Part shown: positions 1 through 64,000 of the stretch, piece by piece | How positions within the stretch are numbered: position 1 is the stretch's first letter | How the letters are laid out: each line of letters starts with the position of its first letter | From: an uncultured Muribaculaceae bacterium | GTDB lineage: Bacteria; Bacillota_I; Bacilli_A; RF39; UBA660 | Assembly: GCA_964416365.1 (NCBI GenBank) | Contig: CAYQDO010000001.1 | Span: 4,050-68,049 of the forward strand | Reading direction: 5' to 3' | Length of the DNA: 64,000 nt | The notes under the pieces: generated by a model | Told to the model about the DNA's origin: nothing | Seen by the model: only the letters and a program-made list of their open reading frames with translations | Database searches by the model: none | Program-made: the position numbers and the translations under genes

Positions 1-1782
1 CATTAAACAATCATTTTTTACGTATACAGTATTTCCAACAATACTAATGACTGGATGAAATCCATTTTTAATGTCCACTATATGTTCATCATTAAAAGTT
101 GGTCTTATAAATTTGTTTTGTTCACTTACAACTGATAGAGACACGATAGCATCTAAATAACCAAGTACTTTGGCGGTATTTTTTAAACTTATAGTGTTTG
201 CTTTTAATGTTTCTCTTATGGCACTGAATAGTTCATACTCTAAATCAATTATTTTTTCTTCAGCATTTAATACTAGAGCTTCTTTTTCTTTAAGTAATGG
301 GGTTATAAAACGCTCACCAGTTGTTAAAGTTTGTCTTCTTTCCCAACCAAATTCTGGTTTGACTTTATCAAGATTACCTTTACTAACTTCAATATAGTAA
401 CCAAATACTTTGTTAAATCCTACCTTTAAGTTTGCGATACCGGTTCTTTCTCTTTCTTCTTTTTCTAGTGAAGAAATAAATTGTTTTCCACCACTCCGTA
501 TATTTTTTAATTCATCTAATTCAAAGTTATAACCCCTTTTTATTAAATATCCTTCTTTAAGACCGACAGGTGGTTCTTCATAAATAGCTTTTTCTAATAG
601 ATCATATAATTCTTTATGAATATCAAAATTCAAAACAAGACCAGTTTGCTCTACTTTATCTTTCAATTCTGGTAATACTTTTAAGGATTTCTTAATCTGT
701 AAAACATCACGAGCATTCAAAGACCCACAGACAACTTTGCCACATAGTCTTTCTAAGTCATATACTTCATAAAGTAATTCTTGAATTTCTGATTTTAAAA
801 TAAACTCATTATTTAAGATTTCTATGTAGTCTAAACGTTTTTTTATCTCATTTTTATCTTTTAAAGGATTCATTAAAAAATCTTTCAAAGTTCTTGAACC
901 CATCGCTGTCTTACATTTATCTAGCAACCAAATTAAACTATATTGTCTTTCTTTTAATCTTAAAGTTTCAAATAATTCTAAATTACGAATCGTATGGGCA
1001 TCCATTAATAGATATTCGTTATTATTTTTTATATTAATATCACTAAAATGAGATATGTCTTTTAATTGCATCGCAATTAAATAATAAAATAGATGTTGTA
1101 TCCCTTTAATGACTTTTTCATCACTAATGTTTTGTACTAATGATATTTCTTTATCGTAGAATTTATCATTAATTGTAATATTTATTTGATAATTGTTTCT
1201 TATAACATTTAATAATTCTAAATTAAAAGTGTTTTCTAAAATAATTTCTTTTAAATTTAAATTTAAAACTCTATTTAATAATTTAGTTTCTTCATGGGTA
1301 ACTAATTCACTGTTGATATTACCAGTTGAAATATCAGCATATGTTAAAAGATAAGCATATTGTAAATCAAGAATACTGCCTAGATAGTTAAAGTCACTAG
1401 AATCTAAAAATTCTAAATCAACCATAGTTCCTTTACTTATTACCTGAGTGACTTCCCTTTTTACCATACCTTTGGCAAAACGAGGATCTTCTACTTGATC
1501 ACAAATCGCTACTTTATATCCCTTATTAATTAATTTTTCAATATACATTTTAACAGAATGATGCGGAACTCCGGCCATAGGTATTCTTTCTTTTAATCCC
1601 GCATTCTTACCAGTTAAAGTAAGTTCTAATTCTCTAGAAGCATTTATCGCATCTTCAAAAAATAATTCATAAAAATCCCCAACGCGATAAAAAAGAAATT
1701 CTTCTTCATAATTCTTTTTAATATTTAAGTATTGTTGCATCATCGGACTTAATTCATTGTAGATTACTTCTGATTTTTTCAT
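1..1782 (-). CDS. mutS: DNA mismatch repair protein MutS, N-terminal part (C-terminus lies beyond the window start)
   Basis: Reverse-strand translation from the ATG at 1782 gives MKKSEVIYNELSPMMQQYLNIKKNYEEEFLFYRVGDFYELFFEDAINASRELELTLTGKNAG...GVPHHS, the MutS mismatch-binding domain signature. The ORF is open to position 1 and is absent from the track because it is truncated. Confidence 0.85.
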   Translation of the reverse strand, partial: MKKSEVIYNELSPMMQQYLNIKKNYEEEFLFYRVGDFYELFFEDAINASRELELTLTGKNAGLKERIPMAGVPHHSVKMYIEKLINKGYKVAICDQVEDPRFAKGMVKREVTQVISKGTMVDLEFLDSSDFNYLGSILDLQYAYLLTYADISTGNINSELVTHEETKLLNRVLNLNLKEIILENTFNLELLNVIRNNYQINITINDKFYDKEISLVQNISDEKVIKGIQHLFYYLIAMQLKDISHFSDINIKNNNEYLLMDAHTIRNLELFETLRLKERQYSLIWLLDKCKTAMGSRTLKDFLMNPLKDKNEIKKRLDYIEILNNEFILKSEIQELLYEVYDLERLCGKVVCGSLNARDVLQIKKSLKVLPELKDKVEQTGLVLNFDIHKELYDLLEKAIYEEPPVGLKEGYLIKRGYNFELDELKNIRSGGKQFISSLEKEERERTGIANLKVGFNKVFGYYIEVSKGNLDKVKPEFGWERRQTLTTGERFITPLLKEKEALVLNAEEKIIDLEYELFSAIRETLKANTISLKNTAKVLGYLDAIVSLSVVSEQNKFIRPTFNDEHIVDIKNGFHPVISIVGNTVYVKNDCLM

Positions 1783-1839
1783 TAAAAACACCTAAGATTA
1801 TTATATCATAATAAAAGAAAAAACCGAGTATTTATCGGT

Positions 1840-2784
1840 TTATAAAGTTTTTTTTCTTTGAATATTTAAAGCTTCTTCTACTGAAATTGGAATTAAATCC
1901 ATTTCTTGTTGTTGATATACATAAATATAATCTTTTAAAGATAAATTATTTATACCTCTTGTTAATAATACTTCTAAATCTAAACGACTGATTTTATATA
2001 ACTCTTGCCAACTAACAGTTTCGTCATTCTCTAATATTTTATTATTATCAATATCCATTAATATTGATTTCTTATTTTTAGTAATAATTTGGTACATACT
2101 TGATTCTACAGGATTTAAATCGGACAATTCTTCTTTTGTTAAAAGTTTAATAAAGAAATAATTACGCTTACGCATTTTAAAAACATTTTTACTTACTTCT
2201 TCAAGTTCAACAACCCAAGTGGGATATAATTCTAACATTTCTGAGGTTTGTGGCAACAAATAGTAATCACAACCTAAACGTGATTCAAATAACGCATCAC
2301 GACGTTCGCTAAAACTATCACCAATTATTAAAATACTTTTTTCTGATAAAAATAGGCTTTCTCTATCAACACTACTTGGTAATATACTAATAACATTGTA
2401 GTTTTTTTTATTTAATTTACGAATTAAATCATATTCTAATAGTTGTAAGAACCTTGGCTCAAAGTCTGGCTGTTCTTCATAGTATTTGCCATTTTCTAAT
2501 AAATGAAAAGTTCTGATTTCAATTTTAGTAAAATCAACATTAGCAACTATAGCTGGGTCAACTTCATACAATAATTCTTTATGTTTTGAATTACAATAAC
2601 CGGCATATTCATCAACAGATGTTTTCTTAAACGATCCAATGGTTAAAATAGGTTCTAAAGCTACCGTTTCCCCATCATTTTTAGACTTAATAACGAACTC
2701 GTTATCATATAAAGTAAAGTCTTTTATAAATATTTTTTTAGCATCAGATATTGATATAAAATATCGAGTTGATTTTTCATTCAT
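1840..2784 (-). CDS. hypothetical protein
   Basis: 314-aa ORF co-oriented with the downstream YlbL-like gene, overlapping it by 4 bp. No recognisable motif. Confidence 0.5.
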   Translation of the reverse strand: MNEKSTRYFISISDAKKIFIKDFTLYDNEFVIKSKNDGETVALEPILTIGSFKKTSVDEYAGYCNSKHKELLYEVDPAIVANVDFTKIEIRTFHLLENGKYYEEQPDFEPRFLQLLEYDLIRKLNKKNYNVISILPSSVDRESLFLSEKSILIIGDSFSERRDALFESRLGCDYYLLPQTSEMLELYPTWVVELEEVSKNVFKMRKRNYFFIKLLTKEELSDLNPVESSMYQIITKNKKSILMDIDNNKILENDETVSWQELYKISRLDLEVLLTRGINNLSLKDYIYVYQQQEMDLIPISVEEALNIQRKKTL

Positions 2785-3809
2785 TTTCTCGCCTCCAAAT
2801 TTTCTAATATTTGTAGTGTTTCTTCAAAACTGGATACTCCTCTTATAATTATATCATATTTTTGTTCTTTAGCATACATGACAGCTTCTTGATAATTTTC
2901 ATTAGGAACTATAAAAATATCGGCTTTATTTTTAACAGCTCCTGCTAATTTATATTTTACGCCACCAATTTCTCCTACTGTTCCATCTAGAGCAATCGTT
3001 CCAGTCCCAACTATTTTGTATCCTTTAGTAATATCTTCTTTAACTAAAGCATCATAAATAGCTAAACTTAGTAATAATCCTCCTGAAGGACCACTTTCCG
3101 AGGCTTTCGAATCAATCGTTATTTTAACATCAGAATCTATTTCATAAAATGTTGTAGCCGCTAAACCAATTAAAAGTGTTTCTTCTTCTTGATAGATTTT
3201 TGCACTAGTTTTAATTTCTTTATTTTCTCTTTTAATATCTAATGTTATTTCTTCATTTTCCTTTTTAGTATTAATATATTCTTTTAAAGTTTTAATATCC
3301 TGATAAGTAATATCATCGTATTTTAGAATTTCATCACCAATTTTAATATCTCCTGTACATTTTTCATCAACATAGATGATATAATTTTTAATATTTTTTA
3401 CCGTAAAAGGGGTATTACTAGCTTTGTAAGCTAAATACGTAGCACTGTTAATTGATTCTTCATAATATAGCTTATCTCTTTTCATCGAATCTTGAATTGT
3501 TTCTGAATCATTATAAGTTATATCTTCATTTTTAACCAGTTCCCAACTCGGAACAATTTTAGCAATTAAATAAAAAGGTAGTTTACCTTTAACCATGCCA
3601 ACATAGGCCATATTAAATGAACCCTTAGCTTGATCATTATTAACATTTTCAACATGAATTCTTTTCGTAATATTGATACTTCCACCCGGTTTATAAATAC
3701 TGTAATTTGTTTCAATATTAAAACTTACTAAAAGAATAGTTAAAAATATTAAAAAAGATAAATTGTTTTTAATATATTGTTTAATTTTTTCATAAAGTTT
3801 ATCAGTCAT
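2781..3809 (-). CDS. PDZ domain / Lon-like S16 protease of the YlbL/SepM family
   Basis: N-terminal TM anchor, a PDZ-like middle region, and a C-terminal Lon protease-like segment with the SGPSGGL serine motif. Confidence 0.7.
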   Translation of the reverse strand: MTDKLYEKIKQYIKNNLSFLIFLTILLVSFNIETNYSIYKPGGSINITKRIHVENVNNDQAKGSFNMAYVGMVKGKLPFYLIAKIVPSWELVKNEDITYNDSETIQDSMKRDKLYYEESINSATYLAYKASNTPFTVKNIKNYIIYVDEKCTGDIKIGDEILKYDDITYQDIKTLKEYINTKKENEEITLDIKRENKEIKTSAKIYQEEETLLIGLAATTFYEIDSDVKITIDSKASESGPSGGLLLSLAIYDALVKEDITKGYKIVGTGTIALDGTVGEIGGVKYKLAGAVKNKADIFIVPNENYQEAVMYAKEQKYDIIIRGVSSFEETLQILENLEARK

Positions 3810-3856
3810 TGGTTGCTTGCACCTCTATTTAAATTATAGCAAATAGAAGGAGATAT

Positions 3857-4738
3857 ATGATAAAGTTCTTAAAAAATGTGTCAATAATTTTACTTATAAT
3901 TTTAACTATCATAAAAAGACCAACAATAACTACCGCAATTATCGAAGCAATTAATATATGGATTACTAATATATTTCCATCTTTATTTCCAATTCTAATA
4001 ATAAGTGATCTAATTATCAGCACTGATCTAATTAATATTATTACTAATATTATCGGACCTTTTTTTTCTAAATTATTTAAAGTTAGTAAATATAGCTCCT
4101 ATGTATTTATAATGAGTCTGTTAAGCGGTTGCCCTAGCAATGCTAAATATACTAAGGATTTATTAGATTATAATTTAATTAGTAAAGAAGAAGCTATTAA
4201 AGTATTATCTATGTCTCTTTTATACAATCCAATATTAATTTTAACTATTACCAGTTATTTAAATAAAGAAGACTCTTGCTTTATCATTATAGCCAATATA
4301 ATAATAAACATAATTATTGGGATTATAAATCGCAAGTTTTATTGTCAAGTTAAACACAATGAAAAAATGTTAAACCGAAATTTTAATCTAATTTCTTCTA
4401 TATCTAAATCTATAGATACATTAATGTTAGTATTAGGCTCTTTAGCATTATTTATTGCTCTATCATCTATTATTCCTTATAGTCATCCTTTGCTAGATGG
4501 AATATTTGAAATAACCAATGGCATTAAAGAAATAGTCTTTATTGAAAACTATAACTATCAACTATTATTTACCGGCATCCTTATGTCTTTTGGGGGCTTC
4601 AGTATTCAAACCCAAATAAAAAGTATTCTAAAAGATTATAACTTAGAATACAGTTTATTTTATAAATCAAGAATTATTCATCTAGCTTTATTTATATTAA
4701 CTTTGTACCTGAAAGTGATATTTAGTATCATTAGTTAA
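3857..4738 (+). CDS. polytopic membrane protein, YlbJ-like (nucleoside-recognition/Gate-domain type)
   Basis: 293 aa and highly hydrophobic. Its position next to the ylbL-like gene mirrors the Bacillus ylbJ-ylbL arrangement. Confidence 0.45.
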   Translation: MIKFLKNVSIILLIILTIIKRPTITTAIIEAINIWITNIFPSLFPILIISDLIISTDLINIITNIIGPFFSKLFKVSKYSSYVFIMSLLSGCPSNAKYTKDLLDYNLISKEEAIKVLSMSLLYNPILILTITSYLNKEDSCFIIIANIIINIIIGIINRKFYCQVKHNEKMLNRNFNLISSISKSIDTLMLVLGSLALFIALSSIIPYSHPLLDGIFEITNGIKEIVFIENYNYQLLFTGILMSFGGFSIQTQIKSILKDYNLEYSLFYKSRIIHLALFILTLYLKVIFSIIS

Positions 4739-5344
4739 ATTCGTAATCTGAAAGTTAATATTTTTCTTATAAACATAGCTTAAATGAATACCAAAATCTT
4801 CGCCATCTTCATTTAAAACCGGTAAATCAATTCTTAAAGAACAATGATCAGTACCACAATTTTGTTTATAGGTTCCATAACCTTCATATAAAAATGGTGT
4901 CTCTCTTAAATATCTCTTACTACCCCTACGATAACCAACAATATTGACTTGTTCAGTATCAGAGTATCCATAAGAATAATATAGTAAATAGCCAATATTT
5001 TCGCTAGTATTTAAAGAATCGTATATCAGCTTTAAGCAATGCCCTTCTCCATTTCGCAGTGAAGAAGATGCAGGTATAACCGATAAAACCGTATCTTTAC
5101 GATCTGGCATCGTCGCGCCATCATTACATGAAGCTATTCCTACTAAACCTAAATCAATAAAATCATTTTCAATTTCTTTAATTATATTAGCTTGATTCAT
5201 AAGTAATGTCGAAGTAATTCTACTTCTTTCATCTTCATTACGGACCGTAATTAAAACCGATATTAAAAATATTAAAATGATTGAAATTAAAGTAACTCCG
5301 ACAATAATTTCCACTAAAGTCATTCCCTTATTATTCTTTATCAT
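4697..5344 (-). CDS. type IV pilin-like minor pilin (pseudopilin) with a prepilin leader
   Basis: N-terminus MIKNNKG|MTLVEIIVGVTLISIIL: Gly at -1, Glu at +5, then a hydrophobic helix, which is the class III signal. Its start ATGA overlaps the ftsW stop. Confidence 0.7.
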   Translation of the reverse strand: MIKNNKGMTLVEIIVGVTLISIILIFLISVLITVRNEDERSRITSTLLMNQANIIKEIENDFIDLGLVGIASCNDGATMPDRKDTVLSVIPASSSLRNGEGHCLKLIYDSLNTSENIGYLLYYSYGYSDTEQVNIVGYRRGSKRYLRETPFLYEGYGTYKQNCGTDHCSLRIDLPVLNEDGEDFGIHLSYVYKKNINFQITNLTNDTKYHFQVQS

Positions 5345-6483
5345 TTTAATACCTCTTTGACTTTTTGTTCATGAATCTCAATTTGAACTCTTTGAGTTAA
5401 AAATAGCATAAAGATAATATTGATATAAAATGAACCACCATAACTTAAGAATGGTACTGGTACTCCAGTTAAAGGAATAAAAGCCATGATTCCTAAAAAA
5501 TTGACTAATAAATGTAATAAAATAAATGCAAAAGTTCCATAAGCAATAATTGAGCCCCGAAGACTATTAGCGTTTTTAGCAATTTTTAAAATACGATATA
5601 ACATAATTAAATATAATATTAGAATAATGATTCCACCAATGGCACCCCATTCTTCAACAACAACCGGAAAAATGAAATCCGTATAAGCTTCTGGTAAGTA
5701 TAAATATTTTTGCGTAGAATTTCCTAATCCAGCACCGGTTAAACCACCATTACTGATTGCAATAAAACCGTTACATACTTGATACCCAGTTTTTTCCGTG
5801 TATCTAGTACATGGATTTCGATAAGTTAAACGGCTATTTTGTTCAGCTGTTAGATGCCCACCAAATACTAGAATTGCAAAACAAGCAATTACGGTAATAA
5901 CTCCCGCAATTTTTAGACCTCGAACTTTTTTGTTATTAAAAGGTAAAGCCATAAATATTAAAAATGCTATTCCCCCTATTATACAAGCTGTTCCTAAATC
6001 AGGCTGTAAAATAGTTAATCCACAAATTAATAAAATAAAAATAAAAGGCACAATAATTTTATTGACAGAAAAGCTCTCACTGCGAGATATTTTATCAAGA
6101 CTTACTGCTAAAAAAACGATAATAATTGATTTAGCAAACTCACTTGGCTGAAAAGAAAAGAATCCCAAGTCATACCAACTACTTGCACTATTAGTAATAG
6201 TTCCATATGGAAATAAACCTATCAAGGCAAGGACAATAAAGATAATTCCTACCGGACCCCAAAATTTATATTTTTGCGTAGGATAAAATAATACAAAAAA
6301 ACCAAATATCCAACTAGCAATAATAGCATATAAATGTTTAATAAAATAATGTCGTTCTGATACTCCATTATAAAGCACTGCGGTAATACTAGAAGCACTA
6401 AAAATCATAATCAGACCAAAAATAGTAAAAAGTACCATTAGAAAAAAAAGCGTTTTGTCAATCTTTTTTAATTTAGCCTTCAT
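5341..6483 (-). CDS. ftsW: SEDS-family peptidoglycan glycosyltransferase (FtsW/RodA/SpoVE)
   Basis: 380 aa with about 10 TM segments and a SEDS-like conserved core (e.g. GLTGAGLGNS, PVPFLSYGGS). Confidence 0.8.
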   Translation of the reverse strand: MKAKLKKIDKTLFFLMVLFTIFGLIMIFSASSITAVLYNGVSERHYFIKHLYAIIASWIFGFFVLFYPTQKYKFWGPVGIIFIVLALIGLFPYGTITNSASSWYDLGFFSFQPSEFAKSIIIVFLAVSLDKISRSESFSVNKIIVPFIFILLICGLTILQPDLGTACIIGGIAFLIFMALPFNNKKVRGLKIAGVITVIACFAILVFGGHLTAEQNSRLTYRNPCTRYTEKTGYQVCNGFIAISNGGLTGAGLGNSTQKYLYLPEAYTDFIFPVVVEEWGAIGGIIILILYLIMLYRILKIAKNANSLRGSIIAYGTFAFILLHLLVNFLGIMAFIPLTGVPVPFLSYGGSFYINIIFMLFLTQRVQIEIHEQKVKEVLK

Positions 6484-6557
6484 AATTCCACCTAATTATA
6501 ATAATACCATATAAAAAACATATTTAAAATATTTGTTTTTTAAATATGTCAATTAAT

Positions 6558-6687
6558 CTTTGGTAAATTGCGCTATTCTTTTTTCTAATTTATTACTTCT
6601 TCTAAATTTTAATAAATAATAAGTAGTAAAGACTAATATGAGTACTACAACTAATACTATAATTACAATTATTAGTTTTTCTTTCAT
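6558..6687 (-). CDS. small membrane peptide (~43 aa) translationally coupled to the upstream ParA-like gene
   Basis: The ATG at 6687 overlaps the TAA stop of the 6687..7421 ORF (TAATG), and its RBS AGGAGGAG lies inside the upstream gene's last codons. Translation: MKEKLIIVIIVLVVVLILVFTTYYLLKFRRSNKLEKRIAQFTKD. Confidence 0.4.
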
Positions 6688-7421
6688 TACTCCTCCTTAT
6701 TAATTAAAGACTTCGCAATTAAATTAAATATTTTATAATCAGGCCATTTTTGATTGTTGATAGTTAAAACTTCTCCCTTAAAAGTGGTATTATCGATATC
6801 ATTATAATTAAAACGATTACTAATCGTATAATCAATATTATTTTGTAAAATATTTTTAATATCATATAAAAAATAATATTCTCTATTAAAATGGATACTA
6901 TAATTTAATATAACATTTATATCTTTACAAAACTTCTTTAAATACTCTAAATTAATACGAGAATTTTTTAAATCCAAGGCATCATTAGTAATAATATAAA
7001 ATACTGTATTCATTTTTTTTAGTAAAGATTCATTAAAACTATTTAAGACATGATTAGTATCAAAAAGAATCACATCATAAAGTAAATAAGCTTCTGATAT
7101 AAGTCCATCTATACAAGAAAAAGTTATTTCTTTAGCTTCCTCAATACTATCTGGAGCAGAAAGAAAATCAATGTAATTGTTATATTTAACTATATAATCC
7201 TTTATATCTGGAAACTTTTCTTTACTAAATTCTTTATAATAATCATAAATTGTTTTTCGAGACTTTTTATTTAAAGCTACGGCTATTCCACCATTAAATA
7301 AATCAGTATCTACAATTAAAACCTTTTTCTTTTGATTAGAAATTGTTCCTGCTAAATTTAATATAAAAGTAGTTTTACCAACGCCACCTTTACCTGAAAA
7401 TACACTTGCTACTTTACTCAT
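6687..7421 (-). CDS. ParA/MinD-family P-loop ATPase (CpaE/TadZ-like or MinD-like)
   Basis: Deviant Walker A SGKGGVGKTT near the N-terminus, 244 aa. Confidence 0.65.
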   Translation of the reverse strand: MSKVASVFSGKGGVGKTTFILNLAGTISNQKKKVLIVDTDLFNGGIAVALNKKSRKTIYDYYKEFSKEKFPDIKDYIVKYNNYIDFLSAPDSIEEAKEITFSCIDGLISEAYLLYDVILFDTNHVLNSFNESLLKKMNTVFYIITNDALDLKNSRINLEYLKKFCKDINVILNYSIHFNREYYFLYDIKNILQNNIDYTISNRFNYNDIDNTTFKGEVLTINNQKWPDYKIFNLIAKSLINKEE

Positions 7422-7806
7422 CTTGTACCTCTTTTATTATTATATTTTCACCATCTTTGTGGCCAATAAAATTAACATCACATCGATAATAATTTACTCC
7501 AATTAATTTTCCAAAAAAACTGGTATAAGGATGGCTATTAGAAATTGTTAAATCTCCATCCTCTTCATTATATTGTACGGTTAGTACGTCTGTTGATATT
7601 TTATTTTTTTCAAAAAATTCTTTAATATCCTCATAATAATCATCTTTAGAATATGTTAAAGTATCTTTGATAATTTTCTTAGTAGTTAATTCTACTCTAG
7701 TATTTTGAATAAACATTAGGGCAAAATCAAAGATAAATGCTATAATCAGCATAAAAATTGGAATCAATATAACAAAAATCCATTGATTAACCTTATACTT
7801 ATGCAT
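7414..7806 (-). CDS. small membrane-anchored protein with TadE-like topology
   Basis: 130 aa with an N-terminal hydrophobic helix followed by a soluble domain. A candidate extended -10 (TGATATAAT) and the RBS GGTAGGAAG lie upstream at about 7807-7870. Confidence 0.3.
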   Translation of the reverse strand: MHKYKVNQWIFVILIPIFMLIIAFIFDFALMFIQNTRVELTTKKIIKDTLTYSKDDYYEDIKEFFEKNKISTDVLTVQYNEEDGDLTISNSHPYTSFFGKLIGVNYYRCDVNFIGHKDGENIIIKEVQDE

Positions 7807-7872
7807 CTTTAATACTTCCTACCTATTCTAAAATGAATTATATCATATCTTTTTTTAGAATTAAAGCTATTC

Positions 7873-9519
7873 TTAACTAACCCTAAAAGGATTAGTTAAT
7901 GAACCTTCTCCGGTAACGATAGTCGATGATGAAATATTAATTACTGGTCTTAAATATGTTAATCGATCTATTCGATTACTATATAGTTTTCCACTGTCTC
8001 CTACATAAAAAATATTTGGTAAAAAATCATCATCATACATGACGTAAGATGTCATAGTCCAATTGTATCTATTAATATATAAATAATTATATGAATTATC
8101 TATATCATAAACTAATCCTGCCATCAATGCTTCATCTGCCGTTAATAATCCTACTGGATATATTAATGCGCCATTACCTTTACTCTCATCATTTACCGTA
8201 AAACGATCATTTTTGAAACCACAATGTAGAGTAGGTTTTACAGTATAAAACGATAGTCTAAAATGAGCAGCATATCTAGTATCAATTTCTGCACCATACC
8301 CAGGACCAGTTGCTTCTCCTCCTATTTCACTTTGTAGTTGGCGATCATTACAAAACAAAGTATCAACTATTTCATTTTCAAAAGATTGATTTAATATATT
8401 TGTCTCATACCATGTATCTAATTGTATTTTAGTATTACTTGAAGTTTCATTTCTTACTGCTTCTTCTCTTGACGTTGATGCACTTCCGTTCTCTCCACCA
8501 TACATATAGCCCAAATATTTAACATCATCATTATAATCACTCCAAGAAAATTTATCATAAAGCTTAGGATTTGTTCCAACATCATTCATAGTTTCATATT
8601 GATTGAATTCTTCTTCTGTACCATTATATATTAATCTAATAGAGCCATCACCATTAATACGAATGATTTTCCATTGAAAGCCACCAAATAAAAGATTGTT
8701 ATTTAAATATTCTTTATCTCCACGATAATAATAACTTACTCCATAGTCGTCAACTGTTGCATATAGACCATTTTCTACAGTAGCTACCGATTTTATAAGA
8801 CTTCCTTCTTCACCAGTTTCCGGCAATAAAACATATGTGCTTTGAGAAACAGCTACCTTTGAAAAATCAGGATTACCTTTTGCTCTGATGGTTATTTCTC
8901 CACCATCTTGAGATAATATTTTGTTTTTTAAACAGTTTTCTTCTTTGCATGGATCGACATATGTTTCAACTGTAATATAAGCATTGATTTCTTTTTCTTT
9001 ATCATCATCTTGAATATATGGGGCATTTAAAAAATAAATCTCTAAGGTATAAGTATGAATTTTACTTCCACCCGTTGGTGAAGTAAATATACCATGACCT
9101 AGACTTATTATTTTAGCTCCAGTTCCGATATTATTTAAATTATCGGTATCGGGAATTACAGCTCCATTATTACTAGTGTTCTCACTTATTAATTTATATT
9201 TTATAGCTGATTCACTGAAAGTATTAGATTCTACTACTAGATTAACTTGATAATTCATATCAAAAGGTGTTGTATTATCTCCGGTTATAGTAAATATTTT
9301 AATGCTTACTGGATCATTAGTAGGAATTATGTTATTTACTTTGATATTTGCCCCACCATTATAAGCAATTTTCATTTTACCGCCAGAAATAGTAATCGTA
9401 TCTATTGTTTCAGCATCTTCAAAATTAGCTGTAAAATAAGCATAAGAAATCCCAATTGACACTAATAAAACAATAAAAATTCCTAATAAAATTATAACTG
9501 TTTTTTTAATCATATACAT
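7873..9519 (-). CDS. large secreted protein, paralog A, with a SipW-cognate-type signal and TasA/camelysin-like N-terminal domain, a divergent C-terminal half and a conserved C-terminal tail
   Basis: Signal peptide ...LLVSIGISYA|YFTANFED resembles the TasA GTWA|AFND class. Residues up to about 315 are near-identical to paralog B. The C-terminal tail is LRPVINISSSTIVTGEGSLTNPFRVS. Confidence 0.6.
   Translation of the reverse strand: MYMIKKTVIILLGIFIVLLVSIGISYAYFTANFEDAETIDTITISGGKMKIAYNGGANIKVNNIIPTNDPVSIKIFTITGDNTTPFDMNYQVNLVVESNTFSESAIKYKLISENTSNNGAVIPDTDNLNNIGTGAKIISLGHGIFTSPTGGSKIHTYTLEIYFLNAPYIQDDDKEKEINAYITVETYVDPCKEENCLKNKILSQDGGEITIRAKGNPDFSKVAVSQSTYVLLPETGEEGSLIKSVATVENGLYATVDDYGVSYYYRGDKEYLNNNLLFGGFQWKIIRINGDGSIRLIYNGTEEEFNQYETMNDVGTNPKLYDKFSWSDYNDDVKYLGYMYGGENGSASTSREEAVRNETSSNTKIQLDTWYETNILNQSFENEIVDTLFCNDRQLQSEIGGEATGPGYGAEIDTRYAAHFRLSFYTVKPTLHCGFKNDRFTVNDESKGNGALIYPVGLLTADEALMAGLVYDIDNSYNYLYINRYNWTMTSYVMYDDDFLPNIFYVGDSGKLYSNRIDRLTYLRPVINISSSTIVTGEGSLTNPFRVS
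8649..9449. repeat. copy 1 of an ~800-bp near-identical direct repeat (the 5' coding halves of the two paralogs)
   Basis: Sequence from about 8649 to 9449 recurs almost base-for-base at about 10371 to 11172, an offset of about 1722 bp. Confidence 0.8.
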
Positions 9520-9586
9520 CCCTATTATAAGTCTAGCATTTTTAAATTTTTATTACAATAAAAAAGTTTTGAATTTTAATTCAAAC

Positions 9587-11236
9587 TTAAATTACTCGAA
9601 ATGGATCAGTCGTTGTCCCTGTTCCTGATACTATAGTATCAGAGGTTAGTGAAATACTGGCGCGAACTCCGTTGGAGTAATTCACGGCGTTATTGCCTAA
9701 ATATCCAGGCAAGTAAACAAAGAAAACGTATGCATTGCCACCTGAACTGCCCGGTGATAAAAGCCACCAGTTTTTGCTTGTATATAAATAATTTGTTGTA
9801 TTAGTTTTACCATTCACTAATCCCGCCAAGGCGGCTTCATCAGCAGTTATTAATCCGATTGGATAGGTTAATGCTCCATTTCCTATTGTTGTATCTGCTG
9901 AGGTTGTAAATCGATCATTTTTTAAGCCACATTTTAAAGTTGGAGTTTTATAATCAATTAAACGATAATACGCCGCATAATTTATATATACTCCTGTATT
10001 ACCATGTCCTGGGCCAGTTGCTACGCCTCCTACTTCACTTTCAAGTTGACGATCGTTACAAAATAAGTTATTTACCACTTGTGATTCAAATGATTTATCA
10101 GATATATTTGTTTGATACCAGTTGTCTAAGACAGTTTTGACATTTGTTGATGTTTCATTATATGTTGCAACTACTGAGGTTGTACCATTTCTTACTGTTG
10201 ATGCTACGCCATTTGCTCCGCCATACATATATCCCACATATTTAGCATCATTATTATAAGTAACATTCCAAGCTGATAAATCTATTTGAGTATTTTCACC
10301 AACATCATTCATTGTTTCATTTTGATTAAATTCCTCTTCTGTGCCATTATAAATAAGTCTGATTGAACTATCACCATTAATACGAATGATTTTCCATTGA
10401 AAGCCACCAAATAAAAGATTGTTATTTAAATATTCTTTATCTCCACGATAATAATAACTTACTCCATAGTCGTCAACTGTTGCATATAGACCATTTTCTA
10501 CAGTAGCTACCGATTTTATAAGACTTCCTTCTTCACCAGTTTCCGGCAATAAAACATATGTGCTTTGAGAAACAGCTACCTTTGAAAAATCAGGATTACC
10601 TTTTGCTCTGATGGTTATTTCTCCACCATCTTGAGATAATATTTTGTTTTTTAAACAGTTTTCTTCTTTGCATGGATCGACATATGTTTCAACTGTAATA
10701 TAAGCATTGATTTCTTTTTCTTTATCATCATCTTGAATATATGGGGCATTTAAAAAATAAATCTCTAAGGTATAAGTATGAATTTTACTTCCACCCGTTG
10801 GTGAAGTAAATATACCATGACCTAGACTTATTATTTTAGCTCCAGTTCCGATATTATTTAAATTATCGGTATCGGGAATTACAGCTCCATTATTACTAGT
10901 GTTCTCACTTATTAATTTATATTTTATAGCTGATTCACTGAAAGTATTAGATTCTACTACTAGATTAACTTGATAATTCATATCAAAAGGTGTTGTATTA
11001 TCTCCGGTTATAGTAAATATTTTAATGCTTACTGGATCATTAGTAGGAATTATGTTATTTACTTTGATATTTGCCCCACCATTATAAGCAATTTTCATTT
11101 TACCGCCAGAAATAGTAATCGTATCTATTGTTTCAGCATCTTCAAAATTAGCTGTAAAATAAGCATAAGAAATTGAGATAGATACTATCAGTATTAAAAT
11201 CAAACCTAACAAATATAAAATAATTTTATTTTTCAT
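9587..11236 (-). CDS. large secreted protein, paralog B, with the same N-terminal TasA-like domain, a different C-terminal half and a conserved C-terminal tail
   Basis: The track ORF starts at a TTG at 11281. The likely start is the ATG at 11236 (MKNKIILYLLG...ISYAYFTANFED). The C-terminal tail is GVRASISLTSDTIVSGTGTTTDPFRVI. Confidence 0.6.
   Translation of the reverse strand: MKNKIILYLLGLILILIVSISISYAYFTANFEDAETIDTITISGGKMKIAYNGGANIKVNNIIPTNDPVSIKIFTITGDNTTPFDMNYQVNLVVESNTFSESAIKYKLISENTSNNGAVIPDTDNLNNIGTGAKIISLGHGIFTSPTGGSKIHTYTLEIYFLNAPYIQDDDKEKEINAYITVETYVDPCKEENCLKNKILSQDGGEITIRAKGNPDFSKVAVSQSTYVLLPETGEEGSLIKSVATVENGLYATVDDYGVSYYYRGDKEYLNNNLLFGGFQWKIIRINGDSSIRLIYNGTEEEFNQNETMNDVGENTQIDLSAWNVTYNNDAKYVGYMYGGANGVASTVRNGTTSVVATYNETSTNVKTVLDNWYQTNISDKSFESQVVNNLFCNDRQLESEVGGVATGPGHGNTGVYINYAAYYRLIDYKTPTLKCGLKNDRFTTSADTTIGNGALTYPIGLITADEAALAGLVNGKTNTTNYLYTSKNWWLLSPGSSGGNAYVFFVYLPGYLGNNAVNYSNGVRASISLTSDTIVSGTGTTTDPFRVI
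10371..11172. repeat. copy 2 of the ~800-bp direct repeat
   Basis: Same as above. Identity breaks immediately 5' of ...gcataagaaat and 3' near ...tcaccattaatacg. Confidence 0.8.
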
Positions 11237-11284
11237 ATTTACCACTAGTATAATCATATCATTTTTCAAACTCAAAAACAATAA

Positions 11285-11305
11285 AAAAAGAGCTTACGCT
11301 CTACT
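11285..11305 (-). terminator. rho-independent terminator after efp
   Basis: On the minus strand, GAGCGTAAGCTC forms the hairpin followed by TTTTTTTAT. It overlaps the efp stop codon. Confidence 0.5.
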
Positions 11306-11854
11306 ATAATATTTACCATCTCTAGTAGTTACAATTATCTTTTCACCATTATTTATAAATAGTGGAACTTTAACTACTAATCCTGTTTCAATGGTAGCAT
11401 CTTTCATGGCATTACTTGTCGTATTACCTTTTACAGCATCAGATGTTTCTATTATTTCGTATTCGATTTTTTCTGGTAGATTTATGCCAATTATTGCATT
11501 ATTATACATTTGAATTTCAAGTTCTAAACTTTCTTTTAAATAAGAAATTTGATCTTCTAAAGTTTCTTTAGGTATTTCTAATTGCGAATAATCTTCAGTA
11601 TTCATAAATACATACATATTTCCTTGATTATATAAATATTGCATATTTAATTTATCAACATGAGCCTTTTCTAATTTAATATTAGTATTAAAAGTATCCT
11701 CAACTATTGATCCTGTTCTTAAATTTTTATACTTCATACGAACAAAAGCTGGTCCTTTACCTGGTTTAACATGTTGAAATTCAAGGATTAAACATAAATT
11801 ACCTTCGATAATAACAGTCATGCCATTTTTTACATCATTAATATTTATATTCAT
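11294..11854 (-). CDS. efp: elongation factor P
   Basis: MNININDVKNGMTVIIEGNLCLILEFQHVKPGKGPAFVRMKYKNLRTG is the EF-P signature, including the KPGKG loop. Confidence 0.9.
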   Translation of the reverse strand: MNININDVKNGMTVIIEGNLCLILEFQHVKPGKGPAFVRMKYKNLRTGSIVEDTFNTNIKLEKAHVDKLNMQYLYNQGNMYVFMNTEDYSQLEIPKETLEDQISYLKESLELEIQMYNNAIIGINLPEKIEYEIIETSDAVKGNTTSNAMKDATIETGLVVKVPLFINNGEKIIVTTRDGKYYSRA

Positions 11855-11864
11855 AAGTTATCAC

Positions 11865-12035
11865 CTATTTCTTTTCAATAAAAGTTTGTGTTTTATTACA
11901 ATTTTTACAGAATTTTTTTATTTCCAAACGATCTGGAGTTTTAGATTTGTTCTTTTCAGTTGGTCTGATAAAAAAACCACATACTGAACATTTTAATTCT
12001 AAATCATTTCTATTTTCAGTTTTTTTCTTACCCAT
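11865..12035 (-). CDS. rpmG: 50S ribosomal protein L33
   Basis: MGKKKTENRNDLELKCSVCGFFIRPTEKNKSKTPDRLEIKKFCKNCNKTQTFIEKK shows the Cys4 zinc ribbon and the PDRLE motif. AGGAGGAAG RBS precedes the internal ATG. Confidence 0.8.
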   Translation of the reverse strand: MGKKKTENRNDLELKCSVCGFFIRPTEKNKSKTPDRLEIKKFCKNCNKTQTFIEKK

Positions 12036-12092
12036 TTCAGTTCTTCCTCCTTCTTTTGACCTTAGTATTATAGCACAGTAAACCACCTAATA

Positions 12093-12290
12093 TCAAGAAT
12101 ATTTCCAGACATAAACGATTTTCTCTAGTAAATTATAATCATTACATTTTAGGCAAATTGTACTACCTGGATTCTTAATATCTTTGCAACAATTATCGTT
12201 ATAAGGAAAATCTTTCATTTTATAGTATGTAATCATACTAAATACTAGAAATATCATAATTAGAATGCTTAAAAAAGTTTTGCTATTCAT
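12093..12290 (-). CDS. small Cys-rich secreted hypothetical protein
   Basis: 65 aa with a signal-like N-terminus and 6 Cys. Confidence 0.3.
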   Translation of the reverse strand: MNSKTFLSILIMIFLVFSMITYYKMKDFPYNDNCCKDIKNPGSTICLKCNDYNLLEKIVYVWKYS

Positions 12291-12330
12291 TTTATCACCA
12301 CCCTAACTATACTAAAATTTTGAGTATTTT

Positions 12331-14316
12331 TCAATCAAAATAGTCTACAAACAAATTAGTAATTTCTTTTGATACTCTTGAATTTATGGGGTATCTATAA
12401 TTATTATTATTGTCATTTTTATAACTTATATTGGGACTTACTATCGCTATTGATATTTGGGGATTTTCAAAAGGAGCATACATAACATAAGAAGTTGTGA
12501 AAGTTTCTGTATCGACATTACCATCTAAATCAGTATCTAAATAAGAATCAGCAGTACCAGTCTTACCAGCTGATGTAAATTTATGATTGGTATAACTATA
12601 AGCAGTCCCAGTAGCATTAACAACTCTAAAACCTTCTCTTATGCGGTTTAAATATTTTAAATCTATTGGGGCCTTATTTAATACTTTACTTTGTTTTTCA
12701 TAATAGATACTGCCATCTTCATTTAATACATATTTTAATAAGGATGTTTCTTTTCTTTTACCAGTAGCGATGGTATTAATATATTGAATTAATGATATTG
12801 GTGTATAAGTGTCAAAATGTCCGACCGAGATATTTAATAGTTGATCTGGCGTATATTCAGTACCTTTTTGACCGGATATTTCTTTAGATAAATCAATACC
12901 AGTTAAAACTCCTAAGCCATAGGCTGCTAATACTTTGCGATATTCTTCAAAATAATCCTTTGTTACGTTAAGTTTAATACCTGGTTTATATTTTTCACCG
13001 GTTAAACCAATAGCAATTAAATATTGAAAGGTATTACTAGACATTTTCAAAGCATTAATATCATTGATAACTCCTATTTTAGTCCAAGAACATTTATCTT
13101 TTCCCCCGTATAATCTAATACAACGATCTTGGATTTTAGTATTTTCATTAATAAGGTTATTTTTATATCCAACACTAATGGTTGCTCCTTTAACAACACT
13201 ACCTAAATTATAGGAATTTAAAACATTATAATAAGAATAATCCAAAAATGTTTCATTTTCTTTGATTTTTTTGCCTATCAAAGACAGAATAGATCCATCC
13301 TGAGGATTACTGACCATAATATAACTTTCACCATAATATTTTGAGTTTAAAGCTTTTTTGGCATTAATCATTTCTTTTTTTAATATTTCTTCAATAGCAA
13401 TTTGCAAATTAATGTCGATTGATAAAACTAAATCTTTACCTCTTTTATAATTACTAATTAAAGTTAATCTATTATTTTTAACTTGATATTTAGCCTTTTC
13501 TCCTCTTAAGATTTCATCATATATATATTCTAGGTTGTTTATACCAACCCGGTCATTTAATTTATAATTTTTGTTTAAATATTCTTTTTTTAGTTCTTCA
13601 GGAATTCCTTGTTTATATGTTGATACAGTCCCAAAAACATCTCTCAAGATATCTTTATAGGGATAAACTCTTTCCCACGTAATATCAGTTCTAATTCCCT
13701 CTAAACTCAGTTCATTAATTAAAACATATTCTTCATTAGTAATGTTAGTTTTAATTATTTTATCTTCATAAGAATAACCATTATTCATTAAATAATAAAA
13801 ACTAGCTGCTTTATGATTAACTGTTTTTAACATCTCATCAGTAATTAGTTCTAGTTTTTTAGCAAATAATTCGTCACTGGTCATTTTTCTTTCTTCATAA
13901 TCTTTTAAAATACTTTGATTTAGTAAATTATCTACGCTTTCTTGATTTGTTAAATAAAAATATTTTTTAAAATAATAATCACTTATATTTTCGTTAATAT
14001 CAATATTATTTGCTAATATAGCGGCAATCTCCAATTCTTTCTTTGTACTTATATTTAATTTATTATATATGATGGATTTTACACCAATATTATCAACCAG
14101 AATATTACCGTTAATATCTAGAATTCTCCCACGAGGAGCAGTCATTCCTTCTAAATAAGCATGACTATTTTTATATATAATATTTGCATAAAAAGCTTTT
14201 TTATAAATACATAAATATGATAGTCTACCAATAATTATCATATTTATGACAATTAGACATCTTATTAAATTCTTTTTCATATTTTTAGTATAAGTAATTT
14301 TTATATACTTAAACAT
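12331..14316 (-). CDS. penicillin-binding protein 2 (class B transpeptidase)
   Basis: 661 aa, N-terminal TM, dimerisation domain, and a transpeptidase with the SVVK (SxxK) motif. Confidence 0.8.
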   Translation of the reverse strand: MFKYIKITYTKNMKKNLIRCLIVINMIIIGRLSYLCIYKKAFYANIIYKNSHAYLEGMTAPRGRILDINGNILVDNIGVKSIIYNKLNISTKKELEIAAILANNIDINENISDYYFKKYFYLTNQESVDNLLNQSILKDYEERKMTSDELFAKKLELITDEMLKTVNHKAASFYYLMNNGYSYEDKIIKTNITNEEYVLINELSLEGIRTDITWERVYPYKDILRDVFGTVSTYKQGIPEELKKEYLNKNYKLNDRVGINNLEYIYDEILRGEKAKYQVKNNRLTLISNYKRGKDLVLSIDINLQIAIEEILKKEMINAKKALNSKYYGESYIMVSNPQDGSILSLIGKKIKENETFLDYSYYNVLNSYNLGSVVKGATISVGYKNNLINENTKIQDRCIRLYGGKDKCSWTKIGVINDINALKMSSNTFQYLIAIGLTGEKYKPGIKLNVTKDYFEEYRKVLAAYGLGVLTGIDLSKEISGQKGTEYTPDQLLNISVGHFDTYTPISLIQYINTIATGKRKETSLLKYVLNEDGSIYYEKQSKVLNKAPIDLKYLNRIREGFRVVNATGTAYSYTNHKFTSAGKTGTADSYLDTDLDGNVDTETFTTSYVMYAPFENPQISIAIVSPNISYKNDNNNNYRYPINSRVSKEITNLFVDYFD

Positions 14317-14337
14317 ACAATAATATTAGGTGATAAG

Positions 14338-14589
14338 ATGAAATTTTTAATTGAAAACTATATCAGAAATCTAACTAAGGAAGATATTAATAACTTTGCT
14401 TTAAAAAACGCCATATATTTAAATAATAATGAATTAGATTTTACATATAGTTTTATCAAAAATAATTATCAGAAAATACTAAATAATCCTGAAGCTTTCG
14501 ATTATAGAAAATATAAAGAACGTTATTCGAGTGCTAATTATGAAAAGATAATTACTTTAATAAAAAAATATTCGGTTTATTTAAACTGA
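14338..14589 (+). CDS. hypothetical protein
   Basis: 83-aa ORF divergent from the PBP2 gene. No motif recognised. Confidence 0.3.
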   Translation: MKFLIENYIRNLTKEDINNFALKNAIYLNNNELDFTYSFIKNNYQKILNNPEAFDYRKYKERYSSANYEKIITLIKKYSVYLN

Positions 14590-14595
14590 ATATTT

Positions 14596-15255
14596 TTATT
14601 TTAAATCTGTGCCACCAAAGATACTAATATGATTTATATAGACCGTTGGATTCTTTTTGTTTTCCTTATAAGAATATTTATTAGATGTTCCTCCGAAAAT
14701 AGATACTCCTTCTGATTTTAAATTAACATCTTTTGGTAATTTAAGATCAATCCCACCAAAAACGGCTATACAATCAATAATAACATCTTCTTTGATTACT
14801 GCATTAGTTAAATCTAAATCCACTCCACCAAAAACAGCTATACAACTTGCTCCTTTAAACTGATCATTAATATTTTCTTCACAGCCAGAGAACACGCCTA
14901 TATAATTAGGACTATCATAACTAGTTTTCTTACAAAATTTAATTTTTGGTTTAAATACTAAATAAATCCCAATTGAAACTAGTAATAATGGAAATAATGA
15001 TTTACCTATAAATCCCCATGAAATATAATCTCTTGCTGCCATTAAAAATAATATGCCAATAATAGTTCCTAAAGATGCCGTCATTATATTTTCTTTTTTT
15101 ATTAAAGATATGACCGATGGAACAATAATAAATAAAGTCCACCAACCTTCAAAAAAGATCGTAAATTCCCATAAATTTATATTAGATCCTAAATATAATA
15201 ATCCTAAACTAATTAATACTATCCCAATAATAAGATATTTTTTTTGATTTTCCAT
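14596..15255 (-). CDS. LiaF-like / DUF4097-type membrane protein with C-terminal beta-repeats
   Basis: N-terminal TM helices, then repeated AVFGG(V/I)DL(D/K)L and SIFGGT units. Confidence 0.5.
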   Translation of the reverse strand: MENQKKYLIIGIVLISLGLLYLGSNINLWEFTIFFEGWWTLFIIVPSVISLIKKENIMTASLGTIIGILFLMAARDYISWGFIGKSLFPLLLVSIGIYLVFKPKIKFCKKTSYDSPNYIGVFSGCEENINDQFKGASCIAVFGGVDLDLTNAVIKEDVIIDCIAVFGGIDLKLPKDVNLKSEGVSIFGGTSNKYSYKENKKNPTVYINHISIFGGTDLK

Positions 15256-15263
15256 ATTGCCTC

Positions 15264-15794
15264 CTACATATTATTTATAACACATTCCGTAAATTTTTGT
15301 AATATGTCTTTTGTTTTTTCATCTATTAAAATATTATTTTTAAATAAAGTATGAACCGATGATATATAAACTTCAGGATGAGAAATGATACTGGCATCCA
15401 TACAGAATAAAATCTGTCTTAAATGATTTTGAGCTCTTACTCCCCCAAATCTTGACATAGAAGCACTGATAATGGCTACTTTTTTATTAGTAAAAACAGG
15501 ATTTTCTCCTCTCGAGAACCAGTCTAAAGCATTTTTTAAGGCCCCACTTATTGAATAGTTATATTTCGGAGTAGCTATGATAATTAAATCTGCATTAAAT
15601 AATTTTCCATTTAATTCTTTAATTATTTCTGGAAAATCACTTTGTTCTATATCCTCATTGAATAAAGGAATCTCTGTTATATCAATAATACCTAATTCTG
15701 CCTCTTTAGCTATTAATTTTTCAATTTCTTTTAAACATAAAGTATTATAAGAGTTTTTACGCAAACTTCCACTCATGGCCACAATTTTTTTCAT
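15264..15794 (-). CDS. NADPH-dependent FMN reductase (flavodoxin-like)
   Basis: MKKIVAMSGSLRKNSYN...ATPKYNYSISGALKNALDW. Confidence 0.7.
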   Translation of the reverse strand: MKKIVAMSGSLRKNSYNTLCLKEIEKLIAKEAELGIIDITEIPLFNEDIEQSDFPEIIKELNGKLFNADLIIIATPKYNYSISGALKNALDWFSRGENPVFTNKKVAIISASMSRFGGVRAQNHLRQILFCMDASIISHPEVYISSVHTLFKNNILIDEKTKDILQKFTECVINNM

Positions 15795-15804
15795 TTCATT
15801 CTCC

Positions 15805-16683
15805 TTATGAATTAAAGATATCATTAATTAAATTAGGGTTAAACTCTCTTTTCTTAATCATATCTATTTCATGCTTATATGGTGGTTTATCATTAACAAA
15901 AGGTGTTTCTAAAATTTTCGGAATATCTTTTAATTTTTCATGATAGATAATATTCATGAGATTTTCAAAACCTATAGTACCGTAACCAAGGTTGGCATGA
16001 CGATCTTTTTTAGTAGATATTAAATTTTTACTATCATTAATATGAATACATTTTACTTTTTCTAAACCTATTTCTTGATCAAATTTTTCTAAATAATTAT
16101 CAAAATCTGATATGTCTACTCCTGAATCATTTAAATGACAAGTATCAAGACAAACACCTATTTTTTCTGGGTAATGAACTCCAGTTATGATAGCTTTTAA
16201 TTCTGCATTGTTAATACCACATTCCGTACCTTTTCCAGCCATAGTTTCTAATAGAATCATAAAATCATCTTCTTTATTTAATACCTTATTTAAAGCATTA
16301 ATAATATTATTTATGGCATTGCTTCTATCTAAACTTAAAGCTGAACCCGGATGAATTACTAAGTATTTTACACCTAATGCTTCACAACGATCAATTTCAT
16401 TTCTTAAAAATTTAATACTAAACTCATATTTATTTAAGTCTATGTTATTTGCTAAATTAATAATATATGGAGCATGACAAATAATATTGTTATAATAAAT
16501 ATTATTCTCTTTCACTAATTTAATAGCTTCCTGAACTAAGTTGTAATCAATATTTCTTCTAATCGTATTTTGTGGTGCACCAGTATAAAACATAAAGGAA
16601 TTACCACCATAAGATATAATTTGTTTAACACAACCTAATAACTGCGATTTATTGAAACTAACGTGTGATCCAATTAATAACAT
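15805..16683 (-). CDS. nfo: endonuclease IV (AP endonuclease family 2)
   Basis: IGSHVS, ICHAPYIINLA, LETMAGKG and CLDTCH motifs. Confidence 0.85.
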   Translation of the reverse strand: MLLIGSHVSFNKSQLLGCVKQIISYGGNSFMFYTGAPQNTIRRNIDYNLVQEAIKLVKENNIYYNNIICHAPYIINLANNIDLNKYEFSIKFLRNEIDRCEALGVKYLVIHPGSALSLDRSNAINNIINALNKVLNKEDDFMILLETMAGKGTECGINNAELKAIITGVHYPEKIGVCLDTCHLNDSGVDISDFDNYLEKFDQEIGLEKVKCIHINDSKNLISTKKDRHANLGYGTIGFENLMNIIYHEKLKDIPKILETPFVNDKPPYKHEIDMIKKREFNPNLINDIFNS

Positions 16684-16711
16684 TTACTTCACCTATTTGA
16701 GTATAGTTGGT

Positions 16712-16740
16712 AAGCAAAAAAAAATCAAGAAATAATCTTG
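16712..16740 (-). terminator. rho-independent terminator after the pilin gene
   Basis: On the minus strand, AAATCAAGATTATTTCTTGATTT is followed by TTTTTTTT. Confidence 0.6.
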
Positions 16741-16742
16741 AT

Positions 16743-17207
16743 TTATGGCGTTGGCGTTGTAAATGATGTTGGGCAAGTATCGTTAATAGTCGTACTTGCT
16801 CCGGAAAAATTCGCTGGAGTTGATAATTTAGCATAAGTATAATCTTTAACACTAAAATATGTATCAGTTAAAGAAACATAAAATGTTGGTTTAAGTTTTG
16901 CATCTATAGTTACGATAACATAACCATGATATTGTGATGATTCACCCATCTCTAAATCGCTTCTTAAACTGTAACAGTATCCGTAAGTTTTTGAACGCTC
17001 ACTAGTTGTACCTAATAATATATCAGCTTGGTATGATTCTTGAGCTTTATTTAGTACTTTTTCGGCATAGATTTTAAATGTGCCTCTTTGAGCATCGCTC
17101 ATAGTGCTCATGACAGAAGGAATGGCAATAATCATAATTATTGCTAGAACAACCATAACTGCTAATAATTCTACGAGGGTAAAACCTTTATTATTTAACC
17201 TTACCAT
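16743..17207 (-). CDS. type IV pilin (ComGC/PilA-like major pilin)
   Basis: From the internal ATG at 17207: MVRLNNKG|FTLVELLAVMVVLAIIMIIAIP, a canonical prepilin leader with Glu at +5, preceded by an AGGAG RBS. Mature protein is about 147 aa. Confidence 0.8.
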   Translation of the reverse strand: MVRLNNKGFTLVELLAVMVVLAIIMIIAIPSVMSTMSDAQRGTFKIYAEKVLNKAQESYQADILLGTTSERSKTYGYCYSLRSDLEMGESSQYHGYVIVTIDAKLKPTFYVSLTDTYFSVKDYTYAKLSTPANFSGASTTINDTCPTSFTTPTP

Positions 17208-17229
17208 ATATACTCCTATCTTCTGCTTT

Positions 17230-17259
17230 ATTATAATTGAATTGACAATTCTTGTCAAT
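17230..17259 (-). promoter_or_regulatory. consensus sigma-A promoter with an overlapping perfect palindrome upstream of the pilin gene
   Basis: On the minus strand: TTGACA, 17 nt, TATAAT. The inverted repeat ATTGACAAgaaTTGTCAAT spans the -35 box and the spacer. Confidence 0.6.
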
Positions 17260-17260
17260 A

Positions 17261-17494
17261 CTAATTGATAATCTTAAAAATAGAATTTACAGTATCTAAG
17301 GTACCAACTACATTATTAAATTTAACATTTCTCATTTCCTGATTATGCTTTTTAAAACCACTTTGAAACATTTTATAATTATCTATAGAACGATTTAAAT
17401 ATTTATACCATTCAGAATTTTCTTTTAAATATTTCCCCATTTTTTTATCTTTATAAATTTTAAATTGTAATTCATAATCCATATTAATCACCAA
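17261..17494 (-). CDS. small hypothetical protein (YlbE-like)
   Basis: 77 aa, downstream of the YlbD-like ORF as in the Bacillus ylbD-ylbE pair. Sequence-level assignment is weak. Confidence 0.3.
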   Translation of the reverse strand: MVINMDYELQFKIYKDKKMGKYLKENSEWYKYLNRSIDNYKMFQSGFKKHNQEMRNVKFNNVVGTLDTVNSIFKIIN

Positions 17495-17843
17495 AAAACT
17501 TTGTAATAGGTCGAGGAGTTTTAGACGGCAAAGGATTTTTATTAATAGGATTTTTAGTAGTTAATTCTTGGATTACCCCAATGGCTTTTTGAGCATTATT
17601 AATGTACTTTTGGACATTTTCTAAATTGATCCCTTTTACTAAATTTGTCAGTTCATTTATTGGACCACTAGCTCGTTCCTCTTCCCTATCACTTTGATAG
17701 TATTTACTCCATACTTCATTATTTTCTCCATATATATCATAGATTTCATAAAAGTCTTGCCAATTATATTCTTTATTTATAACATAATTTAATAATTCAG
17801 GATGTCTGGCAATAAAGCTTCTAAATTCTTCTTTCTTAGACAT
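17484..17843 (-). CDS. hypothetical protein (YlbD-like)
   Basis: 119 aa. Synteny-based call only. Confidence 0.3.
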   Translation of the reverse strand: MSKKEEFRSFIARHPELLNYVINKEYNWQDFYEIYDIYGENNEVWSKYYQSDREEERASGPINELTNLVKGINLENVQKYINNAQKAIGVIQELTTKNPINKNPLPSKTPRPITKFFGD

Positions 17844-17889
17844 AAAAACCCCCTATGATATTTTATTCTCATAGGGGGTTATATATGTG

Positions 17890-20382
17890 TTATAATTTAA
17901 AATCTTCAATAAAATCATCTATCGTAAATTCTTTAGGTTCTGTATCCTTAGGGTCTTCTTCAATGGATTTTTCTTCTTGTTCTTTTAAGATATATAATTC
18001 TTTTTGTATAAAGAATAATACTTCTTTTTTAGAAAGAACTGAACCGGTACTTATTAAATCCATGATAGGTATTTCACTATTTTTTATAAATTTAATTTCT
18101 TCATCTTCTCTAATACCAATTATGTCTTTACTGTTAGTTAAGTAAGCATTTTGAACAAAATAATTAGTTGTCTTAACTTTTTTAAGTAAAGTGGTTCCTC
18201 TTTTAGCACGAGAAGAAATATTTAATTCACTGATTTTAATTCTCTTACCAGTGGATTTATTAGTAAAGATATTTAAATATTCATCACTGCTGTAACAATC
18301 TCCGACAATAACTTCATCATCTTTTAAATTAATACCTTTAACTCCACTAGCTTTAGCACCTAATACGGGAATTTCTTCAGTTTTATAATTTAAATAATAA
18401 CCTGTTTTAGTCACAATCAAAGTATTTGGTTTTGAAATAACAACATTAACTACTTGATCACTTTCTTTTAATTTAATTGCTGTATAAACCTTGGAATATC
18501 TACTTACAATGAAGTCCTCTAAATTAGTGCGTTTAACCATACCATCTTTGGTAAAAATAGTAACGTCGGAATTGTCAGCATTTTCAGTAACTACATAAGC
18601 AGCTACTACTTTATCATCAGGATTCATAGTTACAATATTACTAACATGAAGCCCTAAATCTTTCCAACGACAACTAGGTATTTCATGAATTGGTAAATAT
18701 AAGTAATTCCCTAATGAAGTAAAGATAGCTAGTTTATTTATAGTATTAGTTTGCAAATAACTTATGACATAATCACCAGGTTTTAGAGCAGTCTCTTCCT
18801 CACTGGCCGCATAAGATTTTTTACTTACGCGTTTTAAATATCCGTCATTTGTTAATACTAAAATAACATCTTCTTTTGTTATTAAATCCGTTTCGTCAAT
18901 TTTTATTTCTTCATAAGTTGCACTGATTGCTGTACGACGAGGAACAGCATATTCTTTCTTAATATTTCTTAATTCCATTTTAATAACACTATTTAATTTA
19001 TCGGGAGTAGAAAGAATTGATTCTAGTAATTCAATCGTTTTTCTTAAATTCTCTAATTTTTCTTCTAAAATCGTAATATCCGTATTAGTTAAACGATATA
19101 ATTGGAGCATTACTATAGCAGTTGCTTGTTCTTCGGTAAATGCATATTTTTTAACTAAATTCCCAATCGCATCGGTTTTATTTTTGCTTGCTCTGATTGT
19201 AGCAATTACTTCATCAAGGATACTAATAGCTTTAACCAAGCCTTCGGTAATATGCATTTCTTTTTTAGCAAAAGCTAAATCAAATTCTGTACTTTTGGTA
19301 ACAATTTCTTTTTGATGAGCAATATAGGCATCAATAATTGGAAGTAAACCAAGTAATTTAGGACGACGATTAACTATAACTGTCATATTATAATTATAAT
19401 TGGCTTGTAAACCTGTATTCTTTAATAAATAATTAATGATTAAATCTTTATCTACACCTTGTTTTAAATCAATAACAATTCTTAAATTAGCATCTTTATC
19501 TGATTCATCACGAACTTCGGCAATACCATCTAATTTTTTATCAATTCTAATTTCATCTATTTGTTTGATAAGTACAGCCTTATTAACCTCAAATGGAATT
19601 TCCGAAATAATAATTTGATCTTTACCTTTGTTTTTAGCAAATTCATAACGTGATCTGATAACAATTTTACCTTTCCCTTTGGTAAAAGCGTCTCTAATAC
19701 CATCAGTTCCTTGAATAATACCACCAGTTGGAAAATCCGGACCTTTTACAGTATCCAAAATTGTATCTAAATAAGAGTTAGGACTTTCTATTCTTTTAAT
19801 TACCGCATCGATTACTTCTCCTAAATTGTGGGTAGGTATATTAGTAGCATAACCAGCACTTATACCACTTGAACCATTAACTAGAAGATTAGGAAACTTA
19901 GCAGGAAGAACCGTTGGCTCTAGTAATGTATCCGAATAATTTGGAACCATTATAACTGTATCTTTATCAATATCTTTTAATAATTCTTCTGATATTTTAG
20001 CTAGTCTTGTTTCAGTATAACGATAGGCCGCGGGTGAATCACCATCTATTGACCCATTATTACCATCTACTTCAATCAAAATATGACTTTGCTTCCAGCT
20101 TTGACTCATTCTAATTAAAGCATCATATACTGAAGAATCGCCATGAGGATGATATTTACCTAAAACATTACCAACTGCATTGGCACATTTTTTAAACTGT
20201 TTATCGAAGGTATTCTTATCTTTATACATTGCATATATTATTCTTCTTTGCACGGGTTTTAATCCATCTCTAACATCTGGTATAGCCCTATCTTGAATAA
20301 TATATTTAGAATAACGAGCAAATCTTTCACTCATTATTTCTTCTAAACTGTAATCGTGAATCTTCTTAAGTACTTCTTTCAC
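17890..20382 (-). CDS. parC: type IIA topoisomerase subunit A (ParC-like; GyrA not excluded)
   Basis: 830 aa with RYSKYIIQDRAIPDVRDGLKPVQRRI, AAYRYTETRLAKIS and the active-site Tyr region. No GyrA-box (QRRGGKG) was recognised and no B-subunit gene is adjacent. Confidence 0.7.
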   Translation of the reverse strand: MKEVLKKIHDYSLEEIMSERFARYSKYIIQDRAIPDVRDGLKPVQRRIIYAMYKDKNTFDKQFKKCANAVGNVLGKYHPHGDSSVYDALIRMSQSWKQSHILIEVDGNNGSIDGDSPAAYRYTETRLAKISEELLKDIDKDTVIMVPNYSDTLLEPTVLPAKFPNLLVNGSSGISAGYATNIPTHNLGEVIDAVIKRIESPNSYLDTILDTVKGPDFPTGGIIQGTDGIRDAFTKGKGKIVIRSRYEFAKNKGKDQIIISEIPFEVNKAVLIKQIDEIRIDKKLDGIAEVRDESDKDANLRIVIDLKQGVDKDLIINYLLKNTGLQANYNYNMTVIVNRRPKLLGLLPIIDAYIAHQKEIVTKSTEFDLAFAKKEMHITEGLVKAISILDEVIATIRASKNKTDAIGNLVKKYAFTEEQATAIVMLQLYRLTNTDITILEEKLENLRKTIELLESILSTPDKLNSVIKMELRNIKKEYAVPRRTAISATYEEIKIDETDLITKEDVILVLTNDGYLKRVSKKSYAASEEETALKPGDYVISYLQTNTINKLAIFTSLGNYLYLPIHEIPSCRWKDLGLHVSNIVTMNPDDKVVAAYVVTENADNSDVTIFTKDGMVKRTNLEDFIVSRYSKVYTAIKLKESDQVVNVVISKPNTLIVTKTGYYLNYKTEEIPVLGAKASGVKGINLKDDEVIVGDCYSSDEYLNIFTNKSTGKRIKISELNISSRAKRGTTLLKKVKTTNYFVQNAYLTNSKDIIGIREDEEIKFIKNSEIPIMDLISTGSVLSKKEVLFFIQKELYILKEQEEKSIEEDPKDTEPKEFTIDDFIEDFKL

Positions 20383-20404
20383 TGTCTATCACCTATTAAA
20401 AGTA

Positions 20405-20450
20405 TATCATAAAAGTTAAAAAAAGTAAGTATTACTCAGCGTAAACACTT
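20405..20450 (-). terminator. rho-independent terminator after rpmA
   Basis: On the minus strand, AGTAAGTG...TACTTACT forms the hairpin, followed by TTTTTTT. Confidence 0.5.
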
Positions 20451-20716
20451 ACTTTTTTCTTATCTTTACCAAATTTTTCATATCTTACTGTGCCATCAAT
20501 TTTAGCAAATAAAGTATGATCTTTACCCATTCCAACGTTTGTTCCAGGATAGATCTTTGTACCTCTTTGACGATAGATGATAGCTCCTGCTGTAGCAGTT
20601 TGACCATCGGCTAATTTAGCACCTAATCTACGTCCAATAGAGTCTCGGTTATTTTGAGTAGATGATTGTCCCTTTTTTTGAGCAAAACGTTGAATATTTA
20701 ATTTTATAAATAACAT
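20432..20716 (-). CDS. rpmA: 50S ribosomal protein L27 with the Firmicute N-terminal propeptide
   Basis: [20 protein letters not shown]...GRRLG. The N-terminal extension before FAQKKG is the Prp-cleaved propeptide. Confidence 0.9.
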
Positions 20717-20719
20717 TAA

Positions 20720-21040
20720 TTATTCCTCACTCTCTACTTTGATATTTTTAGGATAATCTTCAGCTAAGTTTTTAAGCAAACTGATAAGATTATTAAACAA
20801 TTTATTTAAAAGTTCATTTTCTTTAATGATTTCGATTATTAACTCTTGACCATTATCGGTATAAACAACTGATTTATTATCCACAACGTACATATCATTT
20901 ACGCTTGTCGTAACTATTGATGAAACACTGGCACAGACAATATCTTTACCATAATCATCAAAATTAGCATGTCCACTAATCATAATTCTATTATTAGAAT
21001 ATTTGACTCTAATCATATTATCCAACAATCTTTTTAACAA
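20720..21040 (-). CDS. prp: ribosomal-processing cysteine protease Prp (YsxB)
   Basis: [20 protein letters not shown] is the His/Cys dyad motif. Gene lies between rplU and rpmA. Confidence 0.8.
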
Positions 21041-21317
21041 TTAACTTAGTATATGGTTGTCTATGACCTTGAGTACGACGATATTTTTTCTTTGGTTTAT
21101 ACTTGAAAACAATAATCTTTTTTTGTTTACCAGTCTTAACTACTTCACATGTAACTTTAGCACCATTTACATATGGTGTTCCAGTTTTTTCTCCTACTGA
21201 TAATACTTCAGTAAAATCAACTGATTTTCCTGGCTCAATATCTAATTTTTCTACGTAGATTTCATCGCCTTCAGCTACATAATATTGTTTTCCACCTGTT
21301 ATAAATACAGCTTTCAT
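21018..21317 (-). CDS. rplU: 50S ribosomal protein L21
   Basis: [25 protein letters not shown]. Confidence 0.9.
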
Positions 21318-21455
21318 TAATCTAATTCCTCCTCCTTATCAATGAAGACTCGCCCGAAAGGTGGGATATCATCCTCTTGTACCTCTTTAGTGCGGTTTAT
21401 AAATTAATTACAAACATAAGAATATTATCAAAAAAAATGGGTAAAGTCAAGAAAA
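21318..21455 (-). promoter_or_regulatory. possible rplU leader element (GC-richer structured segment)
   Basis: A locally GC-rich stretch (gaagactcgcccgaaaggtgggatatcatcctcttg) lies upstream of rplU, where Firmicutes carry an L21 leader. The structure was not verified. Confidence 0.2.
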
Positions 21456-22193
21456 TCACCTATTATAATAGGCTTTTAAAAACTTTCCCTCACTTTGATT
21501 TTTAATAAAATTAAAGCGATTTTTAAAAATATCGACAATTCTCTTTATATACTTTGTTTTGATATAACTATTATTACTTAAATACCTATTAAGAAGAAAC
21601 TGATTAAAGACATACTTATGATTTCTTATTTCTTCATATGTTTTATAAAGAAGAAAGATAATTATTAGATAAGAATTCAAACCATTAAAAGAAAGGTAAA
21701 TTACAAAGATAATTATACCCAAAATACTGATTAAATTAGTTAACTTTAAAGCTTTTTTATAACTAATAAGATTTTCTAAAAAGCATAATAGCACTTTAGA
21801 TCCATCTAAAGGAATAATAGGAAGTAAATTAAATAAGATAATCATCTGGTTATAATTCAGAAAAATATTATAACTAATATCATTAATGAAATACATATTC
21901 AAGACTTTAAAAATGGGAAACAATAACATCTGAAAAATAACTCCTGCCAAGCTAATAATTAGTGTTTCTTTAGTTGTGCTGTTAGAATTCATATTACTAT
22001 TAATCATACTTCCGAAAGGCAAAATAGTTATATTATATATTTGATATTTATAAAATTTTAAGAAGATAATATGTCCTAAATCATGAATTAATAAAATTAA
22101 ACTAATAATTAGAAAGTAATTAAAATAACCGGAAAATAAAACACTTATTAATATTAAATAAGTGATAGGATGGATTTTAAATGAATTCTTCAA
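21456..22193 (-). CDS. site-2 protease-like membrane metalloprotease (peptidase M50, SpoIVFB-like)
   Basis: Polytopic protein with an HDLGH motif in a TM segment (a variant of HExGH). Positioned as spoIVFB is, upstream of rplU. Confidence 0.5.
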   Translation of the reverse strand: MKNSFKIHPITYLILISVLFSGYFNYFLIISLILLIHDLGHIIFLKFYKYQIYNITILPFGSMINSNMNSNSTTKETLIISLAGVIFQMLLFPIFKVLNMYFINDISYNIFLNYNQMIILFNLLPIIPLDGSKVLLCFLENLISYKKALKLTNLISILGIIIFVIYLSFNGLNSYLIIIFLLYKTYEEIRNHKYVFNQFLLNRYLSNNSYIKTKYIKRIVDIFKNRFNFIKNQSEGKFLKAYYNR

Positions 22194-22719
22194 AATCTAG
22201 TATTTCCCCATTTTTCATAAACAAGACATACAATTTATTTTCTTTGGCATTAGCTATAACAGTGTTTGCTTCTATATAATCATAAAGTTTTATATTTATA
22301 TCTTCGACATTACCATACCAATAATCAATACCATCCATCCCCTGAATAATAATAGTATTGCCATAGTTTTCTTTTTCACCAATATAAACTACTATACCAC
22401 TTTTAAATGGTGAAACCGTTGTTACTCCATTTAATAAAGCTCCATCAAGATAAGTATTTGCTTCAGTGTATTGCATTTCAGATTTGTTAACCACTAATTC
22501 GTCAGCTTTTGGTAAAACTTTACCAAAATATTTATTATATAATTTGGTAAAACCACTGAAATTAAAAGTTTTGTCATAAAAATGTTTTTTAAAATACAAA
22601 AGATTTTTATCGCTATAATTAACAAAAATAGATAACACTAAAAACAAAATAATACTAAGTAAGACTCTAATAAAAAGCGATTTAATATATTTTCTTTGAT
22701 TATTATTCATCGATTTCAC
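22177..22719 (-). CDS. degenerate M23/LytM-domain protein (SpoIVFA-like position)
   Basis: N-terminal TM, and a C-terminal M23-like beta-fold (SGIVVYIGEKENYGNTIIIQGMDGIDYWYGNV) without the catalytic His residues. Confidence 0.4.
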   Translation of the reverse strand: MKSMNNNQRKYIKSLFIRVLLSIILFLVLSIFVNYSDKNLLYFKKHFYDKTFNFSGFTKLYNKYFGKVLPKADELVVNKSEMQYTEANTYLDGALLNGVTTVSPFKSGIVVYIGEKENYGNTIIIQGMDGIDYWYGNVEDINIKLYDYIEANTVIANAKENKLYVLFMKNGEILDFEEFI

Positions 22720-23098
22720 CTATTAAATTATATTTACTAAGCAAATATTTAAGACCTACAACATATATAATTAAATTTAATATAAAATTCTCAATTAAAT
22801 AATGCCATATATAACTACTTAATCCATTATAAATTCCATATATAAGCAAACCAAATATAAAATAATATATTACTAAGAGAAATAACAAAGTAAATGTGGT
22901 TTCCTTTATATATTTAAAAATTACAATTCTAATTATATAAAGCAAAATAAGAATTATAGTGATTATGGGTATTTTATTTAAAACAATATCTATTATTAAA
23001 ATTAAATATAGTTTCTGATCAGTTAAATAGATAGTATTTAATAATATAGAAGTCACAAATAAATTGGTACTATTAATAATTAAAAAATCTAATATCAT
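22703..23098 (-). CDS. mreD: rod shape-determining protein MreD-like
   Basis: 131 aa, entirely hydrophobic, immediately downstream of the mreC-like gene. Confidence 0.45.
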   Translation of the reverse strand: MILDFLIINSTNLFVTSILLNTIYLTDQKLYLILIIDIVLNKIPIITIILILLYIIRIVIFKYIKETTFTLLFLLVIYYFIFGLLIYGIYNGLSSYIWHYLIENFILNLIIYVVGLKYLLSKYNLIGEIDE

Positions 23099-23718
23099 AT
23101 TTGCCTGCTTAAAACAGCAATATAATTTAAGTTATATAAATTAACTGGTCTGATTGTTAAATAGCTATCCAAGATATCATATTTTATTTTAATAACTTTA
23201 CCGATGTAAGTTCCATACAAACTATGCACGAGATCATTAATTTTAATATTATTATAATTAGATATTTCTTTTACCACTATATTATTTTCTTCATCATGTC
23301 CAGCTATCTTGCCCGTCTCGTCATTAATGCGAACAATTAAGTTGGTATTATAAATAAACTTAATTTCACTAGTATTTTGATTTAATTTAGTTATTATTCC
23401 TACCAACCCTTCATCATTAATAACTTCATCTCCTAAATTATAATTACTGCCACTAATAACTAAATTATTAAAACCATAACTATTTTTAATAACATTAGTA
23501 ATGATATATTGATTATTTATTTTAATATTGTTTTTAAAATCTAATAATTCTTGGTATTCATTTAACAGATATACTTTTTCATTTTTTAAAAGTTTAATTT
23601 CCAAATTATTATTTCTGATAAAAAGTATCTGGTTAAAATTATTAATAATATTTAAAATAGTGCTGCGAAAGATAATTGCTAAAATAAGTATTAAATAAAT
23701 TAAATAATTATGTTTCAC
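23095..23718 (-). CDS. mreC: rod shape-determining protein MreC
   Basis: N-terminal TM, a coiled-coil segment, then beta domains with EGLVGIITKL. No mreB is adjacent in the window. Confidence 0.6.
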   Translation of the reverse strand: MKHNYLIYLILILAIIFRSTILNIINNFNQILFIRNNNLEIKLLKNEKVYLLNEYQELLDFKNNIKINNQYIITNVIKNSYGFNNLVISGSNYNLGDEVINDEGLVGIITKLNQNTSEIKFIYNTNLIVRINDETGKIAGHDEENNIVVKEISNYNNIKINDLVHSLYGTYIGKVIKIKYDILDSYLTIRPVNLYNLNYIAVLSRQI

Positions 23719-24391
23719 TAGTCGTCATCTCTTTAAAAAAACTATAGTATTCTTTACCATTAGTAATAAGATGATCAAGAAGCGGAATACCAATTATATT
23801 ACCGATCGTAATCATACTATTAGTAAATTCCTTATCTTCTGAGGAAGGGTTTACAATCCCAGATGGATGATTATGCATAATAATTAAAGCATCTGCTTTT
23901 TCTTTAATAGCATAGTTATAAATTTCTTTGGGGGATGCAAGGGAACTATTTTTAGTACCTTTATACATAATTTCATAATTAATTAATCTTTTTTTATGAT
24001 CAAGCAATATAACAATCATTTCTTCCTGCGCTTTATGACCGATCAAATAGGAAAAATATTTATGAACTAAATCGGTATTATTTATCAAAATTCTTTCGTT
24101 TATTTCTTTATTAGCAACTCGCTTGCCTAATTCAATAGCAGCCAGCAGAGTTACTGCCTTAACCTCTCCAACCCCTTTTATTTCAGTTAACTCTCTAACT
24201 GATAAATCATCTAAATTATTGATCGATTTAATTTTAGTTAAAATTAAGTTACTTAAATTCTTAACATTATGATTTTTAGTACCTGTTCTTAAAATAATTG
24301 CTAATAAATCTTCATTACTTAAATTATCTGGACCATATTTTAATAATCTTTCTCTAGGTTTTTCGTTATTAGGTAAATCTTTAATGTTCAT
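23708..24391 (-). CDS. radC: RadC-like JAB-domain protein (UPF0758)
   Basis: A helix-hairpin-helix region, then IIMHNHPSG (JAMM motif). Confidence 0.8.
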   Translation of the reverse strand: MNIKDLPNNEKPRERLLKYGPDNLSNEDLLAIILRTGTKNHNVKNLSNLILTKIKSINNLDDLSVRELTEIKGVGEVKAVTLLAAIELGKRVANKEINERILINNTDLVHKYFSYLIGHKAQEEMIVILLDHKKRLINYEIMYKGTKNSSLASPKEIYNYAIKEKADALIIMHNHPSGIVNPSSEDKEFTNSMITIGNIIGIPLLDHLITNGKEYYSFFKEMTTSET

Positions 24392-24400
24392 TTAACCTCC

Positions 24401-24826
24401 TTAATAGCTTGACATTATTAAATTATTAAGACTAATTAAAACTTTTTCTGAACCATTAAGCATAGCTTCTTCGTATTCTATTAAAGCTTTAATTAGAGCT
24501 TCATCATTAATTGTAATATTTCTCATATAGTAATTAATATTTTGGGTAGTTAAATATTTTTCCATTTTACTAATAACTTTATCATTGGTTAAAATACTAT
24601 AATAAACCCGATAGACATCCTCATCTGTAACTATGATTGAATCTTCATATTTTTCCTTTAATTTTTTAGCTCCATCTTCGTTATTAAAAACACCTATTTG
24701 AAATGCTTTGGCATTTATAGTATTAGCAAAAACTTCTTTCAAATCAAAATCAGCATCTTGAAATAAAAGATAACCAAAAGATACACCTAATATTAAAGAT
24801 AGTAAATATGGGATAATTCTTTTCAT
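24401..24826 (-). CDS. secreted hypothetical protein
   Basis: 141 aa with a signal peptide. Confidence 0.4.
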   Translation of the reverse strand: MKRIIPYLLSLILGVSFGYLLFQDADFDLKEVFANTINAKAFQIGVFNNEDGAKKLKEKYEDSIIVTDEDVYRVYYSILTNDKVISKMEKYLTTQNINYYMRNITINDEALIKALIEYEEAMLNGSEKVLISLNNLIMSSY

Positions 24827-24926
24827 GCTATCACCAAATTTATTATATTCTTAAATTATGTCAAATAATGTCTGTTTATGTTTTTCATAATAACTTATTA
24901 TAAATAATAATATTCTTTCCTTTAAA

Positions 24927-24958
24927 ATAAAAAAAAGTAGAATTTCTTCTACTTTAAT
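24927..24958 (-). terminator. rho-independent terminator after the pilin / beta-propeller / micro-peptide operon
   Basis: On the minus strand, AAAGTAGAAGAAATTCTACTTT is followed by TTTTTTTATTTT. Confidence 0.6.
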
Positions 24959-24959
24959 T

Positions 24960-25079
24960 TTAAAACATTACAACGTTATAGATTAAATATGCAATTAATA
25001 TACCTACTATAATCGTAATAACTGTAACACCAAGGGCGAAAACAGTTTGTTTTCTCTGTCTTTTTTCTATTTCATCCAT
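24960..25079 (-). CDS. small membrane peptide (39 aa) coupled to the upstream gene
   Basis: The ATG sits 3 nt after the stop of the 25082..26932 gene. Translation: MDEIEKRQRKQTVFALGVTVITIIVGILIAYLIYNVVMF. Confidence 0.35.
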   Translation of the reverse strand: MDEIEKRQRKQTVFALGVTVITIIVGILIAYLIYNVVMF

Positions 25080-25081
25080 TA

Positions 25082-26932
25082 TTAGTTATTTATATAATAT
25101 CCTGTATTATATAAATTGCCCTCCCACTCAATTAGAATTAAATTTTTTCCAGTACCTTTCTTTAAATTAACAGAACAATCATTTACTTCGTAAACATAAC
25201 CTTTACCATATTCATCAAGTAAGACAACATTATAATCTTCTTCATAGAACATGATTTTTAATTTATTACCGGATAATTCAAACGGAATTGAGTATAAAAT
25301 AGCCTTTTCAAATTTAGCGGCATAATCTGTTTCTGTATAAGAATCACTTAATTGCTCTGCTGAGAAGCTATTCGGCATTACTTTTTCAAAAGTGTAATCT
25401 TCATCAAATATTGGCATTTTACTTACATAGTTGTAAGTATTAGAAACAGTCATTTTAAATATTTCTTCATCACCTTTTAAAGTAATGATTGTTGAATAGA
25501 AGTCACCTTCATCACTTAAAATGCATTCACTCATATCTGTATGGAATCCTCTGAAATCACGACCAAACATAATAGTTTTTTCATTTTCTTTAGTATAATA
25601 ATCACCAAAAGTGAAACTAAAGAAATTATCTCCATAACGCCAATCTTCAATAATAGTTTTTTTACTAGAATCTATTGTATAATCATTAGCAGTAGATTTT
25701 AAATCAGCTGCTTTAGCGCAAGACCAAGTATTTGTTAAATCCCAACCATTATTCATTAAAGTTAATTTATTATTATTTAATTTAGCATTGAAATTTCCTT
25801 TTGGATAAACAAAATTAGCATCAGTTGATTTTAATAAATATTTATTAAATTTTGCTGAATAGTAATCTGGATTAGCTAAAATCCAATTAATTTTACCATT
25901 CAAATCCATATTAATTAAAGTACTGGAATAATAAATTCCTACTAAAACACTCTCACTTGATTCATCGTAATATAAAGCATTAATATATCCAAAATTATCT
26001 TTTACACTATTCATATGAGCAGAATCTATTTCTGATAACATCGCAAATATATCATATGTCTTTTCTACTTCACCAGTTTTTAGATTGAACTGTATAACCT
26101 TTTCATCTGCTGTAGAATATAAAATTTTATTATTTGGAATTTCTGTATAATTATGAAAATATGGATTTGCTAGTTCATATGAGTTATACACTTTTCCTAA
26201 TAAATCAATTTCCAATAAACCTAAAGCTTTATCTTCCAATGCTTCTGGACTAGCAAGTAATAAATGACCATTTTCTAATCTAGTTAATTGTTTATACACT
26301 TGATTAGTTAATAACCATCTTATTTCACCTTTTTGATCAAAAGCAGCAGCAGTGTGCCCAACTGGTGTTGAAAGGAAGTAAAAATCATTGTCGTTTGCAT
26401 CTAATTTACTAGTAATAATTTCAATATCCGGAAAATAAATTGAATTATATAAACTTGGACTTTCTATCGGAATACTAATCGTGTTATTAGTTCCATCATT
26501 TAATTCTAATATAATTTGATTATTATAGTCCATATATAAACCATAAATAGGAATGTAATGAACAGTTTGTTCTTTAGTATAATAAATCAAATCTTTTCCT
26601 TCGTCTTTACCTTTAACAGTTATTTTAACATTTGTTTTAGTAGACGTTTTAAATCCTACTAACGCAGTAAGCGGAGATATCTCATAAGGATTAACAACAA
26701 TAAGTGGATTAGATATTGTATAATCGCCATTTTCTATTTTAGTTAGAAATTCTGTATCCATATCATCTTGATTAGAAACTAGATTAATATTATTTTTTAA
26801 TAAGTTGTATTCATCAAAGGAATATAGTTTTTCTTTTTGTGAAATTACCTTGTCTTTGAAAATAAAAGCTAAAATGACAGTTATTAAAATAAGAACAACG
26901 GTAACTAGTATCACTAAATTCTTTCTCTTCAT
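25082..26932 (-). CDS. membrane-anchored beta-propeller-like protein, possibly arylsulfotransferase (ASST) family
   Basis: 616 aa, N-terminal signal anchor, repeated beta-rich units and an AHMNSV motif reminiscent of the ASST active-site His. Family assignment is tentative. Confidence 0.35.
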   Translation of the reverse strand: MKRKNLVILVTVVLILITVILAFIFKDKVISQKEKLYSFDEYNLLKNNINLVSNQDDMDTEFLTKIENGDYTISNPLIVVNPYEISPLTALVGFKTSTKTNVKITVKGKDEGKDLIYYTKEQTVHYIPIYGLYMDYNNQIILELNDGTNNTISIPIESPSLYNSIYFPDIEIITSKLDANDNDFYFLSTPVGHTAAAFDQKGEIRWLLTNQVYKQLTRLENGHLLLASPEALEDKALGLLEIDLLGKVYNSYELANPYFHNYTEIPNNKILYSTADEKVIQFNLKTGEVEKTYDIFAMLSEIDSAHMNSVKDNFGYINALYYDESSESVLVGIYYSSTLINMDLNGKINWILANPDYYSAKFNKYLLKSTDANFVYPKGNFNAKLNNNKLTLMNNGWDLTNTWSCAKAADLKSTANDYTIDSSKKTIIEDWRYGDNFFSFTFGDYYTKENEKTIMFGRDFRGFHTDMSECILSDEGDFYSTIITLKGDEEIFKMTVSNTYNYVSKMPIFDEDYTFEKVMPNSFSAEQLSDSYTETDYAAKFEKAILYSIPFELSGNKLKIMFYEEDYNVVLLDEYGKGYVYEVNDCSVNLKKGTGKNLILIEWEGNLYNTGYYINN

Positions 26933-26943
26933 TTTTTCACCCC

Positions 26944-28659
26944 TTATCCTACTCTAAATGGATCAGATGTTGTACCTGTTCCGCCAGTAATTTTCGTGTT
27001 AGAATTTAAAACTATTACCGGTCTAACTCCTGTCTTTTGACCACTATTATCAACTTTAGTAACTCCTCCTGTAGTATACAAGCTATATGCTCCTATAGCT
27101 TCTGCAACATTACCGTTACCGTCAACATATAAAGTAGTATTATAGTGTGGGTATGCCCTTCTGTTAAAACTGCTACTACCTGCTACACTGACACTGCTTG
27201 TAGATAATACTTTTTTACGATAATATGTCCCTAAGCCCCAAGTTGCACCAAAATTTAGATAATTGGAATTACAAGAAAATGTAGAACAATTAGCTATTTT
27301 ACTATAATCAGCATATGACAATAAACCAATTCTACTAGTCATAGTATCGTTTACTGAACTACCATATCCTTTAAGATCATAAGTTGCATTTTTAAGATAA
27401 GTACTATAATTAGCTAGGGTTGTTAAATAAGTATTTAAAAAAGTTAATAAACCATTAGGATTTTGGGTTAACAAATAATATGTATTTTCACTACTCAATC
27501 CATAACCTGAATTACAACAAGATGATGGACTACAATACCATCTTTCAGTATGATTTGAAAATGCATAATTGCCAATAGAAGTATTTAAAATTAAACCAAT
27601 ACTGTTATCTGGATATAGCTTAAATATACGCCAAGTTTTATTGGAATACGAAACATAATTACCTGTTTGCGGTCCTATATAATAACAAGAATTATCAGAT
27701 TGATCAGTACAATTATTATCATCACTAATTACTTGAGCGACATTGTCCATAACTTGATAACTAAATGTAGTTGTTGGAACTGAACCATCACTATTTTGTC
27801 TAGTATAAGTAACTGTTCTTGTAAAAGTACTAGCTGTATTTGTCGCAACACTATCAATTGAATAATCTGCAGTAGATAAATTAGTCGTTTGACCATATCT
27901 GTTTATTCCTTGTACAGTAACAGTTATTGGACTATTAATAACTACTTTAGTAGGAGATACTGTAGCTGTTATTGTAACAATATCGTTCATTGAGGGTGAA
28001 ACTATTAATGATCTATTAAGCTCTTTATTAATAGAACTTTCTGGCAACTTATAAGTATAGGTTATTGTATAAGTTCCTGGTCTTGTAATATCAACATTAC
28101 ATGTCGCACTAAGGATAACTTCATTAATACTTACACTTGTATTTACTGTACCATCAGTATTTACTAATCTTAATGCTGGTGTCCCCCAATCAGATGCATA
28201 ACTAGATATCTGATCACATGCAAAACTTTGATTATAATCAATAATCTTATTTTGAGTTTCCAAATATGACTCAGTTACAGTTTCAGCTGGATAATCAAAT
28301 CTAACTATACCACTTGCATCTAAAGTGGCTTTGACAAAGTCTTCTTCACTAGTTGCTCCAATTTTTTCTCCAGTTTGAGGATTTACTAAATTTTCATCTA
28401 ATAGTCCCTCTTCAATTAAATCGGCAACTTTAATAACCAAATATCCTCGATCAGTTTGTAATTGATTTAAAAGTGTGGTATTACCTGATAAATAAGCATC
28501 AGCCGAACTGACAATTTTATTTATTAAAGTGTCATAGTCTTCATTTTTGTTTTTATCAAAAACCTTATTAAGACCAACACCCACTACTAAACCAATGGCA
28601 ACTAGTATTACTAAGGAAATTACTACTTCAATTAAAGTAAAGCCATTTTTCTTCATCAT
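26944..28659 (-). CDS. giant modular type IV pilin (prepilin leader plus a ~540-aa C-terminal module ending in the conserved tail)
   Basis: Start ATGATGAAG at 28659 follows the RBS AGGAAGGTGAAG. MMKKNG|FTLIEVVISLVILVAIGLVV is a canonical class III signal. The C-terminal tail is GVRPVIVLNSNTKITGGTGTTSDPFRVG. The track ORF extends spuriously to 28800. Confidence 0.75.
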   Translation of the reverse strand: MMKKNGFTLIEVVISLVILVAIGLVVGVGLNKVFDKNKNEDYDTLINKIVSSADAYLSGNTTLLNQLQTDRGYLVIKVADLIEEGLLDENLVNPQTGEKIGATSEEDFVKATLDASGIVRFDYPAETVTESYLETQNKIIDYNQSFACDQISSYASDWGTPALRLVNTDGTVNTSVSINEVILSATCNVDITRPGTYTITYTYKLPESSINKELNRSLIVSPSMNDIVTITATVSPTKVVINSPITVTVQGINRYGQTTNLSTADYSIDSVATNTASTFTRTVTYTRQNSDGSVPTTTFSYQVMDNVAQVISDDNNCTDQSDNSCYYIGPQTGNYVSYSNKTWRIFKLYPDNSIGLILNTSIGNYAFSNHTERWYCSPSSCCNSGYGLSSENTYYLLTQNPNGLLTFLNTYLTTLANYSTYLKNATYDLKGYGSSVNDTMTSRIGLLSYADYSKIANCSTFSCNSNYLNFGATWGLGTYYRKKVLSTSSVSVAGSSSFNRRAYPHYNTTLYVDGNGNVAEAIGAYSLYTTGGVTKVDNSGQKTGVRPVIVLNSNTKITGGTGTTSDPFRVG

Positions 28660-28895
28660 CTTCACCTTCCTATTATTTATATAATACCAAATTTTATTTT
28701 GATAAACAATACATAATAAAAAAATAATGGGATTATTCCATAATTTATGAGCAACTCCACTGTGTTCTATCTTGGGATAAACTTGATAAAGCTGTTGCAC
28801 TTTAATCCATTAAAGACGGCACAAGCTAAATGACTTACATTTACAACATTATACTATATATTAAGTTAATTTATTATATCAATTTTTTTAAACAT

Positions 28896-28925
28896 TTAAA
28901 AACCACACTACTCGTGTGGTTAATT
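28896..28925 (-). terminator. rho-independent terminator after proS
   Basis: On the minus strand, AACCACACgagtaGTGTGGTT is followed by TTTTAAATGTTT. Confidence 0.7.
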
Positions 28926-30356
28926 TTAATATTGTTTCCCGTAATATAATTTATATTTTCCTGGTTTTCCACATATGGTACAAGGTTTATCACTGATTTG
29001 ATTCTCTAGAGGAATACATCTACTCTTTAGACCAAATTGTTCTTTCACAAGATTTTCACAATCCTCATTACCACACCAAGAAGTTAAAATAAAGCCTGGT
29101 TTTTGAACATAGTTTTTAAACTCTTCTAAAGTAGCAGCTTTATATAGCATTGAATTACGTCTTTCTTCAGCTCTTTTATATAAATTATTTTGGATATCAA
29201 TTAATTTATTTTTTACTTCTATAATGATTTCATCAATATTGTTATTAACTATATTTTTTTCTAAAGTATCTCTTCTTACTAAAGTAAGTTTATTTTCTTT
29301 TAAATCTCTTTCTCCTACTTCAATTCTCATTGGATAGCCTTTGACTTCTGCTTCAGCAAATTTAAAGCCCGGAGATTTATCACTACGGTCTACAAAGTAA
29401 GTAATATTTTCTTTCTTTAAAGATTCTTCTAAATCTAGAAGACATCCATTAACTAAATCTGAATTCCCTATTGGAATTATAGCTACTTTAGTTGGAGCAA
29501 TATTAGGAGGTAACACTAATCCCAAATCATCACTATGAGCCATAATCAGCCCACCAATCATTCTCGTAGTACAACCCCAACTAGTTTGATATGGATACTC
29601 CCAAGCATTATCTTTATTTAAAAATTTTATATCAAATGCTTTAGCAAAACCTTGGCCAAAATAATGAGATGTCCCATTTTGAAGAGCTACTCCATCATAC
29701 ATCATTGCTTCAATAGTATAAGTTTCTTCGGCTCCAGCAAATTTTTCTTTATCAGTTTTTTGACCTACAATTACTGGTAAAGCTAAATACTCTCTTTGGA
29801 ATTTTTCATAGACTTTAAGCATTCTTAAAGTTTCTTCGCGGGCCTCTTTTTCTGTAGCATGCATGGTATGCCCTTCTTGCCACAGTATTTCTCTTGAACG
29901 TAAGAAAGGTCTGGTAGTTTTTTCCCATCTAACGATAGTACACCACTGATTATATAAAAGAGGTAAATCACGATATGATTTAATTATTTTTTTATAATGA
30001 TCACAGAACAATACTTCACTAGTAGGTCTAACAAGCATTCTTTCTTCTAACTTTTCAGATCCACCATGAGTAACCCATGCTACTTCAGGGGCAAATCCCT
30101 CTACATGTTCTTTTTCAATATTAAAGAGACTTTCTGGAATAAACATTGGCATCTGAACATTGACATGGCCGGTTTCTTTAAACATTTTATCCAAAACAGC
30201 CACCATATTTTCCCAAATAGCATAACCATAGGGACGAATTATCATACTGCCTTTAACTGATGAATAATCTACTAAGTCTGCTTCACTAATAATGTCATTA
30301 TACCATTTAGCAAAATCTACATCACGACTGGTAATATTTTTGTTGTTTTTTTCCAT
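28926..30356 (-). CDS. proS: prolyl-tRNA synthetase, archaeal/eukaryotic type (class II)
   Basis: 476 aa. Class II motifs and a C-terminal zinc-binding CGNEDC...CTICGKPG. Confidence 0.85.
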   Translation of the reverse strand: MEKNNKNITSRDVDFAKWYNDIISEADLVDYSSVKGSMIIRPYGYAIWENMVAVLDKMFKETGHVNVQMPMFIPESLFNIEKEHVEGFAPEVAWVTHGGSEKLEERMLVRPTSEVLFCDHYKKIIKSYRDLPLLYNQWCTIVRWEKTTRPFLRSREILWQEGHTMHATEKEAREETLRMLKVYEKFQREYLALPVIVGQKTDKEKFAGAEETYTIEAMMYDGVALQNGTSHYFGQGFAKAFDIKFLNKDNAWEYPYQTSWGCTTRMIGGLIMAHSDDLGLVLPPNIAPTKVAIIPIGNSDLVNGCLLDLEESLKKENITYFVDRSDKSPGFKFAEAEVKGYPMRIEVGERDLKENKLTLVRRDTLEKNIVNNNIDEIIIEVKNKLIDIQNNLYKRAEERRNSMLYKAATLEEFKNYVQKPGFILTSWCGNEDCENLVKEQFGLKSRCIPLENQISDKPCTICGKPGKYKLYYGKQY

Positions 30357-30386
30357 AAACTTCCCTTCATTTCTATGTTTAGTATA

Positions 30387-31253
30387 TCAATTTATTATTT
30401 CTTGTTCAAGAATTAAATCTATTTTATATTTAGTTAAAACTTCCTCGTGAATTTTTAAAATTAGTTTTTTTATGTCTTCACTAGTAGCATTATTTTTATT
30501 GATTATAAAATTTCCGTGTTTTAAAGAAACCTCTGCTCCCCCAATACTTAAACCTTTAAGACCAGCATCATCAATTAGTTTACCTGCTGGATTAGCATTT
30601 TCTGGATTACGAAATACACTTCCTGCCGATGGATATTCAAGTGGCTGAGTTTCTCTTCTTTTCAAAGTTCTGTCTTTAATTATTTGTAACAATTCTACTT
30701 TATTACCATATTCTAATTTTAAATATGCTTTTAATACAATCATTTTTTTTGCTTTTAAAGAAGTATAGTGATAAGAATAATCAAAGTCTTTTATGGTAAT
30801 GGTTTTAAATTCATTATTATCTAGAACATCTATTTTAATTATTAGAGGCATTAATTCTCCTTTAAAGCAGGTAGCATTATTTACTATACTTCCTCCAATT
30901 GTTCCTGGAATACCACTAGCCCATTCTAATCCTTTAAGATTATTATTTATGGTAACTAAAGCTAGCTTATTAATCATATAAGAAGCCTCAACTTCAATAA
31001 TATTATCTTTTATGGTAAGTTCATTGATATTAAGCTTAATAACTACGCCATCATAATATTCAGGTAATATAATGTTTGACCCATTACCGATAATGAAGTA
31101 TTTTTCATTAATATCATTTAAATATTTGATTAAAGATTTGAGTTTGTTGTTATCATTTACAGTAATTAAACTTTTACATTTAGACTTCAAATGATAAGTA
31201 TTGTATTTCTCTAAATCAGCGTTATTTGTAACTATTCCATATTCTTCTAACAT
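30387..31253 (-). CDS. murB: UDP-N-acetylenolpyruvoylglucosamine reductase
   Basis: FAD-binding domain GNGSNIIL...; C-terminal GSVFRNPENANPAGKLIDDAGLKGLSIGGAEVS. Confidence 0.85.
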   Translation of the reverse strand: MLEEYGIVTNNADLEKYNTYHLKSKCKSLITVNDNNKLKSLIKYLNDINEKYFIIGNGSNIILPEYYDGVVIKLNINELTIKDNIIEVEASYMINKLALVTINNNLKGLEWASGIPGTIGGSIVNNATCFKGELMPLIIKIDVLDNNEFKTITIKDFDYSYHYTSLKAKKMIVLKAYLKLEYGNKVELLQIIKDRTLKRRETQPLEYPSAGSVFRNPENANPAGKLIDDAGLKGLSIGGAEVSLKHGNFIINKNNATSEDIKKLILKIHEEVLTKYKIDLILEQEIIN

Positions 31254-31306
31254 ACTATCACCTTTTTAAAATTATATTTAAAAAAACAGTTATTAGAAAA
31301 CTGTTT

Positions 31307-31735
31307 TTATCTTTTCATAGAATTAGCATTGTTTGTTGCTACTTTTATTGGATACATTTTAAGAAAGGATGCTATAAACTCTTCCATCGATTCAACATAA
31401 TCTTCTTTTCCCACTAAATATTTAAAATCATTTACATTTGATATTAAAATTTTATCTTTAGAGTCTGAATCCAACTCAAATACTATATTTTCAAAAGTAG
31501 CTTCAATAGCAGCTTTACGATATTCTAAAGAATATTTTGAATCAGCTGCATTAAGAACATCAAATTCCTTTAGCAATTCAGTAAACAAATTTTTTTCCTG
31601 GCATTCGATAATAAACCTTTCTAAATCATTAGAATTAAATTCATTAATATCTGACACACTGAGAAATAAACCTAAAAAGTCCATTGGTGTTAAAACTGGA
31701 TCGTAAAAGAAATTTTTCTTTCTGTTTTTTAACAT
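31307..31735 (-). CDS. hypothetical protein
   Basis: 142 aa, between the valS-like gene and murB. Confidence 0.4.
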   Translation of the reverse strand: MLKNRKKNFFYDPVLTPMDFLGLFLSVSDINEFNSNDLERFIIECQEKNLFTELLKEFDVLNAADSKYSLEYRKAAIEATFENIVFELDSDSKDKILISNVNDFKYLVGKEDYVESMEEFIASFLKMYPIKVATNNANSMKR

Positions 31736-31791
31736 TATTTATCTTCCTTCTGATTATATTATACCAATTATTTACTAAAAATCAAATAAAA

Positions 31792-34194
31792 CTAATTGTC
31801 TAATTCTAATTTAACAACCTCATAATTTTGAGTAATATTACTTATCTTTAAATGTTCAATAAATAAAGTTGCTTTAAAATCTGGCATCGCTTCGTTCAAA
31901 GCTTTTTCTAACTTTTCAGATAAGGCTAATTCTAAATCTTTAATTGGGGTTTTCAAAGATACATTAGCTTCAGTTTTAGCACCTCTAGCTATACTTATGA
32001 TTTCAACTAAAGAATCCCCTAGTTTTACTTCCTCAAAATTATAATTTAGTTCTTCAATTAAAGTCATATGAATTGATGAAGCATTATGATAAATTTCTTG
32101 GAAAATTTCTTCTGTAACAAATGGGAAGAAAATACTGAATTTTTGAAGTAACTTATAAAGAATAATATAAATAGTTTTTTGCCCACTTAATCTAGCTATT
32201 TTTCCAAACTCTTCTGGACGATATAAACGATGTTTAACGATTTCTAAATAATTATCACAGAAATTCCAAAAGAATTTTTCTAGAATATTTAAACTTAAAC
32301 CAACTTCATAGTCATCTAAGTATTTAAGAAAAGCTTGTTCCATTTCCTCATAACGAGCCAAAATCCATCTATCAAAGAATTCAAAATCAGTAAATTCTTG
32401 TTCTTGATAGTCAGTTAAATGCATCTCAATAAACTTTGCAGCATTAAAGATTTTATTAACAAGTTTTTGGCCTCTTTGAAAGGTTTCTTCATTTAAAGTC
32501 ATATCAGTCCCTAGACGACCAGAACCTGCTAAATATCTTACTACATCAGCAGAATATTGATTAATTAATTCAATTGGTTCAGACTTACTATTACTTTTAC
32601 TTTTACTTATTTTTTCACCTTTACCAGCCATAACAAAGCCAGAGATCATAATATTATCCCAAGGTCTTTCCCCAAAATGATGGAAACTCTTAACGATGGT
32701 ATAGAAGTCCCAAGTACGAATAATATCATGAGCATTAGGTCTTAAACTCATCGGTTTTAAAATATGCTCAAGGTTATTCTTTTCTCCATATTTCATATTA
32801 ATAAGGGGTGTTACTGAAGAAGTAGCCCAAGTATCCATAACATCTTTTTCAGAAATAAACTTATCATGACCACATTTTGAACAATTTTCTTTCGGTTTAT
32901 CTACTAAAGGATTAACTGGTAAATCTTCTACTTTAGCAAAAATTGGCTTTCCACATTTTTCACAATACCAAACTGGAAATGGTACTCCAAAATATCTTTG
33001 TCTGGAAATACACCAGTCCCAAGCTACGGTTTTAACCCATTCAACATATCTGGCATGCATATATTCAGGATGCCATTTTATTTCTTCACCAATTCGTAAA
33101 AAATCATCTTTATAGTTCATAATATCAATGAACCATTGTTTTAAAATACTATATTCAACTTCCGTACCACATCTTTCATGAACTTGAACTTCATGAGTAA
33201 GCGAATCTTTCTTTATTACAAAGCCACCTGTTTCTAAATCACCAATAATAGCTCTGCGAGCTTCTTTAATTTTTAATCCGCCGTAAGTTGGTACTTCTTC
33301 TTTAATCTTACCATCAGGAGTTAAAATATGTTTTAAAGGTAATTTATATTTACTCCACCATTCAATATCAGTTTGATCACCAAAGGTACAGCACATTACA
33401 ATACCAGTCCCTTTATCCATCGCAACTTTTTCATCAGCCTTAATTTGAACTTCGACATTAATAACCGGAATAATAGCAGTTTTACCAATTAAATGTTTAT
33501 TTTTTTCATCATTCGGATTAACAAATACACAGACAATAGCTGGTAATAATTCCGGTCTTGTTGTCGCGATAATAAATTCTTCATTGTCTTCTTTGGTTTT
33601 AAATTTAATATAATTAAAAGTCGTATCAATACTTTTAGTTTCTAATTCGGCTTGAGCAATTGATGTTAAACATTCATTACACCATAAAGCCGGACTTTTA
33701 GATTGATAAACTCTTTCCTTTTCAACCAAATCTAAGAATGAAGCTTGACTAATTTTGATAGTACTAGGACTAATTGTTTTATAAGCATGATTCCAATCAC
33801 AACTTACCCCGATTTTACTAAATAATTCTTTAAAGTCAGCTTCATACTTATCGGTTGTTTCATAGCAGTAACGCGAAAACTCTTCACGACCAATTTCATG
33901 AGCTTTCTTACCAATTTCTTTTTCAACCAGTCTTTCGCTAGGAAGACCATTATCATCAAAACCAAACGGATAAAAGACATTGTATCCTCTTAATCTTTTG
34001 TATCTAGCCATCATTTCGGTTTGAGAATATGAAAAAATATGGCCAATATGGATTTTACCATTAACTGTTGGGGGAGGTGTGTCTATAGAATATACTTCTT
34101 TACCATCTTCCTTAAATTCATAAATTTTATTATCTTGCCAGTACTTTAACCATTTTGGTTCTTTTTCCTGGGCATTATATTTTTTGTCTAACAT
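31792..34194 (-). CDS. valS: valyl-tRNA synthetase-type class I aaRS (short form without the C-terminal coiled coil)
   Basis: WLKYWQDNKIYE, PPPTVNGKIHIGH, ATTRPELL...NPNDEKNKHLIGK, DKGTGIVM, WCISRQRYFGVPFP, KISKS, and an anticodon-domain DRWILARY...CDNYLE match ValS rather than LeuS, despite the LeuS-like length of 800 aa. Confidence 0.65.
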   Translation of the reverse strand: MLDKKYNAQEKEPKWLKYWQDNKIYEFKEDGKEVYSIDTPPPTVNGKIHIGHIFSYSQTEMMARYKRLRGYNVFYPFGFDDNGLPSERLVEKEIGKKAHEIGREEFSRYCYETTDKYEADFKELFSKIGVSCDWNHAYKTISPSTIKISQASFLDLVEKERVYQSKSPALWCNECLTSIAQAELETKSIDTTFNYIKFKTKEDNEEFIIATTRPELLPAIVCVFVNPNDEKNKHLIGKTAIIPVINVEVQIKADEKVAMDKGTGIVMCCTFGDQTDIEWWSKYKLPLKHILTPDGKIKEEVPTYGGLKIKEARRAIIGDLETGGFVIKKDSLTHEVQVHERCGTEVEYSILKQWFIDIMNYKDDFLRIGEEIKWHPEYMHARYVEWVKTVAWDWCISRQRYFGVPFPVWYCEKCGKPIFAKVEDLPVNPLVDKPKENCSKCGHDKFISEKDVMDTWATSSVTPLINMKYGEKNNLEHILKPMSLRPNAHDIIRTWDFYTIVKSFHHFGERPWDNIMISGFVMAGKGEKISKSKSNSKSEPIELINQYSADVVRYLAGSGRLGTDMTLNEETFQRGQKLVNKIFNAAKFIEMHLTDYQEQEFTDFEFFDRWILARYEEMEQAFLKYLDDYEVGLSLNILEKFFWNFCDNYLEIVKHRLYRPEEFGKIARLSGQKTIYIILYKLLQKFSIFFPFVTEEIFQEIYHNASSIHMTLIEELNYNFEEVKLGDSLVEIISIARGAKTEANVSLKTPIKDLELALSEKLEKALNEAMPDFKATLFIEHLKISNITQNYEVVKLELDN

Positions 34195-34199
34195 AAAAA

Positions 34200-34480
34200 G
34201 CCTTCTTTCTTTTAAAAAAAGTTATAAATGTAAGGGCGAAGAATCGCGGTACCACCTTACCTTTATAACTTATTGCTTATATTTAACGCATATAAACGAT
34301 TTTTCTCCACTGCAACCTTCTTATAATCTAGCTATTAGCTCCCACCAAATACTAACTCTCTTTAAACTATTATATAATACTCCTCAGCTTCACTGAAAAC
34401 TACCATAATTATATAAGAATAAATAAAAATAATCAAGTTTTAAGTTGATTAACCCTGTCGTTTGGGTTATAATTAAGTGA
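34200..34480 (-). promoter_or_regulatory. T-box riboswitch leader upstream of valS
   Basis: The minus strand carries an AGAGAG box, GGTGGGAGCTAATA, the F-box GCGTTA, and the T-box AGGTAAGGTGGTACCGCG followed by a T-run before the RBS. The candidate specifier is GUU. Confidence 0.65.
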
Positions 34481-34503
34481 GAATAAAATAGGAGGTTTGC
34501 TTT

Positions 34504-35850
34504 ATGGTTCAAGATTTTTCGAATGAAGAAGTCATTTTCGATGCTGAACAACTAACTAACACAACAAATTCAAACTTAGTTAGTTTCAACTATGAAGAAA
34601 CCCCTATTACTGAAATCGTTAATATGATTATTTTGGATGCTATTAAGAATAATGCATCTGATATTCATTTTGATCCCACCGGGAATGAACTACGAATTAG
34701 AATTAGAATAGATGGAACACTTTATGACTACAGTTATGTTCCATTATATGTTCAAAAAAATATGATTACCAGAATCAAAATTATAGCTGGTATGAATATT
34801 ACTGAATCAAGAACTCCTCAAGATGGTGCTATTAAAAATAATCTTGAAAATACCAATGTCGATCTTCGTGTTTCGAGTTTACCAACGAACCTTGGAGAAA
34901 AAATCGTTATTCGTATTTTAGACTATTCCATGAGTTCAGCGGGAATTGAACAACTTGATTTCAACAAAGCTAACCTTGATAAAGTGTATAAAATGATTGC
35001 TGAACCAAATGGTATTATTTTAGTTACTGGTGCTACAGGTACTGGTAAATCTACTACAGTATATGCAATATTACAAAGACTGAATACGGAAGATCGTAAT
35101 ATTATTACCGTTGAAGATCCAATTGAAATGAATATTGGGGGAATCAATCAAGTTCAAGTTATTTCTGATATTGGTTTAACTTTTGCCAATGTTTTAAGAA
35201 GTATGTTAAGACAAGACCCCGATATTATCATGATTGGTGAGGTTCGAGATGATGAAACTGCTAGAATCGCCGTTCGTGCTTCAATAACCGGACACTTGGT
35301 ACTATCAACTATTCATACCAATAATTCATTAAATACCATAGAAAGATTATTAGATATGGAAGTTGAACGTTATCTGTTAGGATCTGCTTTAACTGGTATT
35401 ATTTCTCAAAAACTAGCTAGAAGACTTTGTAAGAAATGTCGTGGTTCCAGACTTACCAATGAATATGAAAAAAATGTTTTTAAAAAAGCATTAAATATTG
35501 ATGTAGATAAAATTTACGTGCCGGTTGGATGTCCGGAATGTCATAATGGCTATAAAGGAAGATTAGCTATTCATGAAGTCTTAAGAATTAATCAAGAAAT
35601 TCAGGATGCCATTACTAGAGATACAGACAAAACAACTTTAAGAAAACTGGTTTACTCTTCCGGAACAATTACGATGCTTCAAGATGGTTTAGCCAAAGTT
35701 ATTGAAGGTGAAACCACTTTTGAAGAAATAATAAAATTAATTGATTTAGAAGATGATTTAGGTACTGATACTAATTTAGGATTAGAAGAAACAATTGAAG
35801 ATAGTATAATCAATAATGAAAATAGAGATTACGATTTCTTAGAAATGTAA
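34504..35850 (+). CDS. type IV pilus / type II secretion family ATPase (PilB/GspE/ComGA-like), lacking the N1 domain
   Basis: Walker A GATGTGKST, Asp box, Walker B DPDIIMIGEVRD, His box GHLVLSTIHTN, and a tetra-Cys zinc motif CKKCRG...CPECHNGYKGR. 448 aa. RBS AGGAGG. Confidence 0.85.
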   Translation: MVQDFSNEEVIFDAEQLTNTTNSNLVSFNYEETPITEIVNMIILDAIKNNASDIHFDPTGNELRIRIRIDGTLYDYSYVPLYVQKNMITRIKIIAGMNITESRTPQDGAIKNNLENTNVDLRVSSLPTNLGEKIVIRILDYSMSSAGIEQLDFNKANLDKVYKMIAEPNGIILVTGATGTGKSTTVYAILQRLNTEDRNIITVEDPIEMNIGGINQVQVISDIGLTFANVLRSMLRQDPDIIMIGEVRDDETARIAVRASITGHLVLSTIHTNNSLNTIERLLDMEVERYLLGSALTGIISQKLARRLCKKCRGSRLTNEYEKNVFKKALNIDVDKIYVPVGCPECHNGYKGRLAIHEVLRINQEIQDAITRDTDKTTLRKLVYSSGTITMLQDGLAKVIEGETTFEEIIKLIDLEDDLGTDTNLGLEETIEDSIINNENRDYDFLEM

Positions 35851-35866
35851 TCTCTATTTTTTTTAT
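35825..35866 (+). terminator. rho-independent terminator overlapping the pilB stop
   Basis: AGAGATTAC...GTAATCTCT, a 9-bp stem, followed by ATTTTTTTTATT. Confidence 0.6.
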
Positions 35867-36576
35867 TACTTAGGTTGAATTTGTTTATAGTATTCAGTAA
35901 AAATATTAGCTAACTCAGTCTTTTCTTCACTATTCATTGGAATATATGAATCACCATCTACTCTTACACTATAACTAGATAAAGATTGTTCTAAACCAAG
36001 TATTTTTCCATCTTTGACAAATAAAACTGTTGGAAAATATAATCTCTTAATTTTTGGATTATTTAATCCTTTATATTCAGGTAAATAATCTTTTAGCATT
36101 TCCAATAATTTATTATAATTATCAGTACCTTTTTTCTCAGTAACAACTTTGCCTTTTTTATTTAAAGATTTAGTGTCACGATCTTCACGATTATTAAAAT
36201 AATAAATTGTATCTATTCCGTAATCAGTAGCTGATTTAGCAAGAATTGTAACTAAATTACGACACCAAGGACATTCTGGAAATCCAAAATATATTACCCC
36301 AGTACCTTCTTCAATAATTTCAAAAATTTCTTCATATGATGAATAATTTACCGGAACATAAGAAGGAAGCTCAACTGTAAGATATTCCTTATCATTATTA
36401 CTATTAACGGTTTTATTTAATTTTTCATATTCTTGTTCAAAATTTAATGAATCATTAGTAATTACATATTTTTTTTCGTTTTCATCAGATTTATTTTTTA
36501 TAAAATTATACACAATAGGTCCGCAAATTACTAAGATGATTAATGCTCCTATTAATATTTTAGTTTTTTTGTCCAT
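35866..36576 (-). CDS. membrane-anchored thioredoxin-fold protein (CPWC active site)
   Basis: N-terminal TM. FGFPECPWCRNL is a CxxC thioredoxin-like motif. Confidence 0.6.
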   Translation of the reverse strand: MDKKTKILIGALIILVICGPIVYNFIKNKSDENEKKYVITNDSLNFEQEYEKLNKTVNSNNDKEYLTVELPSYVPVNYSSYEEIFEIIEEGTGVIYFGFPECPWCRNLVTILAKSATDYGIDTIYYFNNREDRDTKSLNKKGKVVTEKKGTDNYNKLLEMLKDYLPEYKGLNNPKIKRLYFPTVLFVKDGKILGLEQSLSSYSVRVDGDSYIPMNSEEKTELANIFTEYYKQIQPK

Positions 36577-36587
36577 ATTATTATCTC

Positions 36588-37457
36588 CTATGCTATTTGT
36601 TTCATTACTTCTTCAGCAAAGTTATCATTTCTTTTTTCCATACCTTCGCCAACTTCATAACGAATCATTCTTAATACTTTACCATTATTATTTTTTACAT
36701 ATGTTTCAACGTCAATTTCGCCATCTTTAATGAACGGTTGATGAATTAAGCATATTTCTTTATAAAACTTATTAATTCTACCTTGAACCATTTTTTCAGC
36801 TATATCTTTAGGTTTTCCTTCATTAATAGCTTCTTCAGTCAAGATTTTCTTTTCTTTTTCTACAACCTCTGCAGGTACGTCTTCTTTTGATACATATTCC
36901 GGTTTCATAGCAGCTGCTTGCATTGCCACATCTTTAGCAACTTCTTCACTGCCACCTTCAAGAACAGTTAATACTGCTATTTTACCACCTAAATGTAAGT
37001 AAGCACCAAAATTTTCATTGTCATTTTTAATAACTACTTCAAATCTTCTGAATAATAATTTCTCGCCAATTTTAGCTGTTTTAGCAATTATAAAATCATT
37101 TATAGTTCCTGCACCACAAACTAAATTCATAGCTTCTTCCATAGTTGTAACATCTGATTTTAAGATTGTTTTACCAATAAGTTCAATCATTGAAGTAAAT
37201 TCTTCGTTTTTACTTACGAAATCGGTTTCACTATTTACTTCCATAATAACTGCCTTATTACCTTCTACAAAAATATTAGCTAAACCTTCTGCAGCAATTC
37301 TTTCAGCTTTCTTACTAGCTTTTGCAATTCCTTTTTCTCTTAAATAGTCAATTGCCGCATCAAGATTACCATTATTTTCTACTAAAGCATTACGACAATC
37401 AAGAATTCCAGCTCCGGTAATACTACGTAACTCTGCAACTAATTTTGAATCTATCAC
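36588..37457 (-). CDS. tsf: elongation factor Ts
   Basis: LVAELRSITGAGILDCRNAL. Confidence 0.9.
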   Translation of the reverse strand: MIDSKLVAELRSITGAGILDCRNALVENNGNLDAAIDYLREKGIAKASKKAERIAAEGLANIFVEGNKAVIMEVNSETDFVSKNEEFTSMIELIGKTILKSDVTTMEEAMNLVCGAGTINDFIIAKTAKIGEKLLFRRFEVVIKNDNENFGAYLHLGGKIAVLTVLEGGSEEVAKDVAMQAAAMKPEYVSKEDVPAEVVEKEKKILTEEAINEGKPKDIAEKMVQGRINKFYKEICLIHQPFIKDGEIDVETYVKNNNGKVLRMIRYEVGEGMEKRNDNFAEEVMKQIA

Positions 37458-37471
37458 TTGAACCAGCCTTT

Positions 37472-38410
37472 CTATTTTCTATTTAAAGCTTTAATTAGCT
37501 CATCTTTTTTCATTGTACTATATCCTTTGACGCTTGCTGCTTTAGCTAAATTTTTAAGTTCGGCAACAGTTTTTAAAGTTAAATCAGCTTCTTCCACTGC
37601 TTTTTCTTCAGCAATTGCAGCTTTAGTAGTTTCTTCATTTAATGATTCTATAACTACTTCTTTAACGGTCTTAGGTTGAAATTTTTCTTTCTTTGGTTTT
37701 TCTTCTTCAGTTACATAGTCAATCATATCTAGACCACGTGATTCACAGATAGCATTTGTTAATACTCCTAAAATAACTTTTACTGAACGAACAGCATCAT
37801 CATTTCCTGGAATAACAAAATCTACATCATCAGGGTCACAATTTGTGTCAACAATTCCGAAGATTGGAATATCTAAAATTCTTGCTTCTTTAACAGCATT
37901 TAACTCTTTTTTAGGATCGGTAATAATTAAAGCGTTTGGTAATTTTTCCATACTACGGATACCACAAAGTACTCTATTTAATTTTTCATATTCCTTCTTT
38001 AAACCAATAACTTCTTTTTTAGGTAAAACATCAAATAGACCATCAGCTTCCATTTTTTCAATTTCTTCTAGTCTTTTAACTCTTCTTCTGATAGTTCTGA
38101 AGTTAGTTAAAGTTCCACCCAACCATCTTTCAGTTACATAGTAAGAATTACTTCGACCTGCTTCATCCTTTGATGCTTCTTGAGCTTGTTTTTTTGTACC
38201 AACATATAGGAATGTTCCTCCATTGTCAGCAATCTTCTTAATTTCTGCATAAGATTTTTCAATACATTCTGCAGTCTTTTCTAGATTGATAATATAAATA
38301 TCATCTCTAGCTGTAAAGATGTATTCCTTCATTTTAGGATTCCATCTTTTTGTTTGGTGTCCAAAATGTACACCTGCTTCTAATAAGTAGTTCATTGAAA
38401 CTACAGCCAT
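37472..38410 (-). CDS. rpsB: 30S ribosomal protein S2 (with a ~60-aa C-terminal extension)
   Basis: [27 protein letters not shown]. 312 aa. Confidence 0.9.
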
Positions 38411-38525
38411 AAATACACTCTCCTTTTGTTATTCATCCATTTACCTCTTCTTAAATTGCTCAACCGTATGGCCACTAGAACAATCTAATCAGTAAATGTG
38501 CATATTTGGTTAAAAAACCATTATT

Positions 38526-38554
38526 ATTGTAGCAAACTATTCCTTTATTTACAA
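38526..38554 (-). promoter_or_regulatory. candidate sigma-A promoter for rpsB-tsf
   Basis: On the minus strand: TTGTAA, 17 nt, TACAAT, about 115 nt upstream of the rpsB start. Confidence 0.4.
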
Positions 38555-38581
38555 TAAATATATGACAAATTTTAAATTTCT

Positions 38582-39334
38582 TTATAAGTCTATATCAATA
38601 CTTACCGGACAATGATCACTGCCGTGTACATAATCATATATGACAGCATCTTTTAATTTATCCTTTAAATTTTCTGATATTAAGAAATAATCAATCCGCC
38701 ATCCAATATTATTTGGTCTTGCCATTCCCATATAACTCCACCAACTATATTTAATTATATCTGGATATAAGTATCTAAATGTATCAATAAAGCCATGATT
38801 TAATAAATTGGTAAATTTCTCTCTTTCTTCATATGTAAATCCCGCATTACCTATATTAGCCTTAGCATTCTTAAGGTCAATTTCATTATGGGCAACATTT
38901 AAATCCCCACAAATTATTACTGGTTTTGATTCTTCTAAATATTTTAGATATTTTAGAAACTGTTCTTCCCACATCATTCGGTAAGGAAGACGAGCCAAAT
39001 CACTTTTAACATTTGGGGTATAAACCGTAATTAAATAAAAATATGCAAATTCTAAAGTAATAACTCTGCCTTCATTATCTTCCATAAAACCATCTAGCCC
39101 AAAACTGACTTTTATTGGTTTTTGTTTAGTATAAACAAGTGTTCCCGAATATCCTTTTCTTTCGGCGGGGTTTAAATATTCATAATAATTTTCCGCATCA
39201 AATTCTATCTGATTTTTTTCAGCTTTTACCTCTTGCAAGCAAAAAATATCGGCATTTATTTCATAGAAAAAATCTTTAAAACCTTTTTTTAAAGCTGCTC
39301 TAAATCCTGCTACATTCCAAGAAATTATTTTCAT
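38582..39334 (-). CDS. xth: exodeoxyribonuclease III (EEP family)
   Basis: MKIISWNVAGFRA...C-terminal SDHCPV. Confidence 0.85.
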   Translation of the reverse strand: MKIISWNVAGFRAALKKGFKDFFYEINADIFCLQEVKAEKNQIEFDAENYYEYLNPAERKGYSGTLVYTKQKPIKVSFGLDGFMEDNEGRVITLEFAYFYLITVYTPNVKSDLARLPYRMMWEEQFLKYLKYLEESKPVIICGDLNVAHNEIDLKNAKANIGNAGFTYEEREKFTNLLNHGFIDTFRYLYPDIIKYSWWSYMGMARPNNIGWRIDYFLISENLKDKLKDAVIYDYVHGSDHCPVSIDIDL

Positions 39335-39377
39335 ATTATCACCTTGTTATTAATATATCATAATAAAAAAAGATATT

Positions 39378-40328
39378 CTATATCTTAGAGTATCTTATTT
39401 TTAATATAAATGGGTCTATTTTTCTTACTTTAACTGGTTCTCTTTCTTCGTTTGGATTATAACTTAAATTAATGAATCTGTCATACTTCGATTTTACTTC
39501 TAAGTCTTTTAAATTGTTTTCAACTATTTTAAAAACATCCAAATCTGTGAGTATATATAAATCTTTATAATTTATGATTTTTTTATTTATTAATACCCCA
39601 ACTAAATCAGACAAATAAAGCATTGAAAAATAATCTTTATCACTATGAGTTTCCTCGTTTATTAGTTCATTTAATTCTACAATTTGGTCGGCATCAACTA
39701 GATCAATAAAACTTAACTCCTCTTCATTATCTTCATTAACTACTAAAATCGTATTTTGATATAATTTTTTGATTTCGGACAAATTGGTTTTTTGAGTCCA
39801 TACTAAACTAGTTAAAAATATGCCATCTAATCTGTCTGCACACATACGCGGTCTTTTACAATCGATTATCGGAATATTTTTATAATTAGCAATATCTTTT
39901 AAACTAATATGATAAGTATCTAGTAATCTCATTAATCCTTTATCATTTACTAAAAACTCCTCAAGATCTATTTCGGTACTTTCCTGATTTTTAAAATCTT
40001 TATTATAATAATCTATTGCGTGTCTAAAAGCCGGACTACTCGCATCATGAAATAAAGCTGCTAAGGTCTTCTTTACATCATGAGTCATATTCCAAACCAT
40101 TAAAGCTGTGCTTATTGAATGATCTAAAGTAGATAAATAATATTTAAAATGGTAATAATCCGGATTGCCATGATCCATTCCACAAAAATAACCAATGGCC
40201 TTTAGTCTCATCATAGTGGTTGTTTCAATAAAAGGAATTAAGAAAGATGGAAAGACAGGACTTAATATTTTAAAATATTTTTTTATCTCCGGATTTAAAT
40301 TATCATAATATTCTGTAAACTTAGACAT
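39378..40328 (-). CDS. hypothetical protein (possible HD-like metal-binding domain)
   Basis: 316 aa with LFHDASSPAFRH. Weak. Confidence 0.3.
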   Translation of the reverse strand: MSKFTEYYDNLNPEIKKYFKILSPVFPSFLIPFIETTTMMRLKAIGYFCGMDHGNPDYYHFKYYLSTLDHSISTALMVWNMTHDVKKTLAALFHDASSPAFRHAIDYYNKDFKNQESTEIDLEEFLVNDKGLMRLLDTYHISLKDIANYKNIPIIDCKRPRMCADRLDGIFLTSLVWTQKTNLSEIKKLYQNTILVVNEDNEEELSFIDLVDADQIVELNELINEETHSDKDYFSMLYLSDLVGVLINKKIINYKDLYILTDLDVFKIVENNLKDLEVKSKYDRFINLSYNPNEEREPVKVRKIDPFILKIRYSKI

Positions 40329-40378
40329 GTCATCACCTAGGTAATTACTCTAACCTAAAAGTGATGAAAAGTAAACAT

Positions 40379-41509
40379 CTATCCCCCTATTAAGATACTA
40401 TTTAAATTTCTTTTATATAAATCCCAGATATTTGCTTTAGCTACGTTGTTTTTAACCGTAATATCAAAATTAGTAATAATCTTTCCTGATTCAACTATTT
40501 CCAGTTTACCAACTATATCTCCTACTTTGACAGGTGCTTTAATAGGTTTAACAATTATATTATAAGTATATTTTTTTTCTTCATTGATATTTTCTAAATT
40601 GGTAGCATCTTGCTTTAAAACTATATCCACATTTTTAACTTTACCTTTAATTACTTCAACTTTTCCTAAAATCTTTTTAGTATCCAAGATTGTTTTTACT
40701 TTATAATTACTAAATCCATAGTTTAATAGATTAATAGTATCATTGTTTCTTGACTTAGATGTAGGTTCTTTCATAACAACACTGATTAAACGCATATTAT
40801 TTCTTTTAGCCGTAGATGTTAAGCAATATCCAGCATTATCAGTAAATCCGGTTTTTAAGCCATCCAAACCATTATAATATTTGATTAACTTATTGGTATT
40901 AACCATCCAAGTTGATGTTCCATCTGGTTTCTTTAAATATTCTTCATAGATAGTGGTATACTCAAAAATCTTTTCATGTTTAACTAGTTCTCTAGCAATT
41001 AAAGCCATATCTTTTGCTGAAGAAAAATGATTGTTTTCATCTAACCCATGAACATTCATGAAATTAGTATTAGAGCACCCTAGTTCTTTGCAGCGATTAT
41101 TCATTTTAGCTAAGAAAGCACCTTCTGTACCGGCAATATGCTCTGCCATTGCCACTGATGCATCATTAGCACTCGCAATAGCAATACTTTTTATGAGATC
41201 TTCTACTTTCATTTTACTACCTGCTTCCAAAAATACCTGACTTCCACCCATACTAGTTGCATTATGGGATATTAATACTTCTTCATTTAGAGTTAGTTTT
41301 CCTGATTCTAATGTTTCCATAATTAATAACATGGTCATTAATTTGGTCATACTAGCTGGAGCAAGTTGTTCATTACTTTGTTTTTCATAAAGAATTTTAC
41401 CAGTACTAGCTTCCATCAATATACTCGATACAGCTGTTGGCGAGAACTCTTCAGCCTTTACCATTACTGGTATTAAAAGGATTAATAAGGCCAATATAAT
41501 TTTTTTCAT
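40379..41509 (-). CDS. dacA: D-alanyl-D-alanine carboxypeptidase (PBP5-type)
   Basis: Signal peptide, SMTK (SxxK), SGN-like and KTG (LKTGFTDNAG) motifs. Confidence 0.8.
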   Translation of the reverse strand: MKKIILALLILLIPVMVKAEEFSPTAVSSILMEASTGKILYEKQSNEQLAPASMTKLMTMLLIMETLESGKLTLNEEVLISHNATSMGGSQVFLEAGSKMKVEDLIKSIAIASANDASVAMAEHIAGTEGAFLAKMNNRCKELGCSNTNFMNVHGLDENNHFSSAKDMALIARELVKHEKIFEYTTIYEEYLKKPDGTSTWMVNTNKLIKYYNGLDGLKTGFTDNAGYCLTSTAKRNNMRLISVVMKEPTSKSRNNDTINLLNYGFSNYKVKTILDTKKILGKVEVIKGKVKNVDIVLKQDATNLENINEEKKYTYNIIVKPIKAPVKVGDIVGKLEIVESGKIITNFDITVKNNVAKANIWDLYKRNLNSILIGG

Positions 41510-41564
41510 AACTTCACCTATAAAATATTATTCTAAAGGAATATTTTTTATTAAAAAAAAAGAA

Positions 41565-42482
41565 CTAATTGTTCTTTTTATACTTAAATGACTGATGTAG
41601 TTTATCTAATGTTTCTCGATATTCATAGTTTCTGACTGGTAAACCTAATTCTAATTTTTTCGTTAAACCATATTCATCTGACACTTTGTCTTCTAAATAA
41701 AATTGATTATCATCATAGAAATTTTGTTTTTTCCAGAAATCATCATGATGAAAATTATGTAAATACGTTGGTGTTGGTGCTTCTACTTTTGGACTTCGGT
41801 AAGTATAACCGCTTAATAGTTCTTCAAGTAGCGAAGCAAGTTCAAACTGAATTAGATTTGGTACAGCTACATCAATTAATTCCATTAACTTAATTATTTT
41901 TTTAGTAGCATTAATTTTCGTGTAACGTTCCAAAGGATTTAAGTTGATGTGTTCTTGATAATTAACAAAAATTCTATATACTAAATCGGGATTAGATATT
42001 TTTTTATTTCGCAGCATTTCTCTTAGTTCTTGGGGGGTTAAATAATCGGAAAAGCATACTTTTAACAATTTAGCTTCAAACCCCTCATCTTTAGATAAAA
42101 TTATCTTATTTACATTGACATTTTCGATCTCTCTTAAAACTCTTTTTAAAATTCGAGCATTAATATAAAAAGGTCTTTCAAAACCATTGAAATGGTTATA
42201 ATATGGATCATATTGGTAATGATATGACGTATTTAAATTGAATTTCAAGTTATTATTAACTGCATTATAAGAGATAGATAAATCATCATTACTATTTAAA
42301 TTTCTATCAAATTCAATTTTTTTTAGATAATCTTTTAAATCTTCATTTTCCATAATGATATTTAATATTTTATTAATAAAAGAGTTATCAATTAGCTTAC
42401 CTTTTTTAGAATACTCAAAAAATAATGTTATTATTGCCTTTTGCATAGTAACCCCCTCTTTTAAGTTCTGGTATTTTACCAT
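41565..42482 (-). CDS. hypothetical protein
   Basis: 305 aa with no motif recognised. Confidence 0.4.
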   Translation of the reverse strand: MVKYQNLKEGVTMQKAIITLFFEYSKKGKLIDNSFINKILNIIMENEDLKDYLKKIEFDRNLNSNDDLSISYNAVNNNLKFNLNTSYHYQYDPYYNHFNGFERPFYINARILKRVLREIENVNVNKIILSKDEGFEAKLLKVCFSDYLTPQELREMLRNKKISNPDLVYRIFVNYQEHINLNPLERYTKINATKKIIKLMELIDVAVPNLIQFELASLLEELLSGYTYRSPKVEAPTPTYLHNFHHDDFWKKQNFYDDNQFYLEDKVSDEYGLTKKLELGLPVRNYEYRETLDKLHQSFKYKKNN

Positions 42483-42524
42483 TTTTTAGTAAAAAAGTCA
42501 AAAAAGGAATATTTCTATTCCTTT

Positions 42525-43061
42525 TTAGTAGGCATATGTTCCATGAATCTTTTCAAGTTGTTCATTGGACAAAGTATCTACAGTCCAGACATTATTTACT
42601 TTGGTTAGAGTAAAATCTATGTTATATTCTACCCGGTCATTTGCTTTTTTAAGTTCACCTATACGATATTTTAAAGCTGCATTAGCACTATAAACGTTAT
42701 CTTCATAAAATTCAGTTTGATGGGTACTGATATAATCATTAATATCTTTTTCGGCAGTATAATAGTCATAAACTTTTACTTGAACAGTTACTACGGCATT
42801 AGCACCATTAATCTTTTCATCAGTAATTTTATATGTCATGTCTGAATATTGTCTTAAATAGACATTTTCATAACCCTTTTGATTATCTTCATCTAAATCA
42901 AGAGAACTTAAATAATCACCTAATTCCGTTTTGACAACATCAGCATTATTATTATACCTTTTTAATAATTCTTCAACTTTAGTAGAAGGTGTGTTCCCCA
43001 TCCCACATCCAGTTACCAAAAATAAAAACAGTAAACCTATTAACCAAAAACTTTTTTTCAT
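42525..43061 (-). CDS. lipoprotein, hypothetical
   Basis: Lipobox LLVTG|C after the signal peptide. Confidence 0.5.
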   Translation of the reverse strand: MKKSFWLIGLLFLFLVTGCGMGNTPSTKVEELLKRYNNNADVVKTELGDYLSSLDLDEDNQKGYENVYLRQYSDMTYKITDEKINGANAVVTVQVKVYDYYTAEKDINDYISTHQTEFYEDNVYSANAALKYRIGELKKANDRVEYNIDFTLTKVNNVWTVDTLSNEQLEKIHGTYAY

Positions 43062-43142
43062 ACTAATCTCCTTTTTTTTATAATATGGATAAATATTTTA
43101 AAATTATGCATCTTGTGATACAATTAAACTTAGGTGATATAC

Positions 43143-44132
43143 ATGAAAAGATTACTATCAGGAATAAAACCCAATGGTGAATTACATATAGGACATTATA
43201 TCGGAGCCTTAACTCATTTCATTAAGATGCAAAAAGATTATGAATCTTTTGTTTTTGTAGCTGATCTACATTCTTTAACAGTTAATCCAGATCCTAAAGA
43301 ATTGAAGAATAACATTAAAGAGATGGTCGGACTTTATTTGGCTTGTGGACTTGATCCTGAACACACTTATTTATTTAATCAATCAGAAAATATTTATCAT
43401 CCTATGCTTTCATGGGCTCTAGAGTGTCACAGTTATATGGGCGAAATGAATCGTATGACTCAATTCAAGGAAAAAAGTCGCAATAAAAGTAATGAGGCTA
43501 TTACTTGTGGTTTATTTACCTATCCTATTTTAATGGCAGCCGATATATTGATTTATGATGCCGATGTTGTTCCAGTTGGTGAAGATCAAAAACAGCATGT
43601 GGAATTAACAAGAAATATTGCGGAAAGATTTAATAATCGTTATGGTCAAACTTTTAAGATTCCTGAACCGATTATTGCAGAAACTGGGGCAAGAATTATG
43701 GATTTACAAAATCCTACTAAAAAAATGAGTAAATCCACCGAGAATCCTAAAGGAGTTGTATTCTTATTAGAAGATTTAGAATCAGCTCGCAAGAAAATTA
43801 TGAGCGCTGTTACTGATTCAGATAATATAATTAAATATGATTCGGAAAACAAACCTGGTATTGCTAATTTAATAACTATTTATACATGTCTAACTAATAA
43901 AAGCATTTCAGAAGTTGAAGAGATTTTTCAAAATGATAACTATGGTACTTTCAAAAGCAAAGTTGCTGATGAGGTTATAAAACTATTACAAAAGATTCAA
44001 GAAAGATATAATGAAATAATTAAAGGCAATTATATTGATGAAGTTTTAAACCAAGGGCTACAAAGAGCTGAAGAAATAGCTAAGAAAAAAGCTATAGAAG
44101 TTTATCAAAAACTAGGTGTAGGAAGATATTAA
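43143..44132 (+). CDS. trpS: tryptophanyl-tRNA synthetase
   Basis: NGELHIGHYIGAL (HIGH motif) and KKMSKS. RBS AGGTGA precedes the ATG at 43143. Confidence 0.9.
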   Translation: MKRLLSGIKPNGELHIGHYIGALTHFIKMQKDYESFVFVADLHSLTVNPDPKELKNNIKEMVGLYLACGLDPEHTYLFNQSENIYHPMLSWALECHSYMGEMNRMTQFKEKSRNKSNEAITCGLFTYPILMAADILIYDADVVPVGEDQKQHVELTRNIAERFNNRYGQTFKIPEPIIAETGARIMDLQNPTKKMSKSTENPKGVVFLLEDLESARKKIMSAVTDSDNIIKYDSENKPGIANLITIYTCLTNKSISEVEEIFQNDNYGTFKSKVADEVIKLLQKIQERYNEIIKGNYIDEVLNQGLQRAEEIAKKKAIEVYQKLGVGRY

Positions 44133-44163
44133 GCTTCCTTTTTTTTGACAATAAAAAAGAAGC

Positions 44164-44433
44164 TTAAGCTTCTTCCTTTATTTCTTCAATATCATTTATT
44201 AAATTAGAAGTAAATACCGCAGTTAAATATTTCATTTTTTCAGCATCAGTTACTTCATCTAAATAAAAATCTTCGCCATCTTTGATTTCTTCAAAAATAC
44301 AAGCTTCTGTAGTTATTTCTTCGTTTTCATCTAATTTATTAGCTAGAAAATATTTAATACCGTTTTGAACTGTTTCATCAGCCAAATAGTATTTTTCGTT
44401 ACCTTCCAAAGTTACAATAGTATCTAATTTCAT
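44164..44433 (-). CDS. small acidic protein (DUF1292/UPF0473-like)
   Basis: 89 aa, very acidic. Confidence 0.35.
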   Translation of the reverse strand: MKLDTIVTLEGNEKYYLADETVQNGIKYFLANKLDENEEITTEACIFEEIKDGEDFYLDEVTDAEKMKYLTAVFTSNLINDIEEIKEEA

Positions 44434-44434
44434 T

Positions 44435-46252
44435 TTATCTTCCTCCCATTCTCGTTTGTGATTCCTTAGAATAATTAGGAGTATTTATCATTTGTTCTTT
44501 ATTATTAGGATTTAAGCCTTGATCTAATAACATTCTTTGAACTCTTAATACACTATTATCAATATCATCAGTTATAATATTGTCCACTTCATTATTAGCA
44601 ACCATTTCTTGATCTTCTTCGGCTATTACTTGATCTGAAATATCGCCTTCATTCATAACTTCATTTCTATCCTCTGGCGATAATGCCGGATCATTAGCTT
44701 TTTCTTTTACTTTTCTATTAAATACTCTAAATACATTTTTTAATGTATTTTGAGCTCGATTACCCATACGCTGTAAAATGGTAGGTTCATTTAAATTTCG
44801 TTTGACATTAGCATATTTAGTATATTCTAGATAAATATATGAAGCAGCTTGATATAGTCCAAGCGGCAATCCAATTCCAGGGATAGCTATTACTTGGGAT
44901 ATAACTGCTATAGTACCAACAGTTCTAAATAATATTCCTAGTTTATCCATATGTAAATTAGCTGGTTTTTGATCTTTGACATATTTACCACGTTTTGTTG
45001 CTGGTTTAATATCATTTTGTTGTTGATCAACTATATTATCTTGAGGTAATGTCTGTTCTGACACAGTAGTAGTTACTGAGTCTTCACTCATTTCTTTATT
45101 TTCTTCTTTTTTGGCTTCTTGATTTTGGTTTAAATCTACCTTTTTAGCATCAAATAATGATGCTTCATATAGATTATCACCCATATTGTTCAATTTATAA
45201 TAAGTTATGCCATCCTTAATTACAACATCAGCAATTTTATATTCTTTATCAAATTCTAAATCTCCTCTAGTGATGTTAGAATTTCTATCTACTCCAGGAC
45301 CACCATTATAAACAACAACATCATCGTATTTTCTAATATCTTCTGGTATTTGTATTGGTTTTGGTAGAGGAGGAATATCTATTTTTGAATCAAATCTTGG
45401 AACACCTTCATTTATTTTAGGAGTAGTCTCTGGTTTAATGTCTTTCTTTACTGAAATATCTATATTATCTTTACGTCTTAGCCCCAATGCCTCTAAAGCA
45501 TTGTTATAATTTTTAGTATTAGATAAAAATTTATTATGATTAGCTTTAAACTCATTACGAGTCTTTAATATATTGTTAAATTCATCTATTAAAGTTTTCT
45601 TGGTTTCAGATGTTAAATCAGACATCATTAAATAATCATAGACACCTTTAAAATCTTGGCCAAGTTTATCTATAAAGTTGGCATCAAAATTTTGATTAAA
45701 TCTATTCTCTTGAGTAGCCGCAACTTTTTTAGCATTTCTGATTGCTTCTACATTAGGACCGTTATATTTTTTTAATAAATCTATTGCTTTTTCCATTTTT
45801 TGTTCAGGAGTTAATGTAGTATTATCATCTAAGGCATCTATAGCCGCTTTTGTCTCAGCTCTAAATGCTTCAGCTTCTGCTACACGATCGACAGCTTGTA
45901 ATATACCTAATTTTCCTTTAATATCATTTAACATTGTTTTGAAACGGGTATCATTTAAATTAAAATGAGAATCTCTAGAAACAATATTAGTTATTTTATC
46001 TAAAAAAACGCGTACGTCCATTCTAAGCTTGATTGTTAGTTCTTCCATATTGCCTAATTTTGCTTCTAAAACTCTTAAATTTTCATACACCTTGATTGGT
46101 TCTAGACTGCCGCGAGCAATCTTTTCAGTTTGTTCTCTAAGAATCTTAAAATTAGTAACAATATAGCCATCTTTTTCAATCGTATTGATAAATTTCAGTA
46201 TTTGATCCATACCTGGATTTTCATTTGATTTATTAATTTCTTCTGTGGTCAT
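44435..46252 (-). CDS. large hypothetical protein with a C-terminal transmembrane hairpin
   Basis: 605 aa, mostly hydrophilic and coiled-coil-like, with one hydrophobic hairpin (LGILFRTVGTIAVISQVIAIPGIGLPLGLY) about 130 aa from the C-terminus. Confidence 0.4.
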   Translation of the reverse strand: MTTEEINKSNENPGMDQILKFINTIEKDGYIVTNFKILREQTEKIARGSLEPIKVYENLRVLEAKLGNMEELTIKLRMDVRVFLDKITNIVSRDSHFNLNDTRFKTMLNDIKGKLGILQAVDRVAEAEAFRAETKAAIDALDDNTTLTPEQKMEKAIDLLKKYNGPNVEAIRNAKKVAATQENRFNQNFDANFIDKLGQDFKGVYDYLMMSDLTSETKKTLIDEFNNILKTRNEFKANHNKFLSNTKNYNNALEALGLRRKDNIDISVKKDIKPETTPKINEGVPRFDSKIDIPPLPKPIQIPEDIRKYDDVVVYNGGPGVDRNSNITRGDLEFDKEYKIADVVIKDGITYYKLNNMGDNLYEASLFDAKKVDLNQNQEAKKEENKEMSEDSVTTTVSEQTLPQDNIVDQQQNDIKPATKRGKYVKDQKPANLHMDKLGILFRTVGTIAVISQVIAIPGIGLPLGLYQAASYIYLEYTKYANVKRNLNEPTILQRMGNRAQNTLKNVFRVFNRKVKEKANDPALSPEDRNEVMNEGDISDQVIAEEDQEMVANNEVDNIITDDIDNSVLRVQRMLLDQGLNPNNKEQMINTPNYSKESQTRMGGR

Positions 46253-46324
46253 TTTTCAACCTCTCCTTTTACGCCCTTACACTATGTTAATTTTATCATG
46301 CGTATAAATAAAATGCAAATATTT

Positions 46325-48085
46325 TTAAGTCTCGTTATTAGTTTTTAAATATATCGACACATATCCGCATCGATGCTTTTCATAATAACCGGTATTTTCT
46401 AATTCAGTCATCAAAGTCATATTATCAAAATTTCTTAAATCTACAACCATATAATCAGTTTTATGCTTGGATGGATACATATAAACAGTTTCATATTTAC
46501 TTAAATATGGTGTTAAATATGTCGTTGCAGTTATTGTCGCATTTTTGGGAAGTAAATCTAAACATGCCCTAGTTTGATTATGTGGTTCGGGATTCTTAAT
46601 TTGATAAGTAACAAACTTATAATAATTTAAATTTATGTCTAAATAAAGTGCCGAAACAAAACTTAACATTAGCAAAATAGTTTTGTTCTTATGATTCATA
46701 TTAGAAATATTCATAATCATGGCGTAAAATATCAAAGCCACTATTCCATAAGTATATTGAAAATCAGGATTATATTGATAGACATAACCTGGCATTAAAT
46801 TAATTACCAGAATCGGTGCTAAAAGTAATAGATTGGAAATTTTCTTGTTCATAAATGGAATGAAAAAAACTGGTAATAGCATCCATAATAAAAATTCAAA
46901 TTTTCTCACACTTAATATTTGCGTAAACATAAAACCAAAGTTTAACATTAAAGTTTTAATTAGTCCTAAGAAACCAGATGATCCCCCAGAAAAATAATTA
47001 TTAAAACGATCGGTCATAATTTCTCCACCGTAAAGTTTAATTACACTTGTAGCAAATAAGAAATACATAGCTCCCACTAAAAAGATAAATAACCCTTTTT
47101 TGATAGTCTTTCGATCATAAAATGTTTTATATAAACCAATAAACATTATATATAATGCCGCATCCTCTTTAACCATTAGAGATAAAAACATAAAAATTAG
47201 CATCGGTATTTTTTGTTTGGTTTCTAAAAAATACCCGAACCATAACAATAAAGCTGTTAAAAACTTATTCTCATGAAAATCAAAGAATCCCCCTGCCGTA
47301 AGTGATGGATATAATAAATAGATAAATGCTATTAACAAAATATAGACATTATTTAATTTCTTTTGTTTTGCTAATAAGTAAATGGGATAAACACCAGAAA
47401 AAATAAATGCTGCTTGAATTACCAAAAGATATTCCGGACATCTGAATAGAAAGTACCCCGGCAACAATAAATAATATATTGGAGAAAAATGCACGGCAAA
47501 GTGGGACAAAAGCCCATCTCTTTCTAAAGTAGTTAAAGGTCTTCCCACTTTAGCCAGATATTCAAACATTTGCGCAAAAATCCCGAAATCATAGGTTGAA
47601 GCACCAAATCCTTGATAACGCATAATCGTATGACGAGCTAAAAAATAAGTAAATATTAGAAAACCTATACTGATTAGAGTTAGCAATAATTTGTCACTAA
47701 TTTTTATCTTTTGAATAGAAATTACATTATTAAATGCATAAAAGATCACAATGGCATTGAAAATAATAATTCCAAGCGTAAAATATAAATTATCATTATA
47801 ATTGAGCATTAATGTTACAGAAAAGACACAAACACTTAAAACTAATGCCCAAGCCGATCTTTTTTTTAATTGTTCTTTTTTACCAAAAAAGATAATTCCT
47901 AAAAAAAATAACAACCACATTAAAATGAATCCTGCTATATTTACTTCTTCTCCATAATCTAACCAATAAAACTGATTACTATTGAGTAATATTTGTACTG
48001 CGCTAGTCATAAAAAAAGAACTAAATATGGTAGTCAAAAAACTCTCGAGAATATATTTTTTATACTGCAAATATATCTTTTTCAT
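46325..48085 (-). CDS. polytopic membrane protein (DUF2079-like, putative glycosyl-lipid transferase-like)
   Basis: 586 aa with more than 12 TM segments. Confidence 0.4.
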   Translation of the reverse strand: MKKIYLQYKKYILESFLTTIFSSFFMTSAVQILLNSNQFYWLDYGEEVNIAGFILMWLLFFLGIIFFGKKEQLKKRSAWALVLSVCVFSVTLMLNYNDNLYFTLGIIIFNAIVIFYAFNNVISIQKIKISDKLLLTLISIGFLIFTYFLARHTIMRYQGFGASTYDFGIFAQMFEYLAKVGRPLTTLERDGLLSHFAVHFSPIYYLLLPGYFLFRCPEYLLVIQAAFIFSGVYPIYLLAKQKKLNNVYILLIAFIYLLYPSLTAGGFFDFHENKFLTALLLWFGYFLETKQKIPMLIFMFLSLMVKEDAALYIMFIGLYKTFYDRKTIKKGLFIFLVGAMYFLFATSVIKLYGGEIMTDRFNNYFSGGSSGFLGLIKTLMLNFGFMFTQILSVRKFEFLLWMLLPVFFIPFMNKKISNLLLLAPILVINLMPGYVYQYNPDFQYTYGIVALIFYAMIMNISNMNHKNKTILLMLSFVSALYLDINLNYYKFVTYQIKNPEPHNQTRACLDLLPKNATITATTYLTPYLSKYETVYMYPSKHKTDYMVVDLRNFDNMTLMTELENTGYYEKHRCGYVSIYLKTNNET

Positions 48086-48109
48086 AGCACCACCTTAGTT
48101 CTTACTTTT

Positions 48110-48538
48110 TTATTGTGTTTCTAAAAAATCCTTAACGTTTAACTTTGCTTTATTAATATCTTCAACTATTTTATCTTCATTAATTGCGTAAGTTTCTTTT
48201 AATTCATCAATTAGTATTTCATTGTTCTTAATTAAATTAACTCTCGTATTGATTCTTTTAATAAAATCTTCTATTACTTCTCTAATTCTAAAATCAATAT
48301 CCTTAAGATCATCATCTATATAGACCGGAGCTAAATTTTCTAAAACTCCTAATCTTTCTAAATATCTAGGATCAAAATTATTTTCTTCTAAAATACTGTC
48401 GATTTTACTACTGATTTTAATAATTTCACTAATAAGTTGATCTAATTCTTTACTTAATGTCATAACTCTTACGGTAGCCAAAACTCTCTCTGTTGCTTCT
48501 TTCTCTTCAACACTGTCAAATAAAATATCGTTATCCAT
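48110..48538 (-). CDS. hypothetical acidic cytoplasmic protein
   Basis: 142 aa. Confidence 0.35.
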   Translation of the reverse strand: MDNDILFDSVEEKEATERVLATVRVMTLSKELDQLISEIIKISSKIDSILEENNFDPRYLERLGVLENLAPVYIDDDLKDIDFRIREVIEDFIKRINTRVNLIKNNEILIDELKETYAINEDKIVEDINKAKLNVKDFLETQ

Positions 48539-48565
48539 TTTTATCTCTCCCTTTTTATTCTTTTT

Positions 48566-49123
48566 TTAACTTACGCCGGCTTTTCCATCTACAACTATAT
48601 TTAAATGAATTTCACTACCCAAGGTATCATTGGGTAAATTATATATATCTGGATCAGCAACCCATACTTTTAATTCAAAAGCTTTGGACTGACCAGCTGC
48701 CAAATTACCTTGAAACACTTCCCCATCCGTAATTTCACTCAAAGTTCTAGGACCCGTATTATTAAAATCCACACGAATATAGGCATGATTTAATAACGTT
48801 CTATCCGTATAATCCGGATTGTCAGCTACATAAATTGTATAGCTATAAGGAACTGTACCAGTATTTTGAATAGCAAAAGTATATTCATTATCAGTTAGCA
48901 ATTCAGCTTCTACATCACTCATCGGTTCTATATCTTCGATATTAATGCTCGATCCGCCTGTGAAAGTAATTTGTAAATCACCCACTGTTAAAACCTGAGC
49001 ATTTACGTCTGTTTCAATATCCATAAACAAAGCATAGGAAGAACCCAAGATTGTAATTACCATAACCATAACAGTTATAGCAGAAATAATAAAACGCTTT
49101 CTTAATTGATTCCTTATATACAT
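48566..49123 (-). CDS. TasA/camelysin (peptidase M73)-family secreted protein with a SipW-cognate-type signal
   Basis: ...ITILGSSYA|LFMDIETDVNAQVLTVGDLQITF...IEPMSD...FAIQNTGT aligns with TasA GTWA|AFNDIKS...GTLDL...LKPGD...FQFENNGS. Confidence 0.6.
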   Translation of the reverse strand: MYIRNQLRKRFIISAITVMVMVITILGSSYALFMDIETDVNAQVLTVGDLQITFTGGSSINIEDIEPMSDVEAELLTDNEYTFAIQNTGTVPYSYTIYVADNPDYTDRTLLNHAYIRVDFNNTGPRTLSEITDGEVFQGNLAAGQSKAFELKVWVADPDIYNLPNDTLGSEIHLNIVVDGKAGVS

Positions 49124-49256
49124 GTTATCCCTTTCTTGCTATTACTATTGTACATAATCATTCTATCATCAAAGTAATTTATACGCAATATTTTATTTGC
49201 TTTTTGATTTTTTTTTTGATACAATCAGTATTGTAATTTAAGGAAGGAGCGTAAAA

Positions 49257-49520
49257 ATGCCTAATATTAAAAGTTCTAAAAAGAGCGTTATAACTAGTAG
49301 CAAAACTGCGGATAATAATACTGCATTTTTATCTAAAGTAAAAAATTCTATTAAAAAAATAGAAAAAGCAGTTAAAAATAAAGATAAAGAAAAAGCAACC
49401 GCTGAATTAAAAATTGCTGTTTCTAATATTGATAAATGTGCAAGTAAAGGTATTATGAAAGAAAACACTTGTAATCGTCAAAAAACCAGATTAAATAAAA
49501 TTGTCAAAGAAATGGAATAA
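49257..49520 (+). CDS. rpsT: 30S ribosomal protein S20
   Basis: MPNIKSSKKSVITSSKTADNN...NRQKTRLNKIVK. Confidence 0.85.
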   Translation: MPNIKSSKKSVITSSKTADNNTAFLSKVKNSIKKIEKAVKNKDKEKATAELKIAVSNIDKCASKGIMKENTCNRQKTRLNKIVKEME

Positions 49521-49560
49521 TCATTTCTTTTTTTTTGATATTTTGTTATGATTATCCTAG

Positions 49561-50478
49561 GTGAAAATAATGAAAAAAGCTTTAACCATCATCTTTTTTT
49601 TAGCAGTCACTATTTTAATGGCTTTTCAAATAGATCCCCTTACGGATAAAATAGCTACTCTTCTAAGAAGAGAACCTAAAATAATTGTTTCTAAACCTAA
49701 CAGTTACTATAAAAAACATAATTATAAATTTGTTCAAGAAACTGGAGATTATATTCCTTATGGTAAACAAGATTTATTAAATATATTTTATTCAATATTA
49801 AATAGTGGATATGAAACATTTACTTTCTATTGTCCATCAGAATATACAGAATGCTTAAAAGATGTCAGTTCATTCAATTCTGAAAGTAATATTCTTACTC
49901 ATATTAATAATTTTGTAAGTCCTTTTAATAACTTTTCTGACTTAAAAGTAATATCTGATGAAACTGGAGAAGTAACAATAAAAATTAATAAATTATACAC
50001 ATCTGAAGAAATTAACGCTATCAATAATAAAATCGAAAAAATTATTGCCGAAGAACTACAAGGTGAAATGAGTATTGAAGATAAAATCTTAAAAATTCAT
50101 GATTACGTTATTTCTCACACTAAATACGATGAAGACAGAATTAATGATATTATTAAATATAAATCTAATATTGCCTATGGACCATTAATGGAAAACTATG
50201 GTATCTGTGGTGGATATGCTGATTCAATGGCACTCTTTTTAAATAAATGGAATGTTCCAAACTTTAAAGTCTCATCAAGCACACATGTTTGGAATGCTGT
50301 TTATATTAATGAAAAATGGTTGCATTTAGACTTAACTTGGGATGATCCAGTAAGTGAAGATCGTTCAATTAATAACCTACTCCACAAATTTTATTTAATA
50401 GATACTAAAACTTTAGAAGAATATAAAATTACGGATCACGATTTCGATAAATTGATTTACCGAGAGCTGGCCAATTAA
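49561..50478 (+). CDS. secreted transglutaminase-like cysteine protease domain protein
   Basis: Signal peptide. The Cys/His/Asp core is GICGGYA...THVWNAVY...LDLTWDDP. Confidence 0.65.
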   Translation: MKIMKKALTIIFFLAVTILMAFQIDPLTDKIATLLRREPKIIVSKPNSYYKKHNYKFVQETGDYIPYGKQDLLNIFYSILNSGYETFTFYCPSEYTECLKDVSSFNSESNILTHINNFVSPFNNFSDLKVISDETGEVTIKINKLYTSEEINAINNKIEKIIAEELQGEMSIEDKILKIHDYVISHTKYDEDRINDIIKYKSNIAYGPLMENYGICGGYADSMALFLNKWNVPNFKVSSSTHVWNAVYINEKWLHLDLTWDDPVSEDRSINNLLHKFYLIDTKTLEEYKITDHDFDKLIYRELAN

Positions 50479-51445
50479 TAATCTTAAACTCTTTATTATA
50501 TAAATAAAGAGTTTTTATTATACTAGCAATTGGTGTCGAAATAACCATGCCAAATATACCGAAAAAATAACCGAAAAATATAAGACTTATCATTATTAAT
50601 ATCGGATTGATTTTAACAGATTTACTCATTATGTATGGATGGATGAAAGAACTTTCAATCAGTTGAAAAACAACGATAATAATTAAAATAGCTATCCCTA
50701 ATTTATAGCTAACATTAAAAGCCACGATTACCGATGGTATTCCCCCAATGTAAGGACCAACATATGGAATTATATTAGTAATTGATATTAAAACCGCAAA
50801 TAAGAGAGCATATGGAAGCTTAGCAATCCAAAAACTAATTAGACATAAGAAAAGCAAAATTATTGTATCTAATAATGTTCCTCTTACAAAAGCTTTTAAA
50901 TTGATACTTAATCGGTATATGAGTTTAGGAGGAACCCTTTTAGCAAAAAATCTACTAACAGATTCATGATTAGTTAAAAAAAAGAAACTAATAAATAAAG
51001 AATAAAATATAGTTGCTAAAATATCTTTTAAATTATTAGTATATTTATTTAATACTTCTAAAATTTTAGTCCCTATCATACTTAAATCAATCCGATTTAA
51101 AATTCTTGGGTCTAAGTTTTCATACATATTAATAATTTGGGGAATTAAAGTTTTAACTTCATGAATAATAACAGGTATACTTAAGTAACTTACTACACCA
51201 ATTATTATAGCTAGCAAAGCATAAGTCATAATAGTACTGAGTAAAGTTTTAAAATATTTATTAAAATAAAGCATAACAGGTTTAACAAGCCAAGCAATAG
51301 CATATCCCCAAAAAAGCGGAGATATTAAAGTTAAAATGGTATGACAAAAATCTAATACTTTAAATTCTTTAATAATAAAAATAGCGAGTAAAGTATTAGC
51401 TAATATTAAAAAAAGATTGATAAGTTTTTTATTCTTAAATTTCAT
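50429..51445 (-). CDS. AI-2E family transporter-like (PerM/UPF0118) membrane protein
   Basis: 338 aa, about 8 TM segments. Confidence 0.45.
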   Translation of the reverse strand: MKFKNKKLINLFLILANTLLAIFIIKEFKVLDFCHTILTLISPLFWGYAIAWLVKPVMLYFNKYFKTLLSTIMTYALLAIIIGVVSYLSIPVIIHEVKTLIPQIINMYENLDPRILNRIDLSMIGTKILEVLNKYTNNLKDILATIFYSLFISFFFLTNHESVSRFFAKRVPPKLIYRLSINLKAFVRGTLLDTIILLFLCLISFWIAKLPYALLFAVLISITNIIPYVGPYIGGIPSVIVAFNVSYKLGIAILIIIVVFQLIESSFIHPYIMSKSVKINPILIMISLIFFGYFFGIFGMVISTPIASIIKTLYLYNKEFKIINWPALGKSIYRNRDP

Positions 51446-51483
51446 ATTATATTTTTGCCAAAAAAAAGAAGTTTATACAACTC

Positions 51484-51637
51484 CTTATTTTAAGGTACTT
51501 TGCATTTGACCTAAAGTATCATTGATTTTCTTTTTCACTTGATACTTATTTTTATTTAATGACTCCATACCCATATAAGCGCCTGCTCCACAAGCAGCTC
51601 CCAAAGCAAATAACATAACATTTGAAAACGCTTTCAT
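51484..51637 (-). CDS. small membrane protein (51 aa)
   Basis: AAGGAG RBS 8 nt before the ATG. Translation: MKAFSNVMLFALGAACGAGAYMGMESLNKNKYQVKKKINDTLGQMQSTLK. Not in the track because it is under 60 aa. Confidence 0.4.
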
Positions 51638-51660
51638 ATATTCAACTCCTTAATTATATT

Positions 51661-53856
51661 TTAACCAGGAATATTTAAATTATACAAAATTCTTTGTTTT
51701 AAAGATGTCTTTCTTATTTCACTATAATTATTAGCAACAGCTTTTTCTAAAGCTTTTATACTACCAATTAATACCAGACTTTTCTTAGCCCTAGAAACAC
51801 CAGTATATAACAGTTTATTATAAAGCATGCGATTATAATTAAATGTAATTGGCATAATTACATGATCAAATTCACTACCTTGACTTTTATGTATACTAAT
51901 AGCATAAGCGTGGGTTATAGTACTCAAATCTTCCTTTTTATAAGAAACTAAATTATCATCATAACGAATTATTATTTCTTTATTATCTAAATCGATTTCT
52001 TTAATATATCCGATATCACCATTGTATATATTATCATCAATATTATTGACTAAATTTAAAACTTTATCCCCTTCTCTATAGCTAATACCAAAATAAGATA
52101 ATTCCGCTTTATTTTTCTTTGATGGATTAAAAACATTCTGCAAAAGGGCATTTAAATTATCTATACCATTTTCTCCCTTATACATTGGCGCAAGAACTTG
52201 AAGTTTAGTGGCATCAATCTTTTTTTTCTGGCATTTATCTAATATCTGTTTGATTACATTTTTTATGTCACCACTAACTGTTTCAATAAAATTATAATCA
52301 TCCTTTTTTGATAAAAGATCAGAAGTTAAATTTACTTCTTTGATTTCTTTAGCTAAAATCGGAATAAATGAGTTCTCACTTTGGCGATAAATAAATTCAA
52401 GTCTTGTATGAGTAATAGCATCACTGTTAATCATATCATGTAAAACTAAACCTGGTCCAACACTGGGAAGTTGATACTCATCACCCACAAATACAATTTG
52501 CGTATTATGCAAATCTAAACCTTTAAAAAGTGATGATAACAAATGATTATCAATCATTGATGTTTCATCAATTATAATTAATTTATAATATAATTTATTA
52601 AATTCATTTACTCCGAAAATATTACGTTCTTGGTCCCATTTTAAAAAACGATGAATCGTACTAGCCGGCATTGCCGTAGTTTCCGCCATTCTCTTAGCTG
52701 CTCTTCCCGTTGGGGCAAGTAATAAAATATCATTTGGTAAATCTTTAAAAGAAATATTATTTAATGCTGCGTAAATATTAATAATGCCATTAATAATTGT
52801 GGTCTTTCCGGTCCCAGGACCTCCCGTAATAATCGAAATATTATTAGTTAATGCCCTTCTAATAGCTGTAATTTGTTCATCATTATATTTAATAATATAC
52901 TTAGTGGAAATCATTTTTAAATGTTTATCAAAATCTACAATTTTTTTTGGTTTACTATTTATTAAACTACCTAAAGAAGTAGCATTATTAATTTCATCTA
53001 AATAGTCTTCGATTAAATAATAATCGTTATTAACAATTATTATTTTTTTATTCAAATACAGTTTCTCTAATGTTTCATCAATTAATGTATATATTTTATA
53101 GTTTTTGGCTAAATATTCCACTATTTCAATTTTATCTAAATAAATATCGCCACTATTAAAAGTTGAATTTTTCATAGCCTGAATAGTGCACGCTTCTATT
53201 CTTCTTTCATCTTCATAATTTTGATCTGTAAGAAATATTTGATCTAATTTCTTAAAATCGATTAAGTCTGATAAAAGATAAATATTTTCTTCGATAACAT
53301 CTTTAATGCCCGTATCATAAATATTTAATAATTTCATTGCTTCTTTTATTGTAAAACCTAAGCTTTGCAAATATTTGATATTCTCATTAGCATTATAATA
53401 CTTAAGTATTGATTCATATATTATACAAGCTCTTTTTTCGGTCATCTTTGGTACTAAAAGTAAGTTTTGTTTATTTTCTTTTATTTTACTTAATGCTTCA
53501 TTTCCAAAAAGTTCAATTATTTTTCCAGCAGTTTTTTCTCCACAGCCTTTAACAAAACTACTAGTTAAAAACTCCATAATAGCATCTTTTTCTTCAGGAG
53601 TTACGATTTCATAATGACTGACTTGAAACTGATAACCGTAGCGATTGTGAAAAATATATTCTCCTTCAAAACAATAAGTAATATCTTTAGAAAGTTCAGA
53701 AAAATATCCCGTAAAGGTTATCGTCTTGTTAGTTTCAATCTCTTCATGATTAGTCTCTTGAACACGAAAAAGACCGACTTTATAGCCAGTTTCTGATTCG
53801 TAAATTAATGATTTAAATTTGCCTTTTATGTAATTCATAAATTGATTGTACCACAT
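51661..53856 (-). CDS. recD2: RecD2-type SF1 DNA helicase (YrrC-like)
   Basis: 731 aa. Walker A ITGGPGTGKTT plus SF1 motifs. Confidence 0.8.
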   Translation of the reverse strand: MWYNQFMNYIKGKFKSLIYESETGYKVGLFRVQETNHEEIETNKTITFTGYFSELSKDITYCFEGEYIFHNRYGYQFQVSHYEIVTPEEKDAIMEFLTSSFVKGCGEKTAGKIIELFGNEALSKIKENKQNLLLVPKMTEKRACIIYESILKYYNANENIKYLQSLGFTIKEAMKLLNIYDTGIKDVIEENIYLLSDLIDFKKLDQIFLTDQNYEDERRIEACTIQAMKNSTFNSGDIYLDKIEIVEYLAKNYKIYTLIDETLEKLYLNKKIIIVNNDYYLIEDYLDEINNATSLGSLINSKPKKIVDFDKHLKMISTKYIIKYNDEQITAIRRALTNNISIITGGPGTGKTTIINGIINIYAALNNISFKDLPNDILLLAPTGRAAKRMAETTAMPASTIHRFLKWDQERNIFGVNEFNKLYYKLIIIDETSMIDNHLLSSLFKGLDLHNTQIVFVGDEYQLPSVGPGLVLHDMINSDAITHTRLEFIYRQSENSFIPILAKEIKEVNLTSDLLSKKDDYNFIETVSGDIKNVIKQILDKCQKKKIDATKLQVLAPMYKGENGIDNLNALLQNVFNPSKKNKAELSYFGISYREGDKVLNLVNNIDDNIYNGDIGYIKEIDLDNKEIIIRYDDNLVSYKKEDLSTITHAYAISIHKSQGSEFDHVIMPITFNYNRMLYNKLLYTGVSRAKKSLVLIGSIKALEKAVANNYSEIRKTSLKQRILYNLNIPG

Positions 53857-53874
53857 TATTTTAGGTTATTAAAA

Positions 53875-54825
53875 TTATTTATTTAAAGTTTGATCTTTAG
53901 AAACAGCAATTATCGGTGGTTCTAAGATATAATCTTTTCCATATTTTTTCCCAGTATGTCTTTCCGCTATTTCAATGGCTTCATTGTAATAACCATTAAT
54001 TTTAGCTTCCATATTTTTAATATCTTGATCACTATAAAAACCATACTGATCACTAGTCATTATCTTTAAGTCTTCAATAGCTCCAGCTGCTTTCATTAAT
54101 AATGGTTTTTCATTGCCAAAATCAATATCACTAGGAGCTCCTTCTCCTAAATATCCTACAACATATTTTTTATCACGCCAGTATGAGATATTTTGCGGAT
54201 TAATTTCTGAAGCTGGTATATCAAAAGTTTGACTGACAAAATAATCCATAGCATCCCATTCATTTACTTCACCATAAGATGCTGTATAACCAAATCGTTC
54301 AAGGGCAGATTCTGGTACATCTATTTTTATTACTTGTCCTTCAAAAATAATACTTGCATTTTCAATGCCATTATTACTACATATTCTATTTATTTCCTTT
54401 TGAATATTGGAATCAGTATATGATCTAACAATTCCTTCTAAAGTATCACCAAATTTAATTTTATATTGAATAGTAGCTCTTTCTTCTGGTTTTTCTTCTT
54501 GATTCATCACATTTTCGATAGCTATCTGATCATTTTCTAAAGCTTCAAAATGGCCTTTACAACCGGTAAAAGAAGTTGCCATTAAGATGACAAATGACCC
54601 GGCAATTATTCTACGGTATAAATCAGGATTTTTTTTAAGATATAAAACAACATTTTCTGGTATATTTTCTAATTTATTTTTAATAATTTCCCAGTTTTGA
54701 AGAATCGATTTTTTTAAACCTTTAGGTATAGCTTTTTCAATATTCTTTACATATCCCGTGACCATTCCACTAACTGGTTCTTCTTCAATTGATCCTTTAT
54801 AATTGAATTCTTCTATTGCTCTCAT
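53875..54825 (-). CDS. LysM domain-containing membrane protein
   Basis: One TM segment, and a LysM-like IQYKIKFGDTLEGIV. Confidence 0.5.
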   Translation of the reverse strand: MRAIEEFNYKGSIEEEPVSGMVTGYVKNIEKAIPKGLKKSILQNWEIIKNKLENIPENVVLYLKKNPDLYRRIIAGSFVILMATSFTGCKGHFEALENDQIAIENVMNQEEKPEERATIQYKIKFGDTLEGIVRSYTDSNIQKEINRICSNNGIENASIIFEGQVIKIDVPESALERFGYTASYGEVNEWDAMDYFVSQTFDIPASEINPQNISYWRDKKYVVGYLGEGAPSDIDFGNEKPLLMKAAGAIEDLKIMTSDQYGFYSDQDIKNMEAKINGYYNEAIEIAERHTGKKYGKDYILEPPIIAVSKDQTLNK

Positions 54826-54850
54826 TTTCTCTCTCCTATTATTAAATTAA

Positions 54851-56122
54851 TTATACAGCCTTAACATGATCTTTGTCAATTTTTGTAATAAGAGAATCAT
54901 AAAATTCATTGTTATTTAATCTTTTATTAATCATTATCTTAATATAATTTGAAGTATGCCCTACCGAGTGATTATCATTTACTTCTTCAATTAAAACACT
55001 TAATTTTTGATCTAAGAACTTCTTATAGTAATTTTGTTCTAGTTCATTAGAAATAGCAATAAGTCTTTTACTTCTTTCTTTTTTAATTTTACTTGATACG
55101 ATATCTTGAAAAGTTGCTGCTACAGTGCCATCTCTTTTAGAATATGGAAAAACATGGATTTTCCCAAAACCAATCTCAGTAGATGTTCTAATAGTATTTT
55201 CAAAATCCTCTTCAGTTTCAGTTGGAAAACCAACTATAATATCAGTTGTAATATTGATATTAGGTCTAATTAAGCGAATTACCTTGATTTTATTTTTAAA
55301 ATATTCCACATCATACTTACGGTTCATCTTTTTTAATACAGGATCACTACCACTTTGTATTGGAATATGCAAATGATCACAAATTTTAGGATTGATTTTT
55401 AGTTCATTTAAAAATTCTTCAGTTAGTTCCGTAATTTCAATACTGCTTATTCTAATTCTTTCTAAATTTTTAATATTACTTATTCTTTTTATTAAAGTCA
55501 CTAGATTATAAGTAGTTCCTGATCCATAACTTCCAGTATGAATACCAGTTAATACGATTTCTTTATAACCATTGTTAGTTAAGTCTTCGATTTCTTTAAC
55601 CGCTATATCAAGATCTTTATTACGAATCCTGCCTCTAACGTAAGGAATAATACAATAAGAGCAAAAATTATTACATCCATCTTGAATTTTAACGAAGGCT
55701 CTCGTTCTTCCCATAAAATTATGAATACGCATATCTTCAAAATCAACCTCATTTAAATCATAAAATCTGGTTATCGTGTTTTTAGAAATAAGAAATTCAT
55801 TTAATAATTCTAAAATCTTACTCTTATCTTTATTACCAATTAAAATATCAATACCTAAATCCTTTATTTCAGCTTGATGAAGTTGAGACATACAACCGGT
55901 CACTATTACTGTGCAGTTCGGATTTAATCTCCTTGCTTGTCTAATTATTTTACGACTTTTACTATCACTTTGATTAGTAACACTGCAAGTATTTATAATG
56001 ACTATATCAGGATAATTATGAATTTCCACCGTTTCATAGCCTTTTTCTGTAAAAAGACTTTTCATAAATTCACTTTCATAAGTATTAACTTTACATCCCA
56101 ATGTTTCTATACAAAATTTCAT
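54851..56122 (-). CDS. mtaB: radical-SAM methylthiotransferase (MiaB/MtaB family)
   Basis: An N-terminal MTTase domain (LGCKVN), a CNNFCSYC radical-SAM cluster and a TRAM-like C-terminus. 423 aa. Confidence 0.75.
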   Translation of the reverse strand: MKFCIETLGCKVNTYESEFMKSLFTEKGYETVEIHNYPDIVIINTCSVTNQSDSKSRKIIRQARRLNPNCTVIVTGCMSQLHQAEIKDLGIDILIGNKDKSKILELLNEFLISKNTITRFYDLNEVDFEDMRIHNFMGRTRAFVKIQDGCNNFCSYCIIPYVRGRIRNKDLDIAVKEIEDLTNNGYKEIVLTGIHTGSYGSGTTYNLVTLIKRISNIKNLERIRISSIEITELTEEFLNELKINPKICDHLHIPIQSGSDPVLKKMNRKYDVEYFKNKIKVIRLIRPNINITTDIIVGFPTETEEDFENTIRTSTEIGFGKIHVFPYSKRDGTVAATFQDIVSSKIKKERSKRLIAISNELEQNYYKKFLDQKLSVLIEEVNDNHSVGHTSNYIKIMINKRLNNNEFYDSLITKIDKDHVKAV

Positions 56123-56147
56123 ATTTTTACTCCTTAAAAAAAGCCAT

Positions 56148-56663
56148 TTAGTGGCTTAGTTTTTCTTGTAATTCCTTTAAAGCTTTTAAAAACGCCTCTT
56201 CGGTATCATATGGCATTAATTTAACTTCTAATTTTGGTTCTTCTGATATTTTAGTTAAATCACTAGTTAAATTAATCTTTTTAATACTTATTTCCGGAAT
56301 TTCAGAGGAATACTCATCATCATAATCAATTCCGACGGTATTTTTTTTATTCACTAATTCTTCATAGCTAATAATTGCACTTTGTTCTTGTTCAACTTCA
56401 TAAGGTGTTAACCTTATAGTTTCAGGTTTATAATCTTTTTCAATAGCTTTGGTAACTGCTTCTAGATCAAAGTCATCCTTTAAAACAAATTCTTTTTCTT
56501 TTTTAGAATCTTCTTCTGCATCACTTAGCTTAATTAAATATAAAACATAAATAAATAAAACTACAAGTAAAAAAGTCCCTATAAAGAACAAATAGTCTCC
56601 CATACTAAACGAATAAATAAAACCTAATAAATTTTTGATTACTTCTTTCATTTTCTCCACCAA
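56148..56663 (-). CDS. membrane-anchored acidic hypothetical protein
   Basis: 171 aa with one N-terminal TM segment. Confidence 0.4.
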   Translation of the reverse strand: MVEKMKEVIKNLLGFIYSFSMGDYLFFIGTFLLVVLFIYVLYLIKLSDAEEDSKKEKEFVLKDDFDLEAVTKAIEKDYKPETIRLTPYEVEQEQSAIISYEELVNKKNTVGIDYDDEYSSEIPEISIKKINLTSDLTKISEEPKLEVKLMPYDTEEAFLKALKELQEKLSH

Positions 56664-56680
56664 AATTTCTTTCTATTATA

Positions 56681-57394
56681 CTATACTAAAATTAAAGCTG
56701 CAAGTATTCCCAATAGATTGTTTAATGCATGAGGCACTATAACAAAATATATATTATTTTTTCTTTCATATATGTAAGCTAATGTCACTCCTAGAGCCAC
56801 ATAAACAATGGATTGAGCAATCGCTAAAGCTATACCTAAATCAGTTGGGAATACATGCATTAATCCGAATATTAATCCGCTTATTAAGATATACACTTTT
56901 TTATTATCAATAACTTTTTTAAAACCTAACCTGAAAATTCCTTCTTCAACTATGGGTGCTAAAATTACTGAGGATATTAGCATCATCAAAGGTGCATTAT
57001 GAATTAAAAGCTCTATAATCTTTTGATTATTACTCTCAGCAAATTCAATGCCGAGAAATAAACAAATGACTGATGTTATTACTGAAGCAGCTATCTTAAC
57101 AATGAAAAGCAAGCCAAAATTAATGAGACATTCTTTCCAATTATTTTTTGAATTCTTTTTAAATTCATTCCAATCGACAATAAATTTTCGATAATAGAAA
57201 ATAATTACGATGAAGGTTAAACATAGTTCAATTAAAGTATCGGCATAAGCGGTATCTTTAGAACTAAATAAACTGATATCAAATCCGAACTTAACAAAAA
57301 GATAAGTAAATATGTTACCAATATTAAAAAATATTACTAGTAACATAATTAACTTTATTATATTGTAAACTTTTTTTTGCACATTAACCTCCAA
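56681..57394 (-). CDS. CPBP-family intramembrane metalloprotease (CAAX protease/Abi)
   Basis: EEGIFR, FGLMH and HALNN motifs. Confidence 0.7.
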   Translation of the reverse strand: MEVNVQKKVYNIIKLIMLLVIFFNIGNIFTYLFVKFGFDISLFSSKDTAYADTLIELCLTFIVIIFYYRKFIVDWNEFKKNSKNNWKECLINFGLLFIVKIAASVITSVICLFLGIEFAESNNQKIIELLIHNAPLMMLISSVILAPIVEEGIFRLGFKKVIDNKKVYILISGLIFGLMHVFPTDLGIALAIAQSIVYVALGVTLAYIYERKNNIYFVIVPHALNNLLGILAALILV

Positions 57395-58139
57395 GTAGCT
57401 TAGCTAGTAAAATACTACCAAATAAATTGAATAAAACAAAAGTCATAATGCTATAACATATATTTGTGTTATTCTTGCGATATATATAACTTAAAGCAAA
57501 ATAAATAGCAAAATAAGGTATTATATTAATAATTATTTCGATATATGAAGAAGACATTTGAAGTCCAGCTATTAAAGCTGCTACTAATCCACTAAATAGC
57601 ATGGCTTTTTTCTTAGAATAAATTAAATTGTTTATTCCTAAAACATAAACTATTACTTGGGTTATCGGAATAATTAAAACATTTTTGAGAGATTGCAAAA
57701 CCCAATAAACACTAATAGATTTTGTAAAAATATTATAAGTTCCCACACTAGTATAATTAACTTCAAAAGTTGCTGCTATTTGCTCTCCTATATAATTAGT
57801 TACAAAAATAACTAAAGTTAATACTACAAAAAAGACAATAGACATTAACGTATTAGGAAAAAAATTTCTTTTAAATCTTCTTAAATCAGTTAAATCTTCT
57901 CTACACAAATACAACATAATAATTAATACTATTAAATAATATACAACTGTTAATATTTCTTTAGTTAAATTACTCAAAACGGAAGAATTTATACCAATCC
58001 AAGGTAATATTGAAAAGAAATATTTTTCACCATAATTTATTAGTAATATACCCAAAAGAATTTTAATTAATTGTGATAAACTACTTTTCATACTCTCTTC
58101 TCCTATTTTAATAATATAGCAAATCCTCTTTTGAAACAA
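57384..58139 (-). CDS. polytopic membrane protein, hypothetical
   Basis: 251 aa, co-oriented and overlapping with the CPBP gene. Confidence 0.4.
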   Translation of the reverse strand: MFQKRICYIIKIGEESMKSSLSQLIKILLGILLINYGEKYFFSILPWIGINSSVLSNLTKEILTVVYYLIVLIIMLYLCREDLTDLRRFKRNFFPNTLMSIVFFVVLTLVIFVTNYIGEQIAATFEVNYTSVGTYNIFTKSISVYWVLQSLKNVLIIPITQVIVYVLGINNLIYSKKKAMLFSGLVAALIAGLQMSSSYIEIIINIIPYFAIYFALSYIYRKNNTNICYSIMTFVLFNLFGSILLAKLLGG

Positions 58140-58188
58140 ATTAAAAAGTGTAAATACTTGTATATTTTACACTTTTTGTATACATTTG

Positions 58189-58848
58189 TTAGGCGTTGAC
58201 ATCTGAGCGGCGAATAATATATACTTGTTTATTTTTATAAAAAGCACAGAACACATCGCTTGGTTGTAGTTGCCTACTTTGCAGATATAATTTGAGCCAT
58301 AAAGTAGTTTTTTTTATATTTTTTAAAGTTTCTTTTTGGATAACACCATCAACAATAACCGGTAAAGGATAACTACCCGGCAATTTAAAGAAATTATATT
58401 TAAATATAGATAGTTTGCCGTTACTTTCTAAAAAGGCAAATTCTACTTCCTCAATACTTTTAATACCTGCCTGTCTTAAACTTATTAAAAGATCGTCAAT
58501 AGTATATCTTTGTTTAATCATTTCCTTATAGTTTATAACACCTTTATTAATAATTAAACTAGCCTTGCCACTAAATAAAGTTCGAAATGTTCGTGATTTC
58601 ATACTAAAACAAGCAAAAACAATTTCAAAAACTACTAAAATGCAAATGGGAATAATCGTTAAAAAAATGGAATCTTCTATGTTTTCTATACTAATAGCGC
58701 ATAATTCAGCAATTAAAATGGAAACAATCAGGTCAATTATTCCTAACTGTCCCACTTCTCTTTTACCCATTAGTCGGTAACATAAGGTAACAAAAAAATA
58801 AAAGAATATGGTCCTTAATACTACGGTAAATAAATCCATTATCTTCAC
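58189..58848 (-). CDS. DUF421 (YetF/YdfS-like) membrane protein
   Basis: N-terminal TM helices with the conserved RLMGKREVGQLGIIDLIV. Confidence 0.6.
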   Translation of the reverse strand: MKIMDLFTVVLRTIFFYFFVTLCYRLMGKREVGQLGIIDLIVSILIAELCAISIENIEDSIFLTIIPICILVVFEIVFACFSMKSRTFRTLFSGKASLIINKGVINYKEMIKQRYTIDDLLISLRQAGIKSIEEVEFAFLESNGKLSIFKYNFFKLPGSYPLPVIVDGVIQKETLKNIKKTTLWLKLYLQSRQLQPSDVFCAFYKNKQVYIIRRSDVNA

Positions 58849-58886
58849 CTAAGTATATTATGGCTATTCTTTTATTTTTTTAATCA

Positions 58887-60629
58887 TTAAAACTTTAAAG
58901 TTTTATTATTGATATTGTTTTGAATTTTTGAAATAAATTCATCTACTACTATAGTATAAGATTTTTCTTGACCATAAAGGCGATAAGTCACTACTTTACT
59001 TTCTTTTTCGCGATCACCAAGGATAATAGTTAATGGAACTTTCTTAGTTTGACTCTCTCTAATTTTATATGATAGTTTCTCCTCACGAGAATCAAAATTA
59101 ATTCTTAATCCATGTTCCTTAAAGACTTGTTCTAGTTGTTTAGCATATTCCATATGATATTCATTATTAACCGGAATAATATTTATTTGAACTGGGGCAA
59201 GCCATAAAGGGAATGCTCCAGCAAAATGTTCAATTAAAATACCAAAGAATCTTTCAATCGAACCAAAGATAACTCTATGGACCATAATTGGTCTTTTCTT
59301 AAAACCATCTTTATCAACATAAGTTAAATCAAATCTTTCTGGTAAATTCATATCAAGTTGAATAGTACCACATTGCCAGCTTCTTCCTAAAGCATCTTTA
59401 ATGTGGAAATCCAGTTTAGGTCCATAGAATGCTCCATCTCCTGGATTAATTTTAAATTCTTTACCAGTCTTCTTACAAATTTCCTCTAGGATAACTTCGC
59501 TTTTTTCCCAAGCAGCTATATCACCAATAAATTTTTCTACAGGTCTTGTAGATAATTCAATACGATAATCAAAACCAAAAATACTATAAATACGATCAAT
59601 AAAATTAATTAAACGAATAATTTCATCTTCGATTTGATCTTCTCTCATAAAGATATGAGCATCATCTTGAGTAAATTGTCTTACTCTAAACAATCCTGAT
59701 AAAGCTCCGCTAGCTTCGTGACGATGAACTAAACCAAGTTCTCCACATCTAATTGGTAAATCTTTATAAGAATGTAAACCATTTTTATAAACAAGCATTC
59801 CACCCGGACAATTCATAGGTTTAATAGCATATACACTTTCATCAACATTAGTAATATACATATTTTCTTTATAGTTTTCCCAGTGTCCTGATACTTCCCA
59901 TAATTTTTTATCCATTAAGATTGGTGTTTTAACAAAAGTATATCCTTCTTTAATATGTTCTTCATACCAGAAGTTTTCAAGTATATTACGAACAGTCATC
60001 CCATTTGGTAAGAAGAATGGCATCCCAGGAGCATATTCACTAATCATGAATAATTCTAAATCTCTACCTAATTTACGATGATCTCTTTTTTGTGCTTCTT
60101 CTAAGAAATTTAAATATTCTTTTAATTCTTCTTCTGTTTCAAAAGAGATGCCATAGATTCTTTGGAGCATCTTGTTATCGGCATCACCTTTCCAATATGC
60201 TCCGGAAACCTTAAGTAGTTTAAAATATTTTAATTCCTTAACTGATTCGACATGAGGTCCACGACAAAGATCAGTAAAATCTCCATGCGTATAAGTACTG
60301 ATAACTGTGTTTTCATCCATGTTTTCAATTAAATCAATTTTATATGAATCGTTTTCAAACATTTTGGAAGCTTCATCTTTAGAAATTTCATTTCTGATCA
60401 TTCTCTTGCCATCTTTAGCAATTTTCTTCATTTCTCTTTCAATTTTTTCTAAATCATCTTCTTTAATAACGTCATTGCCTAAATCGATATCATAGTAAAA
60501 ACCATCATCAATAACTGGTCCAACCCAAAATAAAGCATGTGGGTATAAATGTTTTACCGCACTAGCAAGTAAATGGGCACAACTATGATTTATAACATTT
60601 AATCTAGCGTCTTCTTTTATATTTTTCAT
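58887..60629 (-). CDS. thrS: threonyl-tRNA synthetase (class II, no N-terminal TGS domain)
   Basis: HSCAHLLASAV in the editing domain and the class II motif FRVRQFTQDDAHIF. 580 aa. Confidence 0.85.
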   Translation of the reverse strand: MKNIKEDARLNVINHSCAHLLASAVKHLYPHALFWVGPVIDDGFYYDIDLGNDVIKEDDLEKIEREMKKIAKDGKRMIRNEISKDEASKMFENDSYKIDLIENMDENTVISTYTHGDFTDLCRGPHVESVKELKYFKLLKVSGAYWKGDADNKMLQRIYGISFETEEELKEYLNFLEEAQKRDHRKLGRDLELFMISEYAPGMPFFLPNGMTVRNILENFWYEEHIKEGYTFVKTPILMDKKLWEVSGHWENYKENMYITNVDESVYAIKPMNCPGGMLVYKNGLHSYKDLPIRCGELGLVHRHEASGALSGLFRVRQFTQDDAHIFMREDQIEDEIIRLINFIDRIYSIFGFDYRIELSTRPVEKFIGDIAAWEKSEVILEEICKKTGKEFKINPGDGAFYGPKLDFHIKDALGRSWQCGTIQLDMNLPERFDLTYVDKDGFKKRPIMVHRVIFGSIERFFGILIEHFAGAFPLWLAPVQINIIPVNNEYHMEYAKQLEQVFKEHGLRINFDSREEKLSYKIRESQTKKVPLTIILGDREKESKVVTYRLYGQEKSYTIVVDEFISKIQNNINNKTLKF

Positions 60630-60796
60630 TTTCCTCTTCCTTCTCTTTTATCTTCTAACATTTTTTTTGTCATTTGAGCTTTAACATCTTTAATTTGCTT
60701 ATTTATTTCTTCAATTTCTTCCGGCTTTAAATTCTTGCCTAGTATCGTTAATTTATATCTTAATTGATATAGTTTTTTACGTATATCTTCATTCAT
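60626..60796 (-). CDS. 56-aa ORF translationally coupled to thrS, between the T-box terminator and thrS
   Basis: RBS AGGAAGGA 8 nt before the ATG. Its TGA overlaps the thrS ATG (ATGA). Translation: MNEDIRKKLYQLRYKLTILGKNLKPEEIEEINKQIKDVKAQMTKKMLEDKREGRGK. Confidence 0.4.
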   Translation of the reverse strand: MNEDIRKKLYQLRYKLTILGKNLKPEEIEEINKQIKDVKAQMTKKMLEDKREGRGK

Positions 60797-61060
60797 ATAT
60801 AATCCTTCCTAAAATAAAAAGGACGTGTACCAAGGAGTGCTTAAAACACGGTACCATCCTAATATTTTCTCTTAACTTTTAACGCAAGTTACACGGAAAT
60901 GATTGGTTTCTCTCCAAGGTAGTAATTATTAGATTTTATTATTAGCTTCCACCTAATGCTAACTCTCTGTAAATAATTATTTAATAATCATGTCCTTCTC
61001 TTTGATTTAAACAGATTTTATCATATATTATATGAATTTGCAAGACAATACAAAATCATT
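60797..61060 (-). promoter_or_regulatory. T-box riboswitch leader upstream of thrS
   Basis: The minus strand carries AGAGAG, GGTGGAAGCTAATA, a specifier region AAUUACUACC (Thr ACU/ACC), the F-box TGCGTTA, and the T-box AATATTAGGATGGTACCGTG followed by TCCTTTTTATTTT. Confidence 0.65.
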
Positions 61061-61111
61061 ATATTTCAAATTAATTATATTTATGATAAAATTATATTAG
61101 AGTAAGTGATA

Positions 61112-62755
61112 ATGATGGACAAGTTAATTTTTAAAATAACTAAAAATATATTAAGTGTTTCGATCTTAAAAAAAGATACCCTAAAAGAAGATTTAAACAA
61201 CACTAATATAATCGATACTAAAGAATTAGTATTTAGTAAAGATTATATTTTAGAAAATATAGAACTGGTATCTTCTTTTTTGAATGTCGTTATTATCAAA
61301 AGAGAAATCAAAAAGATTAGTGTCAAAGATTATGACATCATTCCACTAACTATTAAGATTATAAATCATATCCCCTCTATTGAAGAACTTTATTTAAAGC
61401 CAGATAAACAAATAAATTACAAAATTTTTTTACAATTATTGGAAAACAAACACTTAAAATTTTTAGAAGTATATGATATTCCTATATATTTATTAGAACG
61501 TTTAGACATTAATAAAAACTTAGAAATCAAAATGCGCGCTGAAATGTTTTTTATTAGTAATTTTATGACAGATAACAATTTCAATACTTATAGTGATCTT
61601 TACTATAAAAAAAATATTCAAATCAATCATTTATTTACAAAGGAAGACATTGAAGATTTTAACACTTTTATAAATATTAATCGTTATTTGAAAGTAATTA
61701 CTATTAATAAATTTTCTCGTTCAGTTTTGGATTATATTATTGACCAATTAATTGAGGTGAACAAATCCGACATTAAAATTATGATCACTGAAGAAGGAAA
61801 TAACTTAACAGAGATATATCAAGCAATTAATAAACTTAAAAACAAAAATGATAGAATTTTTAAAGAACTGAATATCCAATTTAAAGTGAATTATAGCCTT
61901 GAATATAAAAGAAAAAATTTAGTCAAACAATTAAATTTAAATTTTATTAAAATATGCATTTGTTCTGTAATAGTTTTAATAATATTCTTAATGAGTCTTA
62001 ATTATTATAAGAATTATACGCAAACTCGTGATATTAAAAATATAGAAAAGGAATTAAAACAAATTATTAATCAAATTGACAAAGAATACTCCATAGATAA
62101 TCAAGATGAAGATATTGAAATTATAGGAGGTACACCAGATTATACTGTCCCTACTACCACAAAAAGTACTTATGTAAGTTCATATTATAAAAATTATGAA
62201 AAAGTATTTGATACCCTTTTAAAAATCAATGCTGATACAGTTGGCTGGCTTACGGTAAATAATACAAGAATTGATTATCCTATAGTTAAAGCTAAAGATA
62301 ATGATTACTATTTGAAAAGAGACTATAATAAATATCGTAATTCTATGGGTTGGATTTTTATGGATTATCGTAATAGAATTGATATTTTAAATCAAAATAC
62401 AATAATTTATGGTCATAATATAAAAGATGGGATTATGTTTGGAACTTTAAGATATGCCTTAAATAGTTCGTGGTATACTAAAACTGCTAATCAGATTATT
62501 ACTTTTAATACTTTAAACGCTGCAATGAAGTGGCAAATTATTTCCATATATAAGATTCCTAATACAACTGATTATTTAACTACTTCATTTTTTAGTAAAG
62601 AAGAATATCAAACTTTCCTAGATATGATTGTTGGTAGAAGTATTTATAACTTTAAACAACCCGTTACTACCAGTGATAAAATATTAACCCTTTCTACTTG
62701 TCAAAATCGTGGTGATGAAAGATTAGTCATTCATGCTAAATTAATAGTTGAATAA
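61112..62755 (+). CDS. class B sortase with a ~290-aa N-terminal cytoplasmic extension
   Basis: The C-terminal ~230 aa carry GWLTVNNTRIDYPIV, YGHN (His) and TLSTC (catalytic Cys), and lie after a TM helix (ICICSVIVLIIFLMSL). The N-terminal 290 aa have no sortase similarity. Confidence 0.65.
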   Translation: MMDKLIFKITKNILSVSILKKDTLKEDLNNTNIIDTKELVFSKDYILENIELVSSFLNVVIIKREIKKISVKDYDIIPLTIKIINHIPSIEELYLKPDKQINYKIFLQLLENKHLKFLEVYDIPIYLLERLDINKNLEIKMRAEMFFISNFMTDNNFNTYSDLYYKKNIQINHLFTKEDIEDFNTFININRYLKVITINKFSRSVLDYIIDQLIEVNKSDIKIMITEEGNNLTEIYQAINKLKNKNDRIFKELNIQFKVNYSLEYKRKNLVKQLNLNFIKICICSVIVLIIFLMSLNYYKNYTQTRDIKNIEKELKQIINQIDKEYSIDNQDEDIEIIGGTPDYTVPTTTKSTYVSSYYKNYEKVFDTLLKINADTVGWLTVNNTRIDYPIVKAKDNDYYLKRDYNKYRNSMGWIFMDYRNRIDILNQNTIIYGHNIKDGIMFGTLRYALNSSWYTKTANQIITFNTLNAAMKWQIISIYKIPNTTDYLTTSFFSKEEYQTFLDMIVGRSIYNFKQPVTTSDKILTLSTCQNRGDERLVIHAKLIVE

Positions 62756-62767
62756 AAAAAGGATTTT

Positions 62768-63547
62768 CTAATCCTTTTTTTTGCTTTTTAAAAGTTCTAA
62801 CAAGGCACGCATTTGACGATAATCCTCTAGCGAGAATATTTCTTCTTCCTTTTGTTTGGCCATTATTTCATTTTCTATTTTTAAATTCGGTTTTTTTAAA
62901 TCCCTAATTCTTTTTGGTAATACTATTTCATCATAGAAAGTGCCTGTTTGTAATTTTACTTCTTCTAGTTTTTCCTTAGGAGATACAATTTTGATTATTT
63001 TATATAGAATTAATCCAATAATCCAAATAAAAAAAATAATTAAACTCAGTTCTAATAGCATCATTAAACTACTGTTAGTATATATACTTACCTTATTTGA
63101 TAAATCTACATTACTATTTGCTATCTCATCTAAGATTAAAAAGAAAAGAAAACTGTTGGCAATTAAAACAAAAGCATTAATTCTTTTAATTATTTTATTC
63201 ATTTTCTTACTAACAATACTTACGATTAAGATAATGATACTGATAATAAGCATTAAAATATATTGTAAGACGGTAGGAAAATAAACAATAGCAACAATGT
63301 TCTTGGCAATAGTATCAAATATTTTTAATAAAGATTCAACATATGAATTCATAAAAAATATTATTAAAATAAAAGAAACTATAGCATATATAATTTTGGT
63401 CTTACGATCTTTCTTTGATATTAATAAGATATCAACTACCATAAGAATAATACCTAATAAAAGAATCAAAAAAAGAGGCGATTCAATAACAAGATTAAAA
63501 ACAGTTTTAATCTTGTCCAATAGAGTATACTCTACCATATGAATCAC
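62768..63547 (-). CDS. polytopic membrane protein, hypothetical
   Basis: 259 aa, about 6 TM segments, with a C-terminal charged coiled-coil tail. Confidence 0.4.
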   Translation of the reverse strand: MIHMVEYTLLDKIKTVFNLVIESPLFLILLLGIILMVVDILLISKKDRKTKIIYAIVSFILIIFFMNSYVESLLKIFDTIAKNIVAIVYFPTVLQYILMLIISIIILIVSIVSKKMNKIIKRINAFVLIANSFLFFLILDEIANSNVDLSNKVSIYTNSSLMMLLELSLIIFFIWIIGLILYKIIKIVSPKEKLEEVKLQTGTFYDEIVLPKRIRDLKKPNLKIENEIMAKQKEEEIFSLEDYRQMRALLELLKSKKKD

Positions 63548-63562
63548 CTCTTCCCCTTTTTA

Positions 63563-64000
63563 TCAATTCACTTTTTCACTAATATAAATTGTTTGTGTAG
63601 CCTTATCTCCTTTTGTACATGTTATTAAGGTTAATGTTGTCGCATTTTTATTTCTTCTAACCACAACATCACCATCTTTTAAATCAGTATAAATATTCTT
63701 AATAATGTATTTATATTCTTTTTCCTTGTATGTAATAAATATCTCATCACCAAGTGCTAATTTATATAAATCCTTGAAGAAAGAAACCGCACTACTTCCA
63801 GAATGCCCAGCAATAATAAAATTACCTTTCTCAATATCTGGATAATTAGAAGGTTTTATAACTTGAATATTGCGATTGACATTATTATATTTATGGTCTA
63901 TTTCGGTAAAACCTTTTCTTAAATTTAATTTAGGAATAGACAAATATCCAACATAATATTTTGTATAGTCAATTGGTGGTGCCGTAACTTTAGGAGTTTC
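63563..64000 (-). CDS. srtA: class A sortase (partial; N-terminus lies beyond the window end)
   Basis: ...YLSIPKLNL...IAGHSG...TLTLITC. The reading frame stays open upstream to position 64000. The track's M at 63943 is a TTG, not the true start. Confidence 0.7.
   Translation of the reverse strand, partial: ETPKVTAPPIDYTKYYVGYLSIPKLNLRKGFTEIDHKYNNVNRNIQVIKPSNYPDIEKGNFIIAGHSGSSAVSFFKDLYKLALGDEIFITYKEKEYKYIIKNIYTDLKDGDVVVRRNKNATTLTLITCTKGDKATQTIYISEKVN

Follow-up and report, generated by a model that had tools for sequence, protein, structure and literature searches.

A putative remnant of a Tad pilus operon beside a SEDS gene coupled to a minor pilin gene

The window, i.e., the whole 64-kb stretch of DNA that was analysed, comes from a compact, A/T-rich genome and contains, between positions 4697 and 7806, five genes on the minus strand. 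These genes, the element that separates two of them and the related genes of the window are the following:

4697 to 5344, minus strand: type IV (pseudo)pilin-like protein of 215 aa, PSP215 (N_methyl; class III signal KG/MTLVE)
5341 to 6483, minus strand: SEDS peptidoglycan polymerase of FtsW/RodA type, 380 aa (PF01098)
6511 to 6550, minus strand: A/T-rich 13-bp hairpin (6517-6550) with a T-run (6511-6516) (RNA fold, relatives)
6553 to 6687, minus strand: single-TM peptide of 44 aa, a putative retained N-terminal segment of TadB (HMM, tblastn)
6687 to 7421, minus strand: ParA/MinD-superfamily ATPase of 244 aa, probably of the TadZ/CpaE lineage (NCBIfam scores, synteny, NJ tree)
7414 to 7806, minus strand: TadE/TadF-like bitopic membrane protein, 130 aa (Pfam TadE, orthologue HMM)
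7873 to 11281, minus strand: two tandem TasA-like paralogs, 548 and 564 aa (SYAYFT N-terminus)
16743 to 17258, minus strand: type IV pilin of 171 aa, candidate major pilin (Pfam N_methyl)
34504 to 35850, plus strand: PilB/GspE-type assembly ATPase, 448 aa (Pfam T2SSE)

The five minus-strand genes are all present as described in an earlier note, except that the ORF coordinates give the micro-peptide 44 residues and not 43. The overlaps reported there are also visible, i.e., the ATGA shared by the SEDS stop and the pilin start (...AAAATGATAAAG) and the TAATG shared by the ATPase stop and the start of the 44-aa peptide (...GAGTAATGAAAG). Overlaps of at least 4 nt are frequent in the window, unrelated genes included (e.g., 15264-15824/15805-16683 and 1840-2784/2781-3809). 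The loci of relatives used for comparison are designated by L-numbers (L001, L085, etc.).

The 244-aa ATPase matches the Pfam families AAA_31/CbiA/ParA, and among solved structures MinD and FlhG come closest to it in sequence (E 2e-18). Its identification as MinD was rejected: the protein scores 36 bits with the NCBIfam MinD model TIGR01968, against a cutoff of 212.9, and its relatives are embedded in Tad (tight-adherence/Flp) operons. Indeed, 73 of the 80 genome loci retrieved with the ATPase profile have the canonical order Flp-TadE-TadF-like-ATPase-TadA-TadB-TadC, with the ATPase relatives (36-44% identity) directly upstream of tadA, and some database sources name these relatives “pilus assembly protein CpaE”. 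TadZ/CpaE proteins are localisation factors for type IV filament machines; they have in common with the window protein the deviant Walker A motif KGGVGKT, which is invariant, together with the acidic residues, among the ATPase relatives. These scores and this synteny, together with the ATPase tree, bear out the earlier suggestion of a CpaE/TadZ-type protein rather than MinD, and indicate a TadZ/CpaE-type ATPase whose TadA partner is gone from the locus. MinD belongs to the same superfamily, and both would be small membrane-associated ATP switches, but the window ATPase fails the MinD family model, is not accompanied by a minC in the window and appears to descend from a Tad operon. It also departs from other TadZ/CpaE proteins, since it consists of the ATPase domain only, is no longer accompanied by TadA at the locus and has a higher rate of evolution; in Eubacterium rectale, the TadZ whose structure has been characterised has an additional N-terminal receiver-like domain. 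Relative to FtsW, ATPase evolution appears faster in the clade of remnant-type loci (n = 11: the window, L001, L005-L011, L085 and L087), with identities of 0.44-0.55 for the ATPase and 0.64-0.68 for FtsW, than in canonical pairs, where ATPase/FtsW identities are 0.54/0.53, 0.77/0.75 and 0.81/0.87.

The 130-aa protein scores 20.2 bits with Pfam TadE, slightly under the cutoff of 22.9 (E 6.8e-4), and an HMM of its orthologues matches the gene that immediately precedes TadZ in canonical Tad loci, with E-values from 2e-26 to 1e-11. Canonical TadF-position proteins carry K-G-Q-T-L, while their remnant-clade counterparts have K-V-N-Q-W, R-Q-N-H-A and similar motifs; the gene thus appears to be the orthologue of the TadF-position gene, its product having lost the prepilin cleavage glycine. 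As for the 44-aa peptide, an HMM built from nine orthologous peptides and searched against 5,374 ORFs found its matches outside the peptide family mainly in the ~45 N-terminal residues of TadB proteins (E 1e-7 to 6e-3); in addition, tblastn aligned the peptide with residues 8-47 of the L014 TadB, and a weak match to Pfam TadB_TadC_N was found. These matches suggest that the peptide, which is kept in every remnant-clade locus covering that position, is the surviving N-terminus of TadB.

The gene order of the remnant is that of about 70 related canonical Tad loci. Like known Tad/Flp loci, such as Aggregatibacter tad and Caulobacter cpa, the window has homologues of TadZ/CpaE, of a TadE/TadF-type pseudopilin gene and of the TadB N-terminus, but its locus is devoid of the Flp pilin, the TadA motor and the TadB/TadC platform domains, and the TadF-like protein is without the cleavage glycine; judging from this gene content, the locus by itself should be unable to build a Tad pilus. 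TadA, the remaining part of TadB, TadC and Flp are missing from the locus throughout a clade that is monophyletic and comprises at least 11 lineages, and the whole 64-kb window yielded no tadA, tadB, tadC, pilC or pilD. In the NJ tree of the ATPase, the remnant-type loci are monophyletic in 200/200 bootstraps and group with L014 and L092 in 173/200; the latter two loci, whose order is TadE-TadF-like-TadZ-TadA-TadB-TadC-FtsW-pilin, appear to represent an intermediate state. Since no pseudogene fragments of the deleted Tad genes remain in the 64-kb window, the deletion is probably old, with the survivors intact throughout. Indeed, the ORFs of the remnant genes are intact in all informative loci of the clade, at ATPase identities down to 41%, and dN/dS values computed against L085 (ATPase, 0.079; 130-aa protein, 0.178; peptide, 0.32) place all three under purifying selection (0.08-0.32), compared with 0.068 for FtsW and 0.087 for YlbL. 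Because of this selection, the three genes are probably retained for a job other than Tad pilus building.

The SEDS protein has a full-length match to Pfam FTSW_RODA_SPOVE (PF01098; 259.5 bits), and among solved chains it comes closest to FtsW (E 8e-38) and E. coli RodA/MrdB (2e-36). It scores 249.6 bits with the NCBIfam FtsW model and 238.3 with that of RodA, each under its own equivalog cutoff, so that it can be called only of FtsW/RodA type within the FtsW/RodA/SpoVE proteins. The earlier note had envisaged a SEDS protein dedicated to the pilus. Against this view, the gene persists unchanged where the locus has lost the Tad core, as in the window clade, or has no Tad genes beside it (L088, L093), and, with its dN/dS of 0.068 against L085, it evolves at a rate like those of efp and ylbL. 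The efp...ylbL...mutS neighbourhood is also kept in relatives, and on these comparisons the SEDS gene seems to behave as a housekeeping gene.

The 215-aa protein exceeds the Pfam N_methyl cutoff (23.5 vs. 21.2 bits), and N_methyl is matched by 18/18 members of its family, in which G7 (G-1) and E12 (E+5) never vary and four Cys are conserved. A weak N-terminal match to NCBIfam ComGE was also obtained, and the AlphaFold model (pLDDT 79.7) is lollipop-shaped, with a helix at residues 10-66 followed by a beta domain; for this globular domain, no match was found among Pfam families or solved structures. These data, together with a dN/dS of 0.108 against L085, argue for a genuine pilin-like protein. 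ComGD-GG of Bacillus and the minor T4P pilins of S. sanguinis have in common with it the class III signal with G-1 and E+5 and the long N-terminal helix plus beta domain. Moreover, as in monoderm minor pilins, its distant relatives are encoded by pilin genes that stand in groups of two or three: g1-g2-pilin trios adjoin ylbJ/ylbL, with no ftsW nearby, in L090, L091, L094 and L101, and the order is g2-pilin-ylbL, with a PilB-like ATPase gene nearby, in L119 and L121. Unlike the genes of those minor pilins, the 215-aa gene is not in a pilin operon and is joined to the 3′ end of a SEDS gene, a coupling of which a literature search found no report.

The adjacency of SEDS and pilin genes, which had been singled out as unusual, is no one-off, as it is conserved while the flanks change. 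The spacing is -4 to +9 nt in 12/12 loci of the clade; downstream of the pair, five contexts occur (ylbJ/ylbL, ylbL, nusB, murB and a TasA-like gene), and on its upstream side the pair adjoins tadC, the peptide gene, a gene on the reverse strand or one of TasA-like type. The pair also survives at least three rearrangements that break the pilin-ylbL linkage (L014, L092, L093). The pilin gene is without room for its own promoter and would therefore depend on the ftsW transcript, on which it most likely rides.

The hairpin and T-run between the 44-aa gene and the SEDS gene have a folding energy of -10.5 kcal/mol (z -1.46, not significant alone), are identical in L085 and have similar counterparts 3′ of the peptide gene in L006, L011, L001 and L010. 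A consensus terminator scan, which demands G-C pairs, did not detect this A/T-only hairpin. The 6511-6550 element is probably terminator-like or attenuator-like. An opposite-strand gene of 112-117 aa lies between the peptide gene and ftsW in L006 and L007, and upstream of ftsW, between efp and ftsW, in L088. Because of the hairpin and T-run and of the opposite-strand gene found there in some relatives, we read ftsW-pilin as a transcription unit apparently separate from that of the 130-aa, ATPase and 44-aa genes, and not as part of a single five-gene operon. The only promoter-like hexamers found before ftsW sit awkwardly near the ribosome-binding site, and read-through across the A/T-only hairpin into ftsW is possible.

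The two upstream TasA-like paralogs have a TasA/camelysin-style ...SYAYFT... N-terminus, but no Pfam match of their own; a third window protein with a SYAYFT-type N-terminus matches Peptidase_M73. Their residues 26-305 are essentially identical and their C-terminal halves have diverged. They are inserted between efp and the Tad remnant, a position empty of them in L001, L005-L011 and L087, and relatives recur next to Tad or pilin loci in L013, L014, L015, L093 and L098. Elsewhere in the window, the 448-aa ATPase (T2SSE E 1e-125; NCBIfam GspE 475 and PilB 471 bits), which shares 69% identity with the non-Tad T2SSE ATPase of L003, is the only type IV filament motor gene. The 171-aa pilin (N_methyl E 4e-8; N-terminal matches to NCBIfam ComGC, ComGE and GspG) is the candidate major pilin of this remaining PilB-type filament system, and a 618-aa pilin-like protein is also encoded.

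The explanation that we favour, with moderate confidence, is that two neighbouring units, and not one system, lie at the locus: a Tad-operon relic and, beside it, a housekeeping SEDS gene co-transcribed with a minor pilin. Unit 1 (7806 to 6553, minus strand) would derive from a Tad pilus operon from which the clade ancestor lost flp, the first tadE, tadA, tadB beyond its first ~45 codons and tadC (for tadA, tadB and tadC, the loss holds for the locus and the 64-kb window), leaving the TadF-position protein without cleavage site, a TadZ/CpaE-type ATPase with intact nucleotide-binding motifs and the TadB N-terminal TM peptide. Unit 2 (6483 to 4697) would couple, also translationally, the SEDS polymerase to a minor pilin of a PilB/Com-type filament. 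This pilin may originally have stood last in an operon of three pilin genes next to ylbJ/ylbL, as in more distant relatives; in the window clade, ftsW would have come to sit directly upstream of it, the pair then being inherited as a block. Neither the decay of a Tad operon nor a TadB origin of the micro-peptide had been proposed in the earlier note.

A functional partnership at the locus seems unlikely: the pilin-like protein would be an accessory of the SEDS protein, perhaps a bitopic partner linking wall synthesis to filament passage or a regulator of the polymerase, and the ATPase derived from TadZ would, together with its two membrane partners, be a MinD-like spatial regulator of SEDS, co-opted in a lineage where minCD appears to be missing from its usual site. 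The radC-mreC-mreD-M23-M50-rplU cluster of the window is indeed without minCD and mreB, selection keeps the remnant genes next to ftsW, and in two separate ATPase lineages (L014/L092 and L013/L017) a SEDS gene is directly preceded by a Tad locus. A precedent is Ssd (Rv3660c), a TadZ homologue of M. tuberculosis whose overexpression is reported to alter septation (PMC3095998) and which is counted as the tadZ of the Flp operon (PMC9531140). Ssd is encoded with Flp/Tad genes, still within an intact tad operon, and the window protein is far below the cutoff of the NCBIfam Ssd/CpaE_hom_Actino model (29 vs. 154 bits). The constant SEDS-pilin spacing despite variable flanks, and the survival of the pair through rearrangements, are also expected of true functional partners; however, a downstream gene that has no promoter remains linked to the gene before it even without a functional tie. 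Moreover, the pilin keeps cleavage and assembly residues (the invariant G-1 and E+5) for which a protein serving only as a SEDS anchor would have no use, and its distant relatives belong to ordinary pilin operons that have no SEDS gene in the vicinity. In addition, the pair occurs without the ATPase module beside it in L088 and L093, and between the ATPase unit and ftsW there is either a terminator-like element or a gene on the opposite strand.

It is rather improbable that the Tad-derived genes have been re-wired to serve the remaining PilB/Com-type filament, with the ATPase localising it and the TadF-like protein and the peptide as accessory membrane parts. The window does encode the PilB-type ATPase, the 171-aa and 618-aa pilin-like proteins and the 215-aa minor pilin, and the ATPase has intact motifs and belongs to a family of filament localisation factors. 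However, no PilB-type system is known to use TadZ, the TadF-like protein should be unable to enter a filament because its cleavage glycine is lost, L088 and L093 have the pilin without the module beside it, and the 64-kb window yielded neither pilC nor pilD.

That the leftover genes are functionless debris heading for deletion, their adjacency being meaningless, is very unlikely. The loss of the Tad core genes from the locus, the faster evolution of the ATPase, the absence of Tad genes beside ftsW-pilin in L088 and L093 and the compact, A/T-rich genome would all suit such a view; against it are the ORFs intact in all informative loci of the clade, the dN/dS of 0.08-0.18 of the two larger genes, the invariant catalytic motifs of the ATPase and the apparent age of a deletion that the survivors have outlasted. 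Finally, an ordinary division operon of a MinD homologue and FtsW, with the pilin as passenger, is scarcely credible: a ParA/MinD-superfamily ATPase does adjoin the SEDS gene and finds its best solved-structure matches in MinD and FlhG, but it falls far short of the MinD equivalog cutoff, no minC is present in the window, its relatives lie within Tad operons, where tadA directly follows them, and it is flanked by TadF-like and TadB-derived genes.

Within the favoured reading of two units, the three remnant proteins may form a membrane-tethered ATP switch of ParA/MinD type, in which the two small membrane proteins would anchor the ATPase and the latter would position or regulate another envelope machine, possibly the PilB-type filament that remains or the wall synthase encoded next door. 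The locus would thus be a case of gene-cluster decay, in which a Tad pilus operon persists minus its motor.

The region at 4697-7806 lies on the minus strand of the window, which is densely packed with genes and has a base composition of about 27% G+C. The five ORFs that the earlier note had named there were recovered where it placed them and were correctly described, except that the micro-peptide, whose ORF is present, is 44 aa long and not 43:

4697-5344, minus strand: pilin-like protein, 215 aa
5341-6483, minus strand: SEDS protein, of the FtsW/RodA type, 380 aa
6553-6687, minus strand: micro-peptide, 44 aa
6687-7421, minus strand: ATPase, 244 aa
7414-7806, minus strand: TadE/TadF-like protein, 130 aa

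The two overlaps reported between stop and start codons are also real: SEDS and pilin share ATGA (the junction reads ...AAAATGATAAAG..., with the TGA contained within the pilin ATG-A), and ATPase and peptide share TAATG (...GAGTAATGAAAG..., the last A of TAA being the first base of the peptide ATG). Overlaps of this kind are frequent across the window, unrelated gene pairs included, and thus they argue only weakly for a functional link.

The ATPase belongs by Pfam to the ParA/MinD superfamily, and it had been proposed to be of the CpaE/TadZ type instead of MinD. This proposal holds, as the scores obtained with the MinD models are far under the cutoffs (36.1 bits vs 212.9 for TIGR01968, 23.4 vs 508 for PRK10818) and the relatives of the protein sit in Tad operons; synteny is also against MinD, which was rejected. 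No minC adjoins the ATPase gene, as already remarked from the sequence, and the MinD-like position between mreD and spoIVFA-like genes is not occupied, mreD in the window directly preceding the genes of an M23 and an M50 peptidase. A database search retrieved 1,251 relatives, each about 250 aa long, from MAGs of uncultured gut-type Bacilli/Mollicutes-like bacteria; for two of these proteins the name given by the source is "pilus assembly protein CpaE". The ATPase-family profile, run against species-representative genomes, identified 80 loci (L handles denote homologous loci from other genomes or metagenome contigs); in 73 of them, where ATPase identity is 36-44%, the neighbours classified by tblastn form a canonical Tad operon, in the order Flp, TadE, second TadE/TadF-like gene, ATPase, TadA, TadB, TadC. 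The remaining seven, L005-L011, have the arrangement of the window, with no tadA, tadB or tadC, and exact-protein look-ups added L001, L085 and L087 to these remnant-type loci, whose order is efp, 130-aa gene, ATPase, micro-peptide, ftsW, pilin, convergent ylbJ, ylbL. In a neighbour-joining tree of the ATPase, bootstrapped over 35 taxa with 200 replicates, the remnant clade was monophyletic in 200/200 bootstraps and clustered with L014, L092, L038, L041 and L012 in 173/200. Residues K11, G12, G13, G15, K16, D38 and D121 are invariant among 31 sequences, and the Walker A and acidic residues are unchanged in remnant and canonical members alike. The gene does not lie directly upstream of tadA, which is absent within the 64-kb window; its assignment to TadZ/CpaE is by descent, though not by operon context, because 73 related loci have the tadA context and the clade of the window nests beside L014/L092, which have it. 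Such ATPases should not be annotated as MinD.

Searches by tblastn with proteins from L014, L092 and L003 found no component of the Tad core (Flp, TadA, the TadB/TadC platform, prepilin peptidase) in the 64-kb window, and in the gaps between ATPase and ftsW of eight relatives they detected no remains of TadA, TadB or TadC other than the TadB N-terminus. L014, from an uncultured Erysipelotrichaceae MAG, and L092 have the order TadE, TadF-like, TadZ, TadA, TadB, TadC, FtsW, pilin, and their FtsW and pilin are 63% and 38-39% identical, respectively, to those of the window. This arrangement is the intermediate state, which makes that of the window the leftover of a Tad-core deletion from such an ancestor. 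Loci L088/L089 contain efp, a short reverse-strand gene, ftsW, pilin and ylbL, with zero Tad genes.

An HMM built from nine orthologous micro-peptides was run against the 5,374 ORFs of the compared loci; outside its own family, most of its matches were to the N-terminal ~45 residues of TadB proteins from some 25 canonical loci (E between 1e-7 and 6e-3). Peptide and TadB have in common a K-R-I-x-x-F/Y-T motif after the TM helix (KKRISKYTVKK in L087 vs NERISKYTVNN in the TadB of L014), and residues 8-47 of L014 TadB match the peptide by tblastn. The micro-peptide is an N-terminal fragment of TadB and not a platform protein: its 44 aa correspond to no more of TadB than the first ~45 residues and contain no T2SSF domain. 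Micro-ORFs of this kind should not be called novel peptides. The 130-aa protein gives weak support for Pfam TadE (20.2 bits, under the 22.9 cutoff), and the HMM of its orthologues matches the gene that immediately precedes TadZ in canonical loci, with E values from 2e-26 to ~1e-11. The canonical proteins at this TadF position start with ...N-K-K-G-Q-T-L followed by a hydrophobic segment; the K-G-Q cleavage motif is missing from 10/10 orthologues of the remnant clade, which at this site have KVNQWIF in the window and, for example, R-Q-N-H-A-I-F or K-R-N-T-K-I-F elsewhere, and a Gly in the cleavage region is absent in 9/10, L009 keeping one (KQNAGLFF). The protein is the product of the TadF-position gene with the prepilin cleavage site lost, and this loss coincides with that of the Tad core.

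Since the core is missing from both locus and window, the locus falls outside the Tad systems, and it is not a Min system either. It is best described as a decayed Tad operon, of which TadZ, the TadF-like gene and the TadB N-terminus have been kept under selection, and the evolutionary reconstruction is solid. In a comparison with L085, a close relative with an ATPase 89% identical, the ATPase had a dN/dS of 0.079, the 130-aa protein one of 0.178 and the 44-aa peptide, which has few sites, one of 0.32; the comparison genes gave 0.068 (SEDS), 0.108 (pilin) and 0.087 (YlbL). The ORFs are intact in all informative remnant loci, with ATPase identity within the clade down to 41%. The remnant genes are thus maintained by selection. 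The identities of ATPase and FtsW are 0.81/0.87, 0.77/0.75 and 0.54/0.53 in canonical pairs, and 0.55/0.68, 0.52/0.60 and 0.44/0.64 in remnant pairs; the ATPase has sped up relative to FtsW in the remnant clade, and the pattern fits changed constraints rather than decay. The split ATPase of another close relative, L086, was considered as a pseudogene and rejected as an assembly artefact, its ENA contig NODE_870 having a coverage of 0.96 and nearly all its genes, among them those for PBP, EF-P, MutS and the ATPase, being fragmented; low-coverage fragmentation of this type could pass for pseudogenisation.

Directly 3' of the peptide stop, at 6511-6550, a perfect 13-bp A/T hairpin is followed by TTTTTT. 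The hairpin is weak (-10.5 kcal/mol, z -1.46); it is identical in L085, and a comparable hairpin with a T-run is found 3' of the peptide gene in L006, L011, L001 and L010. A consensus scan for promoters and terminators overlooked this A/T-rich hairpin and found promoter-like sites no commoner than in shuffles, and no Rfam families occur in the longer gaps of the relatives. In L006 (1740-2093, reverse) and L007 (4701-5054, reverse), the peptide gene and ftsW are separated by a conserved opposite-strand gene coding for a 117-aa protein with two TM segments; L088 has this gene, with 112 aa, between efp and ftsW (4869-5207, reverse), fragments of 47-48 aa are present in L009 and L011, and it is absent in the window, L085, L001 and L087. 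The hairpin and T-run elements and the opposite-strand gene before ftsW indicate that expression of ftsW-pilin can be independent of that of the remnant. Remnant and ftsW-pilin are thus probably two transcription units, with read-through into ftsW possible in this genome, given the weakness of the hairpin and the very short distance from the promoter-like hexamers to the ribosome-binding site of ftsW.

The SEDS protein matches Pfam PF01098 (FTSW_RODA_SPOVE) with 259.5 bits over residues 11-366; the subtype models give 249.6 bits for FtsW (cutoff 337.5) and 238.3 for RodA (cutoff 336.7), and it resembles the FtsW and the E. coli RodA of known structure to almost the same degree. In relatives the gene keeps a conserved neighbourhood, with class B PBP, L33 and efp upstream, and ylbJ, ylbL and mutS downstream; in L093 it adjoins murB and radC-mreC-mreD. 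The class B PBP of the window is encoded at 12331-14316. Its conservation is on par with that of efp and ylbL, and it is present whether a full Tad operon, the remnant or no Tad genes lie nearby, all of which makes it look like a housekeeping gene. The earlier note had suggested a SEDS protein dedicated to a trans-envelope filament; this reading was abandoned, because the gene is retained without change at loci that have no Tad genes beside it. In a second ATPase lineage, L013/L017, a SEDS gene (51-53% identical) is also found downstream of tadC, directly adjacent in L013 and with two small genes between in L017, in neither case with a pilin after it; the adjacency of Tad and SEDS genes is either older than the coupling to the pilin or arose twice.

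The 215-aa protein carries a class III signal, KG|MTLVE (N_methyl 23.5 bits vs a cutoff of 21.2). N_methyl is matched by 18/18 aligned family members; G7 (-1) and E12 (+5) are invariant in the family and four Cys are conserved. The pilin is 100% identical to the protein cluster P0121, which has entries from NCBI, ENA and Logan. The AlphaFold model (pLDDT 79.7, pTM 0.70) has a helix at 10-66 (57 residues) and then eight strands, a predicted lollipop pilin fold. For the globular part, Foldseek against the PDB returned no significant match and no Pfam families or solved structures were matched, a profile search of solved structures retrieving the N-terminal pilin helix only. The protein is a real pilin-like protein, its cleavage by a prepilin peptidase and its incorporation into a filament being putative; pilD and pilC are absent within the 64-kb window, where a PilB-type ATPase and further pilins are present. 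With a profile search the family grew to 347 proteins. Run against metagenomes, the pilin profile responded to the generic N-terminal motif and gave mostly unrelated pilins, only about a dozen loci being informative. In L090, L091, L094 and L101, distant members of 27-32% identity stand at the end of a run of three pilin-like genes, with N-termini NNKGFIATS..., KNKGFVLMET... and NKKGMTLVEI...; the run is located beside convergent ylbJ and ylbL, without a SEDS gene. L119/L121 have g2-pilin-ylbL with a PilB-like ATPase gene nearby, and in L036/L015 a family member follows tadC. The loci of the distant members show that the pilin was once part of a set of minor pilins of the PilB/Com type, anchored beside ylbJ/ylbL; in the clade where the pilin is at least 38% identical, ftsW is directly upstream of it instead.

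The spacing from ftsW to pilin is -4 to +9 nt in 12/12 loci of this clade, with a Shine-Dalgarno-like sequence within the 3' end of ftsW. The neighbours of the pair vary, both downstream (ylbJ/ylbL, ylbL, nusB, murB, a TasA-like gene) and upstream (tadC, the peptide gene, a reverse-strand gene, a TasA-like gene), and the pair behaves as a block. A functional partnership of the two proteins would equally yield a conserved pair; however, the pilin retains the residues for filament assembly and its relatives are members of ordinary pilin operons, and for these reasons a pilin without its own promoter, dependent on the ftsW transcript, is favoured over partnership. The best reading of the gene arrangement is that a housekeeping SEDS gene carries a minor pilin on its transcript and abuts a Tad remnant; this meaning of the coupling is what we infer from the compared loci. 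No literature linking FtsW/SEDS with pilin-like proteins was found, and the arrangement is not a known type of SEDS accessory.

Other features of the window are listed here:

7873-9519 and 9587-11281, minus strand: TasA-like paralogs
21336-21408, minus strand: L21 leader upstream of rplU (Rfam)
21456-24391, minus strand: conserved cluster radC-mreC-mreD-(M23 peptidase)-(M50 peptidase)-rplU-ysxB-rpmA
25082-26932, minus strand: arylsulfotransferase-like protein, after the 618-aa gene
26944-28800, minus strand: 618-aa protein with a prepilin N-terminus and Ig-like domains
34229-34402, minus strand: T-box leader upstream of valS (Rfam)
34504-35850, plus strand: lone PilB/GspE-type ATPase between valS and a thioredoxin-like gene
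48566-49123, minus strand: 185-aa protein, Pfam Peptidase_M73 (camelysin/TasA family), N-terminus of the same type as in the TasA-like paralogs
61106-62755, plus strand, and 63563-63943, minus strand: two sortase-like ORFs near the window end, by eye from translations

The TasA-like paralogs are essentially identical at residues 26-305 and ~50% identical in the C-terminal ~240 residues, which looks like a recent duplication or gene conversion with the C-terminal domain swapped; at this position they are absent from the closest relatives of the window outside L085/L086. Proteins with a SYAYF-type N-terminus lie beside Tad loci, ftsW or pilin in L013, L014, L015, L093 and L098. The C-terminal motif of the 618-aa protein, ...TGGTGTTSDPFRV, is also found in the 548/564-aa TasA-like proteins, as a weak local match only; the 618-aa protein may be a pilus-tip adhesin. 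The PilB-type ATPase has no pilC or pilD beside it and shares 69% identity with the non-Tad T2SSE ATPase encoded beside pilC-pilD in L003. The T-box and L21 leaders are the only Rfam matches at gathering score. In the 21456-24391 cluster, mreB and minC/minD are absent from their Bacillus positions, which suggests that the genome may be without a Min system.

For the remnant trio we infer, by analogy with the behaviour of the ParA/MinD family, a membrane-tethered ATP switch, in which the TadB-derived peptide and the TadF-derived protein would be the membrane partners of the ATPase. That a TadZ-type ATPase can have a non-pilus role has a precedent in mycobacteria, where Ssd (Rv3660c), which is homologous to TadZ and has been treated as tadZ (PMC9531140), affects septation (PMC3095998). 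A bolder scheme, which we consider improbable, would have the pilin as a dedicated partner of SEDS, kept in translational coupling with it through repeated rearrangements, and TadZ, the TadF-derived protein and the TadB-derived micro-peptide, all from a dead pilus operon, as a MinD-like spatial regulator acting on division or on the synthesis of the wall; the hosts would be Mollicutes-like gut Bacilli that bear a wall and maybe lack MinCD/MreB.

The locus provides a dated natural deletion series of a Tad operon, from the full operon to a three-gene remnant and to nothing, which reveals the parts able to outlive the machine: the ParA-like TadZ, the TadF-like membrane protein and the N-terminal 45 residues of TadB. 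These survivors point to a putative TadZ-membrane docking module, and the remnant is a second independent hint, after Ssd, of non-pilus roles for TadZ-type ATPases. The conserved ftsW-pilin pair is a candidate for connecting wall synthesis to a filament that crosses the wall in monoderms, though hitch-hiking of the pilin on the transcript is likelier.

Follow-up and report, generated by a model that had tools for sequence, protein, structure and literature searches.

Two adjacent genes, here called A and B, lie in the 64-kb stretch of DNA that was analysed (hereafter the window) and share an exact 804-bp tract, on both sides of which they have diverged. The best explanation as a whole is that A and B are old tandem paralogues that recently underwent gene conversion and that encode proteins with a TasA-like scaffold and a DUF6273-like head, and we consider this probable. 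Each component is of a known kind (TasA-superfamily scaffolds, DUF6273-type heads and conversion between tandem paralogues); their combination was not found in the literature searched.

The tandem genes and their identical tract

Gene B (9587..11236, minus strand) encodes 549 aa, in an ORF that extends to a TTG at 11281, and is followed by gene A (7873..9519, minus strand; 548 aa). For gene A, alignment with an orthologue favoured an ATG at 9513 as the probable true start, which gives 546 aa. The signal peptide of B (11162..11236, minus strand), as read from the sequence, consists of MKNK, a hydrophobic helix and S-Y-A, and the predicted cleavage, SYA/YFTANFED with the cut after SYA, obeys the -3/-1 rule. 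It is followed by an N-terminal beta-sandwich domain related to the camelysin/TasA (Peptidase_M73) family (residues 26-190; 10667..11161, minus strand), which is identical in A (8944..9438, minus strand), and by a DUF6273-like C-terminal module (residues 195-549; 9590..10654, minus strand; 7876..8931, minus strand, in A). Over their whole length the two proteins are 76% identical.

Self-BLAST of the window recovered a single long repeat, a direct repeat of 804 bp with no mismatches at an offset of 1723, with copies at 10370..11173 (minus strand, codons 22-289 of gene B) and 8647..9450 (minus strand, gene A). The first-pass annotation had placed a near-identical stretch of about 800 bp at 8649..9449 and 10371..11172, which was essentially right, though it took the stretch for the N-terminal domain alone. 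The tract runs past that domain and takes in ~95 residues at the start of the C-terminal module, ending within QWKIIRINGD, the most conserved motif of the module. Both tract ends coincide with DNA motifs that are conserved in the window species and in its sister species.

Synonymous divergence between A and B (Nei-Gojobori) was zero over the 170 synonymous sites of the tract, which rules out an explanation of the identity by purifying selection. Outside the tract dS was ~3.3 in the signal-peptide codons (9439..9519, minus strand, in gene A) and ~1.3 in the C-terminal part, and it was saturated in codons 481-549. The signal peptides were just 44% identical, in agreement with the strong divergence described earlier. 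The C-terminal halves had been thought to keep only a tail motif, but they are homologous from end to end, with ~54% amino acid identity and a dN/dS of ~0.25. Since the DNA flanking the tract differs by ~35% between the copies, 804 identical bases are beyond chance. A dS of 0 in the tract against values above 1 on both sides, with sharp boundaries, is best read as recent gene conversion between old paralogues, and the recent homogenisation of the 5′ region proposed in the first-pass annotation was thus upheld.

In such an event, non-reciprocal homologous recombination would have replaced 804 bp of one copy with the sequence of the other. The homology needed may have come from the sequences encoding SYAYFTA and QWKIIRINGD, the two best-conserved DNA motifs, in which the tract ends. 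The outcome is a pair of proteins with 265 identical residues at the mature N-terminus and different heads, most different in a putative hypervariable loop at residues 481-520. One recombination with an imported paralogue, as an alternative to classic conversion, could also have given this pattern. Import of the C-terminal part of A from a known lineage was not demonstrable, because this part had no relative above 58% identity among the 5.8 billion proteins searched.

Concerted evolution by gene conversion in tandem surface-protein paralogues is a general phenomenon. A and B resemble it in having a perfect internal tract set between old divergence, in being tandem direct repeats and in the position of the tract ends in conserved motifs. 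They depart from the usual case in that the converted part is the constant scaffold and not the variable part, and they show no sign of repeated or programmed events. With an identical tract in each copy, the locus should be prone to copy-number change through unequal crossing-over.

The contig comes from a metagenome-assembled genome, and an exact 804-bp repeat is hard to span with short reads. The tandem arrangement or the perfect identity might therefore have arisen from joined strain alleles or from collapsed near-identical repeats, and a collection of 15 billion proteins contained A and B only once each, on a single contig. We nevertheless regard an artefact of this kind as highly improbable. 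The 919 bp comprising the C-terminal part of B, the junction and the signal peptide of A can be placed only between two copies of the tract, and a junction made of a gene end and a diverged promoter copy is nothing that an assembler invents. Both flanks agree with the single-copy locus of the sister species, which was assembled independently, and a like pattern occurs in an unrelated assembly (L024, below). Collapse could at most lift an identity of ~98-99% to 100%, and the step against flanks that are ~65% identical would remain. Perfect identity of the tract could be slightly overstated through assembly consensus.

History of the locus and sources of variation

The sister species carries a single gene between EF-P and a 130-aa gene (L018-L021 and L029-L032), in single copy in about 12 assemblies. 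The upstream region of B and the downstream region of A match this locus. By position, gene B is orthologous to the single-copy gene, as judged from the shared upstream region and from a signal peptide 74% identical to that of P0007; gene A is the second tandem copy and has kept the ancestral downstream flank. Two old copies, with dS above 1 outside the tract, would then have divided the ancestral flanks between them, the 5′ flank staying with B and the 3′ flank with A. The neighbouring genes are 82-93% identical between the window and the sister species, whereas identity between B and the single-copy gene is only 63%. The B-A junction (9520..9586, minus strand) has no counterpart at the single-copy locus. 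After the stop codon of B it contains an AT-only hairpin and a T-run, followed by a ~55-nt diverged copy of the upstream (promoter/RBS) region of B.

Some minor observations concern the same locus. An apparently separate 112-aa downstream gene in L022, L023 and L033 proved to be the TadE-like gene with another start call. A promoter scan returned 40 sites against 33.6 expected from shuffled sequence, which is no enrichment in this AT-rich DNA. In metagenome contigs a 26-mer from the tract had no match, and a conserved 29-mer from the 3′ end of EF-P was found in one contig, which ended short of the locus.

The first-pass annotation had pictured swappable tips, and the long identical tract could serve as a recombination anchor. 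Programmed variation, either by cassette switching of the pilE/pilS or vsp kind or by mutagenesis of the DUF6273 head through a diversity-generating retroelement (DGR), would suit a domain class that is a known DGR target, and the most variable stretch of the family lies at the C-terminal end of the domain. This stretch comprises residues 481-520 of gene B (9677..9796, minus strand); its entropy peaks at 501-520, and 30 of its 40 positions differ between A and B. However, A and B are both complete, each with its own start and upstream region, and neither is a silent cassette. There is no template/variable repeat pair in the window, since self-BLAST found no repeat besides the 804-bp tract. DGR and silent-cassette systems were rejected on this lack of a further repeat together with the completeness of both genes. 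No reverse transcriptase was present among the annotated window genes, a scan that covered part of the ORFs. The C-terminal part of A, as noted above, had no relative above 58% identity, which also speaks against such a system.

Active switching likewise found no support in the sister species, where the single copy is nearly invariant: the 5 sequences that make up its protein cluster vary at only 3 positions. A and B themselves are singletons. We therefore give programmed variation very little credence. Neither the near-invariance of the sister-species protein nor the dN/dS of the C-terminal part points to rapid or positively selected diversification.

The N-terminal domain and its possible relation to TasA

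The TasA/camelysin/BsaA group (PF12389 Peptidase_M73, IPR022121) forms matrix fibres of Firmicutes by donor-strand exchange and has an archaeal homologue, AbpA. The resemblance of the N-terminal domain to this group, suggested in the first-pass annotation, was partly borne out, through intermediates and not by direct matches. Neither A nor B matched PF12389, even at E<=1, or any NCBIfam model, including TIGR04088 for SipW-type signal peptides, and hhalign of the domain against the single TasA sequence of B. subtilis gave E 0.035-0.06, which is not significant. The link is provided by a stand-alone secreted protein of 185 aa encoded in the window (48566..49123, minus strand), which has an SSYALF-type N-terminus like that of A and B and passed Peptidase_M73 (24.2 bits against the PF12389 gathering threshold of 22.5). 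The N-terminal domain of A and B aligned with this protein at an hhalign probability of 97% (E 4.7e-11), and at 93.7% without the signal peptide (E 1.8e-7, 105 columns), with only ~19% identity over the aligned columns. Among 118 close relatives of the domain, 14 matched PF12389 (11 of 57 short and 3 of 61 long proteins) with cut-offs of E<=0.01 or E<=0.001. TIGR04088 gave weak matches in 3 of 39 relatives (best E 0.028), and one homologue carries the JGI name “SipW-like signal peptide”.

Structural comparison of the domain with TasA was not specific. Foldseek against the PDB returned weak jelly-roll or CBM-like matches only, and sequence searches of PDB chains with B and with the family profile returned nothing relevant. 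The protein can tentatively be described as a Sec-type signal peptide with a conserved [ST][YF]A/[YF]F motif at its end (cut after A), followed by a ~165-aa beta-sandwich that would fall within, or adjoin, the camelysin/TasA (Peptidase_M73) superfamily, and then by the C-terminal module.

Several features of A and B are shared with TasA and its family. A hydrophobic helix is followed by an A/xF-type motif (compare AFNDIK in mature TasA, PDB chain 8aur), the beta-sandwich stands right behind the signal peptide and is homologous to proteins that pass PF12389, and the family has several paralogues per genome. Residues 25-45, where the mature protein starts, had a pLDDT below 50 in the full-length model of B, as might a donor strand of the TasA type in a monomer model, and across the family their conservation exceeds that of the signal peptide. 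The two features together would fit a donor strand, for which YFTANFEDAETIDTITI at the N-terminus of mature A and B is the candidate that the model suggests. Unlike TasA, CalY and BsaA, A and B bear a 350-aa C-terminal domain and miss the PF12389 threshold. They also differ from TasA in having no tapA-sipW-tasA-type operon, and their polymerisation is something we infer.

The same conversion event can be combined with a simpler view of the proteins, in which A and B would be lectin-like adhesins, monomeric and either secreted or tethered to the membrane, the beta-sandwich a stalk or spacer and the tract a neutral by-product of recombination. The missing M73 and SipW-signal matches in A and B agree with such a view. 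So does the genomic setting, as a scan of the 64-kb window for the signal-peptidase serine-box motif, a weak test, revealed no SipW-like gene, and the neighbourhoods of family members contained no TapA-like gene and no conserved partner gene, but single family genes scattered among housekeeping genes. Against it stand the homology of the domain to M73-passing proteins, the conservation of the first ~20 mature residues above that of the signal peptide together with the low confidence of residues 25-45, the abundance of stand-alone N-domain genes of TasA size, and the fact that the other scaffold bearing the same C-terminal module is a type IV pilin, which likewise polymerises. On balance we find the monomeric alternative rather unlikely, though it deserves weight. 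Under the preferred reading, A and B may form fibres, and the N-terminal domain would polymerise or dock through TasA-style donor-strand exchange, so that both paralogues could join one surface structure with different binding specificities.

The C-terminal module and the wider family

The C-terminal module is characterised by invariant C393 and C436, by QWKIxRxNG and by a GTGxxxDPFRV tail. Gene B matched PF19789 (DUF6273) at 22.4 bits, under the cut-off of 23.5 (E 1.2e-4), with residues 479-531 on profile positions 119-171; gene A had no PF19789 match. The variable residues 481-520 of B overlap this segment, which corresponds to the C-terminal end of the profile. Ten of 39 relatives matched PF19789 at E<=1, several homologues are so labelled in precomputed annotation, and the fold of the module was like that of a solved DUF6273 domain.

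DUF6273 has been described as a C-type-lectin-like, variable ligand-binding head and DGR target in phage receptor-binding proteins (PMC10743442), and no function had so far been assigned to it (PMC12402451). Known examples are the N-terminal domain of the IgA peptidase of Thomasclavelia ramosa (PDB 9qa6) and the DGR-targeted heads of phage “tentaclins”. The module of A and B shares with DUF6273 the weak match of B at the end of the profile and the annotation of relatives. It differs from these examples in its length (~350 aa, including lineage-specific insertions) and sub-threshold Pfam score, and in being mounted on neither a peptidase nor a phage tail, with no DGR and no sequence match to a PDB chain. 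The ~350-aa domain of A and B is likely to be a ligand-binding head, and as the third part of the protein it would serve that role at the distal end. For DUF6273, which occurs in an IgA protease of the gut as well as in receptor-binding proteins of phages, this would provide a cellular context.

A and B are members of a large, uncharacterised family of multi-copy exported surface proteins, which occurs in digester and gut MAGs of uncultured low-GC Bacilli and “Mollicutes”. More than 1,500 proteins matched the full-length query. An exhaustive search of representatives with the N-terminal domain gave 4,322 cluster representatives, in which the domain always stood directly after an N-terminus of ~25-30 aa; they carry many different C-terminal binding domains, with a named function in none. 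Many were stand-alone proteins of 185-200 aa, and others carried DUF285, LRR, RCC1, Flg_new, lectin or DUF6273 domains. A profile of the mature N-terminal domain had only 16 matches in the 5.8-billion-protein collection.

The relatives P0054, P0055, P0074 and P0112 are fusions of the C-terminal module to a type IV prepilin N-terminus. The N_methyl (PF07963) prepilin motif was detected in these four relatives and, within the window, in three genes other than A and B, from which it was absent. The tandem genes P0055 and P0054 of L024 have 652 bp in common with one mismatch, followed by 75-87% identity, and are an independent second case, in an unrelated assembly, of an identical front with a divergent back. 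The same head thus occurs on two polymerising scaffolds that are unrelated, one TasA-like and the other a type IV pilin, and in both tandem cases only the scaffold-coding half is homogenised. Together these two observations provide a testable hypothesis of how surface adhesins are built and diversified in uncultured, often wall-reduced Bacilli of digesters and guts.

The combination of a polymerisation module with a distal binding domain is, as a model, the logic of TapA/AbpB-type minor subunits and of FimH-type tip adhesins. For the TapA/AbpB type, a fibre-compatible N-terminal part and a distal domain proposed as an adhesin have been described (PMC9245690). The parallel extends to the stand-alone N-domain proteins of the window and of relatives, a possible major subunit, and the 185-aa protein may be a plain subunit of such a structure. 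A and B might on this basis belong to an undescribed adhesive filament of Gram-positive bacteria, a speculative reading that we think doubtful. Stand-alone subunits of ~190 aa would form TasA-type donor-strand fibres into which head-bearing paralogues are built, and conversion of the scaffold would keep the paralogues able to co-polymerise. Interchangeable C-terminal heads (DUF6273-like, DUF285, LRR, RCC1 and lectin) would be carried by such fibres, and the same heads would also be mounted on type IV pilins at neighbouring loci. The whole could represent a modular surface system of uncultured Bacilli and Mollicutes-like bacteria, with one scaffold and many heads.

The modular build that the first-pass annotation had proposed found support in the prepilin fusions and in the similarities of the two parts, which were uncoupled across the family: P0007 had values of 76 for the N-terminal and 52 for the C-terminal part, and P0016 had 40 and 69.

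The 804-bp repeat in genes A and B

The tandem paralogues A (7873..9519, minus strand) and B (9587..11281, minus strand) encode proteins of 548 aa and, from the most likely start (the ATG at 11236), 549 aa. In a scan at offset 1723, positions 8647..9450 and 10370..11173 formed a single exact run of 804 bp, with mismatches beginning directly at either edge. Self-BLAST recovered this tract as the sole long repeat in the 64-kb window (GC 27.5%), confirming the near-identical stretch of about 800 bp that the first-pass annotation had reported in these adjacent genes. The same annotation held that the C-terminal halves keep only a tail motif, which is wrong, since the last 260 residues can be aligned end to end at about 54% identity. 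Protein identity was 76% overall. A and B were exactly alike over residues 22-289 (B numbering), and their signal peptides were 44% identical. They are exported proteins that share their mature N-terminal 265 residues and differ in their heads. Nei-Gojobori dS was 0 across the 170 synonymous sites of the tract. Outside it, the signal-peptide codons gave about 3.3 and the C part about 1.3, with saturation in codons 481-549. This step cannot be put down to chance or to purifying selection.

History of the locus

A syntenic locus was found in a related organism (the sister species) from biogas-fermenter metagenomes. It comprised PBP2, L33, EF-P, a gene X, a 130-aa TadE-like protein, a ParA-like protein, FtsW and a 215-aa prepilin-like protein, gene X being one 550-aa gene (P0007). 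This single-copy form occurred in about 12 independent assemblies; an apparent variant of the downstream gene reflected only a different start call. P0007 was 63% identical to B, whereas the neighbouring proteins were 82-93% identical between the window and the sister species, so its evolution is much more rapid than that of the genes around it. By segment, the N part matched B at 76% and stretches of the C part at 34-70%. The upstream region and signal peptide (74%) were common to B and P0007, and the downstream flank was common to A and the single-copy locus. The 67-nt B-A junction contained a short AT-only hairpin and a T-run, followed by a diverged ~55-nt copy of the region upstream of B. 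The arrangement looks like a real, old tandem duplication. An assembly chimera is unlikely, since an assembler would not invent this junction and the 919 bp between the tract copies can be placed only between two tracts. Consensus collapse could have raised a tract identity of about 99% to 100%, although the step relative to the ~65% identical flanks would remain.

The 5′ end of the tract lies inside TCTTATGCTTATTTTACAGC (SYAYFTA) and the 3′ end inside the QWKIIRINGD region. Both are DNA motifs conserved between the two species, which fits a homologous-recombination intermediate resolved where homology was best. Further strains with the exact A/B locus were looked for and not found. A and B reached their present state when the scaffold-coding parts of two old paralogues were recently homogenised. 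We conclude that this was gene conversion over 804 bp; non-reciprocal recombination of a related type would fit as well. The interpretation in the first-pass annotation, a gene-converted TasA-like N-terminal domain with diversified C-terminal halves, is supported in part.

Scaffold and head modules

Gene B retrieved more than 1,500 homologues, all unnamed; nearly all belonged to MAGs labelled ‘Bacilli bacterium’ or ‘Mollicutes bacterium’, or to gut assemblies labelled ‘Tenericutes’ or ‘Mycoplasma sp. CAG:776’. Each genome carried several paralogues, lying singly amid housekeeping genes, and no partner gene was conserved beside them. Family members begin with a hydrophobic helix, after which comes [ST][YF]A[YFIL][FW]. 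Module 1, the scaffold, covers residues ~26-190 and module 2, the head, residues ~195-549. Module 2 occurred singly or, in proteins of 780-870 aa, as a tandem pair; in P0054, P0055, P0074 and P0112 it followed a type IV prepilin N-terminus. Similarities of the N and C parts to B were uncoupled (76%/52% in P0007, 40%/69% in P0016, 17%/59% in P0065). The C part of B was nearer to modules of other genomes (65-69%) than to that of A, whose own best relative did not exceed 58%. An insertion of ~24 residues, AVSQSTYVLLPETGEEGSLI... (B residues 221-244, window ~10505..10576; same residues in A), was present in A, B and P0007 and missing from P0054 and about 90% of family members.

On the likeness of module 1 to TasA/camelysin there was evidence on both sides. 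A and B matched neither Pfam Peptidase_M73 nor NCBIfam TIGR04088, and profile comparison of module 1 with B. subtilis TasA (sequence verified against PDB 8aur) was not significant. However, a stand-alone 185-aa secreted protein in the window (48566..49123, minus strand), with an SSYALF-type N-terminus and no adjoining SipW-like gene, scored above the M73 gathering score. The A/B N-domain profile matched it at 97% probability (93.7%, E 1.8e-7, without signal peptides), and 14 of the 118 closest relatives of the N-domain matched M73. Given these matches, we treat module 1 as a probable divergent relative of the camelysin/TasA superfamily, A and B themselves falling short of demonstrated membership. 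An exhaustive profile search found module 1 in 4,322 cluster representatives, always directly behind an N-terminus of ~25-30 residues. Longer relatives bear DUF285, Flg_new, LRR_5, RCC1, fn3, lectin or DUF6273 domains, and stand-alone proteins of 192 and 193 aa are complete genes inside contigs. L034, another metagenome contig, shows that N-domain paralogues do cluster: at 3..1685 a stand-alone N-domain gene of 192 aa adjoins a gene whose C-terminal end bears the domain (27% identity to B, E 9e-7).

Residues 25-45 of B had pLDDT below 50 in the full-length model and, family-wide, showed stronger conservation than the signal peptide, which hints at a donor strand. Module 1 may dock or polymerise in the TasA manner, perhaps with the stand-alone proteins supplying the major subunits, in which case conversion would preserve compatibility between A and B.

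In the head, B residues 479-531 gave a sub-threshold Pfam match to the C-terminal end of DUF6273, and PF19789 appeared in the precomputed annotation of some relatives. Family-wide entropy peaked at residues 501-520, and A and B differed at 30 of the 40 positions in 481-520. C393, C436 and many aromatic and Gly/Asn positions were invariant, with no His-based metal site among them. We read module 2 as a putative ligand-binding head, its specificity loop being the most variable part. The tract should favour copy-number change, and self-BLAST repeats showed no DGR in the window. A fast switching system is argued against by the dN/dS of about 0.25 in the C part (Nei-Gojobori), by the completeness of both genes and by the sister-species protein, which varied at three positions only (322, 340 and 442) among five sequences of its cluster. 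The parts are known in kind: a TasA-superfamily scaffold, a DUF6273 head and concerted evolution affecting the scaffold half.

A second scaffold and other window genes

Another Bacilli MAG (L024, GCA_028703035.1) differed in the slot after FtsW. The window has a 215-aa prepilin-like gene there (4697..5344, minus strand, overlapping the FtsW stop codon), and L024 has the tandem genes P0055 and P0054 (2675..6241). Their first ~215 residues are orthologous to the window protein over its whole length (50% identity), and the remainder is a B-type C-terminal module (55% identity to B residues 195-549). The two genes share 652 bp with one mismatch (2672..3323 and 4577..5228), beyond which identity drops to 75-87%. 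An identical scaffold half with a divergent head therefore recurs in another assembly and on another scaffold. The head module is common to the A/B scaffold and type IV pilin scaffolds, and the interest of this large, uncharacterised family lies in the same head on two unrelated scaffolds, the type IV pilin and a putatively polymerising TasA-like one.

A type IV prepilin-like protein of ~570 aa with an N_methyl motif and Ig-like repeats (26944..28662, minus strand) ends in W-R-I-F ... GVRPVIVL ... GGTGTTSDPFRVG, only a weak match (BLAST E 0.03-0.05) to the A/B head at its start and tail. Downstream of it lies an arylsulfotransferase-family gene (25082..26932, minus strand). A third prepilin-type gene (171 aa, 16743..17258, minus strand), with a clear N_methyl motif, lies amid housekeeping genes. 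The annotated window ORFs included no pilus assembly ATPase. Directly downstream of A, the 130-aa TadE-like protein (sub-threshold in Pfam) and a ParA/AAA_31 ATPase (6687..7806, minus strand) adjoin no further Tad pilus genes; the pair is kept in the sister species. A 605-aa ORF (44435..46252, minus strand) with a predicted C-terminal membrane segment and no Pfam match is flanked by genes for a DUF2079 membrane protein and a tryptophanyl-tRNA-synthetase-like protein.

Follow-up and report, generated by a model that had tools for sequence, protein, structure and literature searches.

Three genes in the window (the whole stretch of 64,000 nucleotides analysed here; G+C content, 27.5%) encode large proteins that end with the same C-terminal tail. 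One is a modular type IV prepilin, and the other two are tandem proteins with a TasA-like N-terminal part, hereafter called paralog 1 and paralog 2 (Table 1). The MAG “Mollicutes bacterium AS22ysBPME_135” is its nearest genome. The prepilin has a leader and a cleavage site, MMKKNG↓FTLIE(VV), with Gly at -1, a hydrophobic alpha-1N segment and Glu5, and it scores above the cutoffs of N_methyl PF07963 (24.4 bits versus 21.2) and TIGR02532 (19.6 versus 16.3). There is also a weak Big_3 match at residues 166-206. The AF2 model of this protein consists of a long alpha-1 helix (H9-59), a head domain, Ig-like domains, and then a lectin-like head. A non-pilin functional module is thus fused C-terminally to the pilin module, with Ig-like domains ahead of the lectin-like domain at residues 315-571. 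Judged by their sequences, the tandem genes are recent paralogs: the proteins are 76% identical, and in both genes an exact repeat of 804 bp includes the putative jellyroll and the linker and extends over the first hairpins of the lectin-like domain. Hence, they represent one lineage, and the tail corresponds to two independent occurrences instead of three. The original prediction described the tail in three otherwise different proteins; all three do carry it, and two of them are recent paralogs.

Table 1. Positions in the window of the three genes, of their lectin-like domains and tails, and of the repeat within the tandem pair
Feature	Position	Strand	Evidence
Modular type IV prepilin, 571 aa	26944..28659	-	ORF; N_methyl, TIGR02532, AF2 model
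Pilin C-terminal lectin-like (DUF6273-type) domain, ~residues 315-571	26947..27717	-	
Pilin tail, residues 544-571 (GVRPVIVLNSNTKITGGTGTTSDPFRVG), and stop codon	26944..27030	-	ORF sequence
Paralog 2, 549 aa: N-terminal hydrophobic signal/anchor, putative TasA/camelysin-like jellyroll, helical linker, lectin-like domain	9587..11236	-	
Paralog 2 lectin-like (DUF6273-type) domain, ~residues 245-549	9590..10504	-	
Paralog 2 tail, residues 523-549	9590..9670	-	Sequence end GVRASISLTSDTIVSGTGTTTDPFRVI
Paralog 1, 548 aa; architecture as in paralog 2	7873..9519	-	Family HMM E 6e-124; pilin-family HMM E 1.1e-8
Paralog 1 lectin-like domain	~7876..8781	-	
Paralog 1 tail	~7876..7956	-	Sequence end YLRPVINISSSTIVTGEGSLTNPFRVS
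804-bp repeat, exactly identical to 10370..11173	8647..9450	-	

The tails of the pilin and of both paralogs follow the pattern G[VL]R[PA]..[IL].[LI]......G.G[ST]..[DN]PFRV. The range first assigned to this feature, 26944..27024, covers pilin residues 546-571 and the stop codon. The claim that the tail is common to the three proteins is borne out. In BLASTP alignments, the pilin tail is identical to that of paralog 2 at 18 of 27 positions (E 2e-5) and to that of paralog 1 at 14 of 28 (E 1e-3). A regular expression for the tail matches 3 of the 208 window ORFs of at least 50 aa, which are the pilin and the two paralogs. It matches 265 times in 258 collected proteins, with a mean of 0.15 in shuffled versions. 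The BLASTP values, the HMM and regular-expression results within the window, and the shuffling statistics rule out a chance similarity between the tails. The tail also recurs in homologues. It is present in every full-length pilin orthologue and, among the top 120 relatives of the paralog domain, in ~110, where the motif ends 2-7 residues before the stop codon. The orthologues are 44-83% identical to the pilin and come in addition to one identical protein, P0237. Three positions of the paralog family are invariant (G538, G540, and P545, in paralog 2 numbering), and R525 is found in 62 of 63 sequences. In 12 pilin-type homologues the invariant positions are P547, G560, and G562. The tail is the best-conserved stretch of the lectin-like domain.

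The homology is not restricted to the tail. The original prediction regarded it as a free-standing module of about 25 residues, which does not hold: hhalign and reciprocal HMMs reveal a domain of 250-300 aa that is homologous from end to end. We built a profile of the paralog family from 63 full-length homologues of the paralogs. With this 63-sequence family, hhalign aligns the start of the domain in the paralog (residues 257-297, YGVSYYYRG...FQWKIIRINGDSSIRLIYN) to that in the pilin (residues 321-359, SDNSCYYIG...KTWRIFKLYPDNSIGLILN) with a probability of 92.6%. When the domains alone are compared, a chain of 244 columns runs from the domain start to the tail (94.7%, E 6e-8). Reciprocal searches with the family HMMs within the window give E values of 3.7e-11 and 1.1e-8, and each of them matches the domain at its start as well as at its end. 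The similarity noted upstream of the tail is real but weak: a second hhalign alignment of the domains alone pairs IGLLSYADYSKIA in the pilin with PVGLITADE (paralog PIGLITADEAALAG). Hence, the tail is the end of a globular lectin-like domain of 250-300 aa and not a separate module.

The relatives of this domain are numerous and poorly annotated. A full HMMER scan with pilin residues 300-571 recovered 116 relatives. A word-indexed search with the pilin C terminus gave no matches; the 116 relatives, together with the identical protein P0237 recovered by a profile search, reveal this to be a false negative due to the word filter. An exact look-up of the pilin found no record. The homologues come mostly from MAGs of uncultured Bacilli and Mollicutes, and nearly all of them are unannotated. 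In one homologue search, almost none of the 2649 matches had a Pfam tag.

Some members of the family provide a link to a described domain, DUF6273 (PF19789). In paralog 2, residues 479-531 match positions 119-171 of the 172 in this profile (E 1.2e-4), with a score of 22.4 bits that lies below the gathering score of 23.5 and covers only the end of the profile. The Pfam scan for DUF6273 gave no match for the pilin or for paralog 1. The domain is, however, matched at E<0.01 in 17 of the 63 members of the paralog family (best E, 3.8e-7), and 6 of the 10 relatives of the pilin domain that we scanned pass the Pfam threshold (25.4-35.6 bits), including the prepilin P0157. In these six relatives the DUF6273 model stops at RPxxxL, ~16-18 residues before the end of the motif. 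The terminal core strand, G-[VIL]-R-P-x-[ILV]-x-L, is aligned to the last positions of the profile (171-172 of 172), both in paralog 2 and in these six relatives. The first eight residues of the tail (GVRPxxxL) are thus the last core strand of DUF6273. The other ~18 are outside the Pfam model, yet they are conserved wherever the domain occurs. The model omits the N-terminal hairpins as well as this closing hairpin of 18 residues. The claim that the module belongs to no described family is therefore not upheld: it is part of a divergent version of Pfam DUF6273, a C-type-lectin-like domain. For the window proteins, the membership is supported by transitive homology and by predicted folds. Sequence searches of the PDB with the family profile, with a DUF6273-positive relative, and with a 14-sequence profile returned nothing relevant and did not reveal the link to the solved DUF6273 domain described below.

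One domain of this family has been solved, at the N terminus of the IgA protease of Thomasclavelia ramosa (PDB 9qa6). Residues 31-321 of this protease bear the DUF6273 annotation (PMC12402451) and have been described as an enlarged C-type-lectin-like domain, with 8Q4E as its closest neighbour in structure (PMC12237041). The protease domain and that of the window proteins resemble each other in several respects. Both are enlarged (~290 aa in the protease, 255-305 aa in the window proteins), and both are extracellular domains of Firmicutes-type bacteria. Both have a W-x-I hairpin at the start, the motifs G-L-[LI]-[ST]..[DE] and W..SP, and a terminal GVRPxxxL, part of these elements being within the Pfam profile. 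They differ in that the protease domain is N-terminal and dispensable for catalysis (PMC12237041), whereas in the window proteins the domain lies at the C terminus, behind a pilin or a putative jellyroll, and in that the window proteins score below the Pfam DUF6273 threshold. The neighbour itself, the C-terminal domain of Legionella Lcl (a C-type-lectin-like domain of the DUF1566 type, PDB 8Q4E), is half the size and forms trimers on a collagen-like stalk. As far as sequence searches show, it lacks the closing hairpin G.GT..DP[FY].

The models predict for the window proteins an enlarged C-type-lectin-like fold, like that solved for the N-terminal domain of the IgA protease. The AF2 model of paralog 2 has a pLDDT of 88.2, with values above 90 throughout residues 250-549, and places strands at residues 527-530, 535-537, and 546-548 of the tail. 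In the pilin model (pLDDT 85.5) the strands are E543-545, E547-551, and E568-570, and the tail block reaches 93-94, with 85 for the final residues. The alignment used for the pilin included domains of the paralog family, so its fold match is not fully independent. GVRPxxxL is the last core strand of the enlarged C-type-lectin-like domain of the DUF6273 family, and the next ~18 residues, ..[IV].[TS]G.G[TS]..[DN]P[FY].[VI], are predicted to form a short hairpin and the final strand. The two glycines and the Asx-Pro pair could provide tight turns, and one aromatic residue would be buried. To judge from the high pLDDT and the secondary structure, the hairpin would pack back onto its own domain, bringing the end of the domain beside its start. 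This proximity would also account for the ease with which the domains are stacked in tandem. The most likely role of the tail is to complete the lectin-like domain and to cap it. The invariance of G-x-G and of the proline exceeds what a cap strictly needs, and the hairpin may have an added role in interactions.

The position of the tail at the extreme C terminus was also regarded as meaningful, but it turned out to be incidental. In the 116 proteins related to the pilin domain, we counted the motif 72 times within 12 residues of the C terminus and 70 times in internal positions, and 53 of these proteins have an internal copy. There is one motif per domain copy: 11 in the 4905-aa protein P0128, at a spacing of ~277 residues, 4 in each of P0132 and P0133, and 2 in P0141, P0142, and P0251-P0254. 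After an internal copy come a short linker and the next domain. Since the motif closes every internal copy of the domain, we regard it as a structural element that closes the domain and not as a sorting signal, a processing site, a docking handle, or a donor strand.

The presence of the module on two kinds of N termini is confirmed. One is the prepilin described above. The other is found in the paralogs, where a hydrophobic leader ends in ..SYA↓YFTAN.ED and residues 25-190 probably form a jellyroll. The paralogs have no Pfam match to Peptidase_M73 (TasA/camelysin), and this family is matched in 2 of their 63 homologues (E 0.0018). The window has, in addition, a Peptidase_M73-positive ORF at 48566..49123, to which the N-terminal domain of the paralogs aligns in hhalign (97%, E 1.1e-10) and with which they have a common N terminus, ..SYA[YL]F... 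This makes “TasA-like” a reasonable term at the level of the superfamily. TasA itself (Peptidase_M73; fiber in PDB 8aur) lacks the C-terminal lectin-like domain found in the paralogs. With their Sec/SipW-style N terminus, the TasA-like proteins would be fiber subunits or be anchored to the surface. Pfam scans of the window ORFs (except for a few short ones) revealed no SipW-type signal peptidase, and the window yielded neither a sipW nor a tapA gene. In other MAGs, prepilin N termini (P0015, P0035, and P0046) or N termini of the type “MKLKEFDFKLP” are joined to domains that have at least 50% identity to the one in paralog 2. The shared part starts at a conserved helical linker, IL.Q.GG...I. 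The module is evidently portable: the short helical linker, the domain, and the hairpin would together make a head that evolution has fused to different carriers.

We think it very probable that the tail is the C-terminal closing element of a divergent C-type-lectin-like domain of the DUF6273 family, which is a portable head on a modular pilin and on TasA-like proteins and likely binds a ligand. Its sharing most likely results from ordinary domain shuffling and does not require a new sorting or docking signal. The original prediction had proposed a different role: as a C-terminal donor strand or docking handle, the tail could complement a beta-sheet of another subunit and join type IV pilins and TasA-like proteins in one fiber or matrix. 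The tail is indeed rich in beta structure, conservation within the domain is highest there, one genome encodes both types of proteins, the N-terminal domain of the paralogs is TasA-like, and TasA fibers (entry 8aur) assemble by donor-strand complementation. However, the donor strand of TasA is N-terminal, not C-terminal, and in paralog 2 it is the N-terminal residues 29-44 that make a low-confidence, flexible part of the AF2 model. The tail is predicted at a pLDDT of 93-98 within its own monomeric domain, and the motif, internal as often as terminal, closes each tandem copy. Conserved partner genes were considered and dismissed, as the homologues of the paralogs are scattered among housekeeping genes. 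Furthermore, the IgA protease, a monomeric enzyme, has the related domain at its N terminus (PMC12237041, PMC12402451). We consider a donor strand or docking handle very unlikely.

A new C-terminal signal for sorting, processing, or anchoring, recognized by a dedicated protease similar to sortases or rhombosortases, is extremely unlikely. Such a signal would fit the proximity of the motif to the stop codon in most of the closest homologues, the small residues of G-x-G and the proline in the tail, and the sortase-domain gene of the window. The latter (61106..62755) is the only one that was found, ~34 kb away, which qualifies the statement that sortases are encoded nearby. Against such a signal, the proteins end 3 residues past the motif, with no transmembrane helix or basic tail behind it, and the NCBIfam models, which include the known C-terminal sorting signals, do not match the tails at E<1. 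The original prediction was thus right that these are not LPXTG, PEP-CTERM, or GlyGly-CTERM signals. Internal copies are common, one core strand of a Pfam domain makes up the first half of the tail, and four homologous loci have no conserved neighbouring processing enzyme. The tail region could also be the variable region of a target of a diversity-generating retroelement (DGR), which would account for the differing 3' halves of the paralogs. In known DGR targets with a C-type-lectin fold, the variable region is at the C-terminal end. The paralogs diverge after an identical stretch of 804 bp, and DUF6273 domains are DGR targets in phages (PMC10743442). Yet the Pfam scans of the window ORFs revealed no reverse transcriptase, and the window has no template-like repeat, its only long repeat being the paralog pair itself. 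Besides substitutions, insertions and deletions distinguish the two paralogs, and it is conservation, not variability, that is highest in the tail compared with the rest of the domain. With neither reverse transcriptase nor template repeat in the window, we dismissed the DGR reading, to which we give hardly any credit.

If the tail closes a lectin-like domain, what could the domain do? The DUF6273 domains of phages are variable receptor-binding parts diversified by DGRs (PMC10743442), and the Lcl domain binds sulphated glycosaminoglycans (PMC11162425). Modular type IV pilins are established carriers of adhesive modules, e.g., PilB (vWA module) and PilC (lectin module) of Streptococcus sanguinis; their predicted place is the tip of the pilus, and their predicted role is ligand binding (PMC8179133, PMC9934059). 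The window pilin is built like PilB and PilC, with an N-terminal G↓FTLIE prepilin module, an alpha-1 helix, and a grafted C-terminal module. A ligand-binding role is thus plausible in view of phage receptor binding, glycan binding by Lcl, and the adhesive modular pilins. By analogy with these systems, the most likely function of the lectin-like head is to bind a glycan or a protein ligand. The pilin would show this head on the pilus, most likely at the tip, as other modular pilins do.

A bolder scenario, which we regard as possible but doubtful, is that one bacterium shows an exchangeable head (linker, lectin-like domain, and closing hairpin) on two unrelated polymers of its surface, type IV pili and TasA-like donor-strand fibers, directed to the same class of ligands. 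The paralogs, whose heads diverge beyond the 804 identical bp, would then be a cassette system that varies the binding specificity, and the invariant G-x-G...P hairpin would be the standard joint for moving or stacking the head. If this were true, both surface polymers would target the same ligand class.

These results imply no new mechanism. What looked like a new signal proved to be part of a known domain, and current annotation has a shortfall: because the Pfam DUF6273 model omits both edge elements, thousands of proteins of uncultured Bacilli and Mollicutes remain “hypothetical.” The results also extend the known range of modules on modular type IV pilins by a C-type-lectin-like head. The architecture of a TasA-like protein with a lectin head is undescribed in the literature that we searched. 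These proteins are candidate adhesins of poorly known Bacilli from anaerobic digesters and the gut.

The surroundings of the pilin gene provide some minor observations. The gene pair that it forms with an arylsulfotransferase gene is conserved, but the whole neighbourhood is equally so, and the adjacency of the two genes alone therefore proves nothing. The window has two further prepilin genes and one T2SSE ATPase gene (34504..35850); apart from this ATPase gene, the pilus machinery does not adjoin the pilin gene.

The tandem TasA-like genes share an 804-bp exact direct repeat that encodes protein residues ~24-291, and their 3' halves, which code for most of the lectin-like head, have a nucleotide identity of only 50-70%. 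Together, these patterns suggest that the pair may have undergone recent gene conversion or a cassette-like variation of the head. The repeat itself provides a substrate for deletions or duplications. The N-terminal domain of the paralogs is homologous to a stand-alone camelysin/TasA-family protein (hhalign, 97%), whose N-terminus is of the ..SSYALF.. type, as in the paralogs. The TadE-like and ParA/CpaE-like genes directly downstream of the pair hint at a Tad-type assembly context; this arrangement was not kept beside the homologue P0018.

The head also occurs in other architectures. In a large subfamily (P0025, P0028, P0034 and others), a third type of carrier, the part ahead of the head is a characteristic N-terminus, MKLKEFDFKLP..(K/R)-rich, with a transmembrane segment after it. 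In the giant protein P0128 (4905 aa), a relative of the pilin domain, the lectin-like domain occurs 11 times in tandem with a spacing of ~277 residues, and every copy closes with RPVIN[IL]K......G.G[ST]..NPY.

The arylsulfotransferase (ASST) gene starts 11 bp past the stop codon of the modular pilin, and the two genes stay together in relatives with a pilin of 51% or 83% identity. This conservation does not establish a functional link, since the entire proS-pilin-ASST-radC-mreC neighbourhood is likewise conserved. Two further prepilin genes and one encoding a T2SSE-family ATPase lie at scattered sites between housekeeping genes of the window, so the type IV pilus genes are dispersed rather than gathered in one operon. 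On L001, the contig encoding P0046 (a prepilin N-terminus fused to a head of the paralog-2 type), the nearby gene for a second large N_methyl protein suggests that these bacteria have several modular pilins per genome.

Features of the window and of contig L001
Feature	Position	Strand	Remarks
Prepilin-type protein	4697..5344	-	N_methyl match
ParA/CpaE-like P-loop ATPase	6687..7421	-	overlaps TadE-like gene; downstream of paralogs
TadE-like small protein	7414..7806	-	sub-threshold match; directly downstream of paralogs
Exact direct repeat	8647-9450 and 10370-11173		within both paralog genes
Prepilin-type protein	16743..17258	-	N_methyl match
ASST	25082..26932	-	hydrophobic segment at N-terminus
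T2SSE-family ATPase	34504..35850	+	
605-aa ORF	44435..46252	-	charged; hydrophobic segment near residue 450
Camelysin/TasA-family protein, stand-alone, 185 aa	48566..49123	-	Peptidase_M73, 24.2 bits vs 22.5 cutoff
Sortase-domain protein, 549 aa	61106..62755	+	
Second large N_methyl protein, 591 aa	L001 10931..12706		two genes from P0046 gene

Elsewhere in the window, the 605-aa ORF matched no Pfam family and is probably rich in coiled coils. In the sortase-domain protein, the 380-residue N-terminal extension had no Pfam match and the sortase domain is confined to residues 382-546.

Follow-up and report, generated by a model that had tools for sequence, protein, structure and literature searches.

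The minus-strand gene at positions 26944..28659 of the window (the whole 64-kb stretch of DNA analyzed here) probably encodes a modular type IV pilin, most likely a tip-exposed adhesin, that is coupled to a catalytically degenerate ASST-fold protein, hereafter the pseudo-ASST, and to a transmembrane (TM) micro-protein. Its product comprises a pilin module, two Ig-like domains and a DUF6273-like head, which is a new architecture within the known class of modular pilins and occurs in low-GC Bacilli of an uncultured lineage from anaerobic digesters and landfills. The features of the locus are as follows, with the arrow in leader sequences marking the cleavage site throughout.

28901..28921, minus strand: terminator-like hairpin of proS, upstream boundary (8-bp stem with 4 G-C pairs, then a T-run)
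28873..28900, minus strand: promoter-like site TTTAAA-16 nt-TG-TATAAT (consensus match only, 10/12 matches, extended -10 TG)
28662..28671, minus strand: Shine-Dalgarno sequence AGGAAGGTGA, read before the pilin ATG at 28659 (second ATG at 28656)
26944..28659, minus strand: modular prepilin gene, 571 aa plus stop (ORF read, prepilin HMMs, ortholog starts)
28285..28659, minus strand: pilin module, residues ~1-125 (leader MMKKNG, hydrophobic alpha1N, small alpha/beta part)
28000..28272, minus strand: Ig-like domain 1, residues ~130-220, with conserved Cys148 and Cys187 (Pfam; AF2 pLDDT 78-87)
27745..27987, minus strand: Ig-like domain 2, residues ~225-305 (AF2 pLDDT 82-90)
26947..27744, minus strand: C-terminal head, residues ~306-571 (~265 aa), DUF6273-like (C-type-lectin-like) fold, putatively ligand-binding (AF2, BFVD matches)
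25082..26932, minus strand: membrane-anchored ASST-fold protein, 616 aa, catalytically degenerate (PF17425, PF05935, 3elq profile match)
24960..25079, minus strand: 39-aa single-pass TM micro-protein, ATG 2 nt past the pseudo-ASST stop
24927..24955, minus strand: terminator-like hairpin AAAGTAGAA-GAAA-TTCTACTTT with T-run, downstream boundary (folding)

It is through modular pilins that simple type IV filaments acquire new functions. To our knowledge, the published surveys of these proteins count only modules that domain databases already recognize. In the definition of Raynaud et al. 2021, a modular pilin carries a pilin module and at least one further domain with no specific tie to type IV pili, and this combination was found here. 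The likeness to the bulky modular pilins of monoderm bacteria drawn in an earlier note on this DNA was borne out by the presence of a pilin module followed by a multi-domain C-terminal part. The results on the pilin and the pseudo-ASST do not overturn current understanding.

Prepilin signal and domain architecture

The leader reads MMKKNG↓FTLIE, with cleavage before Phe7 and a Glu at mature position +5, and is followed straight after the cleavage site by about 20 hydrophobic residues (alpha1N), FTLIEVVISLVILVAIGLVVGVGL. The earlier note had called KKNG↓FTLIE a canonical prepilin leader, and both relevant models agree by exceeding their curated cut-offs (PF07963 N_methyl, 24.4 bits vs 21.2; TIGR02532, 19.6 vs 16.3). 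The leader is kept as MK(R/K)xG↓FT(L/I)(V/I)E in 11/12 relatives of the pilin, and the N_methyl match likewise occurs in 11/12 family members. In a six-frame scan of the 64 kb, the pattern G[F..][TS]..E was matched three times only, in every case at the N-terminus of an ORF. On sequence grounds, the gene encodes a true prepilin of 571 aa, read from the short start, for which the evidence is given in the last section.

In the AF2 model of the pilin module (pLDDT 55-78), helices at residues 40-69 are followed by strands up to residue ~125. A profile search of this module against the PDB yielded at best E-values of only 0.63-0.66, for Geopilin domain 1 (9egp_A) and the pilin PilE1 (8pfb_G). The N-terminal ~110-130 aa are common to other large prepilins from related metagenomes, which bear different C-terminal modules, namely Flg_new repeats, LRR, Ig, or the same head as here.

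The remainder of the protein had been described as one Thr/Ser-rich, beta-rich module of ~540 aa. The composition is confirmed (Ser and Thr make up 24% of residues 31-571) and the AF2 models are rich in beta structure, but this part actually consists of three units. Modeling of the C-terminal part, which had been suggested, resolved it into two Ig-like domains and the DUF6273-like head. Matches to Big_3 or Bact_surface_Ig-like were obtained for 8/12 members of the pilin family (best E 1.8e-7), and a Foldseek search against the PDB returned tandem Ig-like domains. The second Ig-like domain is doubled in the 647-aa orthologs P0006, P0007, and P0011, which have an extra repeat of ~77 aa. Repeat number varies between these orthologs, as it does in adhesin stalks. 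Mean identity is ~50% in every domain of the pilin, the head being no more variable than the rest.

The full-length AF2 model, built on a 12-sequence alignment, was poor on the head (pLDDT 40-70) and was replaced by a model of the head domain from a 33-sequence alignment (pLDDT 90.5, pTM 0.88). The best BFVD matches of the latter were DUF6273 phage proteins (E 7.9e-5, probability 1.0, TM 0.47/0.61). Phage DUF6273 proteins were its only significant structural matches, and they have the same three-dimensional fold. Among solved structures, a PDB search gave no match with an E-value below 0.68, and the head has no significant family in Pfam, NCBIfam, or PHROGs.

DUF6273 is a C-type-lectin-like domain found in receptor-binding proteins and as a target of DGRs (PMC10743442). 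The fold of the pilin head is similar to that of DUF6273 (PF19789) in the receptor-binding proteins of gut phages (“tentaclins”) and in DGR variable proteins (PMC10743442), and the C-terminal motif ..VRPVI.L......G.GT..PY is common to both. In contrast with DUF6273, the head is ~100 residues longer, has Cys-rich insertions and falls below the Pfam threshold: PF19789, with a gathering score of 23.5 bits, gives no match on the pilin or its orthologs. Related head domains are marginal for DUF6273, with 22.3 bits for a paralog in the window, 22.0 for P0153, and 23.5 for P0241, and by sequence comparison these three proteins form a bridge that links the head family to DUF6273.

That the pilin locus might encode a DGR variable protein was considered and rejected, as no template repeat was found in the window and the head shows no hypervariability. 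Searching the window for second copies of segments of the pilin gene gave only a 33-nt motif match with a paralog, and no reverse transcriptase was found among the window ORFs scanned.

The head belongs to a family with 8,209 cluster representatives (clusters at 50% identity), which Pfam barely detects. Its members are displayed on pilins, on proteins with TasA/SipW-type leaders, and on giant surface proteins. Prepilin leaders are present on 13 of the 149 top head-domain matches. The head is a domain that folds independently and with high model confidence, and thousands of non-pilin proteins share it, many of them with leaders of the TasA/SipW type; the head alone therefore does not imply a pilus. 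Its structural relationship to phage receptor-binding domains offers a starting point for defining the family and for seeking its ligand.

Filament subunit or anchored adhesin

Modular pilins are established adhesins in the case of PilB and PilC of S. sanguinis (PMC8179133), in which the pilin part is joined to a vWA domain and to a ConA-like lectin domain, respectively (Raynaud et al. 2021, PMC8179133; PMC9934059). The present pilin shares with these two proteins a class III signal peptide, a small pilin module, one or more bulky effector modules with a predicted binding role, a size far above that of the major pilin, and a low-GC Gram-positive host. It differs from them in its effector part, two Ig-like domains and a DUF6273-like head instead of vWA or ConA-like domains, and in its genetic setting: the S. 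sanguinis genes lie in a pil operon, whereas the gene described here, known from sequence alone, is an orphan beside housekeeping genes and always has the pseudo-ASST downstream. The tip minor pilins of type IVb pili, CofB and TcpB, are built of a pilin part, a beta-repeat, and a beta-sandwich (summarized in PMC8179133). They likewise combine a pilin module, a beta-rich linker or stalk, and a distal binding domain, and a tip location has been proposed for them as for the present pilin. However, they are trimeric initiators from diderm T4b systems, and no sequence or fold match to them was found for the pilin described here.

By the standard pathway for a class III signal peptide, prepilin peptidase would cut the protein after Gly6 and N-methylate Phe7. 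The hydrophobic helix alpha1N would keep the pilin membrane-bound up to its polymerization by a type IV filament machine. Since the remaining ~445 residues cannot pack into the filament shaft, the pilin would most likely be a low-abundance subunit exposed at the filament tip, where the two Ig-like domains would form the stalk and the head would bind a ligand outside the cell, for example a glycan or a molecule on a surface. The window contains candidate parts of such a machine, with the ATPase as its motor and the 156-aa pilin as its putative bulk subunit, as well as a further pilin.

34504..35850, plus strand: PilB/GspE-like type IV filament ATPase, 448 aa, candidate assembly motor, outside the operon (PF00437, 419.7 bits)
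16743..17213, minus strand: 156-aa prepilin MVRLNNKG↓FTLVE, candidate major pilin, outside the operon (PF07963, 32.9 bits; TIGR02532, 29.6 bits)
4697..5344, minus strand: 215-aa prepilin MIKNNKG↓MTLVE, further pilin (PF07963, 23.5 bits)

The top NCBIfam matches of the ATPase are GspE and PilB, both under their equivalog cut-offs, and its gene is found at the same place in L001, L009, L010, and L011. Two proteins whose N-terminus is like that of the 215-aa prepilin, P0271 and P0233, carry the same head module as the 571-aa pilin.

Some archaeal and monoderm proteins use prepilin-type signals without forming pili. The pilin might similarly be a surface adhesin that is anchored by its pilin-like segment and never polymerized, or that is mounted on a pseudopilus of very short length; export and membrane anchoring would then be the only tasks of the class III signal peptide and alpha1N, and the Ig stalk and the head would project from the cell surface. 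This is the strongest of the alternatives, though an unlikely one. It is favored by the genetic setting, as the gene is an orphan among the housekeeping genes proS, radC, and mreCD and not inside a pilus operon, and as neither a prepilin peptidase (PilD, peptidase A24) nor a platform protein PilC (T2SSF) was found among the ORFs of at least 90 aa in the 64-kb window. The related modular pilin P0016 is likewise encoded by an orphan gene, with only a distant Tad-like cluster in its neighborhood, and the occurrence of the same head on many proteins with other leader types also agrees with simple anchoring. On the other hand, the pilin family as a whole retains Glu5 and a complete alpha1N, features that in established pilin biology serve filament assembly, and the window also encodes the PilB/GspE-like ATPase and a small protein resembling a major pilin.

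The pseudo-ASST and its micro-protein

The gene immediately downstream of the pilin gene had been described as coding for a membrane-anchored, ASST-like beta-propeller. The fold and the anchor hold: the protein has an N-terminal TM segment and matches PF17425 (65.5 bits) and PF05935 (124.4 bits) well above the cut-offs of 24.2, and the profile of its family matches E. coli AssT (3elq) at E 5.9e-50. The N-terminal Ig-like beta-sandwich and the 6-bladed beta-propeller of AssT (PDB 3ELQ) and of the canonical Firmicutes ASSTs are also present in the pseudo-ASST, which is membrane-anchored, whereas AssT is periplasmic and soluble.

What is lost is the catalytic site. In AssT, His436 forms the sulfohistidine intermediate, and catalytic roles are attributed to His436, His356, and Arg374 (PMC13426309). 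A residue-level alignment shows Tyr316 in place of His356, Tyr334 in place of Arg374, and Phe in place of His436, so that the window protein reads GNFNA where canonical homologs read SQHAA. Of the residues that coordinate the sulfuryl group, His252, His356, Asn358, and Arg374, only the equivalents of His252 and Asn358 are kept. With these three residues replaced, the protein is, as judged from the alignment, a pseudo-enzyme and not a sulfotransferase, and an active sulfotransferase was rejected on the same grounds. Because the catalytic histidine is lost, the pseudo-ASST would act by binding or as a structural element rather than by sulfuryl transfer. The loss is specific to this clade, whose proteins are called “aryl-sulfate sulfotransferase” in public records; since they lack the catalytic His, metabolic inference should leave them out of its count of sulfotransferases.

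That the pilin gene lies directly upstream of the gene for this 616-aa protein, as previously noted, is supported by close spacing and by conservation. The pseudo-ASST ATG is 11 nt past the pilin stop, and a gap of 8-11 nt with an embedded RBS is found in all orthologs, even those with as little as 44% identity. None of the ortholog loci examined lacks the pair; in L015 it is intact although the downstream context differs, with a serpin gene next. The pilin gene is thus predicted to be co-transcribed and translationally coupled with that of the pseudo-ASST, which in turn would be coupled to the gene for the 39-aa TM micro-protein.

The micro-protein had been presented as a coupled TM peptide of the operon. 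It is real and begins 2 nt past the pseudo-ASST stop, and its amino-acid sequence is conserved among 9 copies found at other loci, with Thr22, Gly26, Tyr31, and Met38 invariant, but its partner is the pseudo-ASST and not the pilin. The same proS-radC site contains the pseudo-ASST and micro-peptides, but no pilin, in L005 and L006, which represent a sister lineage. The micro-peptide is sometimes duplicated, and in the pilin-free sister lineage it flanks the pseudo-ASST on both sides. As it is found beside the pseudo-ASST where the pilin is absent, it travels with the former, and a coupling to the pilin was rejected. In contrast to the pseudo-ASST, which is followed by the micro-protein gene, AssT of E. 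coli has dsbL/dsbI next at its locus. The neighborhood of a canonical ASST (the P0132 locus) contained neither a pilin nor a micro-peptide gene.

The conserved link to the pseudo-ASST is the sole unusual element of the pilin locus. It invites an analogy with PilY1/PilC, the non-pilin tip adhesin of type IVa pili, in that a beta-propeller is encoded beside a minor pilin. By this analogy, the pilin, the pseudo-ASST, and the micro-peptide would be one functional unit, in which the propeller would be the monoderm counterpart of PilY1 and would dock onto, chaperone, or co-present the pilin during priming of the filament tip. The pilin, the dead ASST-fold propeller, and the TM micro-protein would then make up a surface module of a kind not described before, belonging to Bacilli that are wall-bearing and Mollicutes-like. 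An enzyme fold would have been recruited as a PilY1-like, non-catalytic partner, and the micro-protein might tune the membrane anchoring of that partner. All of this is doubtful, more so than simple anchoring of the pilin. In its favor, minor pilins do have a beta-propeller adhesin as their partner in PilY1 (PMC8179133), orthologs retain the 8-11 nt junction, the pair stays together in L015 despite its serpin gene, and the clade-specific loss of catalytic residues fits a shift to a binding role. However, the pilin-free copy of L005 and L006 is already degenerate, which indicates that degeneration came first and independently of the pilin, and the presence of a pseudo-ASST without pilin at the same site suggests that their pairing may simply be historical. 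Moreover, the pseudo-ASST has an ASST propeller rather than that of IPR008707, with no homology to PilY1: a Pfam scan at E <=0.1 for the PilY1/PilC propeller (PF05567 / IPR008707) returned only the ASST domains and one spurious match. A literature search for a link between arylsulfotransferases and type IV pilins found none.

Competence-type matches, start codon, and flanking signals

It appears very improbable that the protein serves DNA uptake or secretion rather than adhesion, as one of the minor pilins in a competence (Com) pseudopilus or in a type II-secretion-like system. Such a role is suggested by weak N-terminal matches of the pilin to the ComGE, ComGF, ComGD, and GspG models and by a match of the ATPase to the ComGA model (265.9 bits, under the cut-off of 300). 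However, the ComG and GspG matches cover the shared N-terminal helix only and are far under the equivalog cut-offs, and the window contains no comG-type operon. Com minor pilins are small, and we know of no counterpart in Com or T2SS systems of the 445-aa part formed by the Ig stalk and the lectin-like head.

The open frame of the pilin gene extends over 26944..28800 on the minus strand and specifies 618 aa if read from a GTG, 47 codons more than the 571 aa obtained from the internal ATG at 28659. The earlier note had regarded the longer frame as over-extended and the true start as endowed with a good RBS, and it had named as its own refutation an upstream start that would bury the leader; comparison with orthologs sides with the short form. 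The ortholog pilins begin with MK..GFT in 5/5 loci, and GGAGG/GGTG motifs equivalent to AGGAAGGTGA precede their starts. As in-frame stops lie close upstream of these starts in 4/5 loci, ATG 28659 is, by comparative sequence evidence, the true start. The idea that the protein begins at GTG 28800, its “leader” thus being internal, or that the ORF is not expressed, can draw on the frame being open as far as that GTG, but it deserves hardly any credence given the stops in the upstream frame, the retention of the RBS and of the MK..GFT start in all the ortholog loci, the promoter-like sites in the stretch upstream of ATG 28659 directly after the proS terminator, and the full-length conservation of the pilin at 44-83% identity in 11 relatives.

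The promoter-like site at 28873..28900 is itself weakly supported, because the region shows no excess of such sites over shuffled sequences. The placement of the three genes between a proS terminator and a second terminator, proposed from inspection of the DNA, agrees with the terminator-like hairpins found on both sides. The downstream hairpin (dG -10.4 kcal/mol, z -1.85) has too few G-C pairs for the consensus scan, and the hairpin of proS has a dG of -11.7 kcal/mol and a z of -3.5, with 0/200 shuffles folding as well.

Leader and domain layout of the pilin

The G+C content of the 64-kb window is 27%. On the minus strand, the ORF of the pilin gene begins with a GTG at 28800 and ends with the stop at 26944 (618 aa), and initiation at an internal ATG (28659), which AGGAAGGTGA precedes, gives a 571-aa product that begins with MMKKNG/FTLIEVVISLVILVAIGLVVGVGL. 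All eleven relatives (44-83% identity to the pilin) start with MK..GFT, and the upstream frame is interrupted by stops at four of five ortholog loci. The short start is thus the correct one, as the earlier note had proposed in calling the ORF 47 codons too long at its 5' end, and a mis-called start codon hardly needs to be considered. The leader is recognized as a canonical prepilin leader by PF07963 (24.4 bits, cut-off 21.2) and TIGR02532 (19.6, cut-off 16.3). A six-frame scan for the motif G-[F/M]-[T/S]-x-x-E returned only three matches in 64 kb, all of them at ORF N-termini, so the leader match is not due to chance.

Domain boundaries were drawn from a full-length AF2 model and the family alignment:

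Residues ~1-125: pilin module (AF2 model and family alignment)
Residues ~130-220: Ig-like domain 1 (AF2, pLDDT about 80-90)
Residues ~225-305: Ig-like domain 2 (AF2, pLDDT about 80-90)
Residues ~306-571: C-terminal module, or head (AF2 model and family alignment)

The bulky ~540-aa part after the leader, which the earlier note had described as one Thr/Ser-rich module, is indeed large and rich in these residues (Ser+Thr, 24% of the post-leader sequence), but it is made of several domains. The Ig-like assignment is based on Big_3 / Bact_surface_Ig-like matches, obtained for 8 of the 12 family members with E values down to 1.8e-7, on Foldseek matches to tandem Ig-like domains (a chitinase Ig region, the Sap S-layer, cadherins, LigA and a Big_3 NMR structure), and on a variable repeat number, since the family alignment reveals one additional ~77-aa repeat in three orthologs, as expected for an adhesin stalk.

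The structure model proposed for the C-terminal part points to a DUF6273-like, C-type-lectin-like head on this Ig-like stalk. The AF2 model of the head, built on a 33-sequence domain alignment (pLDDT 90.5, pTM 0.88), gave no Foldseek match to solved structures below E 0.68. Among predicted viral structures, five of the top nine matches (TM 0.36-0.61) are named DUF6273, with E values from 7.9e-5 and probabilities up to 1.00. DUF6273 is described as C-type-lectin-like and occurs in phage receptor-binding proteins and in the targets of diversity-generating retroelements (DGRs) (PMC10743442). The head family is barely detected by Pfam: DUF6273 does not match the pilin itself and reaches or approaches threshold only in the final ~55 residues of some members. 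At E <= 1e-3, a head profile nevertheless retrieved 8,209 cluster representatives, including 3,480 with E <= 1e-10, with up to 11 head copies in some giant surface proteins. Leaders of the TasA/SipW type ('..SYAYF..') occur on most matches, and prepilin leaders on 13 of the best 149. There is no sign of DGR-driven diversification, since no template repeat was found in the 64-kb window and variability in the head does not exceed that of the other pilin domains.

The degenerate ASST-fold protein and the micro-peptide

The pilin gene and its two downstream neighbors are bracketed by two hairpins, in agreement with the terminators proposed for the unit:

28901..28921: proS terminator-like hairpin (dG -11.7, z -3.5)
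25082..26932, minus strand: ASST-fold protein, 616 aa
24960..25079, minus strand: micro-peptide, 39 aa
24927..24955: hairpin with T-run (dG -10.4, z -1.85)

Promoter-like hexamers occur at 28900..28873, with no enrichment of such sites in this AT-rich region.

The 616-aa ORF begins 11 nt past the pilin stop. The proposed membrane-anchored, ASST-like propeller was borne out as to fold and anchor (PF17425, 65.5 bits; PF05935, 124.4 bits; family profile against E. coli AssT, 3elq, E 5.9e-50; an N-terminal TM segment), but not as to catalysis. Canonical Firmicutes homologs retain GGYHHD (His252), WFHNNS (His356), SGRHQD (Arg374) and SQHAA (His436), whereas the window protein and its clade have Tyr in place of His356, Tyr-Tyr in place of Arg374-His375 and Phe in place of His436. 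Because His436 is transiently sulfated and the other residues coordinate the sulfuryl group, all of them being reported as conserved in every known AST (PMC13426309), the protein is a pseudo-enzyme (hereafter pseudo-ASST). Its orthologs are named 'aryl-sulfate sulfotransferase' in public records.

Only 2 nt separate the pseudo-ASST stop from the start of the micro-peptide ORF, whose product has a charged N-terminal segment and one TM helix behind it. Thr22, Gly26, Tyr31 and Met38 are invariant in nine aligned copies from other loci; the ORF is a genuine gene. At one related locus (L012), two tandem copies lie downstream of the pseudo-ASST gene (10190..10660).

Independent metagenome contigs and MAGs share the order proS, pilin, pseudo-ASST, micro-peptide, 141-147-aa protein, radC, mreC, mreD, and in all of them the pilin and the pseudo-ASST are 8-11 nt apart, with an RBS inside the gap. 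Among genome records, the closest are MAGs from anaerobic digesters and landfills that carry the label Mollicutes or Bacilli bacterium. In L015, a serpin gene follows the pair in place of the micro-peptide; the pair is counted as present there because the contig begins within the pilin C-terminus. In a sister lineage (L005/L006), a more distant, also degenerate pseudo-ASST (30% identity) occupies the same proS-radC site, with a micro-peptide gene on either side (3030..3134 and 5036..5252 in L005; same layout in L006), and the pilin is absent. Pseudo-ASST and micro-peptide therefore form the older unit, to which one lineage added the pilin. Canonical ASSTs at other loci lack both the pilin and the micro-peptide as neighbors.

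The protein at 24401..24826 (minus strand, 141 aa) has an N-terminal TM segment, looks SPOR-like by eye (FQIGVF...YRVYY) and has no Pfam match. Where related loci reach that far, it is kept at this position, with the micro-peptide gene on one side and radC-mreC-mreD on the other.

Interpretation as a modular type IV pilin

The evidence is best explained by a modular pilin sensu Raynaud et al. (PMC8179133). Once processed and polymerised, its carrier module would present the Ig stalk and a possibly ligand-binding, lectin-like head for adhesion, probably at the filament tip. This carrier-plus-effector logic is directly supported by other large prepilins in related metagenomes, in which the same N-terminal pilin module carries different effector modules. 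An adhesin that stays anchored in the membrane and never polymerises is unlikely. A genuine functional complex, in which the pilin would contact the pseudo-ASST propeller in analogy to PilY1, is rather improbable: the two genes are constantly coupled, but the sister lineage weakens a functional reading of that coupling. That the pilin serves a Com or T2SS system is very doubtful. Modular pilins are already known, with >260 architectures listed, and the pilin described here adds one whose effector module Pfam hardly detects. Only its constant coupling to a dead ASST-fold protein and a micro-protein is without precedent in the literature searched.

Filament machinery and other surface proteins

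The window encodes further filament components:

34504..35850, plus strand: PilB/GspE-like ATPase (PF00437, 419.7 bits; below NCBIfam equivalog cut-offs)
16743..17213: prepilin, 156 aa, candidate major pilin
4697..5344, minus strand: prepilin, 215 aa

No prepilin peptidase (PilD) or platform protein (PilC) was found among the scanned window ORFs of at least 90 aa. The ATPase (448 aa) is an orphan that lacks a long N-terminal domain and is oriented divergently to the T-box-controlled valS; its position is kept in L001 and L009-L011, without neighboring PilC or PilD. At gathering score, Rfam matched nothing in the window but the T-box leader upstream of valS (34229..34402, minus strand) and an L21 leader upstream of rplU (21336..21408, minus strand); tRNA genes are absent from the window. 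The gene of the 215-aa prepilin overlaps the stop codon of a rodA/ftsW-family gene (5341..6483). This prepilin may be a head-less version, since two much longer proteins with the same N-terminus, P0271 (553 aa) and P0233 (1001 aa), carry a DUF6273-like head.

Surface fibres and adhesins are a heavy investment of this organism. Two tandem paralogs (7873..9519 and 9587..11281, minus strand; 548 and ~549-564 aa) have TasA/SipW-type leaders (..ISYAYFTANFED) and C-terminal heads of the same DUF6273-like family as the pilin head. At the DNA level, the two genes show 100% identity over ~800 nt and then only ~65% across the head. The pattern resembles a recent duplication, or gene conversion, in which heads were swapped; it could also be an assembly artefact. 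Directly downstream, a ParA/MinD-like ATPase (6687..7421, minus strand) and a protein of 130 aa that gives a weak TadE-like match (7414..7806, minus strand) may be their assembly or sorting set. Elsewhere lie a camelysin/M73-like protein (48566..49123, minus strand), a DUF2079 membrane protein (46325..48085, minus strand) and two sortase-domain proteins (61106..62755, plus strand; 63563..63943, minus strand).
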